Source of the DNA: an uncultured virus (IMG/VR IMGVR_UViG_3300031857_000150)
Taxonomy: Duplodnaviria; Heunggongvirae; Uroviricota; Caudoviricetes
Virus record (IMG/VR): IMGVR_UViG_3300031857_000150
DNA length: 64,000 nucleotides
Reading direction: 5' to 3' (one strand)
Below, piece by piece: positions 1-64,000 of this stretch (its first letter is position 1; every line of letters starts with the position of its first letter). The notes under the pieces are model-generated. The model ran no database searches, had not been told where the DNA came from, and saw only the letters and a program-made list of their open reading frames with translations. A program made the position numbers and the translations under genes.

Positions 1-9
1 GCGAGAGCT

Positions 10-504
10 TCATTTCTTCATCAGCTCCTTGGTCTTGTCCTTGCTGCTCTGGCTAGAACCAAAGAAGAAGTTCAGGATGGTAGCCACCACCGTACCAAGG
101 ATGAACCCAAGAACGGTATCGACGAACCGGATGTTCTTCTCCGGAATATCGGCTACCGTGATGAGAATGATGTAGCTAACTGCGAACACCGACCAGAACG
201 CTGCAAACAGATAGACGAACCGGCGCACCACAGGGTCAGCATTCTCCATCGCCTTCTCCTGCATGTCCCGCGCATCCTGCGTGTTCTTTAGGTCGATCTC
301 TGCCATGAACTCTGCGTGCTTCATAGCAGCCATCTGAATCTCTGCTAGCTTGCCGTCGTCCAGAACGCCGTTCTCATTCGGCTCCAGCTTGATGCCGAGC
401 TTCTCCTCGACATGCTCCAAGCCCTTATCCAGAACGGAGTCAGCCACCTTTTGCAAGCCAGCGCCTGCAAGTTGGGTCAGGATCGGTGCAAGCAGTGGCA
501 GCAT
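10..504 (-). CDS. holin-like membrane protein
   Basis: Two C-terminal hydrophobic helices ending FFFGSS. Its stop overlaps the start of the M15 peptidase gene across the genome junction. Confidence 0.55.
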   Translation of the reverse strand: MLPLLAPILTQLAGAGLQKVADSVLDKGLEHVEEKLGIKLEPNENGVLDDGKLAEIQMAAMKHAEFMAEIDLKNTQDARDMQEKAMENADPVVRRFVYLFAAFWSVFAVSYIILITVADIPEKNIRFVDTVLGFILGTVVATILNFFFGSSQSSKDKTKELMKK

Positions 505-914
505 TATCTTCCTCCGGCAGTGACCATATCGTCACCTTTGCGCACCGTGACTTTGCCGTCCTCGACATCCACGCGCATGGCAGGCTCCTGACGATCTAGC
601 TTGTCTAGCTTGTCAATCAACTGCTTCATGACCTCAAACTCGGGCTTGTCCTGTTTGGGCGTGGCACCAGCGATGCTGTTTAGCATTGAGATTAACGCCG
701 TAAGCGATGCGCCCAGAAGCCCCATGACCGCAGCCATCTTGCTTTCTTCCAGCCACAGACTAGCAAGGACGCCGATTACTACAATAGTTACGATAGAAGC
801 AAGACCAAACTTGCCGATAGCCTTGCCAGCCACTTCTTTTGCAGGGGAAGTAGCCTCCAGCTTGGCAAGCTCAACCTCTGCTTCCAGTTTTACTTTTTGC
901 AGTTCAGCGTCCAT
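504..914 (-). CDS. two-TM membrane protein, lysis-region associated
   Basis: Two hydrophobic segments; stop abuts the start of the holin-like gene. Confidence 0.5.
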   Translation of the reverse strand: MDAELQKVKLEAEVELAKLEATSPAKEVAGKAIGKFGLASIVTIVVIGVLASLWLEESKMAAVMGLLGASLTALISMLNSIAGATPKQDKPEFEVMKQLIDKLDKLDRQEPAMRVDVEDGKVTVRKGDDMVTAGGR

Positions 915-922
915 GATTCACC

Positions 923-1288
923 TCAAGCGGCTTCTTGTGCTACCCAGCTAGTCGTTGCTTCATCCCATGTGTACATCTGGCCGTCCGTCGGCATGTCTAC
1001 CGGCGCTTTCCACTGGCAGGTTTGCTCATCTAACATCCAAGATGGGAACGGCTTAGGCGGGATAAACGCATCACGCTGCTCGTCAAAGGTGTAGCCCTGA
1101 CCGGCGTAGTTCTTGCGCTTGTTGCCGTTGTAGCTTGTCTGCACCCAGCGGCCACCCAGCAGGCGCTCACAGAACGCTGCCCCGATGTGTTCCTTCTCGA
1201 TGCCGTTAGCGTCGGCTGTGTCTCTGTTGTCGACCACGATAACGCGCAGTACCTCGTTATTGGGGCCAAGCTCCGCGAAATGTGCCAT
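923..1288 (-). CDS. tail-fibre associated/assembly-type protein
   Basis: MAHFAEL...WVQTSYN...FIPPKPFPSW...WDEATTSW pattern typical of small proteins next to phage fibre genes. Confidence 0.5.
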   Translation of the reverse strand: MAHFAELGPNNEVLRVIVVDNRDTADANGIEKEHIGAAFCERLLGGRWVQTSYNGNKRKNYAGQGYTFDEQRDAFIPPKPFPSWMLDEQTCQWKAPVDMPTDGQMYTWDEATTSWVAQEAA

Positions 1289-1896
1289 CAGTCTTCTCCT
1301 AATTCCAGTCCAGTTAAGCTCTCATCGACACCGATGTGCCCCTTGAGAAAGGTGTTAAACGAAATGCTGATCCGAGTATCAAAGCCGACCTTCGTCTCAA
1401 CCATGTGCTCAAGATGCGACGGAAACAGAATCAAGTCACCTGACCCGACCTCGAACCACCAGCTCTCCGAGTTCCAGTGATTCCAGTTCTCAGGATGAAT
1501 TTTGATACGCTCGTAGCCGCTCTTGTAAAAGTAAATCTTGTCCACCGCCCGATCCGCCTGCGGGTAAAACACACCGCTGATAAAACTGTTCGGATGCGCG
1601 TGCTTGTGGTGATACTGACCCGGCTCGGTATAGTTTGCCCAGGACTGCGTGACGTACAGCGCAACATCACCTTTGGGGTCATGAATCGTCTTGAAGTATT
1701 CCAGCATCGCGTCTTCGATGAAGTCACGAACGTCTGTCATCTCTTTGTTCTTCAGGATCTTTCGGTCGGCACTGGTCGTGTTGCCCTGATTGGCATAACG
1801 CTCTTGGCCGAGCAGGAAGTCCAACTCGGTCTTAATCAGGTCACGCCCGAGGCGGAAGAACCCAACTGGCAGCGGGAATAGGTTATGGACGTTCAT
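1288..1896 (-). CDS. 2OG-Fe(II) oxygenase (TIGR02466-like)
   Basis: SWAN...HxHPNSFISGVFY...LILFPSHLEH...RISISFN motifs. Confidence 0.8.
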   Translation of the reverse strand: MNVHNLFPLPVGFFRLGRDLIKTELDFLLGQERYANQGNTTSADRKILKNKEMTDVRDFIEDAMLEYFKTIHDPKGDVALYVTQSWANYTEPGQYHHKHAHPNSFISGVFYPQADRAVDKIYFYKSGYERIKIHPENWNHWNSESWWFEVGSGDLILFPSHLEHMVETKVGFDTRISISFNTFLKGHIGVDESLTGLELGED

Positions 1897-2150
1897 CCGT
1901 TCACCGCCTTGTCGTACTCGCGCTGCTGGCCGGTAATCTGTGCAATTTGCTCTTCAGTCCAGATCGTGTTGATGCTGTCCTCGAAAGCCTTGATCTTCTC
2001 CATCGTGGCGTGGACTTCTTCCATCGTCGGGCAGGGACGTGGGTCTTCCCATACGGAGAAGAAGTTATTCGTGATCTCCCATCGTGCGCCTGGACGCAGC
2101 AAGTGCATAGCTGTGTCGATGCCGTACATCATGTAAATTTTGTTGTCCAT
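1893..2150 (-). CDS. small fibre-associated protein (XkdW-like)
   Basis: LRPGARWEI...WEDPRPCPT pattern; directly downstream of a fibre gene. Confidence 0.4.
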   Translation of the reverse strand: MDNKIYMMYGIDTAMHLLRPGARWEITNNFFSVWEDPRPCPTMEEVHATMEKIKAFEDSINTIWTEEQIAQITGQQREYDKAVNG

Positions 2151-2155
2151 AAATG

Positions 2156-3856
2156 TTATGAGTTTGTTTTTAAGATAACGATACCTGAACCGCCAAATCC
2201 AAAAACAGCCGGATCATTAGCGGCACCACCACCACCTCCTCCTCTATTGGTCACGCCGTTGCTACCAGCAGTACCACCGTTACCGCCACCGCCAGTTCCG
2301 CCAATAGTAGCTGGCGCGGCGGCATCCACCCTTGAGGCACCACCACCACCACCAGCATAAGTTACGGAAGAACCAGAAATTGTTGATGCTGTGCCATTGC
2401 CGCCATTCCCGCCTTGCTGACCACTGACGGCACTTTGACCTGCTACACTAGCTCCGCCACCGCCACCTCCAGCTCCATTAAAAGAACTGCCACCACCGCC
2501 TCCCCCACCGTTATTACCTTGTGATGGAGATGTGTTTGGCGTGTTTCCTGCACCGCCAGTGCCGTTTGGTGCGCCAGTGTTGTTATCGGTTCCGCATCCC
2601 CCTCCACCACTACCACCACTATTGCCGTTCCGACCTGGAGATGAAGGGTCATAATTTGTTACCGAACCCCCATATCCACCACCGTTGGCTGTGATTGTTG
2701 AAAAACTAGAATTTGATCCGTTTGTATTAGCAACGCCGCCTGCACCAACAGTAATTGTGTAATTTACTCCGGAAGTAACAGAAAACGCAGTTCCAGTTCT
2801 AAATCCACCAGCGCCACCCCCGCCGCCAAATGCTTTTCCACCGCCGCCACCCCCGGCTACCACCAGATAATCAACACTGGTTACGCCCGGCGGACATGTC
2901 CACGAGCCGGATGCAGGGAATGTCAGTATGGCTGTTTGTGGTGCTAGGTATCTGATGATGACAATACCGCTGCCGCCGGTGCCTGCTGCGCCAAAAGTTG
3001 AAGGTGCAGTAGCACCACCACCTCCGCCACCACCACCTGTATTGGTGGCGCCATTGCTTCCAGCAACACTGCCTGAGTTAGAAGCGTTTCCACCCCCACC
3101 TGTGCCGCCGATGCCTGCTGTTCTGCCACCAGCAACACCACCGCCACCGCCACCAGCGTAAGTAGTGCTGCTGCCGCTAATGCTTGACGCAGTTCCATTA
3201 CCGCCATTGCCACCAGCGCCACTTGTTACTCCATTTCCTCCGGTTGCACTTGCGCCACCGCCACCGCCACCACTTGAGCTAAATCCACCGCCAGATCCGT
3301 TTCCGCCGTTGTTTCCTTGTGATGGAGATGTGCTTGGTGTATTCCCAGCAGCACCAGTTCCAGCAGGATCACCTTGACCGCCACCTCCAGAGCCACCTGT
3401 TTGCGCTGGAGATGGAGTACTGTAACCGCCACCACCACCGCCCGTAGAAGTGATAGCCGAAAAAACAGAATCGCCACCGTTAAGTCCTCTAGCAGCAGCT
3501 TGTGCAGCACCGCCAGCACCAACAGTAATTGTGTATGTGGTTCCAGGTATAACAGCTAAACCAGTGCCAGTACGGAATCCACCTGCACCTCCACCACCAC
3601 CAAGACCGCCACCCTGTCCACCAGCACCACCGCCTGCCACCACTAGGTAGTCCACCTGCGACACGCCGTCAGGACATGTCCAACTACCGCTGGCCGTGAA
3701 AGTCAGCACCACCGTGTTTTGATTCTGGCTGCCCGGCCACACGCCTGCTTTTATCGCCTGCAATGCCTGCTGTAGCGTCCAGATGCCCGACGCCTGCGTG
3801 GTAGACGGGCGCACCAGATTCTTCGTGATGATATTGCCGGGATAGTTACCGCTCAT
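2156..3856 (-). CDS. glycine-rich tail fibre/adhesin-like protein, two Gly-rich domains
   Basis: Two units of FxASGSWTCP-GV..VDYLVVAGGG...GGSGIVI. Confidence 0.7.
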   Translation of the reverse strand: MSGNYPGNIITKNLVRPSTTQASGIWTLQQALQAIKAGVWPGSQNQNTVVLTFTASGSWTCPDGVSQVDYLVVAGGGAGGQGGGLGGGGGAGGFRTGTGLAVIPGTTYTITVGAGGAAQAAARGLNGGDSVFSAITSTGGGGGGYSTPSPAQTGGSGGGGQGDPAGTGAAGNTPSTSPSQGNNGGNGSGGGFSSSGGGGGGASATGGNGVTSGAGGNGGNGTASSISGSSTTYAGGGGGGVAGGRTAGIGGTGGGGNASNSGSVAGSNGATNTGGGGGGGGATAPSTFGAAGTGGSGIVIIRYLAPQTAILTFPASGSWTCPPGVTSVDYLVVAGGGGGGKAFGGGGGAGGFRTGTAFSVTSGVNYTITVGAGGVANTNGSNSSFSTITANGGGYGGSVTNYDPSSPGRNGNSGGSGGGGCGTDNNTGAPNGTGGAGNTPNTSPSQGNNGGGGGGGSSFNGAGGGGGGASVAGQSAVSGQQGGNGGNGTASTISGSSVTYAGGGGGASRVDAAAPATIGGTGGGGNGGTAGSNGVTNRGGGGGGAANDPAVFGFGGSGIVILKTNS

Positions 3857-3864
3857 GTCTCACC

Positions 3865-5535
3865 TTATTGATTGCATCTAATGATGACGATACCGGAGCC
3901 GCCTGTGCCGCCAACTACAGGGCTTGAGTTACTTCCACCTCCACCGCCGCCACCAGTATTAGCTACACCGGGAGCGCCGGTGCTTCCAGATATCCCGCCA
4001 TCGCCGCCACCACCAGATCCACCTACACCTCTAGCCGCACCTTGTAGAGTTGCGCCTGCACCGCCGCCGCCTGCATAAAACGTTGACAAACCAGAAATGG
4101 TAGATGCTGTTCCGTTTCCACCTTTGCCACCTTGAGAGCCAGAGCCGTCACTGCCAGTTTCTGTCGCGCCTCCACCACCACCTGCTGGGAAAGGAGAAGC
4201 ACTGTTTACTGAATTTCCACCTTTCGTACCTTCAGATGGACTGTATCCGCCTGCATTTCCAGAACCGCCAACATAATTACTAGGAGCATTCGTTGAAGAT
4301 GCACCTCCACCCGATCCGCCGGGGGTTCCACTTGCGTTGTTATTTGCTCTACCGCCACCAGTAGAGCTAATAGTAGAAAATGTACTGTTTACACCGTTAG
4401 AACCACTAACGCCACCCGCGCCGCCAGCACCTACCGTAATCGTATATTCTGTTCCAGCCGTAATAGATAGAGCAGTACCCGTTCTAAAACCACCAGCACC
4501 ACCAGCACCGCCACCGTTGGCATCACCAGCTCCGCCACCGCCACCAGCCACAACTAAATAATCTATCGAGCGAACACCGACCGGCGCTACCCACCGCTGC
4601 GTGGAGTTAAATATAAACAGGCTTTGATTTGGGGCTATGTAGCGGATGATGACAATTCCAGAACCGCCAGTGCCGCCTACGCCGCCAGCAGTTGAATCAC
4701 TTCCACCACCACCACCACCGCCACCGCCGGTATTTACCAAACCATTTGATCCTGCACTGTTTGTGCCCGCCCCAGCGTTGCCACCGCCTCCTAATCCTCC
4801 AACACCTCCGGTGCCCGCAGGGCTTGGCGCATATATAGCACCACCACCGCCACCAGCATAATTTACCGATACGCCAGATAAAGTAGAGGCTGATCCATTT
4901 CCACCATTACCGCCTAAAGTGCCGTTGCCATTTGCGCCAAGAGCACTTGCACCACCACCGCCACCCGCAGCGTAAGGAACTGTTGTTGTCCCGTTTGTGC
5001 CGCCGTTGTTACCTTGGCTTGGCGTAGTCGCCGGTGTATTTCCTAAGCCTGCGGTGGTTATGCCTGTACTAAACGCACCGCCACCTCCACCAGATCCACC
5101 TGATCCAGCCTCGGTTGTCGATATATTCCCAATTCGCGCACCCCTACCGCCGCCTGTTGAAGCAATTGTAGAGAGTATTGAGTTGCCGCCGTTACCCGCT
5201 TGAGTTGGGCTACCAAATCCGCCTGTTCCAGCAGTACCTCCTGCACCAACCGTAATCGCGTACGTTCCGCCCGGTGTTACAGGAAAAGCCGAACCGGTTC
5301 TAAAGCCTCCCGCGCCACCACCACCAGAGGCACCACCTCCGCCTCCAGCCACCACCAGATAGTCCACCGCCGTCACACCAGCAGGCGCAGTCCATGTGCC
5401 CGACGCAGTAAAGGTCTGCACGACGGTGACGCCCGCAGGCCAGTTGCCCAGCGTCCATATCCCAGAAGCAAAGCCGGGGGTGTACAGCGGAGAACTCGCG
5501 CTGATGATATTGCCGGGATACCCGTGAATTGCCAT
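3865..5535 (-). CDS. glycine-rich tail fibre/adhesin-like protein, paralog of 2156-3856
   Basis: Same N-terminus (YPGNII...ASGIWTL) and two DYLVVAGGG...GGSGIVII units. Confidence 0.7.
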   Translation of the reverse strand: MAIHGYPGNIISASSPLYTPGFASGIWTLGNWPAGVTVVQTFTASGTWTAPAGVTAVDYLVVAGGGGGASGGGGAGGFRTGSAFPVTPGGTYAITVGAGGTAGTGGFGSPTQAGNGGNSILSTIASTGGGRGARIGNISTTEAGSGGSGGGGGAFSTGITTAGLGNTPATTPSQGNNGGTNGTTTVPYAAGGGGGASALGANGNGTLGGNGGNGSASTLSGVSVNYAGGGGGAIYAPSPAGTGGVGGLGGGGNAGAGTNSAGSNGLVNTGGGGGGGGGSDSTAGGVGGTGGSGIVIIRYIAPNQSLFIFNSTQRWVAPVGVRSIDYLVVAGGGGGAGDANGGGAGGAGGFRTGTALSITAGTEYTITVGAGGAGGVSGSNGVNSTFSTISSTGGGRANNNASGTPGGSGGGASSTNAPSNYVGGSGNAGGYSPSEGTKGGNSVNSASPFPAGGGGGATETGSDGSGSQGGKGGNGTASTISGLSTFYAGGGGAGATLQGAARGVGGSGGGGDGGISGSTGAPGVANTGGGGGGGSNSSPVVGGTGGSGIVIIRCNQ

Positions 5536-5544
5536 GACTAACCC

Positions 5545-5946
5545 TTACGAGCTGATCTGTTCGTAGCTAACCGAGAATGAAATCGCGTTATTCGTACCCG
5601 TCGCGACAATGATTGCCTTGTCTTCGAGCAGATACGTTGCCGTCGTTTTATCCATCACGATCAGCGACGCAAACGCCGGAACCGAAATGTTTGACGCAAT
5701 CGGGAACGCGTTAGCCGACGTCACCACCACAGCGTTACCAGCCACCACGTTACCGCTGGTGAAGATCATCACAGTAGCGTTCGCCGCAGTGTTGGTTGAG
5801 TTCGCCGCCACGATCTGATCCAACTTGAATACATTGCCAGAGTTGACCGCGTTGGTAACAAGTACAAAGTTAGACGTGTTCGCAGGGGTCAGATATGTCG
5901 TCTGACCGTAGATTTGTGTCACATTGATAATATTCGGGTTCGCCAC
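5545..5946 (-). CDS. virion structural protein
   Basis: GTG start after AGGAG; beta-rich MANPNI...SYEQIS protein in the tail module. Confidence 0.55.
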   Translation of the reverse strand: MANPNIINVTQIYGQTTYLTPANTSNFVLVTNAVNSGNVFKLDQIVAANSTNTAANATVMIFTSGNVVAGNAVVVTSANAFPIASNISVPAFASLIVMDKTTATYLLEDKAIIVATGTNNAISFSVSYEQISS

Positions 5947-5957
5947 AGCGTTCTCCT

Positions 5958-6062
5958 TTATGAGTGATTTGACCTACCAGCGCCAGAAACTTTACGGATC
6001 AAGTACCCATCACTGTGGTACTCAAAAAGCTCCCGCACCTTTTCTTGGGTAAGTGTTGTCAT
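5958..6062 (-). pseudogene. truncated N-terminal remnant of an HNH homing endonuclease
   Basis: Translated by hand: MTTLTQEKVRELFEYHSDGYLIRKVSGAGRSNHS*, resembling the start of phage HNH(-AP2) endonucleases; no catalytic domain follows. Confidence 0.5.
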
Positions 6063-6063
6063 T

Positions 6064-6813
6064 TTAGAAACCAAAAATCATTGACAAAGCGATACTTTTT
6101 CCAGCGGTAATGCCAGACGCCGCAGGAGTCTGACTAACCCAAGTTGTGCCATTACTTGTGAGCACGTTACCACTTGCACCCGGACCAACAAAGTTGACCG
6201 CTGTTGTGCCATTTCCAAGAACCACATTGTTTGCTGTCAGCGTTGCCCGACCTGTGCCGCCGCTTGCCACACTCAGCGCATTGGTCAAGTTCAGCGTAGC
6301 AATGTTCGCCGTGTTGGTTACGGTAACGTTAGACACATTCACCGAAGCAACGTTGACGCTGTTCGTCACCGTGACGTTAGAAACGGCAAGCTCCGTAATG
6401 TAGTTAATTACCTCTGCCACATTGATGGAGTCGTTGTACACAGCCATGTTTCTACCGGCTGGGATCGTGACTGTCACGCCGGTCGGCGAAGCGTTGGTGC
6501 CGTTAGAAATCACCACAGAATTCGATAGGTTGTTGACTATCAAATACTGCTTCTCTATCGCGGGGATAAACAGCGTCTGCCGGTTGGTGATGGAGCCAAC
6601 CAGATTCAGTTCCAAGTTACGAGCAGCCTGGCTAGCGTTCGTGTCTGTTAACGCTATCGCTACGTTCGAGCCAGCAAACGTGACGTTGGCAGAACCGGTA
6701 ATCGCTTCTTCTAAGGCTGTACCGAGGTTGACGTTCGTGGTTGTGCCCCACGTACCTGCTTGGTCGCCAGTGCCGATCAACTCGATCTTTAGCTGGGAAT
6801 ATGTACTTGCCAT
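6064..6813 (-). CDS. tail fibre/virion protein
   Basis: MASTYS.LKIELIGTG.QAGTWG N-terminus; SVASGGTG and GNVLTSNGTTW fibre repeats. Confidence 0.65.
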   Translation of the reverse strand: MASTYSQLKIELIGTGDQAGTWGTTTNVNLGTALEEAITGSANVTFAGSNVAIALTDTNASQAARNLELNLVGSITNRQTLFIPAIEKQYLIVNNLSNSVVISNGTNASPTGVTVTIPAGRNMAVYNDSINVAEVINYITELAVSNVTVTNSVNVASVNVSNVTVTNTANIATLNLTNALSVASGGTGRATLTANNVVLGNGTTAVNFVGPGASGNVLTSNGTTWVSQTPAASGITAGKSIALSMIFGF

Positions 6814-6825
6814 AATCTTTCCTTA

Positions 6826-7797
6826 CTAAATGGTGTTTATGAGCGTCCAGCTTGCGTTGTCTGTCGTACTCACGGTTGCCCAGCCCGGCGACTGCGGGTT
6901 GTTGATATCCACCCAATTTGCCGTCTGACTGTCATTAATTAATTCCCACAAATACCTGCAACTAACAACATCCGATGCTCTCGCGCTTTCTCCAATAAAA
7001 ACATCGTTGTCTGATTCTGCGCCATCTTCAGCTAGTGCCGTCGCGTTCTCTGTAATCTTGACCATGAACTGCGCCAACGCGCTGAACAGGTCTTGTGTCG
7101 ATACAGATTCTTCAATCGACGCTACCGTAGTCCTTACAACATTCGCCGTATCCGCTATCGCAGCCGACTCGGCTACTGATCCAGAAATTCCAAACGCACT
7201 CGTTATTACATCCGACGCATTTGCAGTTTCATCAATTACACCAAGAATAAATACACTTCGCTGAACAAAATCCGATGCTGCTGCTGCTTCGTTTACTGCC
7301 GTCGGTATGGTTGCACTTACGCTTACTCTGTCGCTACCTGCCGCGCTATCCGCAACAACCACACTAAACGTTGCCTGCGATGCTACCGTTTCTGCTGCTG
7401 CCGCCGACTCGGATACCGAGTTGGTGAATACCACCAGGCTGCTTACAGCATCACTCGCAAATACCGTTTCGCTCACCGCGCCAGATACAGTCCTAGCGCT
7501 AAATACCTGATCTGCTGCTACTACCGATTCTGCTATCGCCGCCGTCGCGTTCAGCGCGGCACTTACTACGTCTACTATCTGTACGAACTCTGATACTGTC
7601 ACTGCAATCGGCGGTGTCGCCGCTACGTTGACACTATCCGATGCGGTGATTAACCCGCCGTTACCAAGCCCCCAGCCGTCTGATCCCCACGGACCATTAC
7701 CCCAGCCGCCGTTCGAGATGACAGGGTAGTAGACCGAGCAGCCCCATCCAGCTTCTGCCCATGTGCCACTACCAAATCCGCCATCAACGATTGCCAC
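6826..7797 (-). CDS. virion protein with repeated ES-x-x-A-S/A-D motifs
   Basis: GW-rich N-terminus followed by many periodic SE/AE..ASD repeats. Confidence 0.55.
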   Translation of the reverse strand: MAIVDGGFGSGTWAEAGWGCSVYYPVISNGGWGNGPWGSDGWGLGNGGLITASDSVNVAATPPIAVTVSEFVQIVDVVSAALNATAAIAESVVAADQVFSARTVSGAVSETVFASDAVSSLVVFTNSVSESAAAAETVASQATFSVVVADSAAGSDRVSVSATIPTAVNEAAAASDFVQRSVFILGVIDETANASDVITSAFGISGSVAESAAIADTANVVRTTVASIEESVSTQDLFSALAQFMVKITENATALAEDGAESDNDVFIGESARASDVVSCRYLWELINDSQTANWVDINNPQSPGWATVSTTDNASWTLINTI

Positions 7798-7800
7798 ATA

Positions 7801-7974
7801 TTACTCCGCAGACTCTAGCTCATCAGCCTTAAACCAGCGGGAATGAACCTGACCATCGTCGCCCGTCCAGTCCAGCAGGCACCACACGGTGCCATCTTCA
7901 TCCATACGCATAGAGGCAATCGGACCCTGCGGCACGACTGCCTTGAGCTTCACAACGTCGCCCTTCTTGTACAT
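7801..7974 (-). CDS. small hypothetical protein (57 aa, YodC-like)
   Basis: Not in the ORF track. MYKKGDVVKLK...SRWFKADELESAE with upstream AGGAG; fills the gap in the operon. Confidence 0.6.
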   Translation of the reverse strand: MYKKGDVVKLKAVVPQGPIASMRMDEDGTVWCLLDWTGDDGQVHSRWFKADELESAE

Positions 7975-7986
7975 GTTCAGCTCCTA

Positions 7987-8562
7987 TCAGGTCGCATCAA
8001 GGTTGAAAGAGTAGGTCACGTTCAGAACGTCACCGCTCACCACCGTACGGTCGCCAGGCGCTTGGAAGTCAGACACCGAGAACAGCAATCCTGATGTGCC
8101 CGTTGCCACGTTCGCCAAGAACGCACCAGCAATTGTGGCATTCGCGTTCATCGTGAACGACGCGGTAGAAGATGCGTTGTTGATGTTGGACGGATCTGCC
8201 AACGTAGCGGAACCAAACGTAGCCGCCTTGCGATCACCAGTGTAGTTACTGTTTTCATCCCAACCTACGTGAGATGCCAAAGTGTCGCCACCAGAAAACG
8301 TTGTACTGGCGGATGTGCCATTCACAAGACCAACGTACCAAGCAGCCGTGTAGCCACTGCCGCTAAAGTACTTGTTGTTCATGTCCTGTAAACCCGTGTT
8401 CACCACGAGGTTCGGGCAGATGTCTACCCACTTCTGGTTGCCTTCGCTGTCACGGCAAGTAACGGTAAACACACCGCCAGCCGACAGCTTTTCATCAAAG
8501 CCAGTTTTACGAGCGACAGCGCCGTTGACGGTTTCGCTTGACTTAGAAGTTTCGATGCTCAT
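7987..8562 (-). CDS. virion structural protein
   Basis: NLVVNTG...TVVSGDVLNVTY pattern; GAGGAG RBS. Confidence 0.6.
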   Translation of the reverse strand: MSIETSKSSETVNGAVARKTGFDEKLSAGGVFTVTCRDSEGNQKWVDICPNLVVNTGLQDMNNKYFSGSGYTAAWYVGLVNGTSASTTFSGGDTLASHVGWDENSNYTGDRKAATFGSATLADPSNINNASSTASFTMNANATIAGAFLANVATGTSGLLFSVSDFQAPGDRTVVSGDVLNVTYSFNLDAT

Positions 8563-8571
8563 AGCTACTCC

Positions 8572-8997
8572 TCAATTAATACGTATCAGCGCACTCGACG
8601 CCGTATCAGGTGGCAACACTACAGAGAACGTACCGTTGCCCGCCTGCGTCTTGTCACTACCAAAATCCAAAGTGGCTACCGACGCGTTTGCCCGAGTGAA
8701 GTTGTATATCAACGCCCCTCTGGTTACAAACTGTGCCGGGTTCCACACCACATTATCAAAGCTAACGTACACAATACCGTTGCTAGTTGAGTTGATGGTC
8801 ACGTTGGCTAACGCCTGACCCCCAGCCGAATATCCCACCCCGGTAATCTCATTGGTCGATGAGTACGCACTCGTGTTCTGATCCAGCTCCACGTAGCCGT
8901 CGTACAGCGCCATCTTCAACGTGTCTGATGCGATGTTCTGGCGGCCATTCAAGATGTCCACCTTGAAGCTCGTGGTCAGTCCCTGGTAGATCGTCAT
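8572..8997 (-). CDS. virion structural protein
   Basis: TSFK...LKMALY...NEI.G.GY.AGG...RGALIYN...LDFG.DK pattern. Confidence 0.6.
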   Translation of the reverse strand: MTIYQGLTTSFKVDILNGRQNIASDTLKMALYDGYVELDQNTSAYSSTNEITGVGYSAGGQALANVTINSTSNGIVYVSFDNVVWNPAQFVTRGALIYNFTRANASVATLDFGSDKTQAGNGTFSVVLPPDTASSALIRIN

Positions 8998-9677
8998 GTG
9001 ACCCTCACCCTGACTTGACCGCTACGGTATGCGTCCTGACGCTCCATACCATCGCCCAGACGTTTCAGTTGACCCATAGCCTCGTTGTACTTTGCCTCAA
9101 CATTCGCAATCAAATCCTGCTCGCCCTTCATGAACAGATACGCCTCGCGCAAAGCGCCGTACAGCAATATCGGATCATAGTTGTCACCCAGCCATGTGCG
9201 GCCATCCGGTGCTGTCGTGATTGACTCTGGGTAGTAGTAGTAGTGCAGCTCTACCGTGTACGCCGCATTCGGCGTTGGACCCAAGATAAATGTCAGCTCA
9301 TCCGTTACCAAGTTGCTGGTGGTCGATGGACCAAAGATCGCGTAGTACTGGGGCAAGCCAGTATCCGCAGGCGTCGGATATGCGGCACGGATGTAGTTCA
9401 CATCCTTGTTCAGCAGGTAGTGATATTCCTCGGTGGCAGTGCCGTAGTTTTCAATCACGGCCATGGAGTACACCGCCAGAAAATCGCCGGGCGCGGATAG
9501 ATACTTGTTGTTAGAGGACAGAATACCGGTCTTGTTGGCACGCAAGGCAGGAACCTGAACCGTGTTGTACACACGGGTTTCAGTCTGCCGCAGGAAAACA
9601 GGGATGTTATCTACGAACGTCTGCTCGTAGTTCTCCGTGTATTCCTGTATCGCGTTAACAAGCTCGGTATATGTCAT
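8994..9677 (-). CDS. head-tail adaptor/tail tubular protein
   Basis: MTY.EL...GPTP...YTVELHY...LLYGAL.EA pattern of podoviral adaptors. Confidence 0.6.
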   Translation of the reverse strand: MTYTELVNAIQEYTENYEQTFVDNIPVFLRQTETRVYNTVQVPALRANKTGILSSNNKYLSAPGDFLAVYSMAVIENYGTATEEYHYLLNKDVNYIRAAYPTPADTGLPQYYAIFGPSTTSNLVTDELTFILGPTPNAAYTVELHYYYYPESITTAPDGRTWLGDNYDPILLYGALREAYLFMKGEQDLIANVEAKYNEAMGQLKRLGDGMERQDAYRSGQVRVRVT

Positions 9678-9949
9678 GCCATCGGACCTCTAGCCATCAC
9701 GCCCTTGGTGGCTGCACCAGTACCGCGAATCTTGATACCCGTGGTCTTCGTGTCCTCGCGGCCAGGATCGCCCGCAGACACGCGCTGCACAGCCGTGCGC
9801 GGACCCAACTTATCGACAGCGATATTGTTGGGATCTTCCATTTTTTTCAGCTTGGCTGACACCGCCTTCCCAGTCATGGTGTGCGGTGGTGCGTACACAG
9901 AAGCGGGACCAACTTCCTTCCCGCCCTTTTTCATTGAGTACTTTGGCAT
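9674..9949 (-). CDS. small basic protein
   Basis: MKKGG motif; C-terminal IRGTGAATKG. Confidence 0.6.
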   Translation of the reverse strand: MPKYSMKKGGKEVGPASVYAPPHTMTGKAVSAKLKKMEDPNNIAVDKLGPRTAVQRVSAGDPGREDTKTTGIKIRGTGAATKGVMARGPMA

Positions 9950-9956
9950 ATCAACC

Positions 9957-10109
9957 TCACTTGGTTTTCTGGTTCTGGATACGCGCTTCGTTCCGACCGT
10001 ATTTTTTCAGATCGGCAGTGGTAACGCCACCCTTTTTCATGCCTTTGTGCATACGCTTTTCGTGCGCTTTCACCTCGGCCTTGGCTACCTGTTTCATCTT
10101 GTCCATCAT
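9957..10109 (-). CDS. small basic protein (50 aa)
   Basis: Not in the ORF track. MMDKMKQVAKAEVKAHEKRMHKGMKKGGVTT...QKTK* with AGGAG RBS. Confidence 0.65.
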   Translation of the reverse strand: MMDKMKQVAKAEVKAHEKRMHKGMKKGGVTTADLKKYGRNEARIQNQKTK

Positions 10110-10115
10110 TCACTC

Positions 10116-10538
10116 CTAGTTGATAGTCACGTTTGCTACCGTTGTTTGCGCCACCAAGTTGTTCGGTGTCAGCCCCGCATCATTTGCCCTAGCCCCGCCA
10201 ATCGGTGCCCAACCCCACTGGAAGATCCGGCTACCACCGCCCGGAAACCCGTCCTGCAAGATGTTGGTGCCAGAGTTGTAGTCTGTCTGCAACCCAGTTA
10301 AACCAGACTGCCAGTAAGACAAATCTGGCCTTGGCTCCCGTACTGCCTGCGGGTCGTTCACAGGGTATAAACCAAGGCTCAACTGCGGCTGGTCAGGTTC
10401 CCAACAAGTCGGGCACACCTTAATCTTTACGTTCTTCGTCTTGATCGTTAGCGTCTTCAGCACCTTCAGCGGATACCTGAATGCACACCGATCACACTCC
10501 GAAATACTGTTCTTACCACTAGCGTACTTGCTAGGCAT
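10116..10538 (-). CDS. zinc-finger-containing virion-module protein
   Basis: CDRC...CPTC followed by DPQAVREPRPD. Confidence 0.6.
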   Translation of the reverse strand: MPSKYASGKNSISECDRCAFRYPLKVLKTLTIKTKNVKIKVCPTCWEPDQPQLSLGLYPVNDPQAVREPRPDLSYWQSGLTGLQTDYNSGTNILQDGFPGGGSRIFQWGWAPIGGARANDAGLTPNNLVAQTTVANVTIN

Positions 10539-10541
10539 ACA

Positions 10542-11282
10542 TCACCTGTACGTGATCATTCGAGGCACCAGACGATCCGGTGCCTTCTCCCGGTCTTCGC
10601 CTGCCGCCATTTCCCACGCCTCGTCGTACTGCGCCTTCAAGAACTGAATCCGCTCCATACCGCCGGGCAGCTTCATCGCCAACCGATATGCCAGCCCACA
10701 GATCAGACACTCCTGAAAACGGAATGGGATGTCCTCAACATTCACACCGTTGCCAGCATCAAACATTCTACGCAGCCGCCAGTACACGAAGTAGTAGTAC
10801 GGGGTCTGTGCCGTGCCCTGATCTGGCGACGGCCATACGTTGATCTGCGGATACTGCGGCGTTGCACCCGGCACGTCCGTTGTCTGCCCGCTGCGGCGGT
10901 TTATCCAGACTTGGATCGGCCTGCCTTGCGTGAGCTTGTTCGGGATCGTCGCGTAGGTGGAGACGGAGATTCGGTTGATGTTGATGTCTGACTGAGTCCC
11001 GATCTGCCCAGGATTGGTTCGAATAACATGTTCAAGTAAATCCACGGTATCAATAGGTAGATCATAGGTAATCTGCCCCTGCACGAGCGGGATAGTCCCC
11101 TGCTCAATAGTCCACAGGTTAATCCCACGGTTAGCCCACTCCGCGAGCAACAGGTTCAGACTGCGCCGTGCCGTGCGGAAGTCATAACCCGTACGCATTT
11201 CGAGGCCGCATCTTTCGAATGCTTCCTCGAAGATTTCGTTGACCGTCGGGTTGAACGCTGTCGTGGATGTGGTGTAGGCCAT
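10542..11282 (-). CDS. head-tail adaptor-like protein
   Basis: EEAFERCG...ARRSLNLL..EWANRG.NLW...DIPFRF pattern. Confidence 0.6.
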   Translation of the reverse strand: MAYTTSTTAFNPTVNEIFEEAFERCGLEMRTGYDFRTARRSLNLLLAEWANRGINLWTIEQGTIPLVQGQITYDLPIDTVDLLEHVIRTNPGQIGTQSDININRISVSTYATIPNKLTQGRPIQVWINRRSGQTTDVPGATPQYPQINVWPSPDQGTAQTPYYYFVYWRLRRMFDAGNGVNVEDIPFRFQECLICGLAYRLAMKLPGGMERIQFLKAQYDEAWEMAAGEDREKAPDRLVPRMITYR

Positions 11283-11521
11283 TACCTGAATCTCGACGTC
11301 TTCTGGGCTATGCCCTTCGGTTGTTTTACAAACTGCTTACCTGATGCCTTGCCTGCCCGCTTTGCCTTCGTCGTTGCCGCATACTCCGCAGGACTCAACG
11401 CCTTGATAGCCGCCTCCGGTAGATACCGTTCACCAGTCTTCGAAGAAGGCTTGCCGCTCTTGGTGCGCCACTTCTGCTCACCCCACGCTTTCAGGCTTTG
11501 CTGCGGAGCTTTAATTGCCAT
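11282..11521 (-). CDS. small basic protein
   Basis: QQSLKAWGEQKWRTKSGK...GERYLP; exact start uncertain. Confidence 0.55.
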   Translation of the reverse strand: MAIKAPQQSLKAWGEQKWRTKSGKPSSKTGERYLPEAAIKALSPAEYAATTKAKRAGKASGKQFVKQPKGIAQKTSRFR

Positions 11522-11969
11522 CGCCATAACTCCCAAACGCTTCCAAGTACTCTAGCGCGTTCCGCAAAACAGCAGGACTATCATTAAACATTCCTAACGC
11601 TCTGTTGCACTGTTTGCACAAAACACCACGAAATTCTCCAGTTACGTGATTGTGATCTATTGCGCTGTCAATTAACTCAATTTCTTTTTTGCAAATTGCA
11701 CAACATTCTTCTTGGCGCTCATATCGATCTACAAGTTCTTGCGGAGTTATACCTCTTCTTGCGCATCGTTTTGCTAGCGTCCAAGGATCTTTTTCCCTGT
11801 ACTGCTGAACCCGTTCTGCATTTTCTTCCGTCCATCTACGATGCTCTTTATACAGACAAGTGTTGCAACGACTTTTTAACAAGTGCGCCATAGACCCGCC
11901 GCGACTTCTGTACGTTGAAACAGGCTTCGTTTCTCCGCACATGGTACACGTCTTAGTCTCTATATCCAC
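11511..11969 (-). CDS. endonuclease VII-family homing endonuclease
   Basis: CxxC/CxxC N-terminus; CAIC...IDHNH.TG..RGVLC..CN.ALG. Confidence 0.85.
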   Translation of the reverse strand: MDIETKTCTMCGETKPVSTYRSRGGSMAHLLKSRCNTCLYKEHRRWTEENAERVQQYREKDPWTLAKRCARRGITPQELVDRYERQEECCAICKKEIELIDSAIDHNHVTGEFRGVLCKQCNRALGMFNDSPAVLRNALEYLEAFGSYGDGN

Positions 11970-12288
11970 CGCCGCGAGCCTTATATCGTTTTGCCAACAA
12001 TTGACTTTTTCTGGCTGACCACTGACCTGCGCCTGTGCCCTGCACCGCTGCGCTCTTGATCTGCTGGAACAAACGCTTGCGCATCTCTGGCTTCGTATAG
12101 TTCCCTGCTTGATTAACCTTCGAGCGTTTAGCCGCTTTACGCACAGCCTCTTCTACCGACGGCTTACCTAACCGCACAGAACCGCCCTTCTTATATTCCG
12201 TGAAGTCGGTGTCATCCCGGCGAGCTTTAACCTTCGCCGTGGGCATTTTGCTAGGAGCTATTGCCCCCATGCCGCGTGACGGTCTCAC
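11953..12288 (-). CDS. small basic protein
   Basis: GTG start overlapping the previous stop; NYTKP..R..LF...GQWSARK motif. Confidence 0.55.
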   Translation of the reverse strand: MRPSRGMGAIAPSKMPTAKVKARRDDTDFTEYKKGGSVRLGKPSVEEAVRKAAKRSKVNQAGNYTKPEMRKRLFQQIKSAAVQGTGAGQWSARKSQLLAKRYKARGGGYRD

Positions 12289-12602
12289 ACAAACTTCCCT
12301 TTGGTTTTGCCGCGCTGGGCGCAACCATCAGCTCGCTTGCTTGCCGATGACACAGAACCGCCTTTTGCCTTCTTCACCTTGCCGCCCTTTTTCATAGGCA
12401 CTCTTGGCATAGCAGGCATCGCAGTAGGCATCACAGGCGGTTGCATAGGCGGACGAACCATCGGAACGTCTGGCACGTTGCTTTCCATGGTCGATGGCAT
12501 ACGACTCCGAGCCGCTGCCAGATCCATCGCCCGCTCACGCCCACGCTCAAGATCAAGACCGGTGCGCGTCGCGCTTACATCATTCGGTGACATACCACGC
12601 AT
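12285..12602 (-). CDS. small basic protein with RADG-x-AQRGKT tail
   Basis: MKKGGKV, KAKGGSV and RADGCAQRGKTKG. Confidence 0.6.
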   Translation of the reverse strand: MRGMSPNDVSATRTGLDLERGRERAMDLAAARSRMPSTMESNVPDVPMVRPPMQPPVMPTAMPAMPRVPMKKGGKVKKAKGGSVSSASKRADGCAQRGKTKGKFV

Positions 12603-12614
12603 GGAGTTCTCCAG

Positions 12615-13208
12615 TTAGCACTTACCGCCGTAGGCTTTCTTCATCATGCCGCCTTTAGCCATCTTGACCTGCATAGCTTTGGTCTTACCTTTTGTAGCTA
12701 CGCCGTCAGCAGACTTGTGACCAGCAGCCAAGCCGCCGTTTGCCATCTTCTTGACCTTGCCGCCGTGCTTCATACCAGCTTCAGCCATCTCATGTTTGAT
12801 CATCGACTTTGGTGCGCCCTTCTTCTTCATGAACGCAACCTCTTCCTTGACCTTCTTCATCGATTCTTTCATCTCGCCTCCTTTGGCTTTCTTGGAAAGG
12901 CCAGCCTCGGATAAACCAATTGCGATGGCCTGCTTGGGATTCGTCACCTTCTGACCTGACGATGACTTTAACTTGCCTGACTTGAACTCTGACATGACTT
13001 TGCCAACCTTCGCCTGTCCACCTTTGGCAAAACGCGTTTGACCCATCTGATCATTTGGACCAGCCTGCGCTTGTGGCTGCATGTTGAAGGTCTGATTCAA
13101 ACCGCCGCTTTGGCCGCCAGCTTGCGGTTGATTACCGTAGAAAGGATAAGTTGGCTGCTGACTAGGGCCAATCGCGCCGCCGTCAGCAAACTTTCTGCGC
13201 TTTCTCAT
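12615..13208 (-). CDS. Lys/Met-rich basic protein with seven GG motifs
   Basis: KVMSEFK.GKL.SSSG.KV.NPKQAIAI.LSEA segment plus repeated xAxGG. Confidence 0.6.
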   Translation of the reverse strand: MRKRRKFADGGAIGPSQQPTYPFYGNQPQAGGQSGGLNQTFNMQPQAQAGPNDQMGQTRFAKGGQAKVGKVMSEFKSGKLKSSSGQKVTNPKQAIAIGLSEAGLSKKAKGGEMKESMKKVKEEVAFMKKKGAPKSMIKHEMAEAGMKHGGKVKKMANGGLAAGHKSADGVATKGKTKAMQVKMAKGGMMKKAYGGKC

Positions 13209-13462
13209 ACGATCTTTCCTCTGGTTTTGCCACGCTGGGCGCAGCCATCAGCACGAGATGAAGCAGTGCCGCCTTTGGCTTTTTTGACAGGAGTTGCCGC
13301 CTCTCCGGTCACGGATTTTGTGGCTTCAGAGTGAGCCTTTTCATTCAATGCATCCATTTTTTTATACAACGCATCGAGCTGTGGTACAGACTCACCTTTT
13401 GCACGACGAGCCTCAAGCTCACGAATGCGATCCTGCATGTTTGTCATGTCAGCCATTAACAA
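13205..13462 (-). CDS. small basic protein with RADG-x-AQRGKT tail
   Basis: KAKGG...RADGCAQRGKTRG. Confidence 0.6.
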   Translation of the reverse strand: MLMADMTNMQDRIRELEARRAKGESVPQLDALYKKMDALNEKAHSEATKSVTGEAATPVKKAKGGTASSRADGCAQRGKTRGKIV

Positions 13463-14061
13463 ATCCTTCCCTTGGTTTTGCCGCGCTGTGCAATACCATC
13501 TGCTCGAGAAGATGCGCTGGATACTTTGCCGCCCTTTTTGAAATTAAAGCCAGATGCGCCAGAACCAGTTGCGCGAGTAGCACTAGCCTCGGCAGCTTTA
13601 GCGTAGCCTCTTGCCATTCTCTTGGCCACATCGTTTTGCGCCTGAAGTTTTGATTTTTTCGGCTTTACCTTTATTTTTTCTTTTACCTCTTCCATTACAG
13701 GAGAGGTGTAGCCGCCGCCTTCGCCATCCATGCTGCGAATATTTGATCCGGGCGATGCTGCACGTAAACGCTCCGTCATACTCATGGTGGTTTCTGCTGG
13801 TGCTTCGCTGCGCTTTGCCGTGGTGCGGCCGCTGTAATCGCTGCTTTCTTTTGCAGACTCTGGCACAGGCGTTACGGCCTCTATATCCATCTTTGCTCTG
13901 CCAGCTCCAAATCGGCGATATGCTTCAGAACTAGGATCGTCGATATTGCCCATGCGCAGGCGCTCAAGAAAGCTAACTTTGTCGCCTTTAGAAGACTCCA
14001 AGCCGCGTGCTTTTAATTCAGCCTCGCCGCCTTCTTGATAACGTTTCACCTTCTTCTTCAT
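13456..14061 (-). CDS. basic protein with RADG-x-AQRGKT tail
   Basis: YQEGG, FKKGGKV and RADGIAQRGKTKG. Confidence 0.6.
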   Translation of the reverse strand: MKKKVKRYQEGGEAELKARGLESSKGDKVSFLERLRMGNIDDPSSEAYRRFGAGRAKMDIEAVTPVPESAKESSDYSGRTTAKRSEAPAETTMSMTERLRAASPGSNIRSMDGEGGGYTSPVMEEVKEKIKVKPKKSKLQAQNDVAKRMARGYAKAAEASATRATGSGASGFNFKKGGKVSSASSRADGIAQRGKTKGRIC

Positions 14062-14321
14062 AACACCCTCCGTTGCGACTCAATCAGTTGATCAATCTTG
14101 TTCTCAAGACGATTAAACCGCTGGTCAATATGATCGGTAATGCGATCCACTTCCGCCTTCGTGACGTTGTCTCGTGCTATTTCCTCACGCGTCTTGTTCA
14201 ACAAGATCGTGATACGCGCAAGCTCGGAGAACTTCTCATGGGCGATGTACGCAAACAAACCCACAAACAGCGACAGAGCGCCGTTCCAGACAAATGCAAG
14301 ATCCACGGTTAACACTTCCAT
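14058..14321 (-). CDS. membrane-anchored coiled-coil protein
   Basis: One TM segment followed by LLNKTREE...RLENKIDQL. Confidence 0.55.
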   Translation of the reverse strand: MEVLTVDLAFVWNGALSLFVGLFAYIAHEKFSELARITILLNKTREEIARDNVTKAEVDRITDHIDQRFNRLENKIDQLIESQRRVL

Positions 14322-14563
14322 CTCTTTAACGCAGCCGCCTTTCTAGTCGGTCTGCCTTTTTCATCTTTCATCGGACCCGGCATACCAGACATGCGAGCGC
14401 AGAATGACTTCTTGCGTGATCCGCCTTCTGGCTGCGGGGCTTTCAAATTGCTGCCCGTCTCACGGTTGTACTTGGCTCGTCCTTTAGCCGTCAAACCCGC
14501 ACCCTTCGACACAGGCAGCTTCTCGCCGCGCCCGATAGATAGGGATGGGGTCTTCTTAGCCAT
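14309..14563 (-). CDS. small basic protein
   Basis: GLTAKGR..YN..TGSNLK...RKKSFCARM...WKC. Confidence 0.6.
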   Translation of the reverse strand: MAKKTPSLSIGRGEKLPVSKGAGLTAKGRAKYNRETGSNLKAPQPEGGSRKKSFCARMSGMPGPMKDEKGRPTRKAAALKRWKC

Positions 14564-15050
14564 AGAATACCGTTGCCGTTACAGACGAACCGCATCCTAC
14601 AAACATACCGTTCGGGCAGTAGATACCTTGACCTGGAATCATAATAGGCAAGCCGACGGTATTGAAGGTATCAACCTCTAAAGCAATCTTGCTATACGCT
14701 GTAACGTTGCCGCTCGTCGTAGAAACTACGCCAGTATCGACACAGGTAAACGTATCATCGCCAGTTTTCGTAATCGTGTATGCACTATCCCGACCAGCGC
14801 CAGACGTAAAATCTAAAAACACTCGTTGTCCAGTAACAAAACCGTGGTTCGTTATGGTGACGGTGATTGTAGCGCTAGGGTTTGTACGAGAATACGTGCC
14901 AGATTTCTGAACCGTTGGGTCACATACGGAAACATTTCTTGGCGATACTGTTGCGCTTGTCACCGTGATGGATTTCAAGCGTACAGGGATCATGGTTACA
15001 AGCAGCCCCGTATCTTTTGCAATCGCAGATTTAACGTCCGTTTGCATCAT
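14556..15050 (-). CDS. virion protein (paralog A)
   Basis: MQTDV...IPG.GI...TVFYG with an internal NHG beta-domain. Confidence 0.55.
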   Translation of the reverse strand: MMQTDVKSAIAKDTGLLVTMIPVRLKSITVTSATVSPRNVSVCDPTVQKSGTYSRTNPSATITVTITNHGFVTGQRVFLDFTSGAGRDSAYTITKTGDDTFTCVDTGVVSTTSGNVTAYSKIALEVDTFNTVGLPIMIPGQGIYCPNGMFVGCGSSVTATVFYG

Positions 15051-15059
15051 AAGCTATTC

Positions 15060-15548
15060 CTATCCGTAGAAAATAGTCATAGTTACGTTGGCAGATGGCA
15101 GCAAACAGAATAACCCTTCTGAAGCAAGAATCCCCTCGCCGGGAATTAATGTGTAAAAAGCCGTTCCTGAAGAGGAATCCATTTCAGTAAGGACCTTCGG
15201 GTACATCGTCACATTACCACTGGTCGTTAGGTTGGCCGTGGTTATAGTGAGCGTGTTGGTTGTCGCATTCGACACAACATAAGCGTCATCTATTCCCGAA
15301 CCAGTAGTAAAGTTGAAGCCAACTCGTGCGCCATTCGACAAGCCATGATTAGCTATGGTGACGGTACATACTGTCGAGCTTGGAATATCGTATGTCCCCG
15401 TCAACGCCCCGGCAGTATCAACTACACATGAGTTGAAAGTTACGGACGTAACGGGAGATATAACCACACCCTTCAGACGTGAACGTGCGCCATACGCAAG
15501 CGATGAGCTTGTTGCGTGGTACGAAAAAACGTCTGTTTGCATACCCAT
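15060..15548 (-). CDS. virion protein (paralog B)
   Basis: MQTDV...IPGEGI...TIFYG with an internal NHG beta-domain. Confidence 0.55.
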   Translation of the reverse strand: MGMQTDVFSYHATSSSLAYGARSRLKGVVISPVTSVTFNSCVVDTAGALTGTYDIPSSTVCTVTIANHGLSNGARVGFNFTTGSGIDDAYVVSNATTNTLTITTANLTTSGNVTMYPKVLTEMDSSSGTAFYTLIPGEGILASEGLFCLLPSANVTMTIFYG

Positions 15549-15560
15549 GCGCGGCCTCTA

Positions 15561-16034
15561 TTAGTTGTTCTGCTGGCCGAACAGAGGGTCATTCACAAAG
15601 TACGTAATGTAGCCAGCAACATCACCAACAGCCGAGCTTGCGCTTTCGCTTGTAACAGTGAAGTTTTGGGTTGGGCTGCCTGCTGTTCCGATGCCAGCGC
15701 CTGCGCCGGTAGCGCCCGGAGTAACAGTCTTGGCAGAAGTAGCGGCCAACGCTGAAACGTAGAACGCAGCGTTCGAAGTTGCACCGTCGATAGTGGTGTA
15801 GCCGACATTCATCGTGCCAGAAGTCAGACCGTTCGTGATAATCACGGACGTGACAACAGCGTTAGCAGGAAGAATAACGGGAGTGGTTTGGCCTTGAGCA
15901 ACGACAACGTTGCCAGCAACAGCCGCGTTACCAACATAGAAAGTTGCTGCCATGACGCCGGTGCCGCAATAGGCTTGGCGAGTGTTATCACCGCCGCCCG
16001 AACGCCAAATGCTTTGGGTAGTAGATACAGCCAT
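15561..16034 (-). CDS. virion/decoration-like protein
   Basis: LPANAVV beta-rich protein downstream of the capsid gene. Confidence 0.5.
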   Translation of the reverse strand: MAVSTTQSIWRSGGGDNTRQAYCGTGVMAATFYVGNAAVAGNVVVAQGQTTPVILPANAVVTSVIITNGLTSGTMNVGYTTIDGATSNAAFYVSALAATSAKTVTPGATGAGAGIGTAGSPTQNFTVTSESASSAVGDVAGYITYFVNDPLFGQQNN

Positions 16035-16125
16035 CGAATTGTCCTCTCAAGCGAGTTCGGTATGGCAATCTGCTTGACGTCAGCCGGGACTGTTTGCCAC
16101 ACCGGGAAATTCCCGGATTAATAGG

Positions 16126-16154
16126 CTTATACAATGACCGGAGAGGAATTGCAA
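16126..16154 (-). promoter_or_regulatory. sigma70-like promoter
   Basis: TTGCAA-17 nt-TATAAG on the minus strand. Confidence 0.55.
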
Positions 16155-16162
16155 GAGGAAAG

Positions 16163-16732
16163 CTATGCGTCAACGAGCTTGTTCGACTTACGCAGATTTT
16201 CCTCTTGTGTGATCACCCGCAGGTTCCACGGAACGTGCAGGCCGCAAACTTCATCAGAGATCAGCGGCACGATATGGTCCACAACATACCGCTCGCCCGT
16301 CAGCCGAGTCAGATCCATAGCTTGTAGATACAGCTTGCGCATAGCCAGCTTTTGATCCTTGGTTAGCCATCGAGGACTAGCATTACGGTGACGGCGTTTG
16401 CGAACGCTGGTTAGAGCTTTATAAAGATCAGGGTTGGCTTCTTTATATTTCTTTTTGTATTGAGTTACCTCAGTTTTTGGTCGGGCATTCGCCCTCGCTT
16501 TAACCGCATCTTTGTTCTTCTCGTAGTACCGCTTGCCTGCCGCCTTAGAAGCATCCGACTTTGGTTTCTCGCTGCGCTTCTTGTTGTCAATCGTCCAATC
16601 TTCTTTCATGCACTCCACGCAGGATCCCTTGGTCTTGCGCAGGGCTATGTGCCCACGGATACAAGGTAAGCCCGTGTAGTAGTGCGTAGCACCAGTCGCT
16701 TTTGCTGTAGCACGGTCTTTTGGGTAGTCCAT
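16163..16732 (-). CDS. HNH homing endonuclease
   Basis: VDHIVPL...VCGLHVPWNLRVI...N..KSN. Confidence 0.85.
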   Translation of the reverse strand: MDYPKDRATAKATGATHYYTGLPCIRGHIALRKTKGSCVECMKEDWTIDNKKRSEKPKSDASKAAGKRYYEKNKDAVKARANARPKTEVTQYKKKYKEANPDLYKALTSVRKRRHRNASPRWLTKDQKLAMRKLYLQAMDLTRLTGERYVVDHIVPLISDEVCGLHVPWNLRVITQEENLRKSNKLVDA

Positions 16733-16778
16733 ATCATCCTCCTGTTATATGACACGAGCAATGATAAATGGATCGCAG

Positions 16779-16808
16779 AAATAAAACAAGGGGGCCGAAG
16801 CCCCCTTG
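16779..16808 (-). terminator. Rho-independent terminator after the major capsid gene
   Basis: CAAGGGGGC-TTCG-GCCCCCTTG followed by TTTTATTT. Confidence 0.85.
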
Positions 16809-16829
16809 AGATACCGCATAGATACTTGG

Positions 16830-17738
16830 TTATGCGCCTTGTGAGGCAAACATTCCGAGGGGGTCTGACCATCCAAAGCTGTAACGCTCACGGGCTTTGT
16901 AACGTACGTTCCCTGTATCGAAATCCCCGTCCATTGAGGGCTGCAACGGGATACGAACAAAGTGCTTCATGCCGTTAGGAACGTCAGTGGTCAGGAACCA
17001 TGCGTTCGTGTCGGTCAAGAAGTGGTTGATCGTATAGCCTTCCGGGATGGAACCGTTGTTAACGATCGCGTTCACGTCGTTGTCATTGGTGCCCGGACGC
17101 AGTTGGGTTTCCAACAGGCGGGTGGCTACGAACTGGAGTGCCGGTGGCACGATCAGTTTACGAGGACGAGCTGCGATCAGCAGACCACGTTCGTCAGTCC
17201 AAGCGGCGATCTGAATGACTGCGTTTTCCAACGCGGTTTCAGACAGGTCAACTTGGGTCGACGGCGTGTTGCTGTTGGTGCCGCCCGATACCAGCGGGTG
17301 CTGGGTGCTGAACAGAGCAACACCGTCGCCACCTGGGTAGGTGGACGAGAAGCCATTGTTCAGAACAGCCGCAGCTTTTACCTGCTTGGTGTAGGACATC
17401 GCACGAGCCAGCGCCTTGGTGTAGCGAGCCGACAGCGAATCGTAGAGGTTATCTTCGATTGCTTCTTCGGTCAGGCTGAAGCCAAGAGCGATTGTTTCGT
17501 GGTTGTATCGAGCAGTCCATGCTTCCTGACCATTGTCGTACCGGATCGCAGAACCTTCGTTCTTAACCGGTGCGGCGCTGAAGCCAGACAGCTTGGTTTC
17601 CTCTTCGAAGGAACGCTCGGAGGTCTCGGTTTCGTAGATCTCCTTGTGCTCTTCGCCGTAACGAGCGTACTCCATGCCGAACAAAGCGTTCAGGCCAGGC
17701 AGTAGCTCTTTCAGTAGTTGTGCGCGTGAAATAGCCAT
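16830..17738 (-). CDS. major capsid protein
   Basis: MAISRAQLLKELLPGLNALFG...GDGVALFST.HP...LIVPPAL...RYKARERYSFG; highly biased codons; followed by a strong terminator. Confidence 0.85.
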   Translation of the reverse strand: MAISRAQLLKELLPGLNALFGMEYARYGEEHKEIYETETSERSFEEETKLSGFSAAPVKNEGSAIRYDNGQEAWTARYNHETIALGFSLTEEAIEDNLYDSLSARYTKALARAMSYTKQVKAAAVLNNGFSSTYPGGDGVALFSTQHPLVSGGTNSNTPSTQVDLSETALENAVIQIAAWTDERGLLIAARPRKLIVPPALQFVATRLLETQLRPGTNDNDVNAIVNNGSIPEGYTINHFLTDTNAWFLTTDVPNGMKHFVRIPLQPSMDGDFDTGNVRYKARERYSFGWSDPLGMFASQGA

Positions 17739-17748
17739 GTCTTACTCC

Positions 17749-18405
17749 TTAAACACCAGTCGGGTTCAGATACGCGTGGCCGCCAGTCACAGTCGATGTG
17801 ACGAGGTTAGACGTATTCGTGAACGTGGAAACAATGTACGGTGCGTTGAATTTGCAGATGAACTCGCAGAAGCCGTTAGCGCTATTCGAGGTATCTGGCA
17901 CGATATCAACGATACGGATTGGCAACGATGCAGTCGTGGCGAACGATGCGCCGTTGATCGCAACTTGCGAGTCACCCGTAGTGTTCGAACCATTGTTCTG
18001 GATAAGCGCAGCGTTCAGGCCGATCTGCTCCGAGCTATAGAAAGCAACGGTAGTACCGGACGAAACAGCAGCCATCTTGAACAGAACATCAGGATCGTCA
18101 ACAACGTACGCCTGGATGTCAGGAGCGTTAGTACCACCAGCGTAGTACTGGTAGTTCAGCTTCTGGTTAGTCGATGGGTTGGTGTAGGTGCAACCTAGAA
18201 AGATGCCAACCGGGGTCGCGGTGGAAGTGCCCGTGTCCTTTTGAACCGTGCCGTCCGAAGCGATTTTCACGACATCGCCGTAGTAGATGCTAGTAGCGTA
18301 GCCGCTAGCAATACGGAATAGGCGAGTCGAACCGGCGTACACCTGTCCGCCGATCAAATTGATCGGCTGAAGCCCATAAGGCTTCGATACAGTAGGATAT
18401 GCCAT
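17749..18405 (-). CDS. capsid-associated (cement/decoration) protein
   Basis: PYGLQP...IYYGD.V...AYVVDDP; located immediately upstream of the capsid gene. Confidence 0.55.
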   Translation of the reverse strand: MAYPTVSKPYGLQPINLIGGQVYAGSTRLFRIASGYATSIYYGDVVKIASDGTVQKDTGTSTATPVGIFLGCTYTNPSTNQKLNYQYYAGGTNAPDIQAYVVDDPDVLFKMAAVSSGTTVAFYSSEQIGLNAALIQNNGSNTTGDSQVAINGASFATTASLPIRIVDIVPDTSNSANGFCEFICKFNAPYIVSTFTNTSNLVTSTVTGGHAYLNPTGV

Positions 18406-18422
18406 TGATAACTCCAATAAGT

Positions 18423-18869
18423 TTAACCGCCGCCCTTAGTCGTCGAGGAACTCGATTCCTTAAATAGCGGCATACGTGGGTCATTTTGACGCATAAGATT
18501 GTTGTCCACCGCCTTGATTTGCTGTTCCGATTGCGCAAGGTAATGTTGGTTACGTTGCTCGGCTAGCTCCACTGGCGTCTTGCACAACATCACGTCGCCG
18601 ACTTGGACACAGTCTTTCCACCGTCCCTCGCCATTGACTAGCAGTGAATATTGCGGCTGCTCTTCGACCTTGACTGGCTCCCAACCTTCTCTGATTTTGG
18701 TAGAGATGTTGCGAGCGTCGGACTGGCCTCCAAGCGTTACGCGAATCCAACGGTATTTGTAACCCGGCTGCTTATCTGGTTCTGGCAGAAGCTCCGGCGG
18801 TGCCCACTGCTGGGGGCGCTGCGTTTGGTTACGGCTTTCTGTACTACGTGGCATACGGTTCTCGGCCAT
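18423..18869 (-). CDS. head-module hypothetical protein
   Basis: W.PP..LP.P...GY.YRWIR...REGWEPV. Confidence 0.55.
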   Translation of the reverse strand: MAENRMPRSTESRNQTQRPQQWAPPELLPEPDKQPGYKYRWIRVTLGGQSDARNISTKIREGWEPVKVEEQPQYSLLVNGEGRWKDCVQVGDVMLCKTPVELAEQRNQHYLAQSEQQIKAVDNNLMRQNDPRMPLFKESSSSTTKGGG

Positions 18870-19817
18870 TTATCTACCCTCCAATTTCATCATTTCCTGT
18901 ACGTATTTCTCCAACGGCACACCCAGTCGTTTGGCTGTGTTGACTGCCGACTGCGCCACCTTGACTTTTTTTGAGCCAGTGCTGCGCGTTGCAGGAGCCA
19001 CTACAGGGGCGGGTTTCTCGCGCTGGGGTTTTGTTTCCTGCGCGGGGGCTTCGTCCCGATCTACAAAATACTCTGGGAATCGACGACGCATGGTGTCGTC
19101 AACCTTCTTCCAGTACTCGTCAGTGGACGGATATGACGTCCCATACTGACCGACCAACTTCTGATGCAAGCCCAGAGCCAAGCTGGTCATCTCCTCGTCC
19201 TTACCAAACCATTCGTTGCGCTCTTGCCACTCAACGGCCCTTTGGTCAGGACGGGGGACTGGATTTGATGCGGGTTGTACAACAGTTTGCGGCTCATGTC
19301 TAGTCGGAACAAATTCATTTGCCCGCTGTAACTTGAACTGCGCCTGGTTCAAACGCTGCTGCGCCTCAAGCAACTGATCAGCATCGCCAATGTCGTAGGC
19401 TTCTTTGTAAGCCTTCTTGGCCGCTTCCATCTCCAGCTCTGCTGCGTTCTTGACGGTCTCAACAAAGACTTGTTCGCCCTGGTTCAACCGGCCTTTCAGC
19501 GCGTTGTTTTCCTCGATGAGCTTCTGGGCGTAGGCGATAGCCTGCTGCTGTTCACGCAGAGCAGCCTCTTTCTCCCGGCGCTCGTCGTGCCACACCTTCT
19601 TCATCTGCTTCAGGCGCAGCTTGACGTTGTCGGAATACTCTTCCAGCTCGTCGCTGTCTAACTCTTGGACAATCTCCTTTGGCATAGGCTCGCGGCCTCT
19701 GTCCTCCGGCGGGGTATCGTCCTCTATCTCAAACTCAAACTCCTCCGACTGAGCCTCGGCTTTTGTGTCCTCTTGCTCATCTGGGAACTTGAACTCCTCA
19801 CGATCTTGTTCTGCCAT
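18870..19817 (-). CDS. capsid scaffolding protein
   Basis: Acidic N-terminus, coiled coil, W...N.WFG, and C-terminal AKRLGV.LE.Y. Confidence 0.6.
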   Translation of the reverse strand: MAEQDREEFKFPDEQEDTKAEAQSEEFEFEIEDDTPPEDRGREPMPKEIVQELDSDELEEYSDNVKLRLKQMKKVWHDERREKEAALREQQQAIAYAQKLIEENNALKGRLNQGEQVFVETVKNAAELEMEAAKKAYKEAYDIGDADQLLEAQQRLNQAQFKLQRANEFVPTRHEPQTVVQPASNPVPRPDQRAVEWQERNEWFGKDEEMTSLALGLHQKLVGQYGTSYPSTDEYWKKVDDTMRRRFPEYFVDRDEAPAQETKPQREKPAPVVAPATRSTGSKKVKVAQSAVNTAKRLGVPLEKYVQEMMKLEGR

Positions 19818-19831
19818 TTGTTTCTCCTTTG

Positions 19832-20380
19832 TTAACATTCAAACCGATTTCCTTTGGATCGGTTCTCACGTTTTGGCAAGACTTGAAGATTATTTGGCAC
19901 ATGCAAACCAGATACATTTTTGCCGTTAAGTGGAATTTTGTGATCCACCTCGTGGCCTTTGAATATCTGACAAAACATATACATGCCATCAATCTCTGCT
20001 TGATGTCCTGCCGTTAATTGCACTTGACCATTTATGCGTCCTTGCCTGCGACGCACGCGCTCAATCTCCCGAGAACTGTTTGCCGCATAATTTTTTCTGC
20101 GACGTGCAAGAACATGTTCATGGTTTTTTGCCACCCAATCTGCCATCTTCTTGTTGTACTTTTCTCGGTACTTTTTCTGCGTTGCAACAGATCGAGCATT
20201 ACAAATTTCTTTGTTTGCCTTTCTGTATTTATCAACTACAGCTTTGCGCGTAGGACTGTTTCGTTGCATTTCTGCTTTGCACGTTTTGCAATAAACTTGA
20301 TACCCAGTAGCCGCTCTCCGATCTTTATGAAAATCAGATACTAGTTTGTCAACTTTGCAATGCGGGCAAAATTTATGCAC
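19832..20380 (-). CDS. HNH homing endonuclease
   Basis: CxxC/CxxC N-terminus; EVDHKIPL.G..VSGLHVP.NLQVL...NRSK.N; AT-richer than its neighbours. Confidence 0.85.
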   Translation of the reverse strand: MHKFCPHCKVDKLVSDFHKDRRAATGYQVYCKTCKAEMQRNSPTRKAVVDKYRKANKEICNARSVATQKKYREKYNKKMADWVAKNHEHVLARRRKNYAANSSREIERVRRRQGRINGQVQLTAGHQAEIDGMYMFCQIFKGHEVDHKIPLNGKNVSGLHVPNNLQVLPKRENRSKGNRFEC

Positions 20381-20774
20381 GACTCACCCCTCTTGGGTCT
20401 TGCACGACGGCTTCTACACAATCGTCGTTCAGGATTCTGAACTCTTGACCGTGGATCTTTAGCCGCGTGCCAGTGTTAGGACGGGCGAGAATGAAATCCC
20501 CTTCCTTGCACCATGGACCGTTCGGAAACCGCTTCTCATCTTTGTAGCAATCCGGACCCATCTTTAGGACAAAAAAGACAGTAGCCAGTACCTTTTCCTC
20601 GTACATGGTTTGGTCTGCTTTGACGAGACCGCTGTCGAATTTCTCCTCGGCAGGCGGAAGCGCTACTAGGATGTGATATCCAGTCGGCTCCGGCAGTTGC
20701 TTTGCTTTCTCCTCCGCTGTTTCTGGCAACGTTGAAGTCTCGCCATCTTGACTGGCGATCAGTAATTCACTCAT
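20373..20774 (-). CDS. groES: GroES-like co-chaperonin
   Basis: P.GY.ILV...SGL...V.KMGPD.Y...WCKEGD...GTR.KI.G.EFRILNDD.V.AVV. Confidence 0.75.
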   Translation of the reverse strand: MSELLIASQDGETSTLPETAEEKAKQLPEPTGYHILVALPPAEEKFDSGLVKADQTMYEEKVLATVFFVLKMGPDCYKDEKRFPNGPWCKEGDFILARPNTGTRLKIHGQEFRILNDDCVEAVVQDPRGVSRA

Positions 20775-20958
20775 CAGAAAACTCCATTTTTTTTGCAAGG
20801 TCCAAGATAAAACCCTCCGCTAGCGATAGACCTCGGATCTCGCCGCAAAGTTTTTGATAGTCACCGAAGTCCTTGGCCGCGTTGTTAGCCACCGCTTCTA
20901 CTATCTGTTCGCGCTTGTCACGCACCTGTTTGAGGATGATTTCAAACGCCTTTTCCAT
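20767..20958 (-). CDS. hypothetical protein
   Basis: DYQKLCGEIRGL motif; between portal and GroES. Confidence 0.55.
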   Translation of the reverse strand: MEKAFEIILKQVRDKREQIVEAVANNAAKDFGDYQKLCGEIRGLSLAEGFILDLAKKMEFSDE

Positions 20959-20961
20959 GTG

Positions 20962-23424
20962 TTAGCCCTTCTTCTTGGGTGGCTGCGGTCTTTGTAGCTC
21001 CATCCTGTCTTTGGCAATTCTGGAGCCAATGTCGAAACCTTTTGCTTCCATCTCTGCGTCGAGCCTTGCCTTCTCTGCTGCCGCTTTGACGCCAGCCTGA
21101 ACGCCTGCAATCCGCTCCTGAACTTCGAGTCGCGCCCGCTCGATTTCCAATTGATCTTCCTTGGCAGCCGCGTCCATGGCGAGCTTGCGACGCTTGATGT
21201 CCACTTCTGCCGCCTTGAGCTGCAACTCCTGCTGCTGCATCTGAACCAACGGATCCTGCTGCGCTTGCATGGCTTGCTGCTGCGCCATCTCTGCCTGATC
21301 CTTCTGCAACAGTTTGGCCGCCGCTGCTGCCATCATGCGGCTGACCTCGACTTCCATGTCTTCCGGCAACTGCTTGTCCATCTCCGGCAGCGGTACGCCC
21401 AACTGTCTTTCGATTTCGATGCGGTACTGGAAGGCCACATGCTCGTTGATGTGCGCCATCGCAGCAGCCATGATCATCTGCGCTTTCGGGTTCTGACCCA
21501 CAATCATCGCGATCTTCGGATCCTGCATAGCCGCACGGTGTACCGCGATATGCGCTTCGTGATCCTGGTAGATAAACGCCTTGACCGGCTTGCCGTTCAG
21601 GACGTTCATGTTCTCTGTCACTGGGTCACGCGGTTTCAGATCCTCTGCGCTCGGCACCAGCTTGCCGACGTTCTTGATACCCAGTACATCCAACATCTGA
21701 CGGTTCAACTCCACCATGTCATAAATCTGTGGGTTGGCCGCGGCCATCTGCATCACCGCTTGGTACTGCACAACCTTCTGCGCCATCGTGGCCGAGTTTG
21801 GATCGGACACGGGGATCACATCCACGTCGTCGTAGTCAGACTTCTTTGCCCGAGGCGTACCCTCCACCGGGGTGTAGTCGTACTTGTCAGGCGTGTAGTC
21901 GCGGATGATGTCCTTCAGGAGCTTCAACTCCTGCTTCATCGCGTAGTGGATTCGAGCCTGCACCGCCGACATGACTTTCAGCGTGCGCTCAAGGATTGCC
22001 AACGTGGTGCCAACCGGTGAGTTGGCCGACATGTCAGCGATCTTGAGGTCAGCCGCCGCAGCGAATCGGCGTCCTTCCTCAACGATCTGGTTCATCAAGC
22101 CTAGTAGAACTTGGCTTGGCTCTTTGTACGGAAGCGGCAGAATATTGTCGCGGATCGTTCCGGCGGCAACGTCCACATCTCTGAACTCGCCGGGAGCAAT
22201 TGGAGTGTCATCTCCTTTGACCCGCATACCTTTGGTTTTGAGACCTCCCGGCAGATTCGATAGAGTCCCAGCATCAACAAGCTGACGAATAATAGAAGTA
22301 CCAGACTTAGCGAAAGCACCGATAAGATGAATAAGGCCGAAGGCATAGAAGCCAAAGCCGGGGATATATGGGTAGTGAACAAAGTGATTCCTCTTCTGAT
22401 ACGTATCGTCGTCTGGGCGCCAGTTACGTCTGATAGCCAAAATCTCTTGTGAGGTTTTTTCGATAGTTATAATGTATGGCAGGCCGATCTCTGTCTTCTC
22501 GCCGTCTTCGTCCGTATCTTCGAAGCCCGGCAGATCCAGATACACCTGCATTTCCAGCAATTTGTAGCGGTCATCCGACGTTGCGCGGAAACCCATCTTC
22601 TCGGCAATCTCGCGCTCGATATCGTCCAGCGCATTCTCTGGTTCCGGCAGGTCAATGTCCCGATAGAAGCCAGCAGCCATCAGTCGGCGCAGTTCGTTCT
22701 TCGTCTTGCGCATGACATGCGTCACACGGGGCGAAGATTCCAGATTGCTCGCCCCGTACGGCACCACCACATCTTCTGCCGGTACGAAGATCGACACCTG
22801 CCGCCCCAGGGACGGGTCGAAGTACACCTTCTTGAACGCATTACCCGCCAGACCCAAGCCCCACAACATGCGCTCGTGCTCAGGCCGGTACTCAGTCATC
22901 ACTTCCGTGAGCTGGTAGTTCATATCGTCCCGAACACGCTCCGCCGAATCCTTCTTCTGCGGGGTTTCCTTGCCGATGATCTTGGTTTTAACTGGACCCG
23001 AAGCCGGAAAGGTCTCCATGATCGTCTCGGCTTGGAACTTAACAAGCGCCTCAGATAGAAGGGGATGGTAGACGCCGCAGGCTCCTTCCCATGGCTCCGA
23101 TCTTTCCTCGATCTTCATGCCGAGCAGCTCTAGGCCGTCGACATACGTCTTCATCCAGTCCTTGCGGGCGTCGATATCGTCCTGAAAGTCACCGAGCAGG
23201 TCGCCAGCTAGCGATTGCAGCTCTTTCTCGTCCATCTGCTCGGCCAAGTTGGCGGCGAAATCGTCTTCGTCCTCCTCCTTTTCTATCTTTAGTTCCAGAT
23301 CGCCGATCCCGATGGACACTGCCTCTGGATCCTCGATCTCGATCTCTATCGGCTCCGCTTCCATCACGTCCTCACCGATTCCGGCAGGTAGTTGGTACAG
23401 CGCCTTGTCAATATTTGTCGCCAT
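20962..23424 (-). CDS. portal protein
   Basis: 820 aa directly after TerL; PWEGA.GV.HP.L.E...FKKVYFD...GFY.FGL; Gln-rich C-terminal barrel. Confidence 0.85.
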   Translation of the reverse strand: MATNIDKALYQLPAGIGEDVMEAEPIEIEIEDPEAVSIGIGDLELKIEKEEDEDDFAANLAEQMDEKELQSLAGDLLGDFQDDIDARKDWMKTYVDGLELLGMKIEERSEPWEGACGVYHPLLSEALVKFQAETIMETFPASGPVKTKIIGKETPQKKDSAERVRDDMNYQLTEVMTEYRPEHERMLWGLGLAGNAFKKVYFDPSLGRQVSIFVPAEDVVVPYGASNLESSPRVTHVMRKTKNELRRLMAAGFYRDIDLPEPENALDDIEREIAEKMGFRATSDDRYKLLEMQVYLDLPGFEDTDEDGEKTEIGLPYIITIEKTSQEILAIRRNWRPDDDTYQKRNHFVHYPYIPGFGFYAFGLIHLIGAFAKSGTSIIRQLVDAGTLSNLPGGLKTKGMRVKGDDTPIAPGEFRDVDVAAGTIRDNILPLPYKEPSQVLLGLMNQIVEEGRRFAAAADLKIADMSANSPVGTTLAILERTLKVMSAVQARIHYAMKQELKLLKDIIRDYTPDKYDYTPVEGTPRAKKSDYDDVDVIPVSDPNSATMAQKVVQYQAVMQMAAANPQIYDMVELNRQMLDVLGIKNVGKLVPSAEDLKPRDPVTENMNVLNGKPVKAFIYQDHEAHIAVHRAAMQDPKIAMIVGQNPKAQMIMAAAMAHINEHVAFQYRIEIERQLGVPLPEMDKQLPEDMEVEVSRMMAAAAAKLLQKDQAEMAQQQAMQAQQDPLVQMQQQELQLKAAEVDIKRRKLAMDAAAKEDQLEIERARLEVQERIAGVQAGVKAAAEKARLDAEMEAKGFDIGSRIAKDRMELQRPQPPKKKG

Positions 23425-23433
23425 GATTAGTCC

Positions 23434-24909
23434 TTAGTAGTAATTCCGTCTGCGGCGCAGGTCTAACGGCTCATCTTCCTCATCAGAACCCAGCCGCAGG
23501 AAGCCGCCCTGCCTAAATCGCATCAACGCCTGTACGCCCGAGTCCACCAAGTCGTCGTGCTCGGCGTTCGGGAACCTGGCAAACTCTTCAATCACGTCTT
23601 CCGCCCAGCGTTTGTCGGGCGCCCACACTTTACCGGAAGAAAATAGGTCTGTAACGCTGTTCAGACGCACGAACTTGTCGTTGCCACGGGTCGGCGTGAA
23701 GTCCTGAACCATCACACCCATACGCCGTAACTCAAATATCAGCGGTGCCCCCGCCGCTTTCGCTTCAATAATGCAAGCATCAGGTTCCCAGTCGTCGTAC
23801 ATCTCCTTTGCCTTCTGTTTCAGGTCAGGAAACTCCACTTTTCCCTTCCACGCGTCCAGCAAAATGATGTTCACATCGTTCTCATCCTCGTCTTTGTGGA
23901 AAACACCCCATGTCGTACACGCAGAATAGTCACTCCGCTGGTTTTTTGTGTACGCCGTGTCCCAACTTTGGATGATAAATTCGCACGCAGGCGCTCGATC
24001 CCCCTCCCACAGCCGCCACCAGTCCCGTTTTACCAGCGCACCCTCTTCACCCGTGGGCTTTTGCTGGTACTGGGCGTTCCATTTATAGGCGGGAAGCTCC
24101 TCTTTCAGTGCCAACAGCTCATCCACCGGCCAGAATTCAGGCCACAGGCTGTTCCCCGACGGCAAAATCGCTGGAAACTCGATCACTTCCCACTCTGTCG
24201 CGTCTGATTTCAACACCCGGCCAGTCAGATCCTTGTCCGACCAGCGTGTCATCACCACCACAATCGCCCCACCCGGCTGTAAACGCTGCCGTGGACCCGA
24301 CGTATACCATTCATACACACTGTCAAACACACCCGGATCACCCTGCGCGAGCCTGGCTTCCTGTTCCGAGTGCGGGTCATCAATAATCAGCAGATCCGCA
24401 CCCTTACCCGTCACCGTACCACCCACACCAATAGCGAAATAGTCACCACCGTGACTCGTCGCCCAGCGGCCCGCCGCCTTGGAGTCCGCCCGTAAGCCTA
24501 CGTTCGGGAACACTTTTGCATAATGATCGCTGTCCACCAAGTTCCTGACCTTCCGGCCAAACCCCACCGCCAGTTCAGCCGTGTTCGACGTCTGGATTAC
24601 CTTCTTATCTGGGTGCCGCCCCAGATACCACGCGGGTAGCAGGTAACTTGCAAACTCACTTTTGGTGTGTCGCGGCGGCATGTTGATTATCAGCCGCTTC
24701 AACTTCCCCTCCGCGATCTCCTCGAACTTCTTTGCCATGATGGCGTGATGCCTGCCATGTATAAACCCCGGCCACATCTCTTTCACGAACGACATAAACT
24801 TACCCTGCGCCCGCTCCCGCACGACCGCATCCCGGTACTGCCCCACCTGCTCCAGCAACTTCTCCTGCTCAACCGGCGGTAACTTCCCTATCAGCTCACT
24901 CAAGTCCAC
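23434..24909 (-). CDS. terL: terminase large subunit
   Basis: MPPRHTKS (Walker A), LLIIDDP (Walker B), MTRW, QSWDTA and HDDLVDS nuclease motifs. Confidence 0.95.
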   Translation of the reverse strand: MDLSELIGKLPPVEQEKLLEQVGQYRDAVVRERAQGKFMSFVKEMWPGFIHGRHHAIMAKKFEEIAEGKLKRLIINMPPRHTKSEFASYLLPAWYLGRHPDKKVIQTSNTAELAVGFGRKVRNLVDSDHYAKVFPNVGLRADSKAAGRWATSHGGDYFAIGVGGTVTGKGADLLIIDDPHSEQEARLAQGDPGVFDSVYEWYTSGPRQRLQPGGAIVVVMTRWSDKDLTGRVLKSDATEWEVIEFPAILPSGNSLWPEFWPVDELLALKEELPAYKWNAQYQQKPTGEEGALVKRDWWRLWEGDRAPACEFIIQSWDTAYTKNQRSDYSACTTWGVFHKDEDENDVNIILLDAWKGKVEFPDLKQKAKEMYDDWEPDACIIEAKAAGAPLIFELRRMGVMVQDFTPTRGNDKFVRLNSVTDLFSSGKVWAPDKRWAEDVIEEFARFPNAEHDDLVDSGVQALMRFRQGGFLRLGSDEEDEPLDLRRRRNYY

Positions 24910-25106
24910 GGACTATTCGCCCTCTCTCGCATCGCCACTATAGAAAGACTCTCCTGCCGCACAGGCTTGTCCAGCCGCTTCTGCATCCGCGCCAGCGTCG
25001 GATATATCGACACCGGCCTGTAATACTTCCGACCCGCCTTCTGCTCCCGGTACACCTGGTACAACAACCGGAACGCCTCCAACATCAACTCCTCGTCGTA
25101 ACTCAT
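24900..25106 (-). CDS. hypothetical protein
   Basis: Translationally coupled to both neighbours. Confidence 0.45.
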   Translation of the reverse strand: MSYDEELMLEAFRLLYQVYREQKAGRKYYRPVSIYPTLARMQKRLDKPVRQESLSIVAMRERANSPWT

Positions 25107-25432
25107 TCCAGCGTCCTAAAGTTGATATACACCGGCCTCACACTCCGCTGCCCGCGCGTCACCTTCTTCACCACCCCCAACTTCACCAACCGCTTAATAA
25201 TCTCGTGCGTATTCCCCATCCCACCCTTGCCACGTATCTCACATATATCCCGGATCGACGGCCCAAACCCATACTTCTTCCACCACTCATCCACTATCAA
25301 AAACACTTCCTTCTGCGCCGCCGTCATACCAACCTCCATACATTCCGCAAACGTCATCTCCCGACGCCTCGCTACCATCTCCCTATTTATCTCCACCGCT
25401 CTTGGCAACGTTGCCATGAAGGACTTGTTCAT
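25103..25432 (-). CDS. LexA-type winged-HTH DNA-binding protein
   Basis: MT..QKEV...I..WW..YGFGPSIRDI...H.IIKRLVKLG.V...RSVR. Confidence 0.7.
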   Translation of the reverse strand: MNKSFMATLPRAVEINREMVARRREMTFAECMEVGMTAAQKEVFLIVDEWWKKYGFGPSIRDICEIRGKGGMGNTHEIIKRLVKLGVVKKVTRGQRSVRPVYINFRTLE

Positions 25433-26157
25433 TTGGCAAGATCACCATTTTCTCCAGAAATATCCCCCTGGGGGGTATGCGTTCCTGAAGGTGACGGGGG
25501 GTCTTCCGATAAATGGGGGGAGGGTTCGAGTTGATTAGTATGTATATGCGAGCCGGAGTCCCATTCTGGCGCGGCGGGGGTGGCCCCAGGGTGGGGTTCG
25601 GGGCCGGACAATTCTTCCAACAGCGAATCCGCATCAACGTCGACCACATCAGCCGAGCCGAGCATCATAGTCTTGAGCTGATCGAGTATCTGCGAACGTA
25701 TCGCGCCGCTATCTTTAATGTGTGTGATTTCCTTGCGCTCGGTGAATGCCGCGACCTCGGTTACTTGCCCCAATACTTTTGCCGCTTGTATGCGCGTTGC
25801 CGGTTTAGTTTCCGGATCAATGAGTGCCTGAGTGAGCGAGGAAATTACAAGCGAGCGCAAAGCTTCAGCGGTATGCAACGCAGCCACCTGTTTAGCCTGT
25901 TCCAGCGCGACTATTTCCATTTGGATTCTGCTATCAGCCTTAAGCCTACTAGCATTGTTCCCGATGGTCTTGGATGTTCCCTTGTCGCTGTACGCTTGCC
26001 GGTAACTATCCGCACCGGTTAAACCCTCCAGGACAATACCCTCAGCGAACTTCTTCTGTTTAGCTGTTAGTCCTGTCTTACCTAATCTAATGGCAGATTC
26101 AATACCCTTACTCTGTATTGTTTCCCTTACTTGTTCTCTTATGGCTTTTCTACTCAT
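25429..26157 (-). CDS. terS: terminase small subunit
   Basis: LTAKQKKF...ADSYRQAY...ASRL HTH pattern; upstream of TerL. Confidence 0.7.
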   Translation of the reverse strand: MSRKAIREQVRETIQSKGIESAIRLGKTGLTAKQKKFAEGIVLEGLTGADSYRQAYSDKGTSKTIGNNASRLKADSRIQMEIVALEQAKQVAALHTAEALRSLVISSLTQALIDPETKPATRIQAAKVLGQVTEVAAFTERKEITHIKDSGAIRSQILDQLKTMMLGSADVVDVDADSLLEELSGPEPHPGATPAAPEWDSGSHIHTNQLEPSPHLSEDPPSPSGTHTPQGDISGENGDLAK

Positions 26158-26323
26158 GGCCTGATGTTCGCTTTGCTCACTTACTCGCCGCCGCTTATCG
26201 TGTTGTCACAATGACAACCGCGCTCGGCATTACATGGCCGCACTATAGGGGAACAAATACAGAAAATCAATCGACACCGCTAAACCGATCAATAAATACC
26301 ATTAAATGATGCAATACATACCC

Positions 26324-26351
26324 TTGACAAATGCATTGCATGGTCTAATAT
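26324..26351 (+). promoter_or_regulatory. sigma70-like early promoter
   Basis: TTGACA-16 nt-TAATAT, with an AT-rich upstream region, ahead of the early gene array. Confidence 0.55.
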
Positions 26352-26398
26352 CACTCCCATGCGCTGCACCCCGCAACGCTTACTTGGAGACTCTCACC

Positions 26399-26650
26399 AT
26401 GACATACCGCTTTATTACCGACCCTGGACATGGCTGGTTAGAAGTACCACGCGCCGAACTCGACGCGCTTGGAATCCGTCATTCGATCAGCAGCTATTCA
26501 TATCAGCGCGACGACATGGTGTACCTGGAAGAGGACTGCGATTTTTCCCGCTTTGCAGCCGCTAAAGCCGCCCGCGCCGAGCCTGTCCAGTACACCGAGT
26601 TGTACCAAGAAAATACTTTTGTTCGCAACCTGCCACGCTTTCAACCATAA
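26399..26650 (+). CDS. early hypothetical protein
   Basis: GGAG RBS; DPGHGWL...YLEEDCD motif. Confidence 0.7.
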   Translation: MTYRFITDPGHGWLEVPRAELDALGIRHSISSYSYQRDDMVYLEEDCDFSRFAAAKAARAEPVQYTELYQENTFVRNLPRFQP

Positions 26651-26661
26651 GGAAACCGACC

Positions 26662-26991
26662 ATGAAAGACTATCTCACTATCGGAACTGTACCCACCGAC
26701 GAGGACTGCACCCAGAACGAGCCGACCGGACAGTACGCGACCGCGCAACGCCGCGAAGCAAGACTATTCGCCGAACAAGTGCGCCGCCACTATCCCGAGC
26801 CCGATGCAGGTTATATGACCGTCAAATCGTTTCCGCACGACTTCGGCAGCTACTACGAAGCTTGCGCGGTTTTTGATGATGAGAACGAAGCCGCTTGCGA
26901 CTGGGCATATACCGTTGAAGCCGACCCGCTTGGCGTGCTGCGCGAATGGGATGCAGAAGCCCGCGCAGCACTATCACTCGAAACCGCTTGA
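26662..26991 (+). CDS. early hypothetical protein
   Basis: TAAGGA RBS; HDFGSYYE motif. Confidence 0.65.
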   Translation: MKDYLTIGTVPTDEDCTQNEPTGQYATAQRREARLFAEQVRRHYPEPDAGYMTVKSFPHDFGSYYEACAVFDDENEAACDWAYTVEADPLGVLREWDAEARAALSLETA

Positions 26992-26999
26992 CCCGACCC

Positions 27000-27020
27000 G
27001 CCCGCTTCGGCGGGCATTTT
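27000..27020 (+). terminator. Rho-independent terminator-like hairpin
   Basis: GCCCGC-TTCG-GCGGGC-ATTTT. Confidence 0.7.
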
Positions 27021-27035
27021 CTGGAGCCTGGACCT

Positions 27036-27209
27036 ATGACTACATTTTTTCGCGACTACGACAAGGCCGAGCAAATCCGCAACGCCAACGCCGCCGCCGA
27101 CCCTGACTGGCAATACACCCTGCACGCTGTACCAGTCCGCAACGGAACCCGCCAAGCCTGGATTATTGAAATCCGCGACGAGGAAAAAACCCTTGTCGGC
27201 ACTCTATAA
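27036..27209 (+). CDS. early hypothetical protein
   Basis: GGAGCCTGGACCT-ATG; begins MTTFFRDY. Confidence 0.6.
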   Translation: MTTFFRDYDKAEQIRNANAAADPDWQYTLHAVPVRNGTRQAWIIEIRDEEKTLVGTL

Positions 27210-27221
27210 GGAACCTGGACC

Positions 27222-27305
27222 ATGCAAACACTCGCCGAACTCATAGCCGGATTCATTGGCTTTTTGATAATGTGGGCTTTTCTTTTTGCTTTGCTTTCAT
27301 TCTGA
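27222..27305 (+). CDS. 27-aa single-TM peptide
   Basis: Not in the ORF track. MQTLAELIAGFIGFLIMWAFLFALLSF* after AAGGAACCTGGACC. Confidence 0.55.
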   Translation: MQTLAELIAGFIGFLIMWAFLFALLSF

Positions 27306-27317
27306 GGAGTTACCGCC

Positions 27318-27602
27318 ATGCCACTACTAAACGACCACTATGAACTGACACTCGCCGGACATTGGCTGCCCGCGCTGATTAACAGCGACGAAACCGGATT
27401 ATCCGATCAGGATTCCGCAGACCTAGCCGCTTTTATGCGCCAATACAACCGCTTGCCAGATATGACAATCGAGATTGTCGACGATGAATCTAGCTTCGCC
27501 GTTGACGCTGTTTCCGACCTGCACGCCGACTGCTACACCGTTCGGTTTCATTTCACTAACCACGCGCTCACCCCGCAGCAGCAACCCCTAGACCTGAACT
27601 AA
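27318..27602 (+). CDS. early hypothetical protein
   Basis: GAGGAG RBS; WLPALIN.D.TGL motif. Confidence 0.65.
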   Translation: MPLLNDHYELTLAGHWLPALINSDETGLSDQDSADLAAFMRQYNRLPDMTIEIVDDESSFAVDAVSDLHADCYTVRFHFTNHALTPQQQPLDLN

Positions 27603-27614
27603 TGGAGCCCGACC

Positions 27615-27932
27615 ATGAAAACCACGCTATCGGTTTATGACTTCCGCGATGCTTTCCACCGCTGCGGCAGAGGAAATCAATTTTCTTATGACGCGCTCGG
27701 CATTATTTACGATTGGCTAGAGGACAAAGACCCTGATTTTGAACTCGACGTTTTCGCCCTTTGTTGCGACCTGGCAGAGGATGAGCCGCGCGGCATCGCC
27801 GAGGATTATTCAATCGACGTAAGCGGTATGGATGACGAGAAAACCGAAACCGAGGTTTTAAGTTACTTGTACGACCAGACCACCGTTTTAGGTCGAACCC
27901 AAGCCGGAACAATAATTTACGTTCAATTCTGA
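27615..27932 (+). CDS. early hypothetical protein
   Basis: GGAG RBS; F..AF...GR.NQFSY.AL...ELDV.A.CC. Confidence 0.65.
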   Translation: MKTTLSVYDFRDAFHRCGRGNQFSYDALGIIYDWLEDKDPDFELDVFALCCDLAEDEPRGIAEDYSIDVSGMDDEKTETEVLSYLYDQTTVLGRTQAGTIIYVQF

Positions 27933-27945
27933 TGGAGTTATCAAT

Positions 27946-28146
27946 ATGAAAATTACTATTCGCGCCGACAAAAACTATGGGGTTCTCACTTACTACCCCG
28001 CTTGCCCTGCCGCCGAGATATTCGCCCGCATAGCCGGAACCAAGACGCTAACGACTCACACCCTGCGCGACATCGACGCGCTCGGCTACGAGATAGAGAT
28101 CAAGCAAACCACCCCGCGCACATTCAGCGCACTAGCCGCCGCCTAA
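27946..28146 (+). CDS. early hypothetical protein
   Basis: GGAG RBS; YG...YYP.C..A..FA.IAGTKTLT. Confidence 0.65.
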   Translation: MKITIRADKNYGVLTYYPACPAAEIFARIAGTKTLTTHTLRDIDALGYEIEIKQTTPRTFSALAAA

Positions 28147-28160
28147 TAGGAGATCAGACG

Positions 28161-28451
28161 ATGAAACCGTGGATGCAATTTAATGACATCGTTTCCGCTT
28201 GCGCTGAAGCCGGACAGAAAACCGCGCAGGAACAAGCAAACCGAGGAAACCTAGAGCCGCTTTATTTGTACTTCAAACCTAGCACCGCCGACCAGAACGG
28301 ACAGCTTTTGCTTGTGCCGGATTCAGAAAAGCCGCCCGCAGGATTCGAGCTTGCGACAGGCGAAGGCCTGAAATGTAACGTCGAATTTTCCCGCTACTGG
28401 GTTTGGATACGAGAACGCTCAACCCGCTTGCCAATACTTGCTTGGAATTGA
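28161..28451 (+). CDS. cassette gene 1, hypothetical
   Basis: Starts at a repeat copy; begins MKPWMQF. Confidence 0.65.
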   Translation: MKPWMQFNDIVSACAEAGQKTAQEQANRGNLEPLYLYFKPSTADQNGQLLLVPDSEKPPAGFELATGEGLKCNVEFSRYWVWIRERSTRLPILAWN

Positions 28452-28465
28452 TAGGAGATCAGACG

Positions 28466-28633
28466 ATGAAACTGAAATTCAACGAATACGGCTGGATTAA
28501 ATGCTTCGAGATGGTAGCTGACGGGCAAGGCGGGCATTTTATCTGGCGCAGATTTGATACCAAAGCCGCCGCCCTGCGATGGGTGCGAGAAAACCCTGAA
28601 ATGCGGGCAGTTTGCGCCGAGTGCCAACAATAG
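28466..28633 (+). CDS. cassette gene 2, hypothetical
   Basis: Starts at a repeat copy; its stop lies in the next repeat. Confidence 0.6.
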   Translation: MKLKFNEYGWIKCFEMVADGQGGHFIWRRFDTKAAALRWVRENPEMRAVCAECQQ

Positions 28634-28646
28634 GAGATCAGACGAT

Positions 28647-28790
28647 ATGAACATCACAGAAAAAGAACTGCGCGACATGGCCGCCTATATTGCCGACTAT
28701 CTCGCCGAGGAAAACGTAGCAGAGGTTGATTCATGGCTTATCTGCCGCGCGATTGACGCTTACATCGGCGGCGCTGCCGAGCAGAACTAA
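28647..28790 (+). CDS. cassette gene 3, hypothetical
   Basis: Starts at a repeat copy; begins MNITEKEL. Confidence 0.6.
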   Translation: MNITEKELRDMAAYIADYLAEENVAEVDSWLICRAIDAYIGGAAEQN

Positions 28791-28804
28791 TAGGAGATCA
28801 GACG

Positions 28805-28978
28805 ATGAACTTATACAAATTCGAATGTACCGTATGGGTACAAGGAACCACCGCCGCAGACGCAGAGAAACATTTGCACGATGAGGTGGACTATCACTTC
28901 GGCCAAGACAACAACCTGATTGCGCTCCAATCTGGCAACGCGCAGCTAGTAGATCAGACGCTTACCGAGCGCACTTAA
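28805..28978 (+). CDS. cassette gene 4, hypothetical (57 aa)
   Basis: Not in the ORF track; MNLYKFECTVWVQG...LTERT*. Confidence 0.6.
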   Translation: MNLYKFECTVWVQGTTAADAEKHLHDEVDYHFGQDNNLIALQSGNAQLVDQTLTERT

Positions 28979-28992
28979 CAGGAGATCAGACG

Positions 28993-29331
28993 ATGAGAAC
29001 AGCAGACCTAACAGGAGCCGCCCTCGATTGGGCAGTTGCGAAGTGCGAAGGAACATTACATGACGATGGGACTGTGCCGGATTACTTTCAACCTTCCGTT
29101 GATTGGGAACAAGGCGGCGTGATTATTGAGTGTGAGCGAATTCAGATCACACCGCGCGGGGAAACCACGGATATGTGGGAAGCAATCATCTTTGACAACA
29201 TCTTCATGGATGACGGAAGCGACTGCTTTCAAACCGGCCCCACTTCACTCATTGCAGCGATGCGCTGCTATGTGGCAAGCAAACTCGGCAAAGAGATCGA
29301 ACTGCCAGAAGAACTAATGACCCACGCCTAA
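28993..29331 (+). CDS. cassette gene 5, DUF2591/NinX-like phage protein
   Basis: LTGAALDWAVA..EG...PS.DW.QGG.II...L.AAMRCYVASKLG. Confidence 0.7.
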   Translation: MRTADLTGAALDWAVAKCEGTLHDDGTVPDYFQPSVDWEQGGVIIECERIQITPRGETTDMWEAIIFDNIFMDDGSDCFQTGPTSLIAAMRCYVASKLGKEIELPEELMTHA

Positions 29332-29345
29332 TAGGAGATCAGACG

Positions 29346-29549
29346 GTGAACACTTACAACGTGACAATCAAAGCAGAGGTTTATAAAACCATAACAGTCG
29401 ATGCAGACAATGAAGATGCAGCCTACATCGCCGCGCATGAACTGTTTACGGTCGCACCCGATTTTGTGTGGCCTGAGAGTTACAACGAGGAAACAATTGG
29501 CATTGAACTGATAGAAGATCAGACGGTGCTATCCTGCGCCAATGACTAG
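29346..29549 (+). CDS. cassette gene 6, hypothetical
   Basis: GTG start at a repeat copy; Y.V.I......I.V.A..E..A pattern. Confidence 0.6.
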   Translation: MNTYNVTIKAEVYKTITVDADNEDAAYIAAHELFTVAPDFVWPESYNEETIGIELIEDQTVLSCAND

Positions 29550-29742
29550 CAAAAAGATGTTCACCCTGTACCTGATCGAGAATGACGAGGGTCAGGTCAG
29601 GGTGATAACCGACTACAGCGGAGAAGGCGACCGCTGCCTCGCGCTGGGTGTGGAAATCATGCAGTCGCTTGCCATGATCCAGCCCCATACAGGCGGCGGG
29701 CTATCCTTCGTTATGCCGAGCCAGACCGATGTTGAGCATTGA
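29542..29742 (+). CDS. hypothetical protein
   Basis: Last gene of the plus-strand array; overlaps the 3' end of the primase gene. Confidence 0.45.
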   Translation: MTSKKMFTLYLIENDEGQVRVITDYSGEGDRCLALGVEIMQSLAMIQPHTGGGLSFVMPSQTDVEH

Positions 29743-30558
29743 CTGGGTCAGGCTTTGGCTAAACCCGAACAATCCAACCCGACGATGATAGTCGTTAGCA
29801 TCCTCGCCGACACGATCAGACATCCAGATGGGCCAGCCTATTTCCTCTGCCGCCTTCTGCCCTGTGCCGGACTCGTCGTTATCTGCAATGACCAGCCCTT
29901 GCTCTAGCCCCTCTGCTACGCGCACCATGTTGCCAGCCGAGAAGCAAACATGAAGTGTGTACCTGCGCTTCAACTGCTTCATGGCCGCACGAACGGACAG
30001 CGCAGTCGCATACCCCTCGCACACAATGTTTACGCCCTTGTTATCGAAGGTAAAAGTCGCGCCGCTTGTGCGCTGACCATACAGAAACTTCTTCGTGCCA
30101 TCTTCCCAAATCTGCTGGACGCCGACCAGGCTCTTGCCAACTCTCATCGGTATGAGAAGGACAGGCTTGTTGTCGATCCGAAGAACGCTGCCCTGCTCAT
30201 CAGCAAACCCCTTGCTTGCAAGGTATTCGTGGGTGCTGTACCCGCTGTCGTTCAGCATACGCACCGCCTTGCCGACAGCCTCGGTCGCCAGCTTCTTACG
30301 CTGCTGATCTGCCTGCGCCTGACTGATGACGATGGATCGTATATCCAAGTTCAGACGGTCGATTGAGTCAGGCTTCCACAAACTGGTGACGGTAGATAGT
30401 GCATGGTTCTGCACGAACCCATGCGTACCCATGTATTTGCACGCGCCGTTGCGCTTGCGCGGGTGGTCCTGTGTTGGATACCGCTTCCACACGCCGATCT
30501 CTGGCAGCTCGTTAATGATGATGCCATGCGATCTGGCAAACTGAATGAAGTCCATCAA
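29701..30558 (-). CDS. TOPRIM-domain primase-like protein
   Basis: YL..KG, LLIPM, VCEGYATALS, IADND.SG.G and DAND motifs. Confidence 0.8.
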   Translation of the reverse strand: MMDFIQFARSHGIIINELPEIGVWKRYPTQDHPRKRNGACKYMGTHGFVQNHALSTVTSLWKPDSIDRLNLDIRSIVISQAQADQQRKKLATEAVGKAVRMLNDSGYSTHEYLASKGFADEQGSVLRIDNKPVLLIPMRVGKSLVGVQQIWEDGTKKFLYGQRTSGATFTFDNKGVNIVCEGYATALSVRAAMKQLKRRYTLHVCFSAGNMVRVAEGLEQGLVIADNDESGTGQKAAEEIGWPIWMSDRVGEDANDYHRRVGLFGFSQSLTQSMLNIGLARHNEG

Positions 30559-32042
30559 CCCCTCCCGATTGATTTCATAAACTGCTTTAGTTTCTTATCG
30601 ATGAACCGCTTGGTTTCTGCCGTGACCATCGCCGGTGCGTTGTCGATCAGACCTCTCGGCCAGACCCCAAACTTGTCGCGATATGTATGACTAGCCCGAC
30701 CTTTCGACCACCCCTGATAACGCATCAGCCAGACCATCTGGTTCCAGAAGTCCTGCTTACTTTCGCGCGGCATCCCGTTAGACAGCTCGACCATCTTGCC
30801 ATCCACCTCTGTCACCAGATTCTTGCGCTCACGAACGTGGCCGCAGTTGTAGCAGGTGTCACTACCAGACGGCCAGAGCGCAGCGCAGACGGGGCATTTG
30901 CTTTCTTTCTTCTGTCGTTCAGACGGCTCTTTCTTTGCCTTCTCTTTGCCATCTTCTAGCTTGCTGACACCATCCTCGAACAGCTCATCCCAATCCTGCC
31001 GGAACCGGAGATAGTTGCCGCTGTGATCCAACCAGACAGCAAACGGCTTGGCCTCTGGATTGTGTACGTTGGCACGCATCACCCTGCCCATCTGCTGCAC
31101 ATGGGAGGAGAACGACTTTGAGAATGGCCGAGCAGATACGCCGATCTGGACATACTCGTTGTCGAATCCTTTGGTCAAAATGTCACACGCTATCAAGCCG
31201 ATGATCTTACTGTCGGGCTTGGCAAAGTCTTCGATGACCTCGCGCTTCCAGTCCTCGTCATCTTTGTAGGACAGACTGACAAAGTTATAACCAAGCGCCT
31301 GAAACTTGGCTGCAAGATCAGCACCATGCGCGACACCTGCTGCGAACACCACCGTCTTGCGCGGCTCACCAAATATCTCGCGGGTTTTCTTTGCCCACTC
31401 GGTGACAACGTCGCCGGTAATCTTCATGCCGCGCTCGGTCGCATCAGCCTGGCTCCACTCGCCCGCAACTTTCTTTGCCCCTTCCATGTCAACTTCTTTG
31501 GCGATGAACACACGAAGCGGAACCAGACTACCCTGCTCGACTAGCTCTTTGGTCGTGATGGGTGATACGACATTCGAGTATGTGCCAGCTAGACCCTTCG
31601 TAAAGGGTGAGGCCGACAGCCCGACAACCTTGATGTGCGGGTTGTTCTTGATGAACTCGATAGTCTGCTTGCGCTGCGCGTGACACTCATCTACGACCAA
31701 CAGATCAAGGCCAGGAAACGAACCGCGCTTCTCCAGCGTTTGAGCAGAGCAGACTTGGATGTTTTCATAGGGCTTATACCGCCAGTGACCTGCTTGCAGT
31801 ACGCCGTGGTCCACGCTGTACTTGTCGAGGCGGCGGCTGGTCTGATCGCATAGAACGATCCGGTCTAGGATCATCGCGGCTTTGCTGCCCTTCTTCTTTG
31901 CCGCTTCCAACATGGCGATGGCAATCTCTGTCTTGCCACCGCCTGTGCCTAGATATAACAACTGACTTCTGTGTCCCCTTGCAAAACCTTCACGCAACTT
32001 CTGTATAGCTTGCTCTTGATAGTCCCGTAATTGCAGCGACAT
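30555..32042 (-). CDS. superfamily 2 (DExH) helicase with C-terminal Zn finger
   Basis: LRDYQ, TGGGKT, VDECH, LSASP, QQMGRVMR and CxxC-CxxC. Confidence 0.9.
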   Translation of the reverse strand: MSLQLRDYQEQAIQKLREGFARGHRSQLLYLGTGGGKTEIAIAMLEAAKKKGSKAAMILDRIVLCDQTSRRLDKYSVDHGVLQAGHWRYKPYENIQVCSAQTLEKRGSFPGLDLLVVDECHAQRKQTIEFIKNNPHIKVVGLSASPFTKGLAGTYSNVVSPITTKELVEQGSLVPLRVFIAKEVDMEGAKKVAGEWSQADATERGMKITGDVVTEWAKKTREIFGEPRKTVVFAAGVAHGADLAAKFQALGYNFVSLSYKDDEDWKREVIEDFAKPDSKIIGLIACDILTKGFDNEYVQIGVSARPFSKSFSSHVQQMGRVMRANVHNPEAKPFAVWLDHSGNYLRFRQDWDELFEDGVSKLEDGKEKAKKEPSERQKKESKCPVCAALWPSGSDTCYNCGHVRERKNLVTEVDGKMVELSNGMPRESKQDFWNQMVWLMRYQGWSKGRASHTYRDKFGVWPRGLIDNAPAMVTAETKRFIDKKLKQFMKSIGRG

Positions 32043-32087
32043 TGATTCCTCCTTCCGGCACACAAGCCCGCCGGTGTGGGCGTAGTT

Positions 32088-32894
32088 TTATCCTTCTAGT
32101 TTCTTGAGTTTCTTGAGAAGGGATGCGACCTGCTTTTTTAACTCACCGTTCTCACGCTGGTACATATCTCGACTGACGGTGATCTCTTTTAATTCTATCT
32201 CTAATGCACGAATCTGTGCGCGTAAATCTTTGATGATCGACTCTGCCTTCTCTCTTTTTATGGCATCAACACTCTCCGCTAACACCGCTGTAAGCTGATC
32301 TTGCAGGTCTTCGTTCTCAACCCGTAGATGATCCATCACAGCTCTCATTTCCTCGCGCTGGATTGCTTCCTCACTAAACTCTACCGTTAGAGGTTCTTCC
32401 TTCTGCTCTGGCTCCTTGCGCGTTACCACCTTGCCCATACGATTAAAGGTGGTCGTCGATTTCGCTTTGCCGAGTTCCTTACGCACCGCCGAAACAAACG
32501 TATGACTGAAACCACACTTCGCTGCTATGTCACGATCAGACCAGTCCTGCCATTCCAGATCAGACAACATGGCGGTAACGATCTTGCGCTTGGTCGCCGC
32601 CGATCTTTGTAAGCCGTGCGATTTGTTTGCGCCGAAAGAAAACAGAATCGCATCACGCAGCGTACCTTCATGCAGGTTGCACTTGAACCCAGGACTACCC
32701 GCCCGCTTGGCTGCGAAGTAACGGTGGAACCCGTCTGCTAGCCAGTAGCTAACGCCGTCATGAAACACTTCGAGCGGCGGAAACTCTGCGCCTGCAAGCA
32801 TGGCATCGGCATAGTCGGCAACCACGTTCTCATCAATCTTGTCGCGGCTCTGTGTGCCGCCGTTGATGATGATCTTTTCTAAACTGATGTTCAC
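32088..32894 (-). CDS. ParB/Srx-like N-terminal domain protein with HTH and coiled coil
   Basis: FPP..VF.DG..YWLADGFHR...WSDRDIA..CG.SH.FV..VR. Confidence 0.75.
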   Translation of the reverse strand: MNISLEKIIINGGTQSRDKIDENVVADYADAMLAGAEFPPLEVFHDGVSYWLADGFHRYFAAKRAGSPGFKCNLHEGTLRDAILFSFGANKSHGLQRSAATKRKIVTAMLSDLEWQDWSDRDIAAKCGFSHTFVSAVRKELGKAKSTTTFNRMGKVVTRKEPEQKEEPLTVEFSEEAIQREEMRAVMDHLRVENEDLQDQLTAVLAESVDAIKREKAESIIKDLRAQIRALEIELKEITVSRDMYQRENGELKKQVASLLKKLKKLEG

Positions 32895-33010
32895 TCTTCA
32901 TCTCCCCAAAAGAAAGCAACAAATGCAACCACTGCAATTATTAGCATCAAACCCATACCAATCAACGCGCCGCCGATCAGCGGTATGTACATCGCAAATT
33001 CGTAACTCAT
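32891..33010 (-). CDS. 39-aa single-TM protein
   Basis: Not in the ORF track. MSYEFAMYIPLIGGALIGMGLMLIIAVVAFVAFFWGDEE*, coupled to both neighbours. Confidence 0.55.
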   Translation of the reverse strand: MSYEFAMYIPLIGGALIGMGLMLIIAVVAFVAFFWGDEE

Positions 33011-34125
33011 ATCAACAGATACCGGTAGACAGGATTGGACACGCTGTAGTTATCGTCATCCTCGCGTGACCACTGTGCAGCGTTGACGATGTTTGCAGAC
33101 GGACAGCTAAAGTTATGCTTGGCTTCGACCATTGCCAAATAGTTGTGCATGATTGAAATAGAGGTTTGAATCACTTGCGGATGATGGTGATATCCGTTCT
33201 CCACTTGATTGGCTCGGTTGATGATTTGAAAGTCAAGCCCTTGCACAATGCTTGCCAGATGCGGATCGTCGGACAATAGCACACGCCTCCGGCATCGCCG
33301 CCTTAACCAATCCAGCTCTTTCCTGTAAACGTGCATAGGCGGCAGGATGGTTTCGGTCTTTAGCTTGTCACCGCCCCGAACAAAAATGGTCCCAACGTCA
33401 GACTCGGTCGGCGCTCCTGCGTAATCAGAGATGGCAAAGTACACCTCGTTGTACCAACCTTTCTTGCGCCGCATCATCTCTTGCGCCTGATTAAGATCAG
33501 CGTCGAAGAACCGCTGCCGCATGTGGTGAAACCGCATGATCGGCAGGCCGCCGTTACAGAATTCAAAAACGTCCTCGAAGATAGCCTCGAACGGCTCTTC
33601 ATATGTCCACCAGTTGCCGGACAGATCTACCTTCAGGTTGTACCCATCCTGCTCGGCGATGATGTGCGCGGCGATGATGTTCTCGATAACGGAGAAGAAG
33701 CCAGAGTTCGGTGGCTGGTAGCTGACGTATCCATGGATAGCGCCCGCGCCAGGTGCGACGATGTCGTCGGCAAACCCTTGCAGGGTGTACCAATCATCTT
33801 CTTCCACATGCCACAGCCGGTTAGCTCGCTCGAATCCCATGCAGCCAGCTATTTCCTGCGCGTACCAGAAATTCTTTGGCAGCTCTTCCGGCAGCATGTC
33901 GTCGATGTCATCCCAATCGACCGCGCCCCAGAAGGCGAACCGCGCTGCGATAGCACCGAGCCGAGGATGCCTGCCATGTTTCGCACCCATTTTGATTAAC
34001 GTTTCCGTGGGCATAGCTAGCCGTGTGCGGAATGCGTCATCAGTCATCTCGGCAATCAGCGCAAGGATGTCCTCGCGCAGATCTGCGGGGTCGTCGGGCG
34101 ACCGATAGCGGTTAAATTGAATCAC
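33007..34125 (-). CDS. putative fucosyltransferase-like (GT23/NodZ-like) glycosyltransferase
   Basis: GFFS..ENI...IFVRGGDK...LLSDD...SAN pattern; GTG start with GGAGG RBS. Confidence 0.5.
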   Translation of the reverse strand: MIQFNRYRSPDDPADLREDILALIAEMTDDAFRTRLAMPTETLIKMGAKHGRHPRLGAIAARFAFWGAVDWDDIDDMLPEELPKNFWYAQEIAGCMGFERANRLWHVEEDDWYTLQGFADDIVAPGAGAIHGYVSYQPPNSGFFSVIENIIAAHIIAEQDGYNLKVDLSGNWWTYEEPFEAIFEDVFEFCNGGLPIMRFHHMRQRFFDADLNQAQEMMRRKKGWYNEVYFAISDYAGAPTESDVGTIFVRGGDKLKTETILPPMHVYRKELDWLRRRCRRRVLLSDDPHLASIVQGLDFQIINRANQVENGYHHHPQVIQTSISIMHNYLAMVEAKHNFSCPSANIVNAAQWSREDDDNYSVSNPVYRYLLI

Positions 34126-34535
34126 TTTCTCCTCCCAATACGTATCTTTCCCTTCGTGACATGCCACTGGTTGTTTGCGTGGTGTCGTTCGAGGTCGTGG
34201 TGCAACAGTCCTTGCCGCACCCTGTCTATCCTAGACTGGCGCATCAGACTGTTCCGCTCCCTTCCGCCTGTTTGCTGACTATCCAAGTTAACCATCCAAT
34301 TAAGCGTTTCAATGTCTTTGTCGCGGTCGGTATCCCACAGCCTATCTGCCAGCGGCTTTAAGTAAATGCCCACAAAAGACTGTACGCGCATCTTGCTTGT
34401 GGGTGGCTGCCGCAACAAAGTCTTGTCAGGTATCTCTATGCCCAATCCCTTGAGCCACCACCATAGCTGCCCAACAGTTTTGTCCTGCCGAAACGCCTTG
34501 ATAAGCATCGCATCGTAGAGTCGCTGTTTATCCAT
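34122..34535 (-). CDS. hypothetical protein
   Basis: Translationally coupled ORF in the operon. Confidence 0.55.
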   Translation of the reverse strand: MDKQRLYDAMLIKAFRQDKTVGQLWWWLKGLGIEIPDKTLLRQPPTSKMRVQSFVGIYLKPLADRLWDTDRDKDIETLNWMVNLDSQQTGGRERNSLMRQSRIDRVRQGLLHHDLERHHANNQWHVTKGKIRIGRRK

Positions 34536-34776
34536 GGTTCATAATCCTGAATGCGATCTCTTCTGATGCGTACTCCCAGTCCTTACATTGATGACAGATC
34601 ATGGCCGCACGCTCACGCTCACGTTCCACGATCAACCCAGCAAACTGCAACAAGCAAGCAAGGTCGCCGTCCATCCCTTCGTCCGTGTGGAGAAACTGCT
34701 TGCCATCCCACTCATGCTTGACCCACGGCAGGATCCCCGCACTAACCGCCAACTCCAGCACCTCTTCTCTCTTCAT
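34528..34776 (-). CDS. small protein of the FA.L....ERE.(C/A)A..C family
   Basis: AGGAGG RBS; MKREEV...FAGLIVERERERAAMIC. Confidence 0.6.
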   Translation of the reverse strand: MKREEVLELAVSAGILPWVKHEWDGKQFLHTDEGMDGDLACLLQFAGLIVERERERAAMICHQCKDWEYASEEIAFRIMNHG

Positions 34777-34794
34777 AGGCCACCTCCTAGATGT

Positions 34795-34823
34795 AGAGTA
34801 ATACAGCACATGATTCTTGTCAA
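34795..34823 (-). promoter_or_regulatory. sigma70-like promoter for the replication block
   Basis: TTGACA-17 nt-TACTCT upstream of the RBS. Confidence 0.55.
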
Positions 34824-34865
34824 CACCCGTGTATTGCAAGTTCCGTGTTTAGGTTCCCCATGGGT

Positions 34866-35123
34866 GATAGCCCCCTCCTTGCGGAGCACACTCGGGGTAT
34901 CTGCCCTGCCCAGCTACTGATCTTGTCAGCAGCCTAGCTGTCCCAGAAGGCAACGATTATCTCGATGGAAGGTATGTCTCACCACTGGCCCTTCCCTCTT
35001 GTGCTATCCCTCGTTGAAGGTAGCGTGGCTCGCAGGCGGGTCAGACCTCGGCCAGTGTTCTCTCTCCAGCAGCCCATGCAGGCTCACTGCTATCGCGGGA
35101 GGTGCGCCCGGCTACCTGCCGGG
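34866..35123 (-). ncRNA. candidate highly structured non-coding RNA or structured origin
   Basis: At least six stems, a GCAA tetraloop, G-U pairs favouring the minus strand, and a possible pseudoknot. Confidence 0.45.
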
Positions 35124-35132
35124 ACAGGTAAC

Positions 35133-35399
35133 TTACTTCGTTGGCTCGTCAACAATCTTGCCGCGCTCAATACCTACGCGGTGCTTAATCTCAACGGCGT
35201 AATACGTAAAGTCCACGTAACCATGAGCTGCCTTGTCCGCAGCATATTCACGGCAGCGTTCTATGGCTGACTCAAGTGAGTCGTGAAGAAATTTAAAGTT
35301 GGCGCGAAGGCCAGATGGGGAACGCGCAAAGACGGCGTACTTTGGAGACGTTGCTTCGTGCAATTGCTGCACGGCCTGTCTGTTTGTCGGCTCTTCCAC
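35133..35399 (-). CDS. hypothetical protein
   Basis: AGGA RBS; lies between the structured elements. Confidence 0.5.
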   Translation of the reverse strand: MEEPTNRQAVQQLHEATSPKYAVFARSPSGLRANFKFLHDSLESAIERCREYAADKAAHGYVDFTYYAVEIKHRVGIERGKIVDEPTK

Positions 35400-35432
35400 G
35401 TTCCCGTCCTAATCAAGGGTTGCGGAGGCCAT

Positions 35433-35537
35433 AAAAAAACCCTTAAATTCTGGCTCTCCGTGTGTGCGCACGTTCCCTTTCGGGGCGAGAACCAAAACTT
35501 AAGGGCTTTGGATTTCTGTCACTGCGCACACAGTTAC
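35433..35537 (-). ncRNA. candidate C4/CI-like antisense-attenuator RNA
   Basis: 19-bp stem plus U7; loop carries a GAAA hairpin and 10 nt complementary to its own 5' leader. Confidence 0.5.
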
Positions 35538-35543
35538 ATGCGC

Positions 35544-35572
35544 ATGATAGGACAGGAACAGAATCTATGCAA
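35544..35572 (-). promoter_or_regulatory. sigma70-like promoter
   Basis: TTGCAT-17 nt-TATCAT. Confidence 0.6.
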
Positions 35573-35576
35573 GGGG

Positions 35577-35654
35577 GGTGACTACTCGCTGCACTGGCGC
35601 TTTCTCTCATCCGGTGGTGGTTCCGGGAACTCACCAGCATCCGCTTTCGTCACC
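35577..35654 (-). ncRNA. candidate small structured RNA with a bulged-G (AGUA/GAA) motif
   Basis: GGUGAC-GAA...AGUA-GUCACC; TATAAT lies just upstream. Confidence 0.4.
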
Positions 35655-35686
35655 GGCAATTATACAGGAACGATCTATTGTATGGG

Positions 35687-35719
35687 AAAAAAGACCCCGG
35701 CAAGGGGAAGAGCCGGGGC
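35687..35719 (-). terminator. Rho-independent terminator
   Basis: CCCCGGC-loop-GCCGGGG-TCTTTTTT on the minus strand. Confidence 0.65.
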
Positions 35720-35903
35720 TGGGAAAAAGCAGCGTCTCTCTCGCTGCTGGTCGCCAGGCATTCGGCAGAAGAGGAGGTTCACACGTGAAGGAGAGTGAAG
35801 TATCCGCCGAGCACCCGACCCAACGATACCCGATGCGCCCGCTCATGGCAACGTTTACATGAACAGATGGTTGCAACACATGGTTCTTGTTTTATTTCGA
35901 CTG

Positions 35904-35932
35904 TTGACGTATACTAGATCTAGTAGTACAGT
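35904..35932 (+). promoter_or_regulatory. sigma70-like promoter with a 14-bp palindromic operator in the spacer
   Basis: TTGACG-17 nt-TACAGT; TACTAGATCTAGTA at 35912-35925. Confidence 0.65.
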
Positions 35933-35956
35933 CGCCACTATATCTAGGGGAGCAAT

Positions 35957-36829
35957 ATGAAACTCACCAACAAGCATGGCCTACCTGAGACGTTCATCAA
36001 CGTGATCCAGCGGCCTACTTACAGCCGGGGTAACAGTGAGATATCTGTCACCGAAATCCTATCACCACCGCAGCTAGTACTCCTGCGCCGCCGTCATGCC
36101 GAGGACATTGAAGTCGATGCGGCAGACCAAGTCTGGAGTCTGTTCGGCAGCGCAGTCCACAACATCCTGCAACATGGCAAGGATGAGCATCACGTTGTCG
36201 AGGAACGCCTGTTCACCACGTTCGAAGGCTGGAGTATCAGCGGTGCTATCGACCTGCAAACCTTCCAGCCAGATGGGTCGGTCATCATCTCTGACTACAA
36301 AGTCACCTCTGCCTGGGCAGTCCAGCAGCAGAAGACCGAGTGGATAGATCAGTTGAACCTGTACGCATGGCTGATCGAACGGACAAAGGCGCTGCCGGTT
36401 ACTGGCCTACAGATCATCGGCATCGTCCGGGACTGGAGCCGCAGAGAAGCTGCACTCAAGGACACCTACCCGCAGGCACCTATTGTCACCATCGACATCC
36501 CGCTCTGGGATGCAGAGACACGCGAGCAGTTTGTGAAAGACAGATTGCGCCTGCACAACGAGGCTAACTTCTCGGCAGTCAGCGGTGAGATGCCGCAGTG
36601 TACGCCGGAGGAAATGTGGGAGAAGCCCACCACCTACGCCATCATGAAAGCTGGCGGTGTACGTGCGAAGAAAGTTTGCGCCACGCAGGATGAAGCAGCG
36701 GCGCTGATTGCAACCAAGTTCCCCGATCATCAGATTGAGGTCAGAGAAGGCGGCAGGACACGATGCGAATCTTTCTGTCAGGTCGCTCCATTTTGTCAGC
36801 AGTACAAATCCTACAAGGAGGAAGTATGA
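35957..36829 (+). CDS. PD-(D/E)xK (Cas4-like) exonuclease
   Basis: GSAVH, EER, SG.ID, SDYK, QLNLY and C-terminal RC..FC.V..FC. Confidence 0.8.
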   Translation: MKLTNKHGLPETFINVIQRPTYSRGNSEISVTEILSPPQLVLLRRRHAEDIEVDAADQVWSLFGSAVHNILQHGKDEHHVVEERLFTTFEGWSISGAIDLQTFQPDGSVIISDYKVTSAWAVQQQKTEWIDQLNLYAWLIERTKALPVTGLQIIGIVRDWSRREAALKDTYPQAPIVTIDIPLWDAETREQFVKDRLRLHNEANFSAVSGEMPQCTPEEMWEKPTTYAIMKAGGVRAKKVCATQDEAAALIATKFPDHQIEVREGGRTRCESFCQVAPFCQQYKSYKEEV

Positions 36830-36975
36830 AATACCTCATCGCTATCTGGGCGCTGACCGCAGCAGGCATGGTCTGGGCAAGCTGCACATCCCACACCTTT
36901 TGTGACAACCGTGGTCGCTGCTCGTTCTGCACCACATGCTGCTACGGCGGTAACTGCACAACCACTTGCAATTAA
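36826..36975 (+). CDS. secreted Cys-rich peptide (49 aa)
   Basis: GGAGG RBS; signal-like MKYLIAIWALTAAGMVWA followed by a mature part with 8 Cys. Confidence 0.65.
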   Translation: MKYLIAIWALTAAGMVWASCTSHTFCDNRGRCSFCTTCCYGGNCTTTCN

Positions 36976-36989
36976 TTCGGAGAACCATA

Positions 36990-37676
36990 ATGAAAAACAT
37001 CGCCACGGCCTTGGTCAAAGCGCAGCGGGAGTTTGGCCCTGCGCTGAAGACCAGCACCAACCCACACTTCCGCAGCAAGTATGCGGATCTCTCGGCTTGC
37101 GTTGAAGCAGTCATCGACGCGCTCAACAACAACGGCATCTACCTGATGCAGCTCACAGAAGAACACGAAGCTGGTGTGAAGGTCAGCACCACGTTCATCC
37201 ATGAGTCAGGCGAACAGATATCAGGTGGCTCACTGTTCATGCCTGCTAGCAAGCACGACGCACAGGGGTTTGCTAGTGCACTTTCTTACGCCCGCAGATA
37301 CAGCCTGATGGCTGCCTGTGGCATCGCACCGGAGGATGATGATGGAAACTTGGCAACGAAGACTGCGCCGCCGCCAGCGGCTCCTAAAGCTACGCCCAAA
37401 CCTCCTGCCGCGGTGCCAAAGCAGATGTCGGGCAAGGATAGTCAGTGGCAGCTCAAGGTTTCCACGCAACCTGAAACCTCGTTTGAGGACTGGCTTGCAG
37501 TCGTCATCGACGCGACCGTCACAGCGCTCGACATGGCAGAGTCTAAAGATGACGTCATGAACATCTACCGCACGAACGCCAACATCTACAAGCAGATTGA
37601 GATGCAAGATGAGGCAGCTTACAAGGAGCTGGTAGATACCTTCTCCACCTACAAGGGAGCATTCGATGGCAAATAA
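36990..37676 (+). CDS. erf: ERF-family single-strand annealing protein
   Basis: NPHFRSKYADL...HESGE...Q.F.SALSYARRYSL.A..GI..EDDDG. Confidence 0.9.
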   Translation: MKNIATALVKAQREFGPALKTSTNPHFRSKYADLSACVEAVIDALNNNGIYLMQLTEEHEAGVKVSTTFIHESGEQISGGSLFMPASKHDAQGFASALSYARRYSLMAACGIAPEDDDGNLATKTAPPPAAPKATPKPPAAVPKQMSGKDSQWQLKVSTQPETSFEDWLAVVIDATVTALDMAESKDDVMNIYRTNANIYKQIEMQDEAAYKELVDTFSTYKGAFDGK

Positions 37677-37971
37677 ATTTCCCAACACCGGTCGGCTGAA
37701 CTACAGCCAGCGCAAGGTACACCCCAAGTCACCTGACCTGTACGGTGACATCACGTTCGACCGTGCGTTCCTACGCAGCGCGATGGAAGAAGCAGATGGT
37801 GACGAGATCACTATCCGCTTGGACGCATGGCAGAACGATGGTCAGTACGGCACGTTCTTCCAGTTGAAGGTGAACACATGGAAGAAGACCGAGCCTGGAC
37901 TAGCGCAGGCACCAAAGCCGCCAGCACCACCAGCCCCACAACCTGTGGACGACAGTGATATCCCCTTCTGA
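37666..37971 (+). CDS. putative ssDNA-binding protein
   Basis: PD..G.I...LDAW; acidic C-terminal DDSDIPF; follows erf. Confidence 0.6.
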   Translation: MANKFPNTGRLNYSQRKVHPKSPDLYGDITFDRAFLRSAMEEADGDEITIRLDAWQNDGQYGTFFQLKVNTWKKTEPGLAQAPKPPAPPAPQPVDDSDIPF

Positions 37972-37978
37972 GGTAGCC

Positions 37979-38182
37979 ATGGATCATCTGATTGATTACC
38001 TCCGCAGGGAGTACAAGATCCGTACCGACGCTGAGTTGGCAAAGATGTTGGGGACCAAGCCACCGGCCATATCGAAACTGCGGCACGGTGTTTCTGCGTT
38101 GACCCCAGCCCTTATCCTAAAGATCCATGAGGCATTCGATATGCCGGTCAAGGAGATCAAGCGGATTGCACATGGCAAGTAA
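37979..38182 (+). CDS. XRE-type HTH regulator
   Basis: DAELA..LG...PAISKLRHG...LILKIHE. Confidence 0.7.
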   Translation: MDHLIDYLRREYKIRTDAELAKMLGTKPPAISKLRHGVSALTPALILKIHEAFDMPVKEIKRIAHGK

Positions 38183-38489
38183 AAGCCCCACGCAGCGCAG
38201 CCTTGAGTACCTGCGAGAGCAAGGTTATTTCTGCGCGGTAGTGGAGAAGTGGAACAGTTTTACCAAGCAGAGGCAAGACCTGTGGGGCTGGTGCGACATC
38301 CTTGCTATTCGTGAGAACGAAGTGTTAGCCGTTCAAGTCACTAGCACGGGTGTCGCCGAGCGCATCAAGAAGATTGAAGACTCACCCACGGTTGCGTTTG
38401 TTCGTAGCGCCGATATCCGAATCGAAGTACACGGATGGCGCAAGAACAGCAAAGGCCGGTACGTATTGAGAGTGGAGGATATATCGTGA
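38172..38489 (+). CDS. restriction-fold nuclease/resolvase-like protein
   Basis: L...GY....VE...DL.G..DILA.......VQVT. Confidence 0.55.
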   Translation: MASKSPTQRSLEYLREQGYFCAVVEKWNSFTKQRQDLWGWCDILAIRENEVLAVQVTSTGVAERIKKIEDSPTVAFVRSADIRIEVHGWRKNSKGRYVLRVEDIS

Positions 38490-38686
38490 AAGCATTTCCG
38501 AATGTGACTGGCGAGAAAGGGATGGACTTGCGGGATTACTTTGCGGCAAAGGCGATGCAGGGAATGTTAGCGAACAGGGGGGTTATTTACGGCACAAACG
38601 CAGATAAAGATGATTACAACGGAGCAAAACGCGCATACAAAATAGCAGACGCAATGATGAAAGCAAGGGAACAAGATGGAAACTAG
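38486..38686 (+). CDS. conserved small phage protein
   Basis: GM.LRDYFAAKAMQG motif. Confidence 0.65.
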   Translation: MKAFPNVTGEKGMDLRDYFAAKAMQGMLANRGVIYGTNADKDDYNGAKRAYKIADAMMKAREQDGN

Positions 38687-39101
38687 CCACCCACAGTTTG
38701 AGTCCGTCAAGGTAGGGATCAAGCAGGATAACTCCGGCTACATCCTGACGCTGCGTATCCATCCCGATGATCTGGATGAAAGGATCATGCGGGACTTCGT
38801 GGGCGCACGGTACATGACCGTGATGGTCAGACTGAATGAAGAAGAGCGCCCGATGAACCGCGAAGCAGAGCTTGCCAAGGACATGGTGCGTGTGTCCGGG
38901 ATGCTCTGCCGTGACCCAGACTTCTGGACATTCTTGCAGGAGTCCGGGCAGATTATTGAGAAGTCAGATAAGGAAGCGACAACATGGTTAAAGACATACC
39001 TGAAGGTGGAAAGCCGCGCCGACATTGGAAAAAGTCAGCAGGCGGTGGAGAAGATGCTGTCAATAAAGCAGGAGTTCAACGCATGGAAAAATCGCGGCTG
39101 A
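38676..39101 (+). CDS. hypothetical protein
   Basis: Coupled ORF; LCRDPDFW...ESRADI. Confidence 0.6.
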   Translation: METSHPQFESVKVGIKQDNSGYILTLRIHPDDLDERIMRDFVGARYMTVMVRLNEEERPMNREAELAKDMVRVSGMLCRDPDFWTFLQESGQIIEKSDKEATTWLKTYLKVESRADIGKSQQAVEKMLSIKQEFNAWKNRG

Positions 39102-39364
39102 TCCCGTACTCGGTCTACCTCGATGCTGACATCCACGAAGCACTGAAGGATCGTGCGCGTAACCGTGGTGCCAGCAAGATGGTGCGCGACGCCATCACGA
39201 TGATCTTGGAAGGCAGCGATCAGTTCTCATCTGGCTACAAGCAAGGGGTGCGGGACGCGATGGACATCATCCACAAAGATGCGCTGGCTGCCACGGTGTC
39301 TGTTAATGATAAGAAGATTGGCGACCACCTGATCGACCAGGTAGAGGGACTGCTGAATGACTAG
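39083..39364 (+). CDS. ribbon-helix-helix-like protein
   Basis: YSVYL...HEALK..A.....SKMVRDAI. Confidence 0.5.
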   Translation: MEKSRLIPYSVYLDADIHEALKDRARNRGASKMVRDAITMILEGSDQFSSGYKQGVRDAMDIIHKDALAATVSVNDKKIGDHLIDQVEGLLND

Positions 39365-39590
39365 GGATGACATTGCGAGATGGGCGCAGGAAGCCGCCAT
39401 CATGCCGCCTGATTGGGGTGCTACCGAGAACCAGTGGCGCAGTCTGGAAGCCTTTGCCAACCTAGTCGCAGCAGCGGAGCGCGAGGCGTGTGCGAAGGTG
39501 TGCGAAAACGAAATTGAAAAGGCAAAGCCTGTGTACTCTGTTACGGCAGAGAATGCATTGAAAGCTATCCGCGCAAGGGGGCAAGGATGA
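39357..39590 (+). CDS. EREACA-family small protein
   Basis: FANLVAAAEREACAKVCE...AIRARG. Confidence 0.65.
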   Translation: MTRDDIARWAQEAAIMPPDWGATENQWRSLEAFANLVAAAEREACAKVCENEIEKAKPVYSVTAENALKAIRARGQG

Positions 39591-40351
39591 TTGACGGTAA
39601 GCCCACCATCATGATCGGCACCCCTGCCTACGGCGGTGCCATGTTCATGGAGTACGTGGATAGTCTGGTGCGTAACATCGGATTCCTTGAGAGCAAGGGC
39701 ATCAAGACCCGCTGGCAGTTCATGAACAAAGAGGCACTGATTACTCGCGCCCGCAACGAGATCGCCCGCTACTTCCTTGATGAAACGCGGGATGACTATC
39801 TCATGTTCATTGATGCCGATATCTGGTTCCCGACCGACGGCATCTACAAGTTACTCCAGCACGAGAAGGAAATGGTGTGCGGGATCTACCCCAAGAAGTT
39901 CATGTTCTGGAACCGCATCCGTGACGCCGCGCTGCGGGGCGAGAAGGATATTGAGAAGTTCGGCTGCTCGTATGTACTGAATGCGGTGGACGACCGTGGC
40001 GATCCCGACGCTGTGCCGCTGAATGATGACGGGCTGGTGGAAGTTCTGCACGGCGGCACCGGCTTCATGCTGATCCACCGCAACGTGTTCAAGGAACTGC
40101 GATTCAAAGTACCAACGTACCGCACCAGCCTGATCCAGGATAACGGCCAGTTCTTGGCACCGCTGACCCGCGAGTTTTTCGGCACCAGCATTACCGAGCT
40201 TGGCCTGCTGTTGTCAGAGGATTACCACTTCTGCGAACTCTGGAAAAAAGAGGGCGGTAGAATTTACGCTGATCCCACAATTGAGTTACGTCACGTAGGC
40301 CAACATGTCTACGCGGGTGATCTCATGCGGGCAGGAAGAAACAATACGTAA
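39587..40351 (+). CDS. GT-A fold glycosyltransferase-like protein
   Basis: TPAYGG, LI.RARN, MFIDADI, GIYPKK, GTGFM and SEDYHFC. Confidence 0.7.
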   Translation: MIDGKPTIMIGTPAYGGAMFMEYVDSLVRNIGFLESKGIKTRWQFMNKEALITRARNEIARYFLDETRDDYLMFIDADIWFPTDGIYKLLQHEKEMVCGIYPKKFMFWNRIRDAALRGEKDIEKFGCSYVLNAVDDRGDPDAVPLNDDGLVEVLHGGTGFMLIHRNVFKELRFKVPTYRTSLIQDNGQFLAPLTREFFGTSITELGLLLSEDYHFCELWKKEGGRIYADPTIELRHVGQHVYAGDLMRAGRNNT

Positions 40352-40361
40352 GGAGAAACAA

Positions 40362-40601
40362 ATGTTACGAGATGGACAGTTCATCAAAGAGCCGCCGCCA
40401 AAGATCGGCAGCCACTACGTACCCAAGTACTACCAGACCGTTCTCGAAGGCCAGCCGATAGAAGGCGAGAGCCGGTGGGAAATGTTCTACCGCAAGAACA
40501 TCTCGCCGTTCGATGTCGGCGCGATCATGATCCTGATGTACGTGGTTATCGCAGTGGTAGTTGCTGTCTTGCGTGAGTTGTTTCACCTGCTGTTTGGATG
40601 A
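40362..40601 (+). CDS. small membrane protein
   Basis: AAGGAG RBS; C-terminal TM segment. Confidence 0.55.
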   Translation: MLRDGQFIKEPPPKIGSHYVPKYYQTVLEGQPIEGESRWEMFYRKNISPFDVGAIMILMYVVIAVVVAVLRELFHLLFG

Positions 40602-40798
40602 CCCGCAAACTATTCGAGATGGCTAACCGAGCGGCGGAAGATGAGGGACTGGTCTACGCCCCGGACTCTGCGGCGATGTCTTGGATGCGCAAGTTCTCCA
40701 AGATGATCGCCGTGGCAGAGCGCGAGCGGTGCGCCCGGCTATGTGAAGAAGCAGGGCAGCACGACATGGCAGCAGTTATCAGAAGGGGAGAGGAATGA
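40598..40798 (+). CDS. ERERCA-family small protein
   Basis: FSKMIAVAERERCARLCE. Confidence 0.55.
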   Translation: MTRKLFEMANRAAEDEGLVYAPDSAAMSWMRKFSKMIAVAERERCARLCEEAGQHDMAAVIRRGEE

Positions 40799-41055
40799 AC
40801 AGAGATGACATTATCCGCATGGCGAAGGAGGCGGAGGCGTGGAGTTTGGTAGACCATGACGGCATCGCCGCGCTTGAACGCTTTGCCAACCTAGTCGCAG
40901 CAGAGGAGCGCGAGGCGTGTGCGAAGGTGTGTGAGGCTGAAGGTGAACGAGTCGATGCGTCTTGGGTAAGTTGCGCGTTCGCCATCCGCGAGAGAGGTGC
41001 GCCAGCATTGGAACGCCTAAACAAAGCCGCTGAAGATAACGGGGAGCCGCTATGA
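40795..41055 (+). CDS. EREACA-family small protein
   Basis: MNRDDI...FANLVAAEEREACAKVCE. Confidence 0.65.
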   Translation: MNRDDIIRMAKEAEAWSLVDHDGIAALERFANLVAAEEREACAKVCEAEGERVDASWVSCAFAIRERGAPALERLNKAAEDNGEPL

Positions 41056-41258
41056 CTAAAGAAGAAGCATGGCTTATGTGGATGAACGAATCCAAGCACT
41101 ACATTGAGTACGACTGGGACACGATCAAGAAGTCCTCGTACTGGCAAGCGTTTTCCCGTGGTTGGGATGCGGCATCTGTCAACGTTAACGGATGGGACGA
41201 TGCCTACAAGATGGGCATGGAGGCAGGCAAAGAAATGGAGAAGAGCCATGCAGTATAA
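41052..41258 (+). CDS. hypothetical protein
   Basis: Coupled ORF; AF..GWDA motif. Confidence 0.55.
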   Translation: MTKEEAWLMWMNESKHYIEYDWDTIKKSSYWQAFSRGWDAASVNVNGWDDAYKMGMEAGKEMEKSHAV

Positions 41259-41418
41259 AAAGGAACTCATACGCGAGCTGCGCGATGTAGCAGTCCTATT
41301 CCATGCTAGTCAGGAGCTACCGTACAAGCTGTTGGAAGTGCTTGATAAACACCTGCCCCATATTGGCGACGTGTGCTGTGAACGCGGGTGCATTGAGTAT
41401 CAGGAGAAGAATCCTTGA
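41248..41418 (+). CDS. hypothetical protein
   Basis: MQYKKELIREL...; coupled ORF. Confidence 0.45.
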   Translation: MQYKKELIRELRDVAVLFHASQELPYKLLEVLDKHLPHIGDVCCERGCIEYQEKNP

Positions 41419-42356
41419 AGGTCGCTGTCCATAACCACTACGAGTTCATCACCCGCGACGGCTTCCTGTTCAAGAACGAGAACAGCAACGTCGGTCACAA
41501 CCTGCTACGCCCGTGGGTAGAGCTGTACAAACTGTGCCAGTCCACCGGCATCGAGATGTACACGCTTGACCAGGTTGATCCGGCAGAGCTGGACTTCGTG
41601 ATCTACATGGATCGCCCGCAGGTAGAGCCAGAGATCGGCAACGCCAAGAAGGCACTGATCCTGTACGAACCAGAGCTTGTCCTGCCGCAGAACTGGGATG
41701 CTGCCTATCACGATCAGTTCATGAAGGTGTTGACGTGGGATGACAAGCTGGTCGGGCGCGGCAACTACGAGAAGCATAACTTCACCGTGGACTGGAGCAG
41801 CCGCACGCAGCCCATCATCGACTGGAACAAACGCAAGCTGCTGTGCATGATCCAGACGGCCAAGAACTACGACCATCCGAACAGCCTGTACCTAAAGCGG
41901 ATAGAAGCCATCCTCTGGTTCCAGCAGAACGCCATGTGGGAGTTCGACCTGTACGGCAGAGGCTGGGACATCCGGCACTTCTTCTGCGCCAAGGGCACGA
42001 CAGATAACAAGATCGATCTCTACAGCAATTACAAGTTTGCCCTGACGTTCGAGAACTGTGACAACGCCACGGGCTACATCAGCGAGAAGATGCTGGACGC
42101 CTTCTTGGCAGGCATCGTGCCTATCTACTGGGGCGCACCCAACGTCCACGATCACATCCCGCGTGAGTGCTTTATCGACGCGACGGACTTCGGCAACTGG
42201 GAAGAACTGTACGGCTACCTGCGCGGCGTGACGTACGAGCGGTACTGCGAGTATCAGCAGTGCATCGACGAATGGATCCGGTCAGAGAAGGCCATCCCAT
42301 TTAGCAACGACCACGAGATCAAACAGTTGTACAAGTTGATTGAGGAGGCGAGATGA
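41415..42356 (+). CDS. GT10 (alpha-1,3-fucosyltransferase-like) glycosyltransferase
   Basis: DLYG.GW...YKFALTFEN....GYISEK..DA..AG.VPIYWGA. Confidence 0.85.
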   Translation: MKVAVHNHYEFITRDGFLFKNENSNVGHNLLRPWVELYKLCQSTGIEMYTLDQVDPAELDFVIYMDRPQVEPEIGNAKKALILYEPELVLPQNWDAAYHDQFMKVLTWDDKLVGRGNYEKHNFTVDWSSRTQPIIDWNKRKLLCMIQTAKNYDHPNSLYLKRIEAILWFQQNAMWEFDLYGRGWDIRHFFCAKGTTDNKIDLYSNYKFALTFENCDNATGYISEKMLDAFLAGIVPIYWGAPNVHDHIPRECFIDATDFGNWEELYGYLRGVTYERYCEYQQCIDEWIRSEKAIPFSNDHEIKQLYKLIEEAR

Positions 42357-43066
42357 ACATCGCTGTAGTCACCAGCACACGAGGTCGCCCGACTATCCGG
42401 CAGGCTATAGACAGCGTGAAGGCGCAAACACGGGGAGCCAGACACTATGTCTTCGCACACGGTAAAGATTGTTGGGACGCTGTATCGGCAAATACAGAAG
42501 GCAGTGACGTTGATGTTGTTTATCTTCCAGTTGCCAACGGGGGTGGGGGTTATGCTATGGCTCCTGTTTACGCTGCTGCTCCTTACTTGGTCGGTGAAGA
42601 CCTGATTTTCTACCTCGATGACGATAACCTCTACGACCCTGACCATATCGAATCCATCACCACACTAATAGAGCAGCATGATCTGGGCTGGGCGTACAGC
42701 CTGCGCAAGATCGTAGACAACGACGGCAACTGGATCTGTGATGACAACTGCGAATCACTAGGCTGTTACCCGAACTCGCACCAGCAATACTTGGTGGACA
42801 ACTCCTGCTATGCGGTGAAGACGGAATATGCCCGCAAGCACAGCCACGCTTGGTATGTACCCGTCGTATCAGACCGTTCGTTTCAAGCGGCGCTGATGCG
42901 GGACAAGATCAAGTGCGGCACTACCGGCAGACACAGTGTCAGCTACCGACTGTCAGCAGATGGCAGCGGCGGCATGACCAAAGAGAAATTCCTCGGCAAC
43001 AACGAGTGGATGGCACAGCATCGTCCAGGCTTTGAGTGGACAAAAAAACAGATCTTTAACTTCTAG
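42353..43066 (+). CDS. GT2-family glycosyltransferase
   Basis: AI.SV.AQT...IFYLDDDN.Y.P.H. Confidence 0.75.
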   Translation: MNIAVVTSTRGRPTIRQAIDSVKAQTRGARHYVFAHGKDCWDAVSANTEGSDVDVVYLPVANGGGGYAMAPVYAAAPYLVGEDLIFYLDDDNLYDPDHIESITTLIEQHDLGWAYSLRKIVDNDGNWICDDNCESLGCYPNSHQQYLVDNSCYAVKTEYARKHSHAWYVPVVSDRSFQAALMRDKIKCGTTGRHSVSYRLSADGSGGMTKEKFLGNNEWMAQHRPGFEWTKKQIFNF

Positions 43067-43075
43067 GAGAGCAAT

Positions 43076-43840
43076 GTGGCAAAACTATATATCGCGTCGC
43101 CCATGTACGGTGGACTTTGCTATGGCTATTACGCGCAGTCATTGATGACCTTGCAGAACAACCTGCGGGACAATCGCGTGGACATGGCTTGCAGCTTTCT
43201 GTTCAACGAGTCCCTGATCCAACGCGCACGTAACGCGCTTGTCCACGGGTTCCTGAAGACGGATTACACCCACATGATGTTCATTGATGCTGATATCCAC
43301 TTCAACCCGCAGGACGTTCTCCCGATGCTGCTGGCTGACAAGCCGATCATCTGCGGCATCTACCCGAAAAAAGAAATCAACTGGAATCAAGTCCACGCTG
43401 CTGCTGTCGCAGGCGTACCGCCGCACGAACTCCGCAAGTACAGCGGCTCCTTCGTGGTCAACCTAGTTAACTACCAGAACGAACAGCGCGTAGAACTGGA
43501 CAAGCCAGTAGAGATTTGGAACGGCGGCACGGGCTTCATGATGATCAAGCGCGAAGTGTTCGAGCAGCTCAAAGATCATGTGCCCACCTACATCAATGAC
43601 ACCAATGATCTGAGCGGTGCGATGGGCAACGACCGTGTGCATGAGTTCTTCGCCACCAGCATCGAGCCGATTGGCGAACGCCTGCTGTCCGAGGACTATC
43701 ACTTCTGCAAGATCTGGCGCGACAAGTGCGGCGGCACCGTGTGGGCAGCACCGTGGGCACAGCTCGGCCATATCGGCACCCATAAGTTTGACGGCGTTCT
43801 GACAGAGAAGCCTCAACCACCACAACCACAAGAGGTATAA
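43076..43840 (+). CDS. GT-A fold glycosyltransferase-like protein, paralog of 39587-40351
   Basis: SPMYGG, RARN, MFIDADI, GIYPKK, GGTGFM and LLSEDYHFC. Confidence 0.7.
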   Translation: MAKLYIASPMYGGLCYGYYAQSLMTLQNNLRDNRVDMACSFLFNESLIQRARNALVHGFLKTDYTHMMFIDADIHFNPQDVLPMLLADKPIICGIYPKKEINWNQVHAAAVAGVPPHELRKYSGSFVVNLVNYQNEQRVELDKPVEIWNGGTGFMMIKREVFEQLKDHVPTYINDTNDLSGAMGNDRVHEFFATSIEPIGERLLSEDYHFCKIWRDKCGGTVWAAPWAQLGHIGTHKFDGVLTEKPQPPQPQEV

Positions 43841-45073
43841 ATGTTCATACCCGGCAAGACTTACATCCCTGCCTCCGGGCAGGTGGTGGGCGACCGCGAG
43901 AAGGAGTTGATGCACGAAGCCGTTGACCGTGGGTGGTTGACGGCAGGTGCGTTCAACCGGCAACTGGAAGAGGGGCTGACCAAGTTCCTCGGCTGCAAGG
44001 CGGTACGCACCACCAGCTCTGGTAGCTCTGCCAACCTGCTGGCCTTCTCCGCGCTTACCAGCCCGTCGCTAGGCAAGCGTGCGGTACAGAAGGGCGATGA
44101 AGTCATCAGCGTCGCCTGCGGCTTCCCTACCACCATAGCGCCGATAGTTCAGTTCGGTGCCGTGCCGGTGTTCTTGGATGTCAACAGCACCCTGAACATC
44201 GACACGCGCAGGCTGGAGGACGCCATCACCAGCAAGACCAAAGCCATCATGATCGCGCACACGCTGGGCAATCCGTTCAACATAGACGCCATCATGGAGA
44301 TCGCTGACCGCTATCAACTGTGGGTCATTGAGGATACCTGTGACGCGCTCGGCTCCCGCTGGCGTGGCCGCAACGTCGGCACGTTCGGTGATCTGGCTAC
44401 CCTGTCTTTCTTCCCGGCGCATCACATCACGACGGGCGAAGGCGGGGCAGTCATCATCAACAACACCAAGCTGTCCCGACTGGTGGAGTCCTTCCGCGAC
44501 TGGGGCAGGGACTGCTGGTGTGAGCCTGGACAGAACAACACCTGCAAGCGCCGGTTCGATCAGCAGTTCGGCGAGCTGCCGCACGGCTATGATCACAAGT
44601 ACGTGTACACCCATCTGGGCTACAACCTGCGTATCACCGAGATGCAGGCCGCCTGTGGCGTGGCACAGCTTGAGAAGCTGTACAAGTTCATCTCCGCCCG
44701 TCGGTCGAACTACGGCTTCCTGCGGGAGCGGCTGGATACTTACGAACAGTTCTGGCTGCCGACGGTTTACCCAGACGCTACCCCAAGCTGGTTCGGGTTC
44801 CCGATCACCATCAGCCCGACAGCCAAGTTCAGCCGGGACAAACTGACACGGTATCTGGAAGACCACGCTATCGGCTGCCGCCTGCTGTTTGCTGGCAACG
44901 CAATCAAGCAGCCGTTCATGAAGGGTCAGAACTACCGTGTGCACGGACCGCTGGAGAACACGGACTACGTGATGAACAACACGTTCTGGCTAGGCGTACA
45001 ACCGGCGCTGACAGAGGAGATGCTGACCTACGTCTGCGACACCATCGACGCTTTCATGAAGGAAAACGGATGA
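43841..45073 (+). CDS. rfbH: CDP-4-keto-6-deoxyglucose 3-dehydratase (RfbH/DdhC, E1)
   Basis: PG..YIP.SG; SGSSANL; SFFPAHHITTGEGG (His at the aminotransferase Lys position); GRDCWC.PG..NTC Fe-S motif; GYDHKY. Confidence 0.9.
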   Translation: MFIPGKTYIPASGQVVGDREKELMHEAVDRGWLTAGAFNRQLEEGLTKFLGCKAVRTTSSGSSANLLAFSALTSPSLGKRAVQKGDEVISVACGFPTTIAPIVQFGAVPVFLDVNSTLNIDTRRLEDAITSKTKAIMIAHTLGNPFNIDAIMEIADRYQLWVIEDTCDALGSRWRGRNVGTFGDLATLSFFPAHHITTGEGGAVIINNTKLSRLVESFRDWGRDCWCEPGQNNTCKRRFDQQFGELPHGYDHKYVYTHLGYNLRITEMQAACGVAQLEKLYKFISARRSNYGFLRERLDTYEQFWLPTVYPDATPSWFGFPITISPTAKFSRDKLTRYLEDHAIGCRLLFAGNAIKQPFMKGQNYRVHGPLENTDYVMNNTFWLGVQPALTEEMLTYVCDTIDAFMKENG

Positions 45074-46860
45074 AGGTATCTGACTACATTTGCTCAAAGA
45101 TCAAAGAGCTAACAGGGACGGATACCGTATTCCTGCTGTCCGGCGGTGGCATGATGCACCTGCTGGACAGCGTGGGTAAAACGGACGGCCTGAAGTACAT
45201 GCACCTGCACCACGAGCAGTCCTGTGGATTTGCCGCCTACGCCTACGGCAGGACGGTGAACTCTACGGGTGTGCTGTTTGTGACCTCTGGCCCCGGCGGT
45301 ACGAACGCTATCACCGCTGTGGCATCGGCATTCGCAGACAGCGTACCCATGCTGATCATCTCTGGGAACATCACCCAGACCTTCTCGGCACACGGACTGA
45401 ACCTGCGCATCCGTGGTTTCCAAGAGCTAGATATCGTCGAGGTAGTCAAACCTATTACCAAGTACGCCAAGTTCATCTCGTCTGCCAGCGATGTCAAACA
45501 CGAGCTGGAGAAGGCTGTCTTCCTTGCCAAGGACGGACGCCCCGGCCCTGTGTGGCTGGACATCCCGCTAGATGTACAGTGCGCTGACATCACGCCCGAT
45601 ACCCTTGAGGGCTACACCGGCTTCTCGTCTAACGCTGCGCCGACGATGGATCTGGTGCAGGACATCCGGCAACGCCTGCAATCAGCCAAGCGACCGCTGA
45701 TCCTGTTCGGCAACGGCGTGTTCACCAGCGGCGGCAAGGATGCCGCTAGGAAGATGGCACAGCGGTTCTACATCCCGGTGCAGACAACGTGGGGTGCGGT
45801 CGATCTGATCCCCGATAACTACGTCACTTACTTCGGACGGTCGAACTCTTTCGGCCCACGCTATCCCAACATCATCATCCAGAACGCCGACTACATCCTG
45901 TCCATCGGGGCGCGGCTTGGCGTACAGCACACCAGCCATAACATCGAAACGTTTGCCAGAGGCGCGTTCGTTGACATGATCGACCTTGATCCGGCAGAGG
46001 CGAACAAACCAGGGCTGAATGTCGGCAGGCACTCGCGGGTCTGCGGCACCAAGCTGATCAACGCGCTGCTGGATGAGCCACCTGTCTGGGCATCCCAACA
46101 GTGGATGGACTACTGCCGCACGGTACGCGACAAGTTCCCTGTTGCGCCCAACCTGCAAGCGGTACGAGAAGATCACTACGTAGATCCGTACTACTTCTAC
46201 GCCGAGCTAGGCAGCCAGCTACCAGACGACGCGGTGCTGACGCCGACAGGGTCAGGGCAGGCGTTCATCATCGGCCATCAAGTGCTGGAGATAAAAGAGA
46301 ACACCCGGATGTTTGGTGCCAAGAACCTAGCCATGATGGGTTCGTGCCTGCCGTCTGCTATCGGTGCGCACATGGCAACCGGCAAGCAGGTCATCTGTGT
46401 CACAGGCGACGGCGGCATACAACTCAACCTGCAAGAGCTAGCCATCATCCAGCACCACAACCTGCCCATCAAGATATTCGTCTTCAACAACGCCGGGTAT
46501 CACGCCATCAGGATCACGCAGGAGAAGTACTTCGAGAGCAGGTATGTTGGATCTACTGAGCATACCGGCGTACACATTCCGTCCTTCTCCAACGTGGCTA
46601 ACTGCTACGGCCTGCGCTACCGCAAGCTACACAGCAACATCCAAGTCAAGACGCTGGTAGCCAACATACTGACTACTGACGGACCAGAGATCATTGAGGT
46701 CATCCTTGATCCGCACAAGCCGACGGTGCCGACTATCGGTTCCTACATGCGAGCTGATGGCACGATGGGTTCGCGTCCGCTGGAAGACATGGCACCGCTG
46801 GTAGACAGGGATGAACTGCGCAGCCTGATGTACATAGACTTGGTTGAGGAGAAGGCATGA
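45070..46860 (+). CDS. ThDP-dependent enzyme (acetolactate synthase-like; YerE-like by context)
   Basis: GGG.MHL.DS, HHEQ, TSGPGGTNA, GRPGPVW.DIP.D and GDGG...NN ThDP motif. Confidence 0.8.
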   Translation: MKVSDYICSKIKELTGTDTVFLLSGGGMMHLLDSVGKTDGLKYMHLHHEQSCGFAAYAYGRTVNSTGVLFVTSGPGGTNAITAVASAFADSVPMLIISGNITQTFSAHGLNLRIRGFQELDIVEVVKPITKYAKFISSASDVKHELEKAVFLAKDGRPGPVWLDIPLDVQCADITPDTLEGYTGFSSNAAPTMDLVQDIRQRLQSAKRPLILFGNGVFTSGGKDAARKMAQRFYIPVQTTWGAVDLIPDNYVTYFGRSNSFGPRYPNIIIQNADYILSIGARLGVQHTSHNIETFARGAFVDMIDLDPAEANKPGLNVGRHSRVCGTKLINALLDEPPVWASQQWMDYCRTVRDKFPVAPNLQAVREDHYVDPYYFYAELGSQLPDDAVLTPTGSGQAFIIGHQVLEIKENTRMFGAKNLAMMGSCLPSAIGAHMATGKQVICVTGDGGIQLNLQELAIIQHHNLPIKIFVFNNAGYHAIRITQEKYFESRYVGSTEHTGVHIPSFSNVANCYGLRYRKLHSNIQVKTLVANILTTDGPEIIEVILDPHKPTVPTIGSYMRADGTMGSRPLEDMAPLVDRDELRSLMYIDLVEEKA

Positions 46861-47771
46861 AGATCGCCATACTCGGAGCTACTAGCCACATAGCCAAGGA
46901 TCTGATCTTGTCTTTCGAAGACCGGCATCAGTTGTATCTGTATTCCCGCAGGCCGCCTGCCGTGACGCGATGGATTGTGCAGAGTAATCTCCAGAACTAC
47001 ACAAACTATGATTACACCGAGTTCCGTAATCACATCCAGTTTGATGCCATCCTGAACTTTGTCGGCGCGGGTGATCCTGAAGCCATCAAGAGTCTCGGTA
47101 AACGGATTTTCGGCATCTCAGAAGCGTATGACCAAATGGTGCTGGACTATCTTCAAGACCATCCCGACTGCCTGTACATCTTCATGTCTAGCGGCGCTGT
47201 CTTCGGTGACAGTTTTCCGACACCTGTCAATAATCAGACACGTTCTGTATTTCCTATTAATAACATTCAGCCGCACCATTACTACGGTTTGGCAAAGGCA
47301 CAGTCGGAATACCGACACAGGATGTCTGACCGGAACATCATCGACCTGCGCATCTTCAACTACTTCAGCAGCACGGCCAACCTGCAAAGCCAGTCCATGA
47401 TCTGCGGGATGCTGCGCTCTATCCTTGAAGGCAAGGAGTTTGTGGTTGACCGCGTGGACGTCACCAGAGATTACGTTGGCCCCAATGACTTCCACCAGAT
47501 GATCAACGTCCTGCTAAACCAGGAGAAGATCAACACGGCGATAGACTTGTACAGTCGATTGCCTATCTCCAAGGACTTGCTGATAGAACACATGAAAGAG
47601 CGATACGACTTGCGGGTGTGGGTGCGTAACGACGCGGTGGCTCATGCAACAGGCGTGAAAGAGAATTATTATTCTACGAACCTCGAAGCCTACGCGCTGG
47701 GCTACAGGCCAACGCTAACGTCGATTCAGACGATCTTCGAAGAAGCGGACAAATTACTGAAGTGCAATTAA
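46857..47771 (+). CDS. NAD-dependent epimerase/reductase (extended SDR)
   Basis: ILGATSHIA, SSGAV.G, YGLAK (YxxxK), LRIFN and RDYV. Confidence 0.8.
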   Translation: MKIAILGATSHIAKDLILSFEDRHQLYLYSRRPPAVTRWIVQSNLQNYTNYDYTEFRNHIQFDAILNFVGAGDPEAIKSLGKRIFGISEAYDQMVLDYLQDHPDCLYIFMSSGAVFGDSFPTPVNNQTRSVFPINNIQPHHYYGLAKAQSEYRHRMSDRNIIDLRIFNYFSSTANLQSQSMICGMLRSILEGKEFVVDRVDVTRDYVGPNDFHQMINVLLNQEKINTAIDLYSRLPISKDLLIEHMKERYDLRVWVRNDAVAHATGVKENYYSTNLEAYALGYRPTLTSIQTIFEEADKLLKCN

Positions 47772-47914
47772 CAACGACACGCTGGTGTGCCCACTGCACT
47801 AGCTTCCGGCGATTCCCCGGAGGCTACTTCAAGATACGGCACGGCAGACGCCAGTGGATATGTAACGAGTGCTACGAGAAAACAAGGCCAAAAAATGTGG
47901 TGCCCGACGTGTGA
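47762..47914 (+). CDS. small Zn-finger protein (50 aa)
   Basis: Not in the ORF track. GTG start; WCAHC...WICNEC. Confidence 0.5.
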   Translation: MQLTTTRWCAHCTSFRRFPGGYFKIRHGRRQWICNECYEKTRPKNVVPDV

Positions 47915-48092
47915 TAAACCTACCCAAGTAATCGACACCCGCAAGTATCAGGACGTATCAAAGTCATTTGATTTTGTTCATCGGCAACGAATATGCCGGG
48001 AGTGCAACAGTCGATTCCAGTCTATAGAGATCCCGCAGGAAGTGTGGGAGAAACACTATCGCCCGCGAAGGAAGCAAAGTGAAGTCGGTTAA
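47895..48092 (+). CDS. NrdR-like N-terminal Zn-ribbon protein
   Basis: CPTC...V.DTR...RQR.C.EC..RF.S.E. Confidence 0.65.
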   Translation: MWCPTCDKPTQVIDTRKYQDVSKSFDFVHRQRICRECNSRFQSIEIPQEVWEKHYRPRRKQSEVG

Positions 48093-48363
48093 GGAGTATA
48101 TGAACGAAGTAGCAGAGGTAGGCTGCGTTCTTTGCCACCATCTCGGCTACGGTCACTCGCCTGCTCACCTGCACCATCCGCGAGATGCGGTGGGCGGAGC
48201 GCAACGTGCGTCAGATTGGCTGGTGATACCCCTCTGCCCTGAACACCACCAAGGACAGTCTGGCTACCATGGGTTAGGAAGCAAAGGGTTTTATACACGC
48301 TACAAGCTCACAGAGTGGGATCTGATGGCGATGACTATTGAGCGCCTGCATAACTCTTCTTAA
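48079..48363 (+). CDS. Ref-like (recombination enhancement) HNH-type nuclease
   Basis: GCVLC...PA.LHH...G..QRAS...VIPLCPEHH.G..G.H. Confidence 0.7.
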   Translation: MKSVKEYMNEVAEVGCVLCHHLGYGHSPAHLHHPRDAVGGAQRASDWLVIPLCPEHHQGQSGYHGLGSKGFYTRYKLTEWDLMAMTIERLHNSS

Positions 48364-51300
48364 CTTCAATTCTCGCCTCTTCCATCTGCTGCGCAAGCTC
48401 GCCGATCAATATCTTGATCCGGTCAATCTCTTCCTTCTTCTGTGCGCCCGTCATCGTTTCATCGTTACGGATCGCCTGTACAACCTGGCGCATCTTTGCC
48501 ATGTCCTTCGACGCGTTGTCGTAGAACTTAGCCATCGCAATCTTGTCGCCCTTCTCTGCCAGGATTTCTTGCACCTTGTCTGCCTGACCTAGCTGCGCGA
48601 AGTGCCGCATGTCGGCGTACGCTTGGCTGATCTCTTTGTTGTTCTCGTAGAAGGCTGTGACGTACTTGGATTGCGTAGACGGTAGCGACTTGATGAAACC
48701 CATCGACATGGTCTCTGTCCAGTTGGCGTCAGGGTAGGCAGACTTGGAGAACGGCATCACGGCATAGTGCGACGTTGCCGAGATGGTGCCGCCCAGCCAG
48801 CCAAGATATCCCTTGATGGCATAGTCCACCTGTACCGGCGATACCTCGGTAGCTTCCGGCAAGAAGACATTCGATACCTTGGATAGCGCGATAGCCAGCG
48901 GGCTAGTTCTCTCCGCTATACGCTCGGCCTTCGACAGGCGTTCCATGCCAGCAGTTTCAATCGGTGCCCCGGTGAAGCTGTCCTTGTTAGCGTACAGATC
49001 AACCAGCGGCTTGATAATCTGTGGGATTGGGTTGATCGCAAAAGTATCCGTCAGCATCCGGCTAAGTGACTGCCCGAACACTTTGCCCTCTGCGCCTTGA
49101 TCCACGATCTGCTCGACCACGCGCTCTGCCAGCGTACCCATAGCGCCAATCTCAAATGGCTTCGGCACACGGATTGCCGTATCCATACCCGGCAACTTGA
49201 ACCACCAGAAGTTGTCACGGTCCCACTGTTCCCGCTTCTTGTATTCCTCGTCATCCTTGAATGCCATGTACAACATCAGAGATGCCAGCACAACAGCGCC
49301 CATGACGATGCTGAACTGCTCTGCCCGCTGCTTATCTGTGGCTTCTATCGGTTTGCCAGTGGCCGTGTTGTAGATTACTCGGCTAGTAGGAATCACACCG
49401 TCACGACCCAGTTTGTACAAGCCCTGCACACGCGCATTCAAGAATGGAATTACCTGCGTCACCAAGCGGAAGGCAGGCCACGACCCTTGCATGGAAAAGT
49501 CCAGCATATCCCGTGCGTAGAACGATGCCTCCAGGTGCGTATAATTTTTCTTGGTTTCTGGATTGACTGTTTCTCTTAGCTGCTTGTACAGCGCCATACG
49601 GTTGGCGGATTCCGATTTGTTGCCAAGCTCCTGATACGCCCGCCATGCCTTACCGATACCGGCCTGAATCTTCTTCTCGTTATCCAGGATGTTCTCACCC
49701 TTGACACCGCTGTCTAGTAGGCGCTTGATCAGTTTGGCCTGATCGCCTTCGTAAGCAGAACCAAAGTTGAAGATAGCCCCGCCTGCCAGCGCAGAGATGT
49801 GCGCCGGGTTATTGCGATCAGATGCTGCCCAGCCCTCAATCACGTTAGCAAACGGATTCTTCTTCAGATCAGTGACAGCGATAGCCGAGATAGAGTCGCG
49901 GAACAAGTTGCGAATCTTGAAAGCAGGCGACAGCGTGACACCGAATTGCAGCATGTTCTTGAAGTCGCGGGCCAGATCGAGGAACTTGGACTTCGGCCCC
50001 ATGTACCCGATAGACATGATGGATTCCAGCAACAACGGTTCTGCGATGTCAAAGTACGCAGGCTTGCCATCGATCATGGTCTTGATCATGCCCTTGCCGC
50101 TGGTGGTGAACTCTGGCTTTAGCTTGCCGTCGTTGATTAACTCACCTGACTTGCTGCTGTAGACCTTGCCATCGCGCCACTCCAGCCCGACCTTTAGGTT
50201 TGGATACGCACCACCCAAATCCATCGCCGCCCGGACGGTGGCATTAGCAGCCTCGTTCTTCATGGACGCAGACAGGATGTGGCTCCAGTTGCGTAGCGTG
50301 TTCTCCATCAGATCGCCGAATGGTTTCTCTCCACCCTTCAGCGCCTTCGAGAAGTACTGGTTGATCAGCCCTGACTTGGTAGCCGCGCCCTGCACGTCAC
50401 CGTTCTCATCCATCACCTTGTAGAACGGGATGTAGTTGATGTCACGGCTGTAGACCTTGAACGCTTCTTTGTCGATGATGCCCTGCTTGTAAGCAATACG
50501 CAGCACCGAGCGGTTCAGCTCGTTCATGTCCTTCTGAACCTGCTTGTACACCTCTAGTCTGGACTTGTTGCCGATCTTTCCTTCAGCCAGCTCTGCTCGT
50601 CGCGCTACGATATCTCTATTCACAGATGGTGCTTTACCCTGCGCCACCAGTTGCGCGTCACGTTGCAACGCCACCCAGATTTGATACCGATCCACCTCGT
50701 TGCCCACGGGCTCCAATACTTTTAGCAAACCCTTGGTCTTTGGAGCAATGTCGAGAGCGCCGTCAGTCAGCTTGACCTGGCCGTTAAACAGTATGCCCTC
50801 CAGCGCACCGTCGATAGTCTTCGACATGCGGGCTTTCATGTAGGCTTCTTCGCTGATGTCTTTGATCGAGCGGTACTGGTCAGCCACACCTTGCGCCAGC
50901 TTCATGAAAAAGCCGTCACGCATCCCATCTATCTTGTCGATGATGGTCTTCTTCTCCGGAGCAAACACTGGTTCGAGCGCAGAGTACAGATCGTCAGGCA
51001 CACCATCGAACTGACTCTTCTTCAGAGTGCGCTTCTGTAACGCTTTTTGCGCAGCGGCTTTGGCTTTCTGTGCGGTGGTTTTTGGTTCTTCTTCTGTTTC
51101 CGCTAGCGTTTCAAACTTACGCCCCACCATCCTGTACATGGTGTCGATGTCTTGGATTGGAGTGGTCAACACTTCTTCCGACAGGGCAACCAATCGCTCT
51201 AACGCGCTCTGCTGGCTCTTGTTGATACCAAGCAGCTTGCGGATAGCTTCGACAAATACTTTGAATCCGTTTGACCGCTTGTACTCAATACCAGCCAGGT

Positions 51301-54268
51301 ATTTTTGTATCTCGATCTCAACCATGCCATACGCAACAAGCTCATCGATGTTGGCTAGCATTTGCTTGGTGTTGAGCTTGGCTGGCACTGGCCTACCAGC
51401 AGCACGATCTTCCCTCACCTTCTTCATGATGAACTTGCGAAGGATTTCCAGATCGCCTACCGGGCCACCTCTTGCCTTGCCCGTCTGCCTTGAGATGTAG
51501 AGCTGCCCCATCGTCGCCAGGTGGATCATCTCGTGCAGCAGCGTGCGGTAATTGGTGCCGACTACCTTATCTGGCTGACCGGGCACGTTAGGGCCGTTGA
51601 CGCGCACGTCGTACTTTGGGCTTTGCCCAAGACCAACAGGAACCGGCGTTACCGTTCCGTAGGTATTCTTGCGGCGCATTCTGCCCTTGATGACGCCAAA
51701 GCTCATCTGAATGCCGCGATCATTCATCAGCTTGACACGGCTACGCACAGCCTCTGCCACAGTCCTAGCAAAGCCGTTGGGCGCGTTCTTTACCAGCCAG
51801 TTGGAAAGCTGCACAACATCCATGCCATCTACCTCTTGAGCAATCTGCTCCAGAGGCTTTTCAATCGTGTATGTCTGCTGATCCGGCGGCGTTCCTTCTG
51901 GCGGCTTGGGTGCGGCTGGCTTCTTGGGCTTGGTTGGTGGTCTAGGCTCTGTGCGCAAGACGCCAAACACATTCTCCAGTGGTGTGGCTACAGCTACGTT
52001 GCCAAACATATCTGGCTCTGCGGTTGCCTGTGCCGCAGCCTTGTTGGCTTCTGCTGCTAGCTCAATCAAGGAGTCGCCGATCCTGCGCGGCGCATTCTTG
52101 TTGGCGGCAAACATGCTGACTACCTCGCGGGTCAGCGGGTCCATCTCGATGTCGCCCTGATCTATGTACTCGCCCAGATCCTTGCCCTGCCGACGAGCGT
52201 TGACCGCCAGCTCTGCGGCCTTGGTTACATAGTTGCGTACATCGTAGTCACCAGAACCTTGTAGGTTGGACATGGCAGGTGCTGCTATCGCCATGCCGCG
52301 CAGTATCTGCAACGCCTCTGGATCGGTGGTCTCTGCGTATAAATCAATCAGCGCATCGTTCTCATAAGCGCGGGCAAACAGCGCATTTGCCAAGCGAGTC
52401 TGTGCCAACGGCGTAGGCTGCCCCTGGCGATTCATGAGTTGCGCCTGCTCCTCTTTGGGCATCGAGGCGACAAACTGACGCAGTGAAGCAATGGTTGGGC
52501 TGCCATCTGTGAGAAACTCAATCCCTTGCAGATCAAACCTGCCCATGTCGATCTTTGCCTGTTCGGTAGGCGACATACCTAGCTGACCGCCAACGTTGCT
52601 CTTGTCAGCGATGTCAGGCGTGAGCGAGGACTTGGGCATGATGCGCACGAGAACGGGCTGCTCCATGGCATCGATCACACTTGCCTCAACGCCGTGCGCC
52701 TGATCTTCTATCATGCTGCGCACATAGTCGGTATACGGGCCGCTGCGATACAGCTCTTGCAGCCCAGCTATGCGCCCGTTGCCAGCGACCGGTCTGATGC
52801 CCTCGAATGCCGGATCAGCGTACTGCTCAACGGTCGTGCCATCAGCGCGGTTGCTAGGCGTAATTTCACGAGCATCTAGCACAGCGTATTGCACAGGAAT
52901 TTTGGTGCCGTCAGACGCAGATACAACGTCAACGCGGCCCAACTGATTTTCATCAACCTGTACATCGCTAATAACCACCGGAGCGCCTGCACCAAAATCT
53001 CTGGAAACAGATAGGCGGTTGTAGTCCGGCTGCCGAGCGATGCTCATCATCTGCTGAATAGATGCGGGCTTGGTGCGATCACGGTTCTGGATATCGGCCA
53101 ACGACAAACCAAAATCTTCCGGCTTGCCCTCCCAGTAATTCTGCAACGCCTTGGTTGCTTCTTCTGGCGGCTGCGCAATTCCTGGTGGCGGGGGTGGAGG
53201 CGGCTCCGGTGTTGGAGCAGCAGCACTAGGCTCTTCAATTGTTCTTGGCAACGTTGCCAAGGGCGATGGCTCAACCGGCGCAGCAGCAGGCTCTACCGCT
53301 GGTTCTTCTGGTGGCGCAGCTTCTGGTGGTGGCGCTTCTCGTCCGCGTGTCAGGCCAGCAGCAGTGCCGAGGCCAAGGCCGCCGACAGCAGCCATACCCA
53401 TCGTCTCGCCCAGACCTTCTGTGATGCTGCGATTAGGATCAACTTGCTGCCCGGCCAGGTTCTGTGCAACCTTGCCGCCGCCCTCTTCGATCATTTCGCT
53501 GATGGTCTCGCCCGCGCCACCTTTGACAGCAGCGCCAAATCTGCCACCCTTGACCGGCACTTTCGCCATCGCTTCTTCGATAGCGCGACCGCCCGGCAAT
53601 CTCTGTGCAAGCAGCGATATAACGGCAGCACCTGCACCCGTCGCACGAGCGTAGCCAAGAGCGCGGCCAGCAGCCTCCTCTTCGGATATGCCTTTGCTGA
53701 CCATCTCTTTGTATAACTGTTCGTATGTGCCAGCACCGACATCAGCGCCCTGTTGCACCGCGCCTGTGCCCACAGCGCCGCTGACCGCAGTCCTAGCGCC
53801 TGCGCCTGCAATACCCAAGCCGCGTGCCACAGCCAGACCTGGCAACAGATTGGGTGCTTGTTCTGCGATGAAGTTGGATAGCAGGGCTGGATCCTTGATG
53901 GTCTCCATGAAGGCAGTAAACCCCGCCTTGAGTTCACCTTCTTTGCCTGCTTCTTTGATTTTGGCTGTGCGCTCGGCTTCACGGCGCTTCAGCTCTTCTG
54001 ACTTCATGGCCTCGCCAGCTTCACGAATCTCGCGGCCAACTTTGGTTAGACCCGTGTCAGAAAAGTCGCCCGTAGCCAGTCCATATAGCTGACCAGGTAG
54101 CTGCGTCAGTGCGCCAACGCCAGAGACTACGCCAGCGCCAACGTCCTTGGCGGCTTCACCGAAAGTGCGCTCTTTGCGAGCAACAGCTTCTTTTTCTCTA
54201 ACGTCAAACTGGTCAAACGGATTGCCAGCTTTAGTCTGCACATCAAACTGGTCAAACGGGTTTGCCAT
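48335..54268 (-). CDS. large polyvalent ejection protein (DdrB-like ParB domain, HExxH zincin motif, LPD38-like C-terminus)
   Basis: QNRDR...GAPV and AGNGR motifs; LLHEMIH; IPFLNARVQG...R.PKPFE.G; N-terminal NPFDQFD x2. Confidence 0.7.
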   Translation of the reverse strand: MANPFDQFDVQTKAGNPFDQFDVREKEAVARKERTFGEAAKDVGAGVVSGVGALTQLPGQLYGLATGDFSDTGLTKVGREIREAGEAMKSEELKRREAERTAKIKEAGKEGELKAGFTAFMETIKDPALLSNFIAEQAPNLLPGLAVARGLGIAGAGARTAVSGAVGTGAVQQGADVGAGTYEQLYKEMVSKGISEEEAAGRALGYARATGAGAAVISLLAQRLPGGRAIEEAMAKVPVKGGRFGAAVKGGAGETISEMIEEGGGKVAQNLAGQQVDPNRSITEGLGETMGMAAVGGLGLGTAAGLTRGREAPPPEAAPPEEPAVEPAAAPVEPSPLATLPRTIEEPSAAAPTPEPPPPPPPGIAQPPEEATKALQNYWEGKPEDFGLSLADIQNRDRTKPASIQQMMSIARQPDYNRLSVSRDFGAGAPVVISDVQVDENQLGRVDVVSASDGTKIPVQYAVLDAREITPSNRADGTTVEQYADPAFEGIRPVAGNGRIAGLQELYRSGPYTDYVRSMIEDQAHGVEASVIDAMEQPVLVRIMPKSSLTPDIADKSNVGGQLGMSPTEQAKIDMGRFDLQGIEFLTDGSPTIASLRQFVASMPKEEQAQLMNRQGQPTPLAQTRLANALFARAYENDALIDLYAETTDPEALQILRGMAIAAPAMSNLQGSGDYDVRNYVTKAAELAVNARRQGKDLGEYIDQGDIEMDPLTREVVSMFAANKNAPRRIGDSLIELAAEANKAAAQATAEPDMFGNVAVATPLENVFGVLRTEPRPPTKPKKPAAPKPPEGTPPDQQTYTIEKPLEQIAQEVDGMDVVQLSNWLVKNAPNGFARTVAEAVRSRVKLMNDRGIQMSFGVIKGRMRRKNTYGTVTPVPVGLGQSPKYDVRVNGPNVPGQPDKVVGTNYRTLLHEMIHLATMGQLYISRQTGKARGGPVGDLEILRKFIMKKVREDRAAGRPVPAKLNTKQMLANIDELVAYGMVEIEIQKYLAGIEYKRSNGFKVFVEAIRKLLGINKSQQSALERLVALSEEVLTTPIQDIDTMYRMVGRKFETLAETEEEPKTTAQKAKAAAQKALQKRTLKKSQFDGVPDDLYSALEPVFAPEKKTIIDKIDGMRDGFFMKLAQGVADQYRSIKDISEEAYMKARMSKTIDGALEGILFNGQVKLTDGALDIAPKTKGLLKVLEPVGNEVDRYQIWVALQRDAQLVAQGKAPSVNRDIVARRAELAEGKIGNKSRLEVYKQVQKDMNELNRSVLRIAYKQGIIDKEAFKVYSRDINYIPFYKVMDENGDVQGAATKSGLINQYFSKALKGGEKPFGDLMENTLRNWSHILSASMKNEAANATVRAAMDLGGAYPNLKVGLEWRDGKVYSSKSGELINDGKLKPEFTTSGKGMIKTMIDGKPAYFDIAEPLLLESIMSIGYMGPKSKFLDLARDFKNMLQFGVTLSPAFKIRNLFRDSISAIAVTDLKKNPFANVIEGWAASDRNNPAHISALAGGAIFNFGSAYEGDQAKLIKRLLDSGVKGENILDNEKKIQAGIGKAWRAYQELGNKSESANRMALYKQLRETVNPETKKNYTHLEASFYARDMLDFSMQGSWPAFRLVTQVIPFLNARVQGLYKLGRDGVIPTSRVIYNTATGKPIEATDKQRAEQFSIVMGAVVLASLMLYMAFKDDEEYKKREQWDRDNFWWFKLPGMDTAIRVPKPFEIGAMGTLAERVVEQIVDQGAEGKVFGQSLSRMLTDTFAINPIPQIIKPLVDLYANKDSFTGAPIETAGMERLSKAERIAERTSPLAIALSKVSNVFLPEATEVSPVQVDYAIKGYLGWLGGTISATSHYAVMPFSKSAYPDANWTETMSMGFIKSLPSTQSKYVTAFYENNKEISQAYADMRHFAQLGQADKVQEILAEKGDKIAMAKFYDNASKDMAKMRQVVQAIRNDETMTGAQKKEEIDRIKILIGELAQQMEEARIEVKKSYAGAQ

Positions 54269-55726
54269 TTATCTTGTCCCTAAAATACGCGCGGCAGCAC
54301 CGGCTCCATATTTAGCATCGAAATCCGCTGCAAGAGCAGGATTCTTTTTCAGATAATCAACCGCAGCAGCAGGCGGCGCAGTTGTTGGGGCAGGTACAGC
54401 ACCACCTCTTGTCGGATCGCCCTGCATTAACTGTATTGCAGCCGCTTTTTTCTCCGCTAGACTCTTGCCCGCGTAGGACATATCGCCAGCCACGACTTTC
54501 ATTGCCTCTTCAAAGCTCATGGTGTTTTGTGGTTTGCCAACGCCACGGACCATGCCAAGCTCGTTCATAAACTTGTTAGCAGATTCAGCACCCTGCGTCG
54601 CAAGAATGTTGTGATATCTGCCTAATAAGCGTTCTGTTTCTCCGGGCCGGTTAGCGGAAGAAGCATTAATTCTGGCGACGGCCAACTGATAGTCGCCATT
54701 CATCTTCGCTACTTGCAACGCACGTTGCGCCGCTTCGTCTGCTTTGTACTGCTCAACAAACAGATCAGATGCTTTTTCAACCGACTTGTTGAACTGATCG
54801 GTCTGACGAATTTGCAGTTCTTCCAGCTTGGTTTCCTTGGCCTGAACACGAGACAGCGCTTTGCCAGACGTATCGCGTCTGGCACGATCCTCCGCAAACG
54901 ACAGCTCACGTTCGGTTTTCTTAATGTCTCGCTCTGTATCGCGTATGTCTTTAAGAGCAGAATTGTAAACATTGGTGGCGTCAGATATGCCACTGCCCAA
55001 CGCTTGTCCTTCTTGCCCTTCTCTTGCCTGGAATAATCTAGCAGCCAAAGCCAAAGCAGCAGCACCTTTTGCCTGCTCTCTTTGTTTGCTTAAATCTTCT
55101 CTTCTTTTCCCTTCTTCTTCGCGCTCACGCTTGTACAAATCTGTGTCTACGCCCGCCTCACGTTCTGCGTCGCGTAAAGCAGCAAGCTCTGACTTGATAT
55201 CCGTCGGGGCTAGAGCAGCATAATCGCGGAATCTAAATCCCCCCGGAAGCGTTAGTGATGATGCGCCAGCGGGAGCGGCAGGCACGGCAGGCATTTCACC
55301 GCCCGGCTGTGTAGCCAACCCTCTGCGGAATATTTCACTTGCAGATACCAGATCACCGTCCGCATAGCCCGACACTTGGCCGCCTTCGTCGAACGCCACA
55401 ATTCCACCACCTGCCATCTGCGTCATGTTACTTGGTAACGCTGCTACGCCAGTGCTTGGAGGAGGCGCACCCGGCGCAGCCATGATCCCAGGAGGAACCT
55501 GACCCTGTGCCGCTGTAGGCTGCTGTCCCAGAACATCCTGCGCGACAGTAGTCTGCGGTGGCTGTATGGCAGACTTGGCGATGCGGTCAATCATCATGCC
55601 CGCCATCAGCGCCTTCTGTGGATCAATCATTCCCATCTGGACCATACGCGCCAAGTCAGGCTTGCTGTACTTGGTGGCAAGCTCACGGATCTCGTCTATC
55701 CGCACACCCAAGTTATCGCGCTTCAT
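54269..55726 (-). CDS. internal virion/ejection protein
   Basis: Helical and Ala/Gln-rich; MAGGGIVAF motif; C-terminal FD.KYG.GAA. Confidence 0.55.
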   Translation of the reverse strand: MKRDNLGVRIDEIRELATKYSKPDLARMVQMGMIDPQKALMAGMMIDRIAKSAIQPPQTTVAQDVLGQQPTAAQGQVPPGIMAAPGAPPPSTGVAALPSNMTQMAGGGIVAFDEGGQVSGYADGDLVSASEIFRRGLATQPGGEMPAVPAAPAGASSLTLPGGFRFRDYAALAPTDIKSELAALRDAEREAGVDTDLYKREREEEGKRREDLSKQREQAKGAAALALAARLFQAREGQEGQALGSGISDATNVYNSALKDIRDTERDIKKTERELSFAEDRARRDTSGKALSRVQAKETKLEELQIRQTDQFNKSVEKASDLFVEQYKADEAAQRALQVAKMNGDYQLAVARINASSANRPGETERLLGRYHNILATQGAESANKFMNELGMVRGVGKPQNTMSFEEAMKVVAGDMSYAGKSLAEKKAAAIQLMQGDPTRGGAVPAPTTAPPAAAVDYLKKNPALAADFDAKYGAGAAARILGTR

Positions 55727-55728
55727 GC

Positions 55729-56865
55729 TTAACCCCTTGACAGATGATCAACTGCTAGGTCGGCTAACCCGCCGCCTGCATAGCCAGACATCAGACCACC
55801 TTCTTTGCTGCCAAATAATTTTTGCGCTCCATACAGCGCCGTGCCAACACCAGCAAGCTGCGCCATAGCTGACTGCGGCGCTTGATAGACAGCCTGCGTC
55901 GTCTGCGTCGGCACACCAGCAATCATCTCCTTGGCAAATGCCAACTGCTCGTATGGATACTTCTTCTGACGCAGGAAGTCTTCGTACTGCTGCGTAAGAC
56001 GCTGCTGCTCCAGCGCTTGATACTGCTGACCCACACTTTGCAGCGCGTTGATGATGTCCTTCTGCTGACCAAACTGTGCCTGCCCCAACCCGCCTAGCTG
56101 CTGTGCTGCTGCAAGCTGCTGCTGCAATCCTTGTAGTGCAAGCCCAGCGCCATATTGCCGCGAGGCTTCTGTCTGACGCTGTGCTTCCAGCGCACGTTGC
56201 TGTTCTGTGGAGTACAAATTCTGCGCCTGCTCGTAAGCAGCTTGCGCACCACGCGCTTGTATGTCACCTATCTGCTGACCAAGATTGCGCTGACGCTCTG
56301 CTTCCATAATGGCTTGCCGACTACCGCCAAACGCACCCGCACCTACCGCCTGTGCCTGCTGTTTCGTGCGCTCAATGTCAGACTGTCTTCTTGCCTCACG
56401 CGCCTGTATGTCCACCACGTTCTGGTAGTAGGGCGACATGTACGACTCTGCCGCACCAGGCTGCGTGAATGACCCAGTCTGGAACTGACTAGGTATGTAA
56501 TTGATGTCACCCGCCCGCAAGCCAGCAGCACCGGCAAACTGCGTAGCAGCGCCAAGCTGTTGTGCTGGTCCAAGGTTCGCAACCGCCTGCTGTGCGGTAA
56601 CTTGGAACGGATCAAACCCAGCAATACGCTCCCGCGTGTACGGCTGGTATTCCGTCTTCGATGCACGGATAGCGTTCTTGGCTATATCAATAACATCGCC
56701 CCGCACTTCCGGCGGGTAGGTGTACTGGATATTAGTGGTGTTGGCAGGCGGCGCAGAACCACCGCCACCACCACCGCCGTAAACACGACCGCCCGGCTTC
56801 AGCCTTGTCGCACTCTCGCCAATCGGCTCGCCAAACGCTTCTAACTGTCTGCGGGAATAGTTCAT
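55729..56865 (-). CDS. internal virion/ejection (pilot-like) protein
   Basis: GGGG N-terminus, YMSPY..NV, GAFGGSR, Gln-rich. Confidence 0.6.
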   Translation of the reverse strand: MNYSRRQLEAFGEPIGESATRLKPGGRVYGGGGGGGSAPPANTTNIQYTYPPEVRGDVIDIAKNAIRASKTEYQPYTRERIAGFDPFQVTAQQAVANLGPAQQLGAATQFAGAAGLRAGDINYIPSQFQTGSFTQPGAAESYMSPYYQNVVDIQAREARRQSDIERTKQQAQAVGAGAFGGSRQAIMEAERQRNLGQQIGDIQARGAQAAYEQAQNLYSTEQQRALEAQRQTEASRQYGAGLALQGLQQQLAAAQQLGGLGQAQFGQQKDIINALQSVGQQYQALEQQRLTQQYEDFLRQKKYPYEQLAFAKEMIAGVPTQTTQAVYQAPQSAMAQLAGVGTALYGAQKLFGSKEGGLMSGYAGGGLADLAVDHLSRG

Positions 56866-56867
56866 AA

Positions 56868-57326
56868 CTACCTCTGCAAAATTTTCGTATATACCTTGTC
56901 GGTATGCTTGTAATCCAAATATTCGAACAAGCGCGAATTATCGAGGTGGACTTTGGTATGCATGACGACTCTATTCACACCGATGTCTTTCAATATTTCT
57001 TCCGCGTACTTAAACATCTTGATTCCAGTGCGCCCTTTGCGGTACTCCGGTTTCAAATAATAAATATCTTCAAACGCCGTGATGCAAGTCTTGTAATGCA
57101 AGTGTGGCTGGATAATAAAAATGATGTATCCAATCAACTCCTCGCCATCCATGCAGTTGATACATATCAGCCATCCCATCTCCGCCATCTGTGCGTACCG
57201 CTCGTAATCCGGTGCCATCGGAAAATCTTTGGTTACACACAGCTCGTCGTAGTGAGCAGGAAATATGCTCTCCAACTGTTTCGCAAAATCAAACGGGTTA
57301 ACTGCTTTGTACGTTATCTCACTCAT
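56868..57326 (-). CDS. GNAT-fold acetyltransferase-like protein
   Basis: LIGY...D.YYLKPEYRKGRTG.KM...AE..LK..GV. Confidence 0.7.
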   Translation of the reverse strand: MSEITYKAVNPFDFAKQLESIFPAHYDELCVTKDFPMAPDYERYAQMAEMGWLICINCMDGEELIGYIIFIIQPHLHYKTCITAFEDIYYLKPEYRKGRTGIKMFKYAEEILKDIGVNRVVMHTKVHLDNSRLFEYLDYKHTDKVYTKILQR

Positions 57327-60300
57327 GCAGGTAGAAGACTACGAGATTTGCTATCAACAGCCACCTTGCCTTTTCCTACCGTCTTTCTTCTGCGCTTCTG
57401 AATCCTGTCCATCATGGCGTACAACTGTCGTGCTCCTGCATCTGTGGAGCCGTTGCCAAGTTCTGACACGATCCGCGCTGGGATTACAAACTCACCATCA
57501 GCAAGACGAGCAGGCTGCCGGTTGCCAATAGAAGCAGGGATAGAATCAGATACTCCATCGCCCGGTCCTTTCAGTAAACGTCCACCATCAGAGTAGTCAC
57601 CCAAGTGATACCCACCACCTGCATAACCACCCATAGCCATAGCGCGGGGCTGGTTCTGTTGCAGGTTCTGAGCCTGCGCCAACAACGCCTGCTCTTCAGG
57701 TGTCAGCGCAACTGTCTGCGTAGTCGTACCTGGCAGCACTGGTGTTGGCGGTGTGTAAGGCTGTGGTGCAGCAGCAGACTGCAAGGTTATAAGTCCCGGC
57801 GTCACGTTCGAGAACGGCGAAGCCAGCACAGCTCCTTGGCTAGGCGTAAACGTCAGACCTTGACGCAGGTCAGGCATCTTCTGCGATAGCTGCGAGTAGA
57901 GTCCGGTCAGACCTAGTTCCTTGTTCGGATCACGGTACGGGAATGCTTGACCTGTCACGTCACGGATGAAGCGGATATCCGGCGTCTCTGATGTTGGCAA
58001 GAACTGCGGACGATAGACGTTGCCTGCTATCGTCGCGATGTCCTGCTGCATCTTCTCATCCATAACTGGCCGCGCTATGCCACCACCAGTTGGGGTGTAG
58101 TTAGCGTAAGCCTGCATGTATGCTTGATCAGCAGCAATCTCTTCTGGCGTCTTGGGGCGTGGCGCTGTTGGCGCTGCTGTAAACCCAGTACCACCAGAAA
58201 TGGGCGTGGTGCTGGGCAATGTGCCTATGCCAGTGGTAGTGCTTGGCGCACCTGCGCCCGGTTGCTGCACAGCAAATCCAGAACCACCTACGCCTTGCGC
58301 TTGCGTTTCCGGTGTGTAAATGCGCTTCTCAAGATACTCCGTGCTGTTGAGCAAGTTGGTGCGCAACGCAGGAATAGCTATCTTGCCGGATACAGCAGCG
58401 TCGAATTCAGCCTTGGTTGGCTTACGCCCCAGAACATCGTTGTACACGTCTGCAATTTCAAGCGGCGCAGCGGTAGCTGGTGGCGGTTTGAGTGCAGTGT
58501 CTATCTGGCCTTGCAGGTTGAGCTGATATGAATTTTTACCGTTCCTGTCTACGTGCTGAGTTAACGCATTACGAAGGTGAGCAAATGCAGGATATGAGCC
58601 TGCGTTCGATGCTTTTAAGAAGCCAGCAAGTTCGCCGTCATCCATCTCACGACCCCAGTAGTACTTGGCCTGTGCTTGGATTTCTTCTGCGGTAAATGGC
58701 TTGCTGCGTGCTTGAGAAAGGTCTACCGCCGTTCCGTTGATTGCATCTGCAAAACCTTGAAGACTGTTGCGAACGCCAACGTACTGTTGCAATTCTGCGG
58801 CAGTTGGTTTGCGGCCAACAACTTCTTCGAATACCGATGTCACGTCGGCAGCGGTAAGGTTTCTAGCGGTGGTGTTCCAACCTTGAGTAGCTAGTGTTAC
58901 CGCGCCAATCTTGGGTGCCGGTTTTTTTCCTGCAAGTATTTCAGCAACCTGCTCTCCTGCTTTTGCTAAACCTTCTCTTGGAATTTCAAAGTTTGGCAAT
59001 CTAACAGCGGCTAGTTCTTGAGCACGCGCCAAAGGCTTCTCACCCTCTTGATATGCTTTCAGCGTATCAGCTGCAAAGCCTGCCAATCCAGAAAACTGTT
59101 CACCTTTGGCAGTCGTGTTGCCCTGTTTGTCAATGAGGCCAGCCGCCACCATGGCGTTAGCGAGTTTGATTGAATCCGCTGGCTTGGGTGTTCCTGTAAC
59201 GCCAGTCAACACCGGAGCGATGTTGGTCTGGAACATGGTTGCTTCCTGCTTCTGTGCAGTTTCAGCATCCAATTTTGCTTTAATGTCCTTGGCAAAGTCT
59301 GATCCTGCCAAGCCCGGTATGCCAGGCACAGTAGGTATGTTGTTTACAAAGTTTGCAAACAACGCATTTATTTGCCCTTCTTCGTTAGCTTGGGCTTGGG
59401 TAACGGCAGCCGCTTTTTTCGGATCGTCGAAGTTAGGATCCGTTCTCGGGATCTTGTCATAAACCGTGCTTACCGCTTGCGTCAATTCGTCTGTCTGACC
59501 CGCGATAGCGTTTTGCAGCAGCCCAACAACATCTTCAAACCCAGGCTTGGGGTTGCCTTTGGCATCAAGGTACTGCGGCAGTTGTCCACGCAACGCCAGC
59601 AGTTCGGTTCGTTCTTTTGTTAGCAGCGGCGTATACGTGGCATATACGTTTGTATTTGTCCAACCACCTTTGGGTTCGGCAACGCTGTCGATGGCAAAAG
59701 GCTTGACAGTATTGTTGATCAGCTTTTCTTGCGCAGCGTAGGCTGCTTGACCAGCTTTAATTTGTGCTTCCGTGGGGCCGCCATCTGCAAACGCCACCAC
59801 GCCACCACTTGCCATACCCGTCGTTCCGCTGTACGGAGATACTGTTGCATCCGTAGCTGGGTAGATGATGTTCTGCGCTATAGGCCGCTCTGATGGATTG
59901 GCATACGTAGGCGTGCGCTGAAACGCCATCGGATATCTGTCGTTGTCCAACATGGCGTTCTGTTGGGACATCTGCTCTACCGGCAAAGCAGCAAGACCGC
60001 CATCTGCTGCACGGAAGTAGCTACGCTCTGCGGAACTTCCCGGTGCTATTGAGCTTGGATTGTACGGGCGCACGTAGTCGAATGGCGTGTACTCGTAAGG
60101 CTCTTCTTCTGGAGGACGTGGACCCTTGGGCTTGTACGAACCAAGCGTACCAATACCGGCATACATCAGCGGTTTCTTTTGTTCAGACAAAAAGTCCGTA
60201 AATTTATCTGTGTCGCTGGTTATGTTCTGGAGGCCGCGTCCTGCCTGCGCAAACCTGTCGCTGATAGATCCGGCAACACTAGGTGCTGCTTGGGGACCAA

Positions 60301-60940
60301 CAACTGACGCTGGCGCTGCTGAACCTAAACCTTCAACACCAGTGGCTGATTGTGCATAACCCCCAAACGTGGAAGGAAGACGAGTTGCTGCTGCTGCCGG
60401 TGCAGTGGTCGTGGTAGTTGGGACAGCAATGCCACCACCTGTGGTTGCCGCCTGCAATCCTACAGGCACATTAGCTGTCGCACCCGCTGCGGCAGCGGGC
60501 GTTTGCGCGGCTGTAAAACTACTACTTAAATTATTGACAGCTTGCGTGCCAGCAGAAACCCCTTGGGAAGCAGCAGCGCCAGCCGCTGACAATCCACTAC
60601 CCAATCCTGCTCCACCGTAAGCGCCCAAGCCTGCCATCAGACCCTGTTGCAAACTGCCCGTCACAGCAGCCGTACCACCGCCGACAATCATGGAAGCCAT
60701 TAACGGTGAAAGCGCCCCGCCGGAACCAATGGTCAACGCTGCTCCAGCTAGCATCGGCAACAAAGACCGCAAGAACCCAGCCTCTGGCAGGCCAGTTTCT
60801 GGGTTAATGGTCAGACTACCGCCGTGCGCCATCGCCAGTGATTGCAGCCCACGTACCTCACCAGGCGTCATGTGGACAAGGACTTTGTCCTCGCCACGAC
60901 CAGCGCTCTGTAAGTGTTGAGCTAAAGTGTGAAGGCTCAT
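57323..60940 (-). CDS. large internal virion protein
   Basis: GRG.D..LVH...TINP.TGLPE N-terminus; GPGDG.SDSIPA...A.L.DGEFV C-terminus. Confidence 0.6.
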   Translation of the reverse strand: MSLHTLAQHLQSAGRGEDKVLVHMTPGEVRGLQSLAMAHGGSLTINPETGLPEAGFLRSLLPMLAGAALTIGSGGALSPLMASMIVGGGTAAVTGSLQQGLMAGLGAYGGAGLGSGLSAAGAAASQGVSAGTQAVNNLSSSFTAAQTPAAAAGATANVPVGLQAATTGGGIAVPTTTTTAPAAAATRLPSTFGGYAQSATGVEGLGSAAPASVVGPQAAPSVAGSISDRFAQAGRGLQNITSDTDKFTDFLSEQKKPLMYAGIGTLGSYKPKGPRPPEEEPYEYTPFDYVRPYNPSSIAPGSSAERSYFRAADGGLAALPVEQMSQQNAMLDNDRYPMAFQRTPTYANPSERPIAQNIIYPATDATVSPYSGTTGMASGGVVAFADGGPTEAQIKAGQAAYAAQEKLINNTVKPFAIDSVAEPKGGWTNTNVYATYTPLLTKERTELLALRGQLPQYLDAKGNPKPGFEDVVGLLQNAIAGQTDELTQAVSTVYDKIPRTDPNFDDPKKAAAVTQAQANEEGQINALFANFVNNIPTVPGIPGLAGSDFAKDIKAKLDAETAQKQEATMFQTNIAPVLTGVTGTPKPADSIKLANAMVAAGLIDKQGNTTAKGEQFSGLAGFAADTLKAYQEGEKPLARAQELAAVRLPNFEIPREGLAKAGEQVAEILAGKKPAPKIGAVTLATQGWNTTARNLTAADVTSVFEEVVGRKPTAAELQQYVGVRNSLQGFADAINGTAVDLSQARSKPFTAEEIQAQAKYYWGREMDDGELAGFLKASNAGSYPAFAHLRNALTQHVDRNGKNSYQLNLQGQIDTALKPPPATAAPLEIADVYNDVLGRKPTKAEFDAAVSGKIAIPALRTNLLNSTEYLEKRIYTPETQAQGVGGSGFAVQQPGAGAPSTTTGIGTLPSTTPISGGTGFTAAPTAPRPKTPEEIAADQAYMQAYANYTPTGGGIARPVMDEKMQQDIATIAGNVYRPQFLPTSETPDIRFIRDVTGQAFPYRDPNKELGLTGLYSQLSQKMPDLRQGLTFTPSQGAVLASPFSNVTPGLITLQSAAAPQPYTPPTPVLPGTTTQTVALTPEEQALLAQAQNLQQNQPRAMAMGGYAGGGYHLGDYSDGGRLLKGPGDGVSDSIPASIGNRQPARLADGEFVIPARIVSELGNGSTDAGARQLYAMMDRIQKRRRKTVGKGKVAVDSKSRSLLPA

Positions 60941-60941
60941 G

Positions 60942-61256
60942 TCAGGACACCTTTATCTTCAATACGTTAGTGGCAAGGTCATAGTAGACATCGCCTATAC
61001 GCAACTTGCCAGCAGACTCATCTGCGCTTGTTGCAAAACTGACTACTGTGTTGCCGGTTGTCGGATCGACCGTGCTGAAATTCCACGCCGCAACAACAGT
61101 GTTTCCAGTCCGTAAAGCAGAGCCAGCACTTACCCCGGCGTTGTCTAATTGCGTGAAATACAACCGCAAAATAGAATTCAACTGATCCTGATAAGTGCGA
61201 CTGTATTCTACCGGAGCAACTGGTAAAGCTGGTGATTTTGTGGTACCCGTAGACAT
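60942..61256 (-). CDS. small virion protein
   Basis: P.LP.AP.EY...Y......LRLYF. Confidence 0.55.
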   Translation of the reverse strand: MSTGTTKSPALPVAPVEYSRTYQDQLNSILRLYFTQLDNAGVSAGSALRTGNTVVAAWNFSTVDPTTGNTVVSFATSADESAGKLRIGDVYYDLATNVLKIKVS

Positions 61257-61258
61257 GC

Positions 61259-63394
61259 TTACCTCTGCCCATCTGCTCGAACATCAAGCCTTGGTACACC
61301 CAACTGCCACTGCGTACCCAGCGTATCACTGCTGATCTTGAATGCCATCTGCCGTCCGCGAATCCGCGTGTACACAATCTCCGTAAACTCCTGCACCGTG
61401 TAGTTACGCTGGTTGGCGTAAGACTGCGTGGACGTGACAGAAGCATTGGCTGAATTTGCATACGGCGCACCAGGGTTCTGCCGTGGCCGTACGCTAAACG
61501 TAACTTCCGGCTTGGTAGGCGCAGCATTATCAGATCCGTCAAACGTAATATCAGGAATCATCCGCCACACAAACCCAAAGTTGTGACCGTTACCAATATC
61601 AAAGTCTGACGATTGGATGTACGACTCTATCGGATTCACCGTGCCGTTGACTTCAACGTCATTGTTGCCGTTCTCGTGGAACACAACAGTGTGATTGTAG
61701 GTAGCCGCCATAGGATAGTTGCGCAGCGGGCTGTCGAGCCAAGCGCTGCGATCCAACGTGCCGTAGTACCAGACCTTGTCCAGATAATTGAAGATCACGT
61801 ACCGGTTTACCACCGTGCTGTCAGCAGATGGGTAGAACCACCAAATCTCGCTGTAGCCCTCATTGCTGCCGCAGAACACCTGATAGCTCTGCTCCAGATT
61901 GATATCGCCGTACACGTACTGGCGCAGCGCACATGGCAACGTTTCCACACGACCGGTGTAGACGTAGAACTTGTCTAGCCCCATCCAGTACACAATGTTG
62001 TTTGCCGCACCGATAGCATTCGGCCCGATGATCGAAATGTTATTCGACAGAATGTTGAAGCCCCATACATACGGTGGCCCCAGATACTGCATGGAATATA
62101 CCGCCGCATCTGTCAGGACTAATATCTCCTGCCGTGTCTGAATAGCAGTCACGATAGTAGATCCGCTAGACAACTGGTAACTACCGGCCTGGTTCGTAAT
62201 TGCAGGCGTCCAAGTGCTGTAGCTTTCCTGATCTGACCAGCGGATCAGCATCGGGTTCTGCTCTGAACTGCCATAGTCGTTGGCACCCATAGCAATCACA
62301 AACCGTGAGGCATCCGACACCATAACTTGCGACACCACTACAGGACAGTCTGCATCTGTCTGATAAACGCCAGACGCTGTCGGCGATAGCAGCTTGGCTG
62401 GATCATTAAACAGCAGCACGTTCGCGCCCGTGTACTGCGGTATCCACAAGTACATCGGACCATTACGTGGGTTGATGATCAGATATTCACCAAAGTTTGC
62501 CTGCGACCACAGACGCAACTGCAAACCAATACTGCTGGCAGATGACTGACCCCAGCCAGTAAATGTGTTGGCGTTGTACACCACCGTGCTGTTTGCATGG
62601 GAGGTTGCAACCGTGCCATTTGCTCCGCGTGTGGCTCCGGTAAACAGCACCGCCGTGTTGCCGGTGTAGGTGGCAAGTTCCTGCTCAATCAATACCGTGC
62701 CAGTAGCGTTCGAGAACCCCGTGGTAGACACTACAGCGATGTTGGTGTTGCTGGAGTTCAGCGATGCCGACAATGTAGTCTGCTGCGCACCTGTGACAAA
62801 GCCGCCCCACAAGCCTGTGCCCCAGCCTGTGACGTAGCTGTAGACGGCAAGACCCGCGTTGATTTGATAGGTAGCCGTAACCGTGCCGCCGCCGGTCGCA
62901 CTCGATGAAGCAGCAGTAGGAGATTGAATGGTGTACTCGCTGTTGCTAACGTAGGTGATCTGAAACTCACCGTTCAGCGTCAACCCACCTACTGCCGTGG
63001 CACCAGAAAACGTCACGAAGTCGCCGGTAATCGCACCATGATCTGCGTCTGTGACCGTGACAGTCTTGGAACTAGCAACCGTTGTGAACGGGTTTGTCAG
63101 CGTAACCGTAGCCCTGACAGGCGTGATGTCGTTGTAGACACCACCAGACTCAATGTAGTACTTCAGATTGGTGCCAACACCCAGCAGGTTATAACCCTTG
63201 AGCGTGACCCAGTTGATTAGCCCACGGGCAACACCAAGGTAAGTGTTGGGCGTAATAGGCTGCCATCCACCCAACTTCTGCGGATAGCCAGAGCGAAAGC
63301 GTATCTTGTCGCACTCGTACCAGCCGCCTTCGTTTGCAAGCGTTGTGCCCTCACGGTTGATGCCAGGGCGAAATTGTAAAAGCTGTAACGGCAT
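61259..63394 (-). CDS. tail nozzle/DNA-stabilisation (P22 gp10-like) protein
   Basis: PGI.RE.T...K.GGW; beta-propeller-like IRWSDQE, EIWWFYP and R.RGRQ. Confidence 0.65.
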   Translation of the reverse strand: MPLQLLQFRPGINREGTTLANEGGWYECDKIRFRSGYPQKLGGWQPITPNTYLGVARGLINWVTLKGYNLLGVGTNLKYYIESGGVYNDITPVRATVTLTNPFTTVASSKTVTVTDADHGAITGDFVTFSGATAVGGLTLNGEFQITYVSNSEYTIQSPTAASSSATGGGTVTATYQINAGLAVYSYVTGWGTGLWGGFVTGAQQTTLSASLNSSNTNIAVVSTTGFSNATGTVLIEQELATYTGNTAVLFTGATRGANGTVATSHANSTVVYNANTFTGWGQSSASSIGLQLRLWSQANFGEYLIINPRNGPMYLWIPQYTGANVLLFNDPAKLLSPTASGVYQTDADCPVVVSQVMVSDASRFVIAMGANDYGSSEQNPMLIRWSDQESYSTWTPAITNQAGSYQLSSGSTIVTAIQTRQEILVLTDAAVYSMQYLGPPYVWGFNILSNNISIIGPNAIGAANNIVYWMGLDKFYVYTGRVETLPCALRQYVYGDINLEQSYQVFCGSNEGYSEIWWFYPSADSTVVNRYVIFNYLDKVWYYGTLDRSAWLDSPLRNYPMAATYNHTVVFHENGNNDVEVNGTVNPIESYIQSSDFDIGNGHNFGFVWRMIPDITFDGSDNAAPTKPEVTFSVRPRQNPGAPYANSANASVTSTQSYANQRNYTVQEFTEIVYTRIRGRQMAFKISSDTLGTQWQLGVPRLDVRADGQR

Positions 63395-63396
63395 TT

Positions 63397-63858
63397 TTAC
63401 CCACCTGACTTGTACGGGCGCGTGCCCTTCTTGTCGATGATAAGCGCCATCTTCCGAGGCTTGCCGTCTGGCGCGTTCGGGATGCTGACATGCGTCCATC
63501 CACCACCACGCACCGGATCTGAAAATTCACGGATAACCTGATCGTATGGCAACGTTGACGCAATGATACGCTTGACTACTTGGTCTGGGATCATCCCAGC
63601 CACACGAATATCTGCTGCTGTACCGTGGCAATGCTGACTCGTCTTCGAGCCTCTGATAGCCGTGTTGACTTCCGGGCTGCGGTACGCAGAGTTAATACTG
63701 ATTGGCTTACCCAGCAGCGCTCGCAGCGATTCCAAGAACGCCGCCAAGCGCTTCAGGTTTAACAGGTGCTCGTTCTGCGGAGTGTTGTCTAGCTCGTGCC
63801 GTGCCGCATAGTCGCTGACCGTCATTTCCTCTAACGTGAAATTCGGCGAGAGCTTCAT
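63397..63858 (-). CDS. peptidase M15A, probable endolysin
   Basis: LS.NF.L.E...INSAYRS..VN..I.GS..SQH..G.AADI...W.HVS. Confidence 0.85.
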   Translation of the reverse strand: MKLSPNFTLEEMTVSDYAARHELDNTPQNEHLLNLKRLAAFLESLRALLGKPISINSAYRSPEVNTAIRGSKTSQHCHGTAADIRVAGMIPDQVVKRIIASTLPYDQVIREFSDPVRGGGWTHVSIPNAPDGKPRKMALIIDKKGTRPYKSGG

Positions 63859-64000
63859 TTCTTCATCAGCTCCTTGGTCTTGTCCTTGCTGCTCTGGCTA
63901 GAACCAAAGAAGAAGTTCAGGATGGTAGCCACCACCGTACCAAGAATGAAGCCGAGAACCGTATCGACGAAGCGGATGTTCTTCTCCGGGATATCGGCGA
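63846..64000 (+). repeat. terminal redundancy with bases 1-155
   Basis: Identical to 1-99, then 7 mismatches, all at third codon positions. Confidence 0.95.

Follow-up and report, generated by a model that had tools for sequence, protein, structure and literature searches.

The stretch of viral DNA analyzed here (the window, 64,000 nt) encodes on its minus strand, at 34850..35106, a conserved, strand-specific and heavily knotted non-coding RNA structure. It is ~257 nt long in the window, at least 215 distinct full-length homologous sequences are present in phage and metagenome contigs, and it belongs to no family tested, being absent from Rfam 15. The interpretation that fits best, on circumstantial support, is an R-loop or primer RNA marking a phage replication origin in the manner of ColE1 RNA II, with an unrelated fold; we give this a probability of roughly 0.4. 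An initial annotation of the window had proposed a large uncharacterized structured phage ncRNA at 34866..35123. The homologs and their covariation bear out the RNA and its location, but its limits are corrected to 35106 (5′) and ~34850 (3′).

Filtered to less than 95%, 80%, or 70% identity, the homologs listed number 164, 71, and 30, respectively; the mean pairwise identity is 60%. Diverged copies were first found at loci fetched via neighboring proteins; a motif pattern then gave at least 120 matches in viral and at least 120 in metagenome contigs, a second pattern again at least 120, and a profile matched 400 of 613 loci (loci overlap between scans). The RNA (model columns 6-246) has a median length of 240 nt, range 221-303, and in the window the CM match covers 34941-35106 with 141.5 bits (runner-up 11.2). 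Lengths modulo 3 are evenly spread (56/55/53 in 164 sequences), so there is no conserved reading frame. Over 32 helix pairs there are 557 G-U cells vs 22 A-C cells, which identifies the minus strand, also the one originally proposed, as the RNA strand. Together these two observations indicate a non-coding, strand-specific structure. Positions conserved at 97% or more number 47, 25 inside the search patterns and 22 outside.

Evidence from the single sequence is weak, since its minimum free energy is no better than that of dinucleotide shuffles (minus strand z -0.66, with 45 of 200 shuffles as good; plus strand z -0.39). Checking covariation in the homologs rescued most of the structure. When 46 sequences with less than 80% identity were aligned by plain MAFFT, the 48 proposed pairs were 94.2% paired vs 72.4% in shuffles, and 37 showed double changes. 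A tree-based null was also simulated 150 times for 164 sequences, as an approximation and not with R-scape; the 18 highest-scoring column pairs all beat every null value, each being at least 93% Watson-Crick or G-U. The covariation supports a predicted fold in which the 5′ domain is knotted, the P4 loop forms a pseudoknot, a single isolated pair links a loop to a bulge, and the 3′ tail wraps around the P5 loop.

The 5′ knot (35055..35106, the first 52 nt; all coordinates of the fold are minus strand) has helices 92-100% paired. It begins with a 3-bp hairpin, P0 (35106-35104/35096-35094), whose loop pairs with a downstream strand (PK1, 35101-35098/35067-35064; 21, 26, and 17 shared parsimony changes), and includes a lone pair, C35097-G35090 (13 shared changes), and P2 (35085-35081/35074-35069), with a bulged near-invariant G35070. 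Three non-adjacent P2 loop bases, G35079, U35076, and G35075, pair with CAC 35057-35055 (PK2; shared changes 5 and 7). P3 (35026..35054) follows; its loop has a near-invariant ACC (35041-35039) that is among the 22 conserved positions outside the search patterns and is without a proven partner. The loop of P4 (35002..35025) pairs at 35016-35011 with 34956-34951, the strand after P5 (PK4); pair 97-162 has 18 shared changes and pair 99-160 has 7 of 7, and the window has a compensatory A-U in place of G-C. PK2 (E 0.02) and PK4 (E 0.15) are both below the null maximum. The P5 hairpin (34964..34998) contacts the tail through two helices, loop GGUGA 34983-34979 with UCACC 34867-34863 and loop CAU 34976-34974 with AUG 34861-34859, the second 97-100% paired. 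In all 161 sequences that have the anchors (the other 3 of the 164 were dropped), the pair next to GGUG is Watson-Crick, but it has only ~3-4 independent changes and E 0.82 in the unanchored test. A kissing loop between P3 and P5 as the main pairing is disfavored, as it involves only invariant bases and the next position is 32% paired.

Toward the 3′ end, 34908..34950 holds P6 (34950-34942) and P7 (34939-34908), whose distal part is variable. A lone tertiary pair, U34947-A34935, connects the P6 loop to a P7 bulge; it is CG in 87 sequences and UA in 76, and 13 of 13 changes are shared, above all 150 nulls (control pairs share 0-2). A variable P8 and the tail (34851..34906) complete the RNA; within the tail, a G-run and a mini-hairpin of GNRA type, weak at 71% paired, precede the conserved terminal CCUA(UG). 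There is no terminator at the 3′ end, and a U-tract in just 26 of 163 homologs. With 5-6 crossing interactions in ~250 nt, the fold is unusually dense and new, and there are enough homologs for structure work.

All the complementary stretches listed in the initial annotation are present in the sequence. Its drawing anticipated P2 (AGCCU/GGGCU, 100% paired in 54 sequences), P4 (GCUAC../..UAGC), P5, and the variable distal P7 (GCUGCUGA/UCAGUAGC), but missed the true pseudoknots and included a long-range stem, CACUGGCC/GGCCAGUG, that is 47.9% paired vs 46.5% in shuffles. A search pattern built on that stem gave mostly chance matches, with homologs at 4 of 118 loci. The GGAAGG/CCUUCC helix is real (P5, with double changes at 9 of 9 pairs), but is a nested hairpin rather than the pseudoknot proposed, and the CUCC-GCAA-GGAG extension exists in a subset of homologs only. 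The small CCCGGC/GCCGGG hairpin at 35107..35123 (minus strand) is present but outside the conserved RNA, traveling with an 88-aa ORF (35133..35399, minus strand; no Pfam or PHROG match). This cassette is optional: one contig joins 35106 straight to 35433, without the hairpin.

Upstream of the cassette is a leader (35433..35537, minus strand) consisting of a hairpin, H1 (35537-35518), a long stem, H2 (35509-35440), and a U-tract (35439-35433). The loop of H1 is complementary to an internal loop of H2 (35470-35461). A promoter-like TTGCAT-17-TATCAT (35544..35572, minus strand), found by eye and below the scan threshold, lies just before H1. The arrangement recurs: a U-tract is found no more than 45 nt upstream of the RNA in 88 of 122 cases (4/125 and 3/115 in downstream controls, 38/157 in a window 150 nt upstream), it closes a long stem in 80 of the 88, and in 87.5% of these 80 an upstream hairpin and the stem interior are complementary over 7 nt or more, vs 8.5-9.4% in controls. 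The leader family is not in Rfam, and many different matching loop pairs occur across phages. As a leader with an upstream complement and terminator read-through, it (and only it) resembles those of P4 CI/seqA, which controls replication genes (PMC4825925), and Gifsy-1 IsrK; unlike these, the window leader has no Rfam C4-type match, and nothing downstream of it in the window makes a convincing seqC-like target. The spacer between leader and RNA may hold ORFs or tRNA-like pieces: 3′ halves with a T-arm and CCA-like end occur just upstream of the RNA at five loci (L149, L176, L254, L283, L298), and true tRNA genes lie upstream in two genomes (G002, G012).

Covariation cannot separate RNA from single-stranded DNA (PMC5737381), and primase and helicase genes are nearby, so the structure might be imagined to act as DNA, in primase recognition or as a single-strand origin. 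We consider this very improbable: a promoter-like site and leader stand directly upstream, UUCG-type and GNRA loops are present, and 3-bp helices and lone pairs would be unlikely to be stable in DNA. Among contigs from three RNA-labeled runs and one probable DNA run, two short ones, X6 (166 nt) and X7 (231 nt), map onto the element at depth 2-3. This coverage is not evidence of transcription, as presence of this stretch was the basis for choosing the runs, and 28 of 30 bins are covered by X8.

Reading along the minus strand, the RNA lies between the 88-aa ORF and a second promoter-like site, TTGACA-17-TACTCT (34795..34823, minus strand; by eye from the sequence), which would serve the downstream genes for a ParB-like protein (32088-32894), a DEAD-type helicase (30555-32063), and a Toprim primase (29701-30558), all on the same strand. 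A promoter-like site no more than 90 nt downstream is found for 66 of 162 homologs, vs 0/123 and 3/112 in controls. The initial placement upstream of a replication operon is right within one 49-72 kb phage family, but in other carriers the RNA is followed by a major capsid gene, terminase genes, an initiator fragment, or a convergent gene facing it (L289, L309); in G003 it sits between scaffold and capsid genes. Eight of the 15 carriers examined belong to the 49-72 kb family, and the remaining seven are 33-38 kb long and differ in their head genes (T7-type, HK97-type, Terminase_3). No protein family is common to all 15 (blastp, E 1e-5; the best is in 11), and there is no dedicated adjacent partner gene of the Retron, DRT, or OMEGA type, the neighbors being variable. 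Many freshwater bacterial viruses carry the RNA in one copy; this was so in 42 of 43 records, all chosen for holding it.

HK022 put is a nascent-RNA antiterminator. Control in cis of this kind, or by a translation switch in which the tail hides a Shine-Dalgarno G-run and AUG, would suit an RNA that heads operons, that in 88 of 122 cases is right behind a terminator-like leader, and whose tail has alternative pairings. In 67 of 162 homologs an ATG is at exactly +9 from the G-run, and a few of these are the start codon of a real gene. Most of the +9 ORFs, however, are unrelated and have 1-13 codons (a conserved peptide at the 3′ ATG was rejected), and an ATG is missing at this place in the window. 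Many of the downstream genes have a separate promoter, and some neighbors are convergent. We regard cis-acting control as improbable.

The assignment to no known family, made already in the initial annotation, is upheld by searches of Rfam 15, in which the window had no match at gathering score, only weak matches to the neighboring terminator at E up to 10, and 20 homolog loci nothing near gathering score. Searches of GenBank phages and plasmids gave no full match and short partial matches at most. In cellular genomes the pattern matched only 4 MAG contigs; 7 of 8 matches to a looser pattern were due to chance, and among 120 sampled genomes of the Burkholderiales MAG's family none was found by the CM, with a limited number of candidates scored. 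No description of the RNA was found in the literature, where six sequence motifs matched no papers. Its motifs are absent from the searched supplements of PMC10690425, whose IMG/VR candidates are 29-151 nt; fragments may be listed in the larger files of that paper, in the supplement of PMC5737381, or in the database of preprint 10.64898/2026.10.21.760802. Possible resemblances to the loops of phi29 pRNA and the anti-Shine-Dalgarno tail of 16S were given no weight.

Genomes lacking the RNA are informative about its position. It lies no more than 5 kb upstream in 19 of 40 loci selected by ParB, and occurs in 3 of 39 records, most of which were selected because they had no match. Two close relatives (exonuclease 96% and 89% identical) lack it but retain the leader, behind which stand unrelated non-coding elements of 455 and 386 nt. 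All four near-complete, non-provirus non-carriers of the same family (G044, G055, G069, G078) have the leader and another non-coding element; they are four of six complete non-carriers, of which the other two, a provirus (G061) and a distant phage (G075), are without a convincing leader. The slot behind the leader thus has several other occupants. Family A, an unlisted element of ~450 nt with three short invariant motifs, is found at 11 loci (L120 at 4025-4479, minus strand; L128; L675-L685), preceded by the same kind of leader or ORF cassette and with our RNA within 2 kb at none of the 11. Family B (L126, 2069-2454, minus strand) is likewise unlisted, and there are further unlisted occupants in L187 (from 660, plus strand), L127, and L205 (from 990, plus strand). 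L205, L217, L219, and L134 have the start of the 5′ knot in common and then diverge, a partial sharing that suggests the knot may be a module.

One occupant is known. The Rfam motif RF02932 (Betaproteobacteria-1) is found in 2 of 11 non-carriers and none of 22 carriers, although the numbers are small. It occurs in L214 (3048-3173), L211, L213, and L193, behind the leader in L214 and L213, in the latter with an HNH-like ORF in between; in L214 the ORF-free stretch runs on past the RF02932 model. In L214 it takes the same position as our RNA, 21 nt after the leader U-tract, but it is an unrelated 120-nt model, absent from all 22 carriers. RF02932 and the Burkholderiales MAG suggest betaproteobacterial hosts. 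The occupants look mutually exclusive, and a single, always-filled, exchangeable slot suggests one required job, which would tie together several orphan RNAs, including an Rfam motif without a known role.

One candidate for this job is self-cleavage or processing by a new class of ribozyme, freeing the downstream transcript from the leader. New self-cleaving classes have been found as unrelated folds in one genomic place (PMC10085705), and the compact core, lone tertiary pairs, and bulged near-invariant bases of the RNA are compatible with catalysis, as are the conserved positions outside the search patterns (22 of 47). There is no positive evidence for it, however: no Rfam ribozyme matches, even at E up to 5-10, no family core motif or model of the known small self-cleaving ribozymes was matched in the window or 20 homolog loci, and the occupants tested (family A in L120, family B in L126, and that of L187) match no ribozyme family. 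On these grounds a ribozyme is a little less probable still than control in cis.

As a further possibility, the RNA might act in trans as an RNA-only particle or decoy of the ROOL/GOLLD kind, cut from the read-through transcript, protected by its end knots, acting on host machinery or defense, and possibly multimeric through the P3-loop ACC. ROOL and GOLLD are ornate phage ncRNAs with pseudoknots; no protein is known to partner them, they sometimes lie close to tRNAs, and some of the pairs that covary in them form between molecules (PMC12286853). Likewise our RNA has no universal phage protein to go with it (11 of 15 genomes at best), very diverse downstream genes, often with their own promoter (66 of 162) and convergent in L289 and L309, and in some carriers tRNAs or tRNA-like pieces directly upstream; the alternative occupant RF02932 is classed as "Gene; sRNA" in Rfam. 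It is much shorter, however (median 240 nt, vs >500 nt for the class, with 581 nt for ROOL and more than 800 nt for GOLLD), and has no Rfam match to them; ROOL has 10 highly conserved bases and 3 pseudoknots, whereas this RNA has 22 or more conserved bases free of search bias, and 5-6 crossing interactions. With a terminator-like leader ahead of it, the RNA would be produced in smaller amounts, there was nothing to indicate high abundance, and a one-for-one swap by unrelated folds would be left unexplained. A role in trans is the main rival to an origin, but appears unlikely, if less so than ribozyme or cis-acting functions.

Initiation of replication fits best because the genomes have no DNA polymerase A, with almost no O-like initiators in the 49-72 kb family and some C-terminal-only fragments of these, and because the RNA has no 3′ terminator and a ColE1-like 3′ end. 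The initial annotation had remarked on a primase and helicase, both found, and on the lack of a polymerase; polymerase A, the only one covered by the search, is absent from 47 of 47 records, but this does not discriminate, since non-carriers lack it too. Among 18 carriers of 49-72 kb, one (G004) has a match to the phrog_270 initiator, short and at E 2e-4. O-like initiators reduced to their C-terminal part, without an HTH match, start no more than 20 nt from the RNA 3′ end in G022 (8220-8468) and G032 (16849-17079), and G019 has a C-terminal-only O-like gene 1.1 kb away (34432-34731). In G022 this ORF begins at the conserved 3′ AUG of the RNA.

ColE1 RNA II and the MRB/CLV RNA-based plasmid replicons are similar in being structured non-coding transcripts without a terminator (PMC3035462). 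The likeness to ColE1 RNA II may extend to a G-run, CCTATG, and A-tract at the 3′ end and to antisense-type control upstream; the present RNA differs in being half as long, pseudoknot-rich, and found in tailed phages with their own primase, and the complementarity measured, that within the leader, is on the same strand, with no RNA I identified on the opposite one. Homology is not indicated, with no ColE1-type plasmid in the blastn matches of two homolog queries and no Rfam match. When a profile of the 3′ end was run on ColE1 (~13,240 positions), the G-run/CCTATG/A-tract site came fourth ungapped and first with a short gap, in a test that was post hoc (the plasmid was picked by hand and the gap allowed afterwards) and with a profile that also scores ordinary ribosome-binding sites, two of which are in the top five window matches. 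The matched site is ~550 nt after a promoter-like stretch, where PMC5043065 places the persistent hybrid. The plasmid motifs ARRPOF, GEBRO, and PAGEV offer a precedent in their length (223-349 nt) and suspected link to replication (PMC5737381), but have no Rfam match to the window or 20 homolog loci.

By the origin model, host RNA polymerase would start at the leader promoter, and the leader, by pairing of the H1 and H2 loops followed by the U-tract, would let only part of the transcripts pass. The RNA would fold during synthesis, with the P3-loop ACC first holding the GGUG of the P5 loop, while the G-rich tail would stay hybridized to the template. The resulting R-loop might open the DNA near 34850 for the phage helicase and primase or a host helicase, with or without the involvement of RNase H and of priming by Pol I. 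Once its tail is captured by the P5 loop, the RNA would be in a released, inactive state.

Several observations count against an origin. In three genomes with T7-type capsids (G003, G020, G024) there is an O-like initiator with an HTH, its gene far from the RNA, and GC skew has no consistent switch at the RNA in 15 genomes. The other slot occupants have no obvious 3′ motif in common, the non-carriers G061 and G075 lack a convincing leader, and the 32% pairing noted above tells against the P3-P5 kiss of the model. If the origin reading is correct, ColE1-type initiation by RNA would also operate in abundant tailed phages, and would account for their replication in the absence of polymerase A and a full initiator.

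A broader proposal, which we hold only tentatively and consider doubtful as a whole, is that a large group of polymerase-less freshwater phages start replication from an RNA-defined origin, a gated leader feeding one slot whose RNA replaces the origin-binding domain of the initiator and switches between tail-free R-loop and tail-captured states. At least five unrelated folded RNAs would then be interchangeable in the slot: the present one, families A and B, that of L187, and Betaproteobacteria-1.

Elsewhere in the window, no reverse transcriptase was found among the proteins scanned, and ARAGORN finds no tmRNA or tRNA. A sugar-modification cluster (39587-47771, plus strand) comprises four glycosyltransferase-like genes, a DegT aminotransferase, a TPP enzyme, and an epimerase. 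Three endonuclease VII-like genes (11511-11969, 16163-16732, 19832-20380, minus strand) are found amid the head and tail genes, along with a GroES-like gene (20373-20798, minus strand), and a 1977-aa polyvalent protein of LPD38/ddrB-ParB type is encoded at 48335-54268 (minus strand). A stretch of ~780 nt (7066-7842) without ATG-started ORFs of at least 70 aa overlaps a GTG-started 323-aa ORF (6826-7797), and is probably a start-codon artifact. Close to the leader, 35680-35815 (minus strand) has C/U-rich loops and a terminator, and is probably a small RNA; it is retained in L120 and L126 and has a weak likeness to Burkholderia anti-hemB (E 0.14). Behind a TATAAT promoter-like site is a short self-closing structured element (35575-35655, minus strand), of which L120 has an identical copy and L126 a variant.
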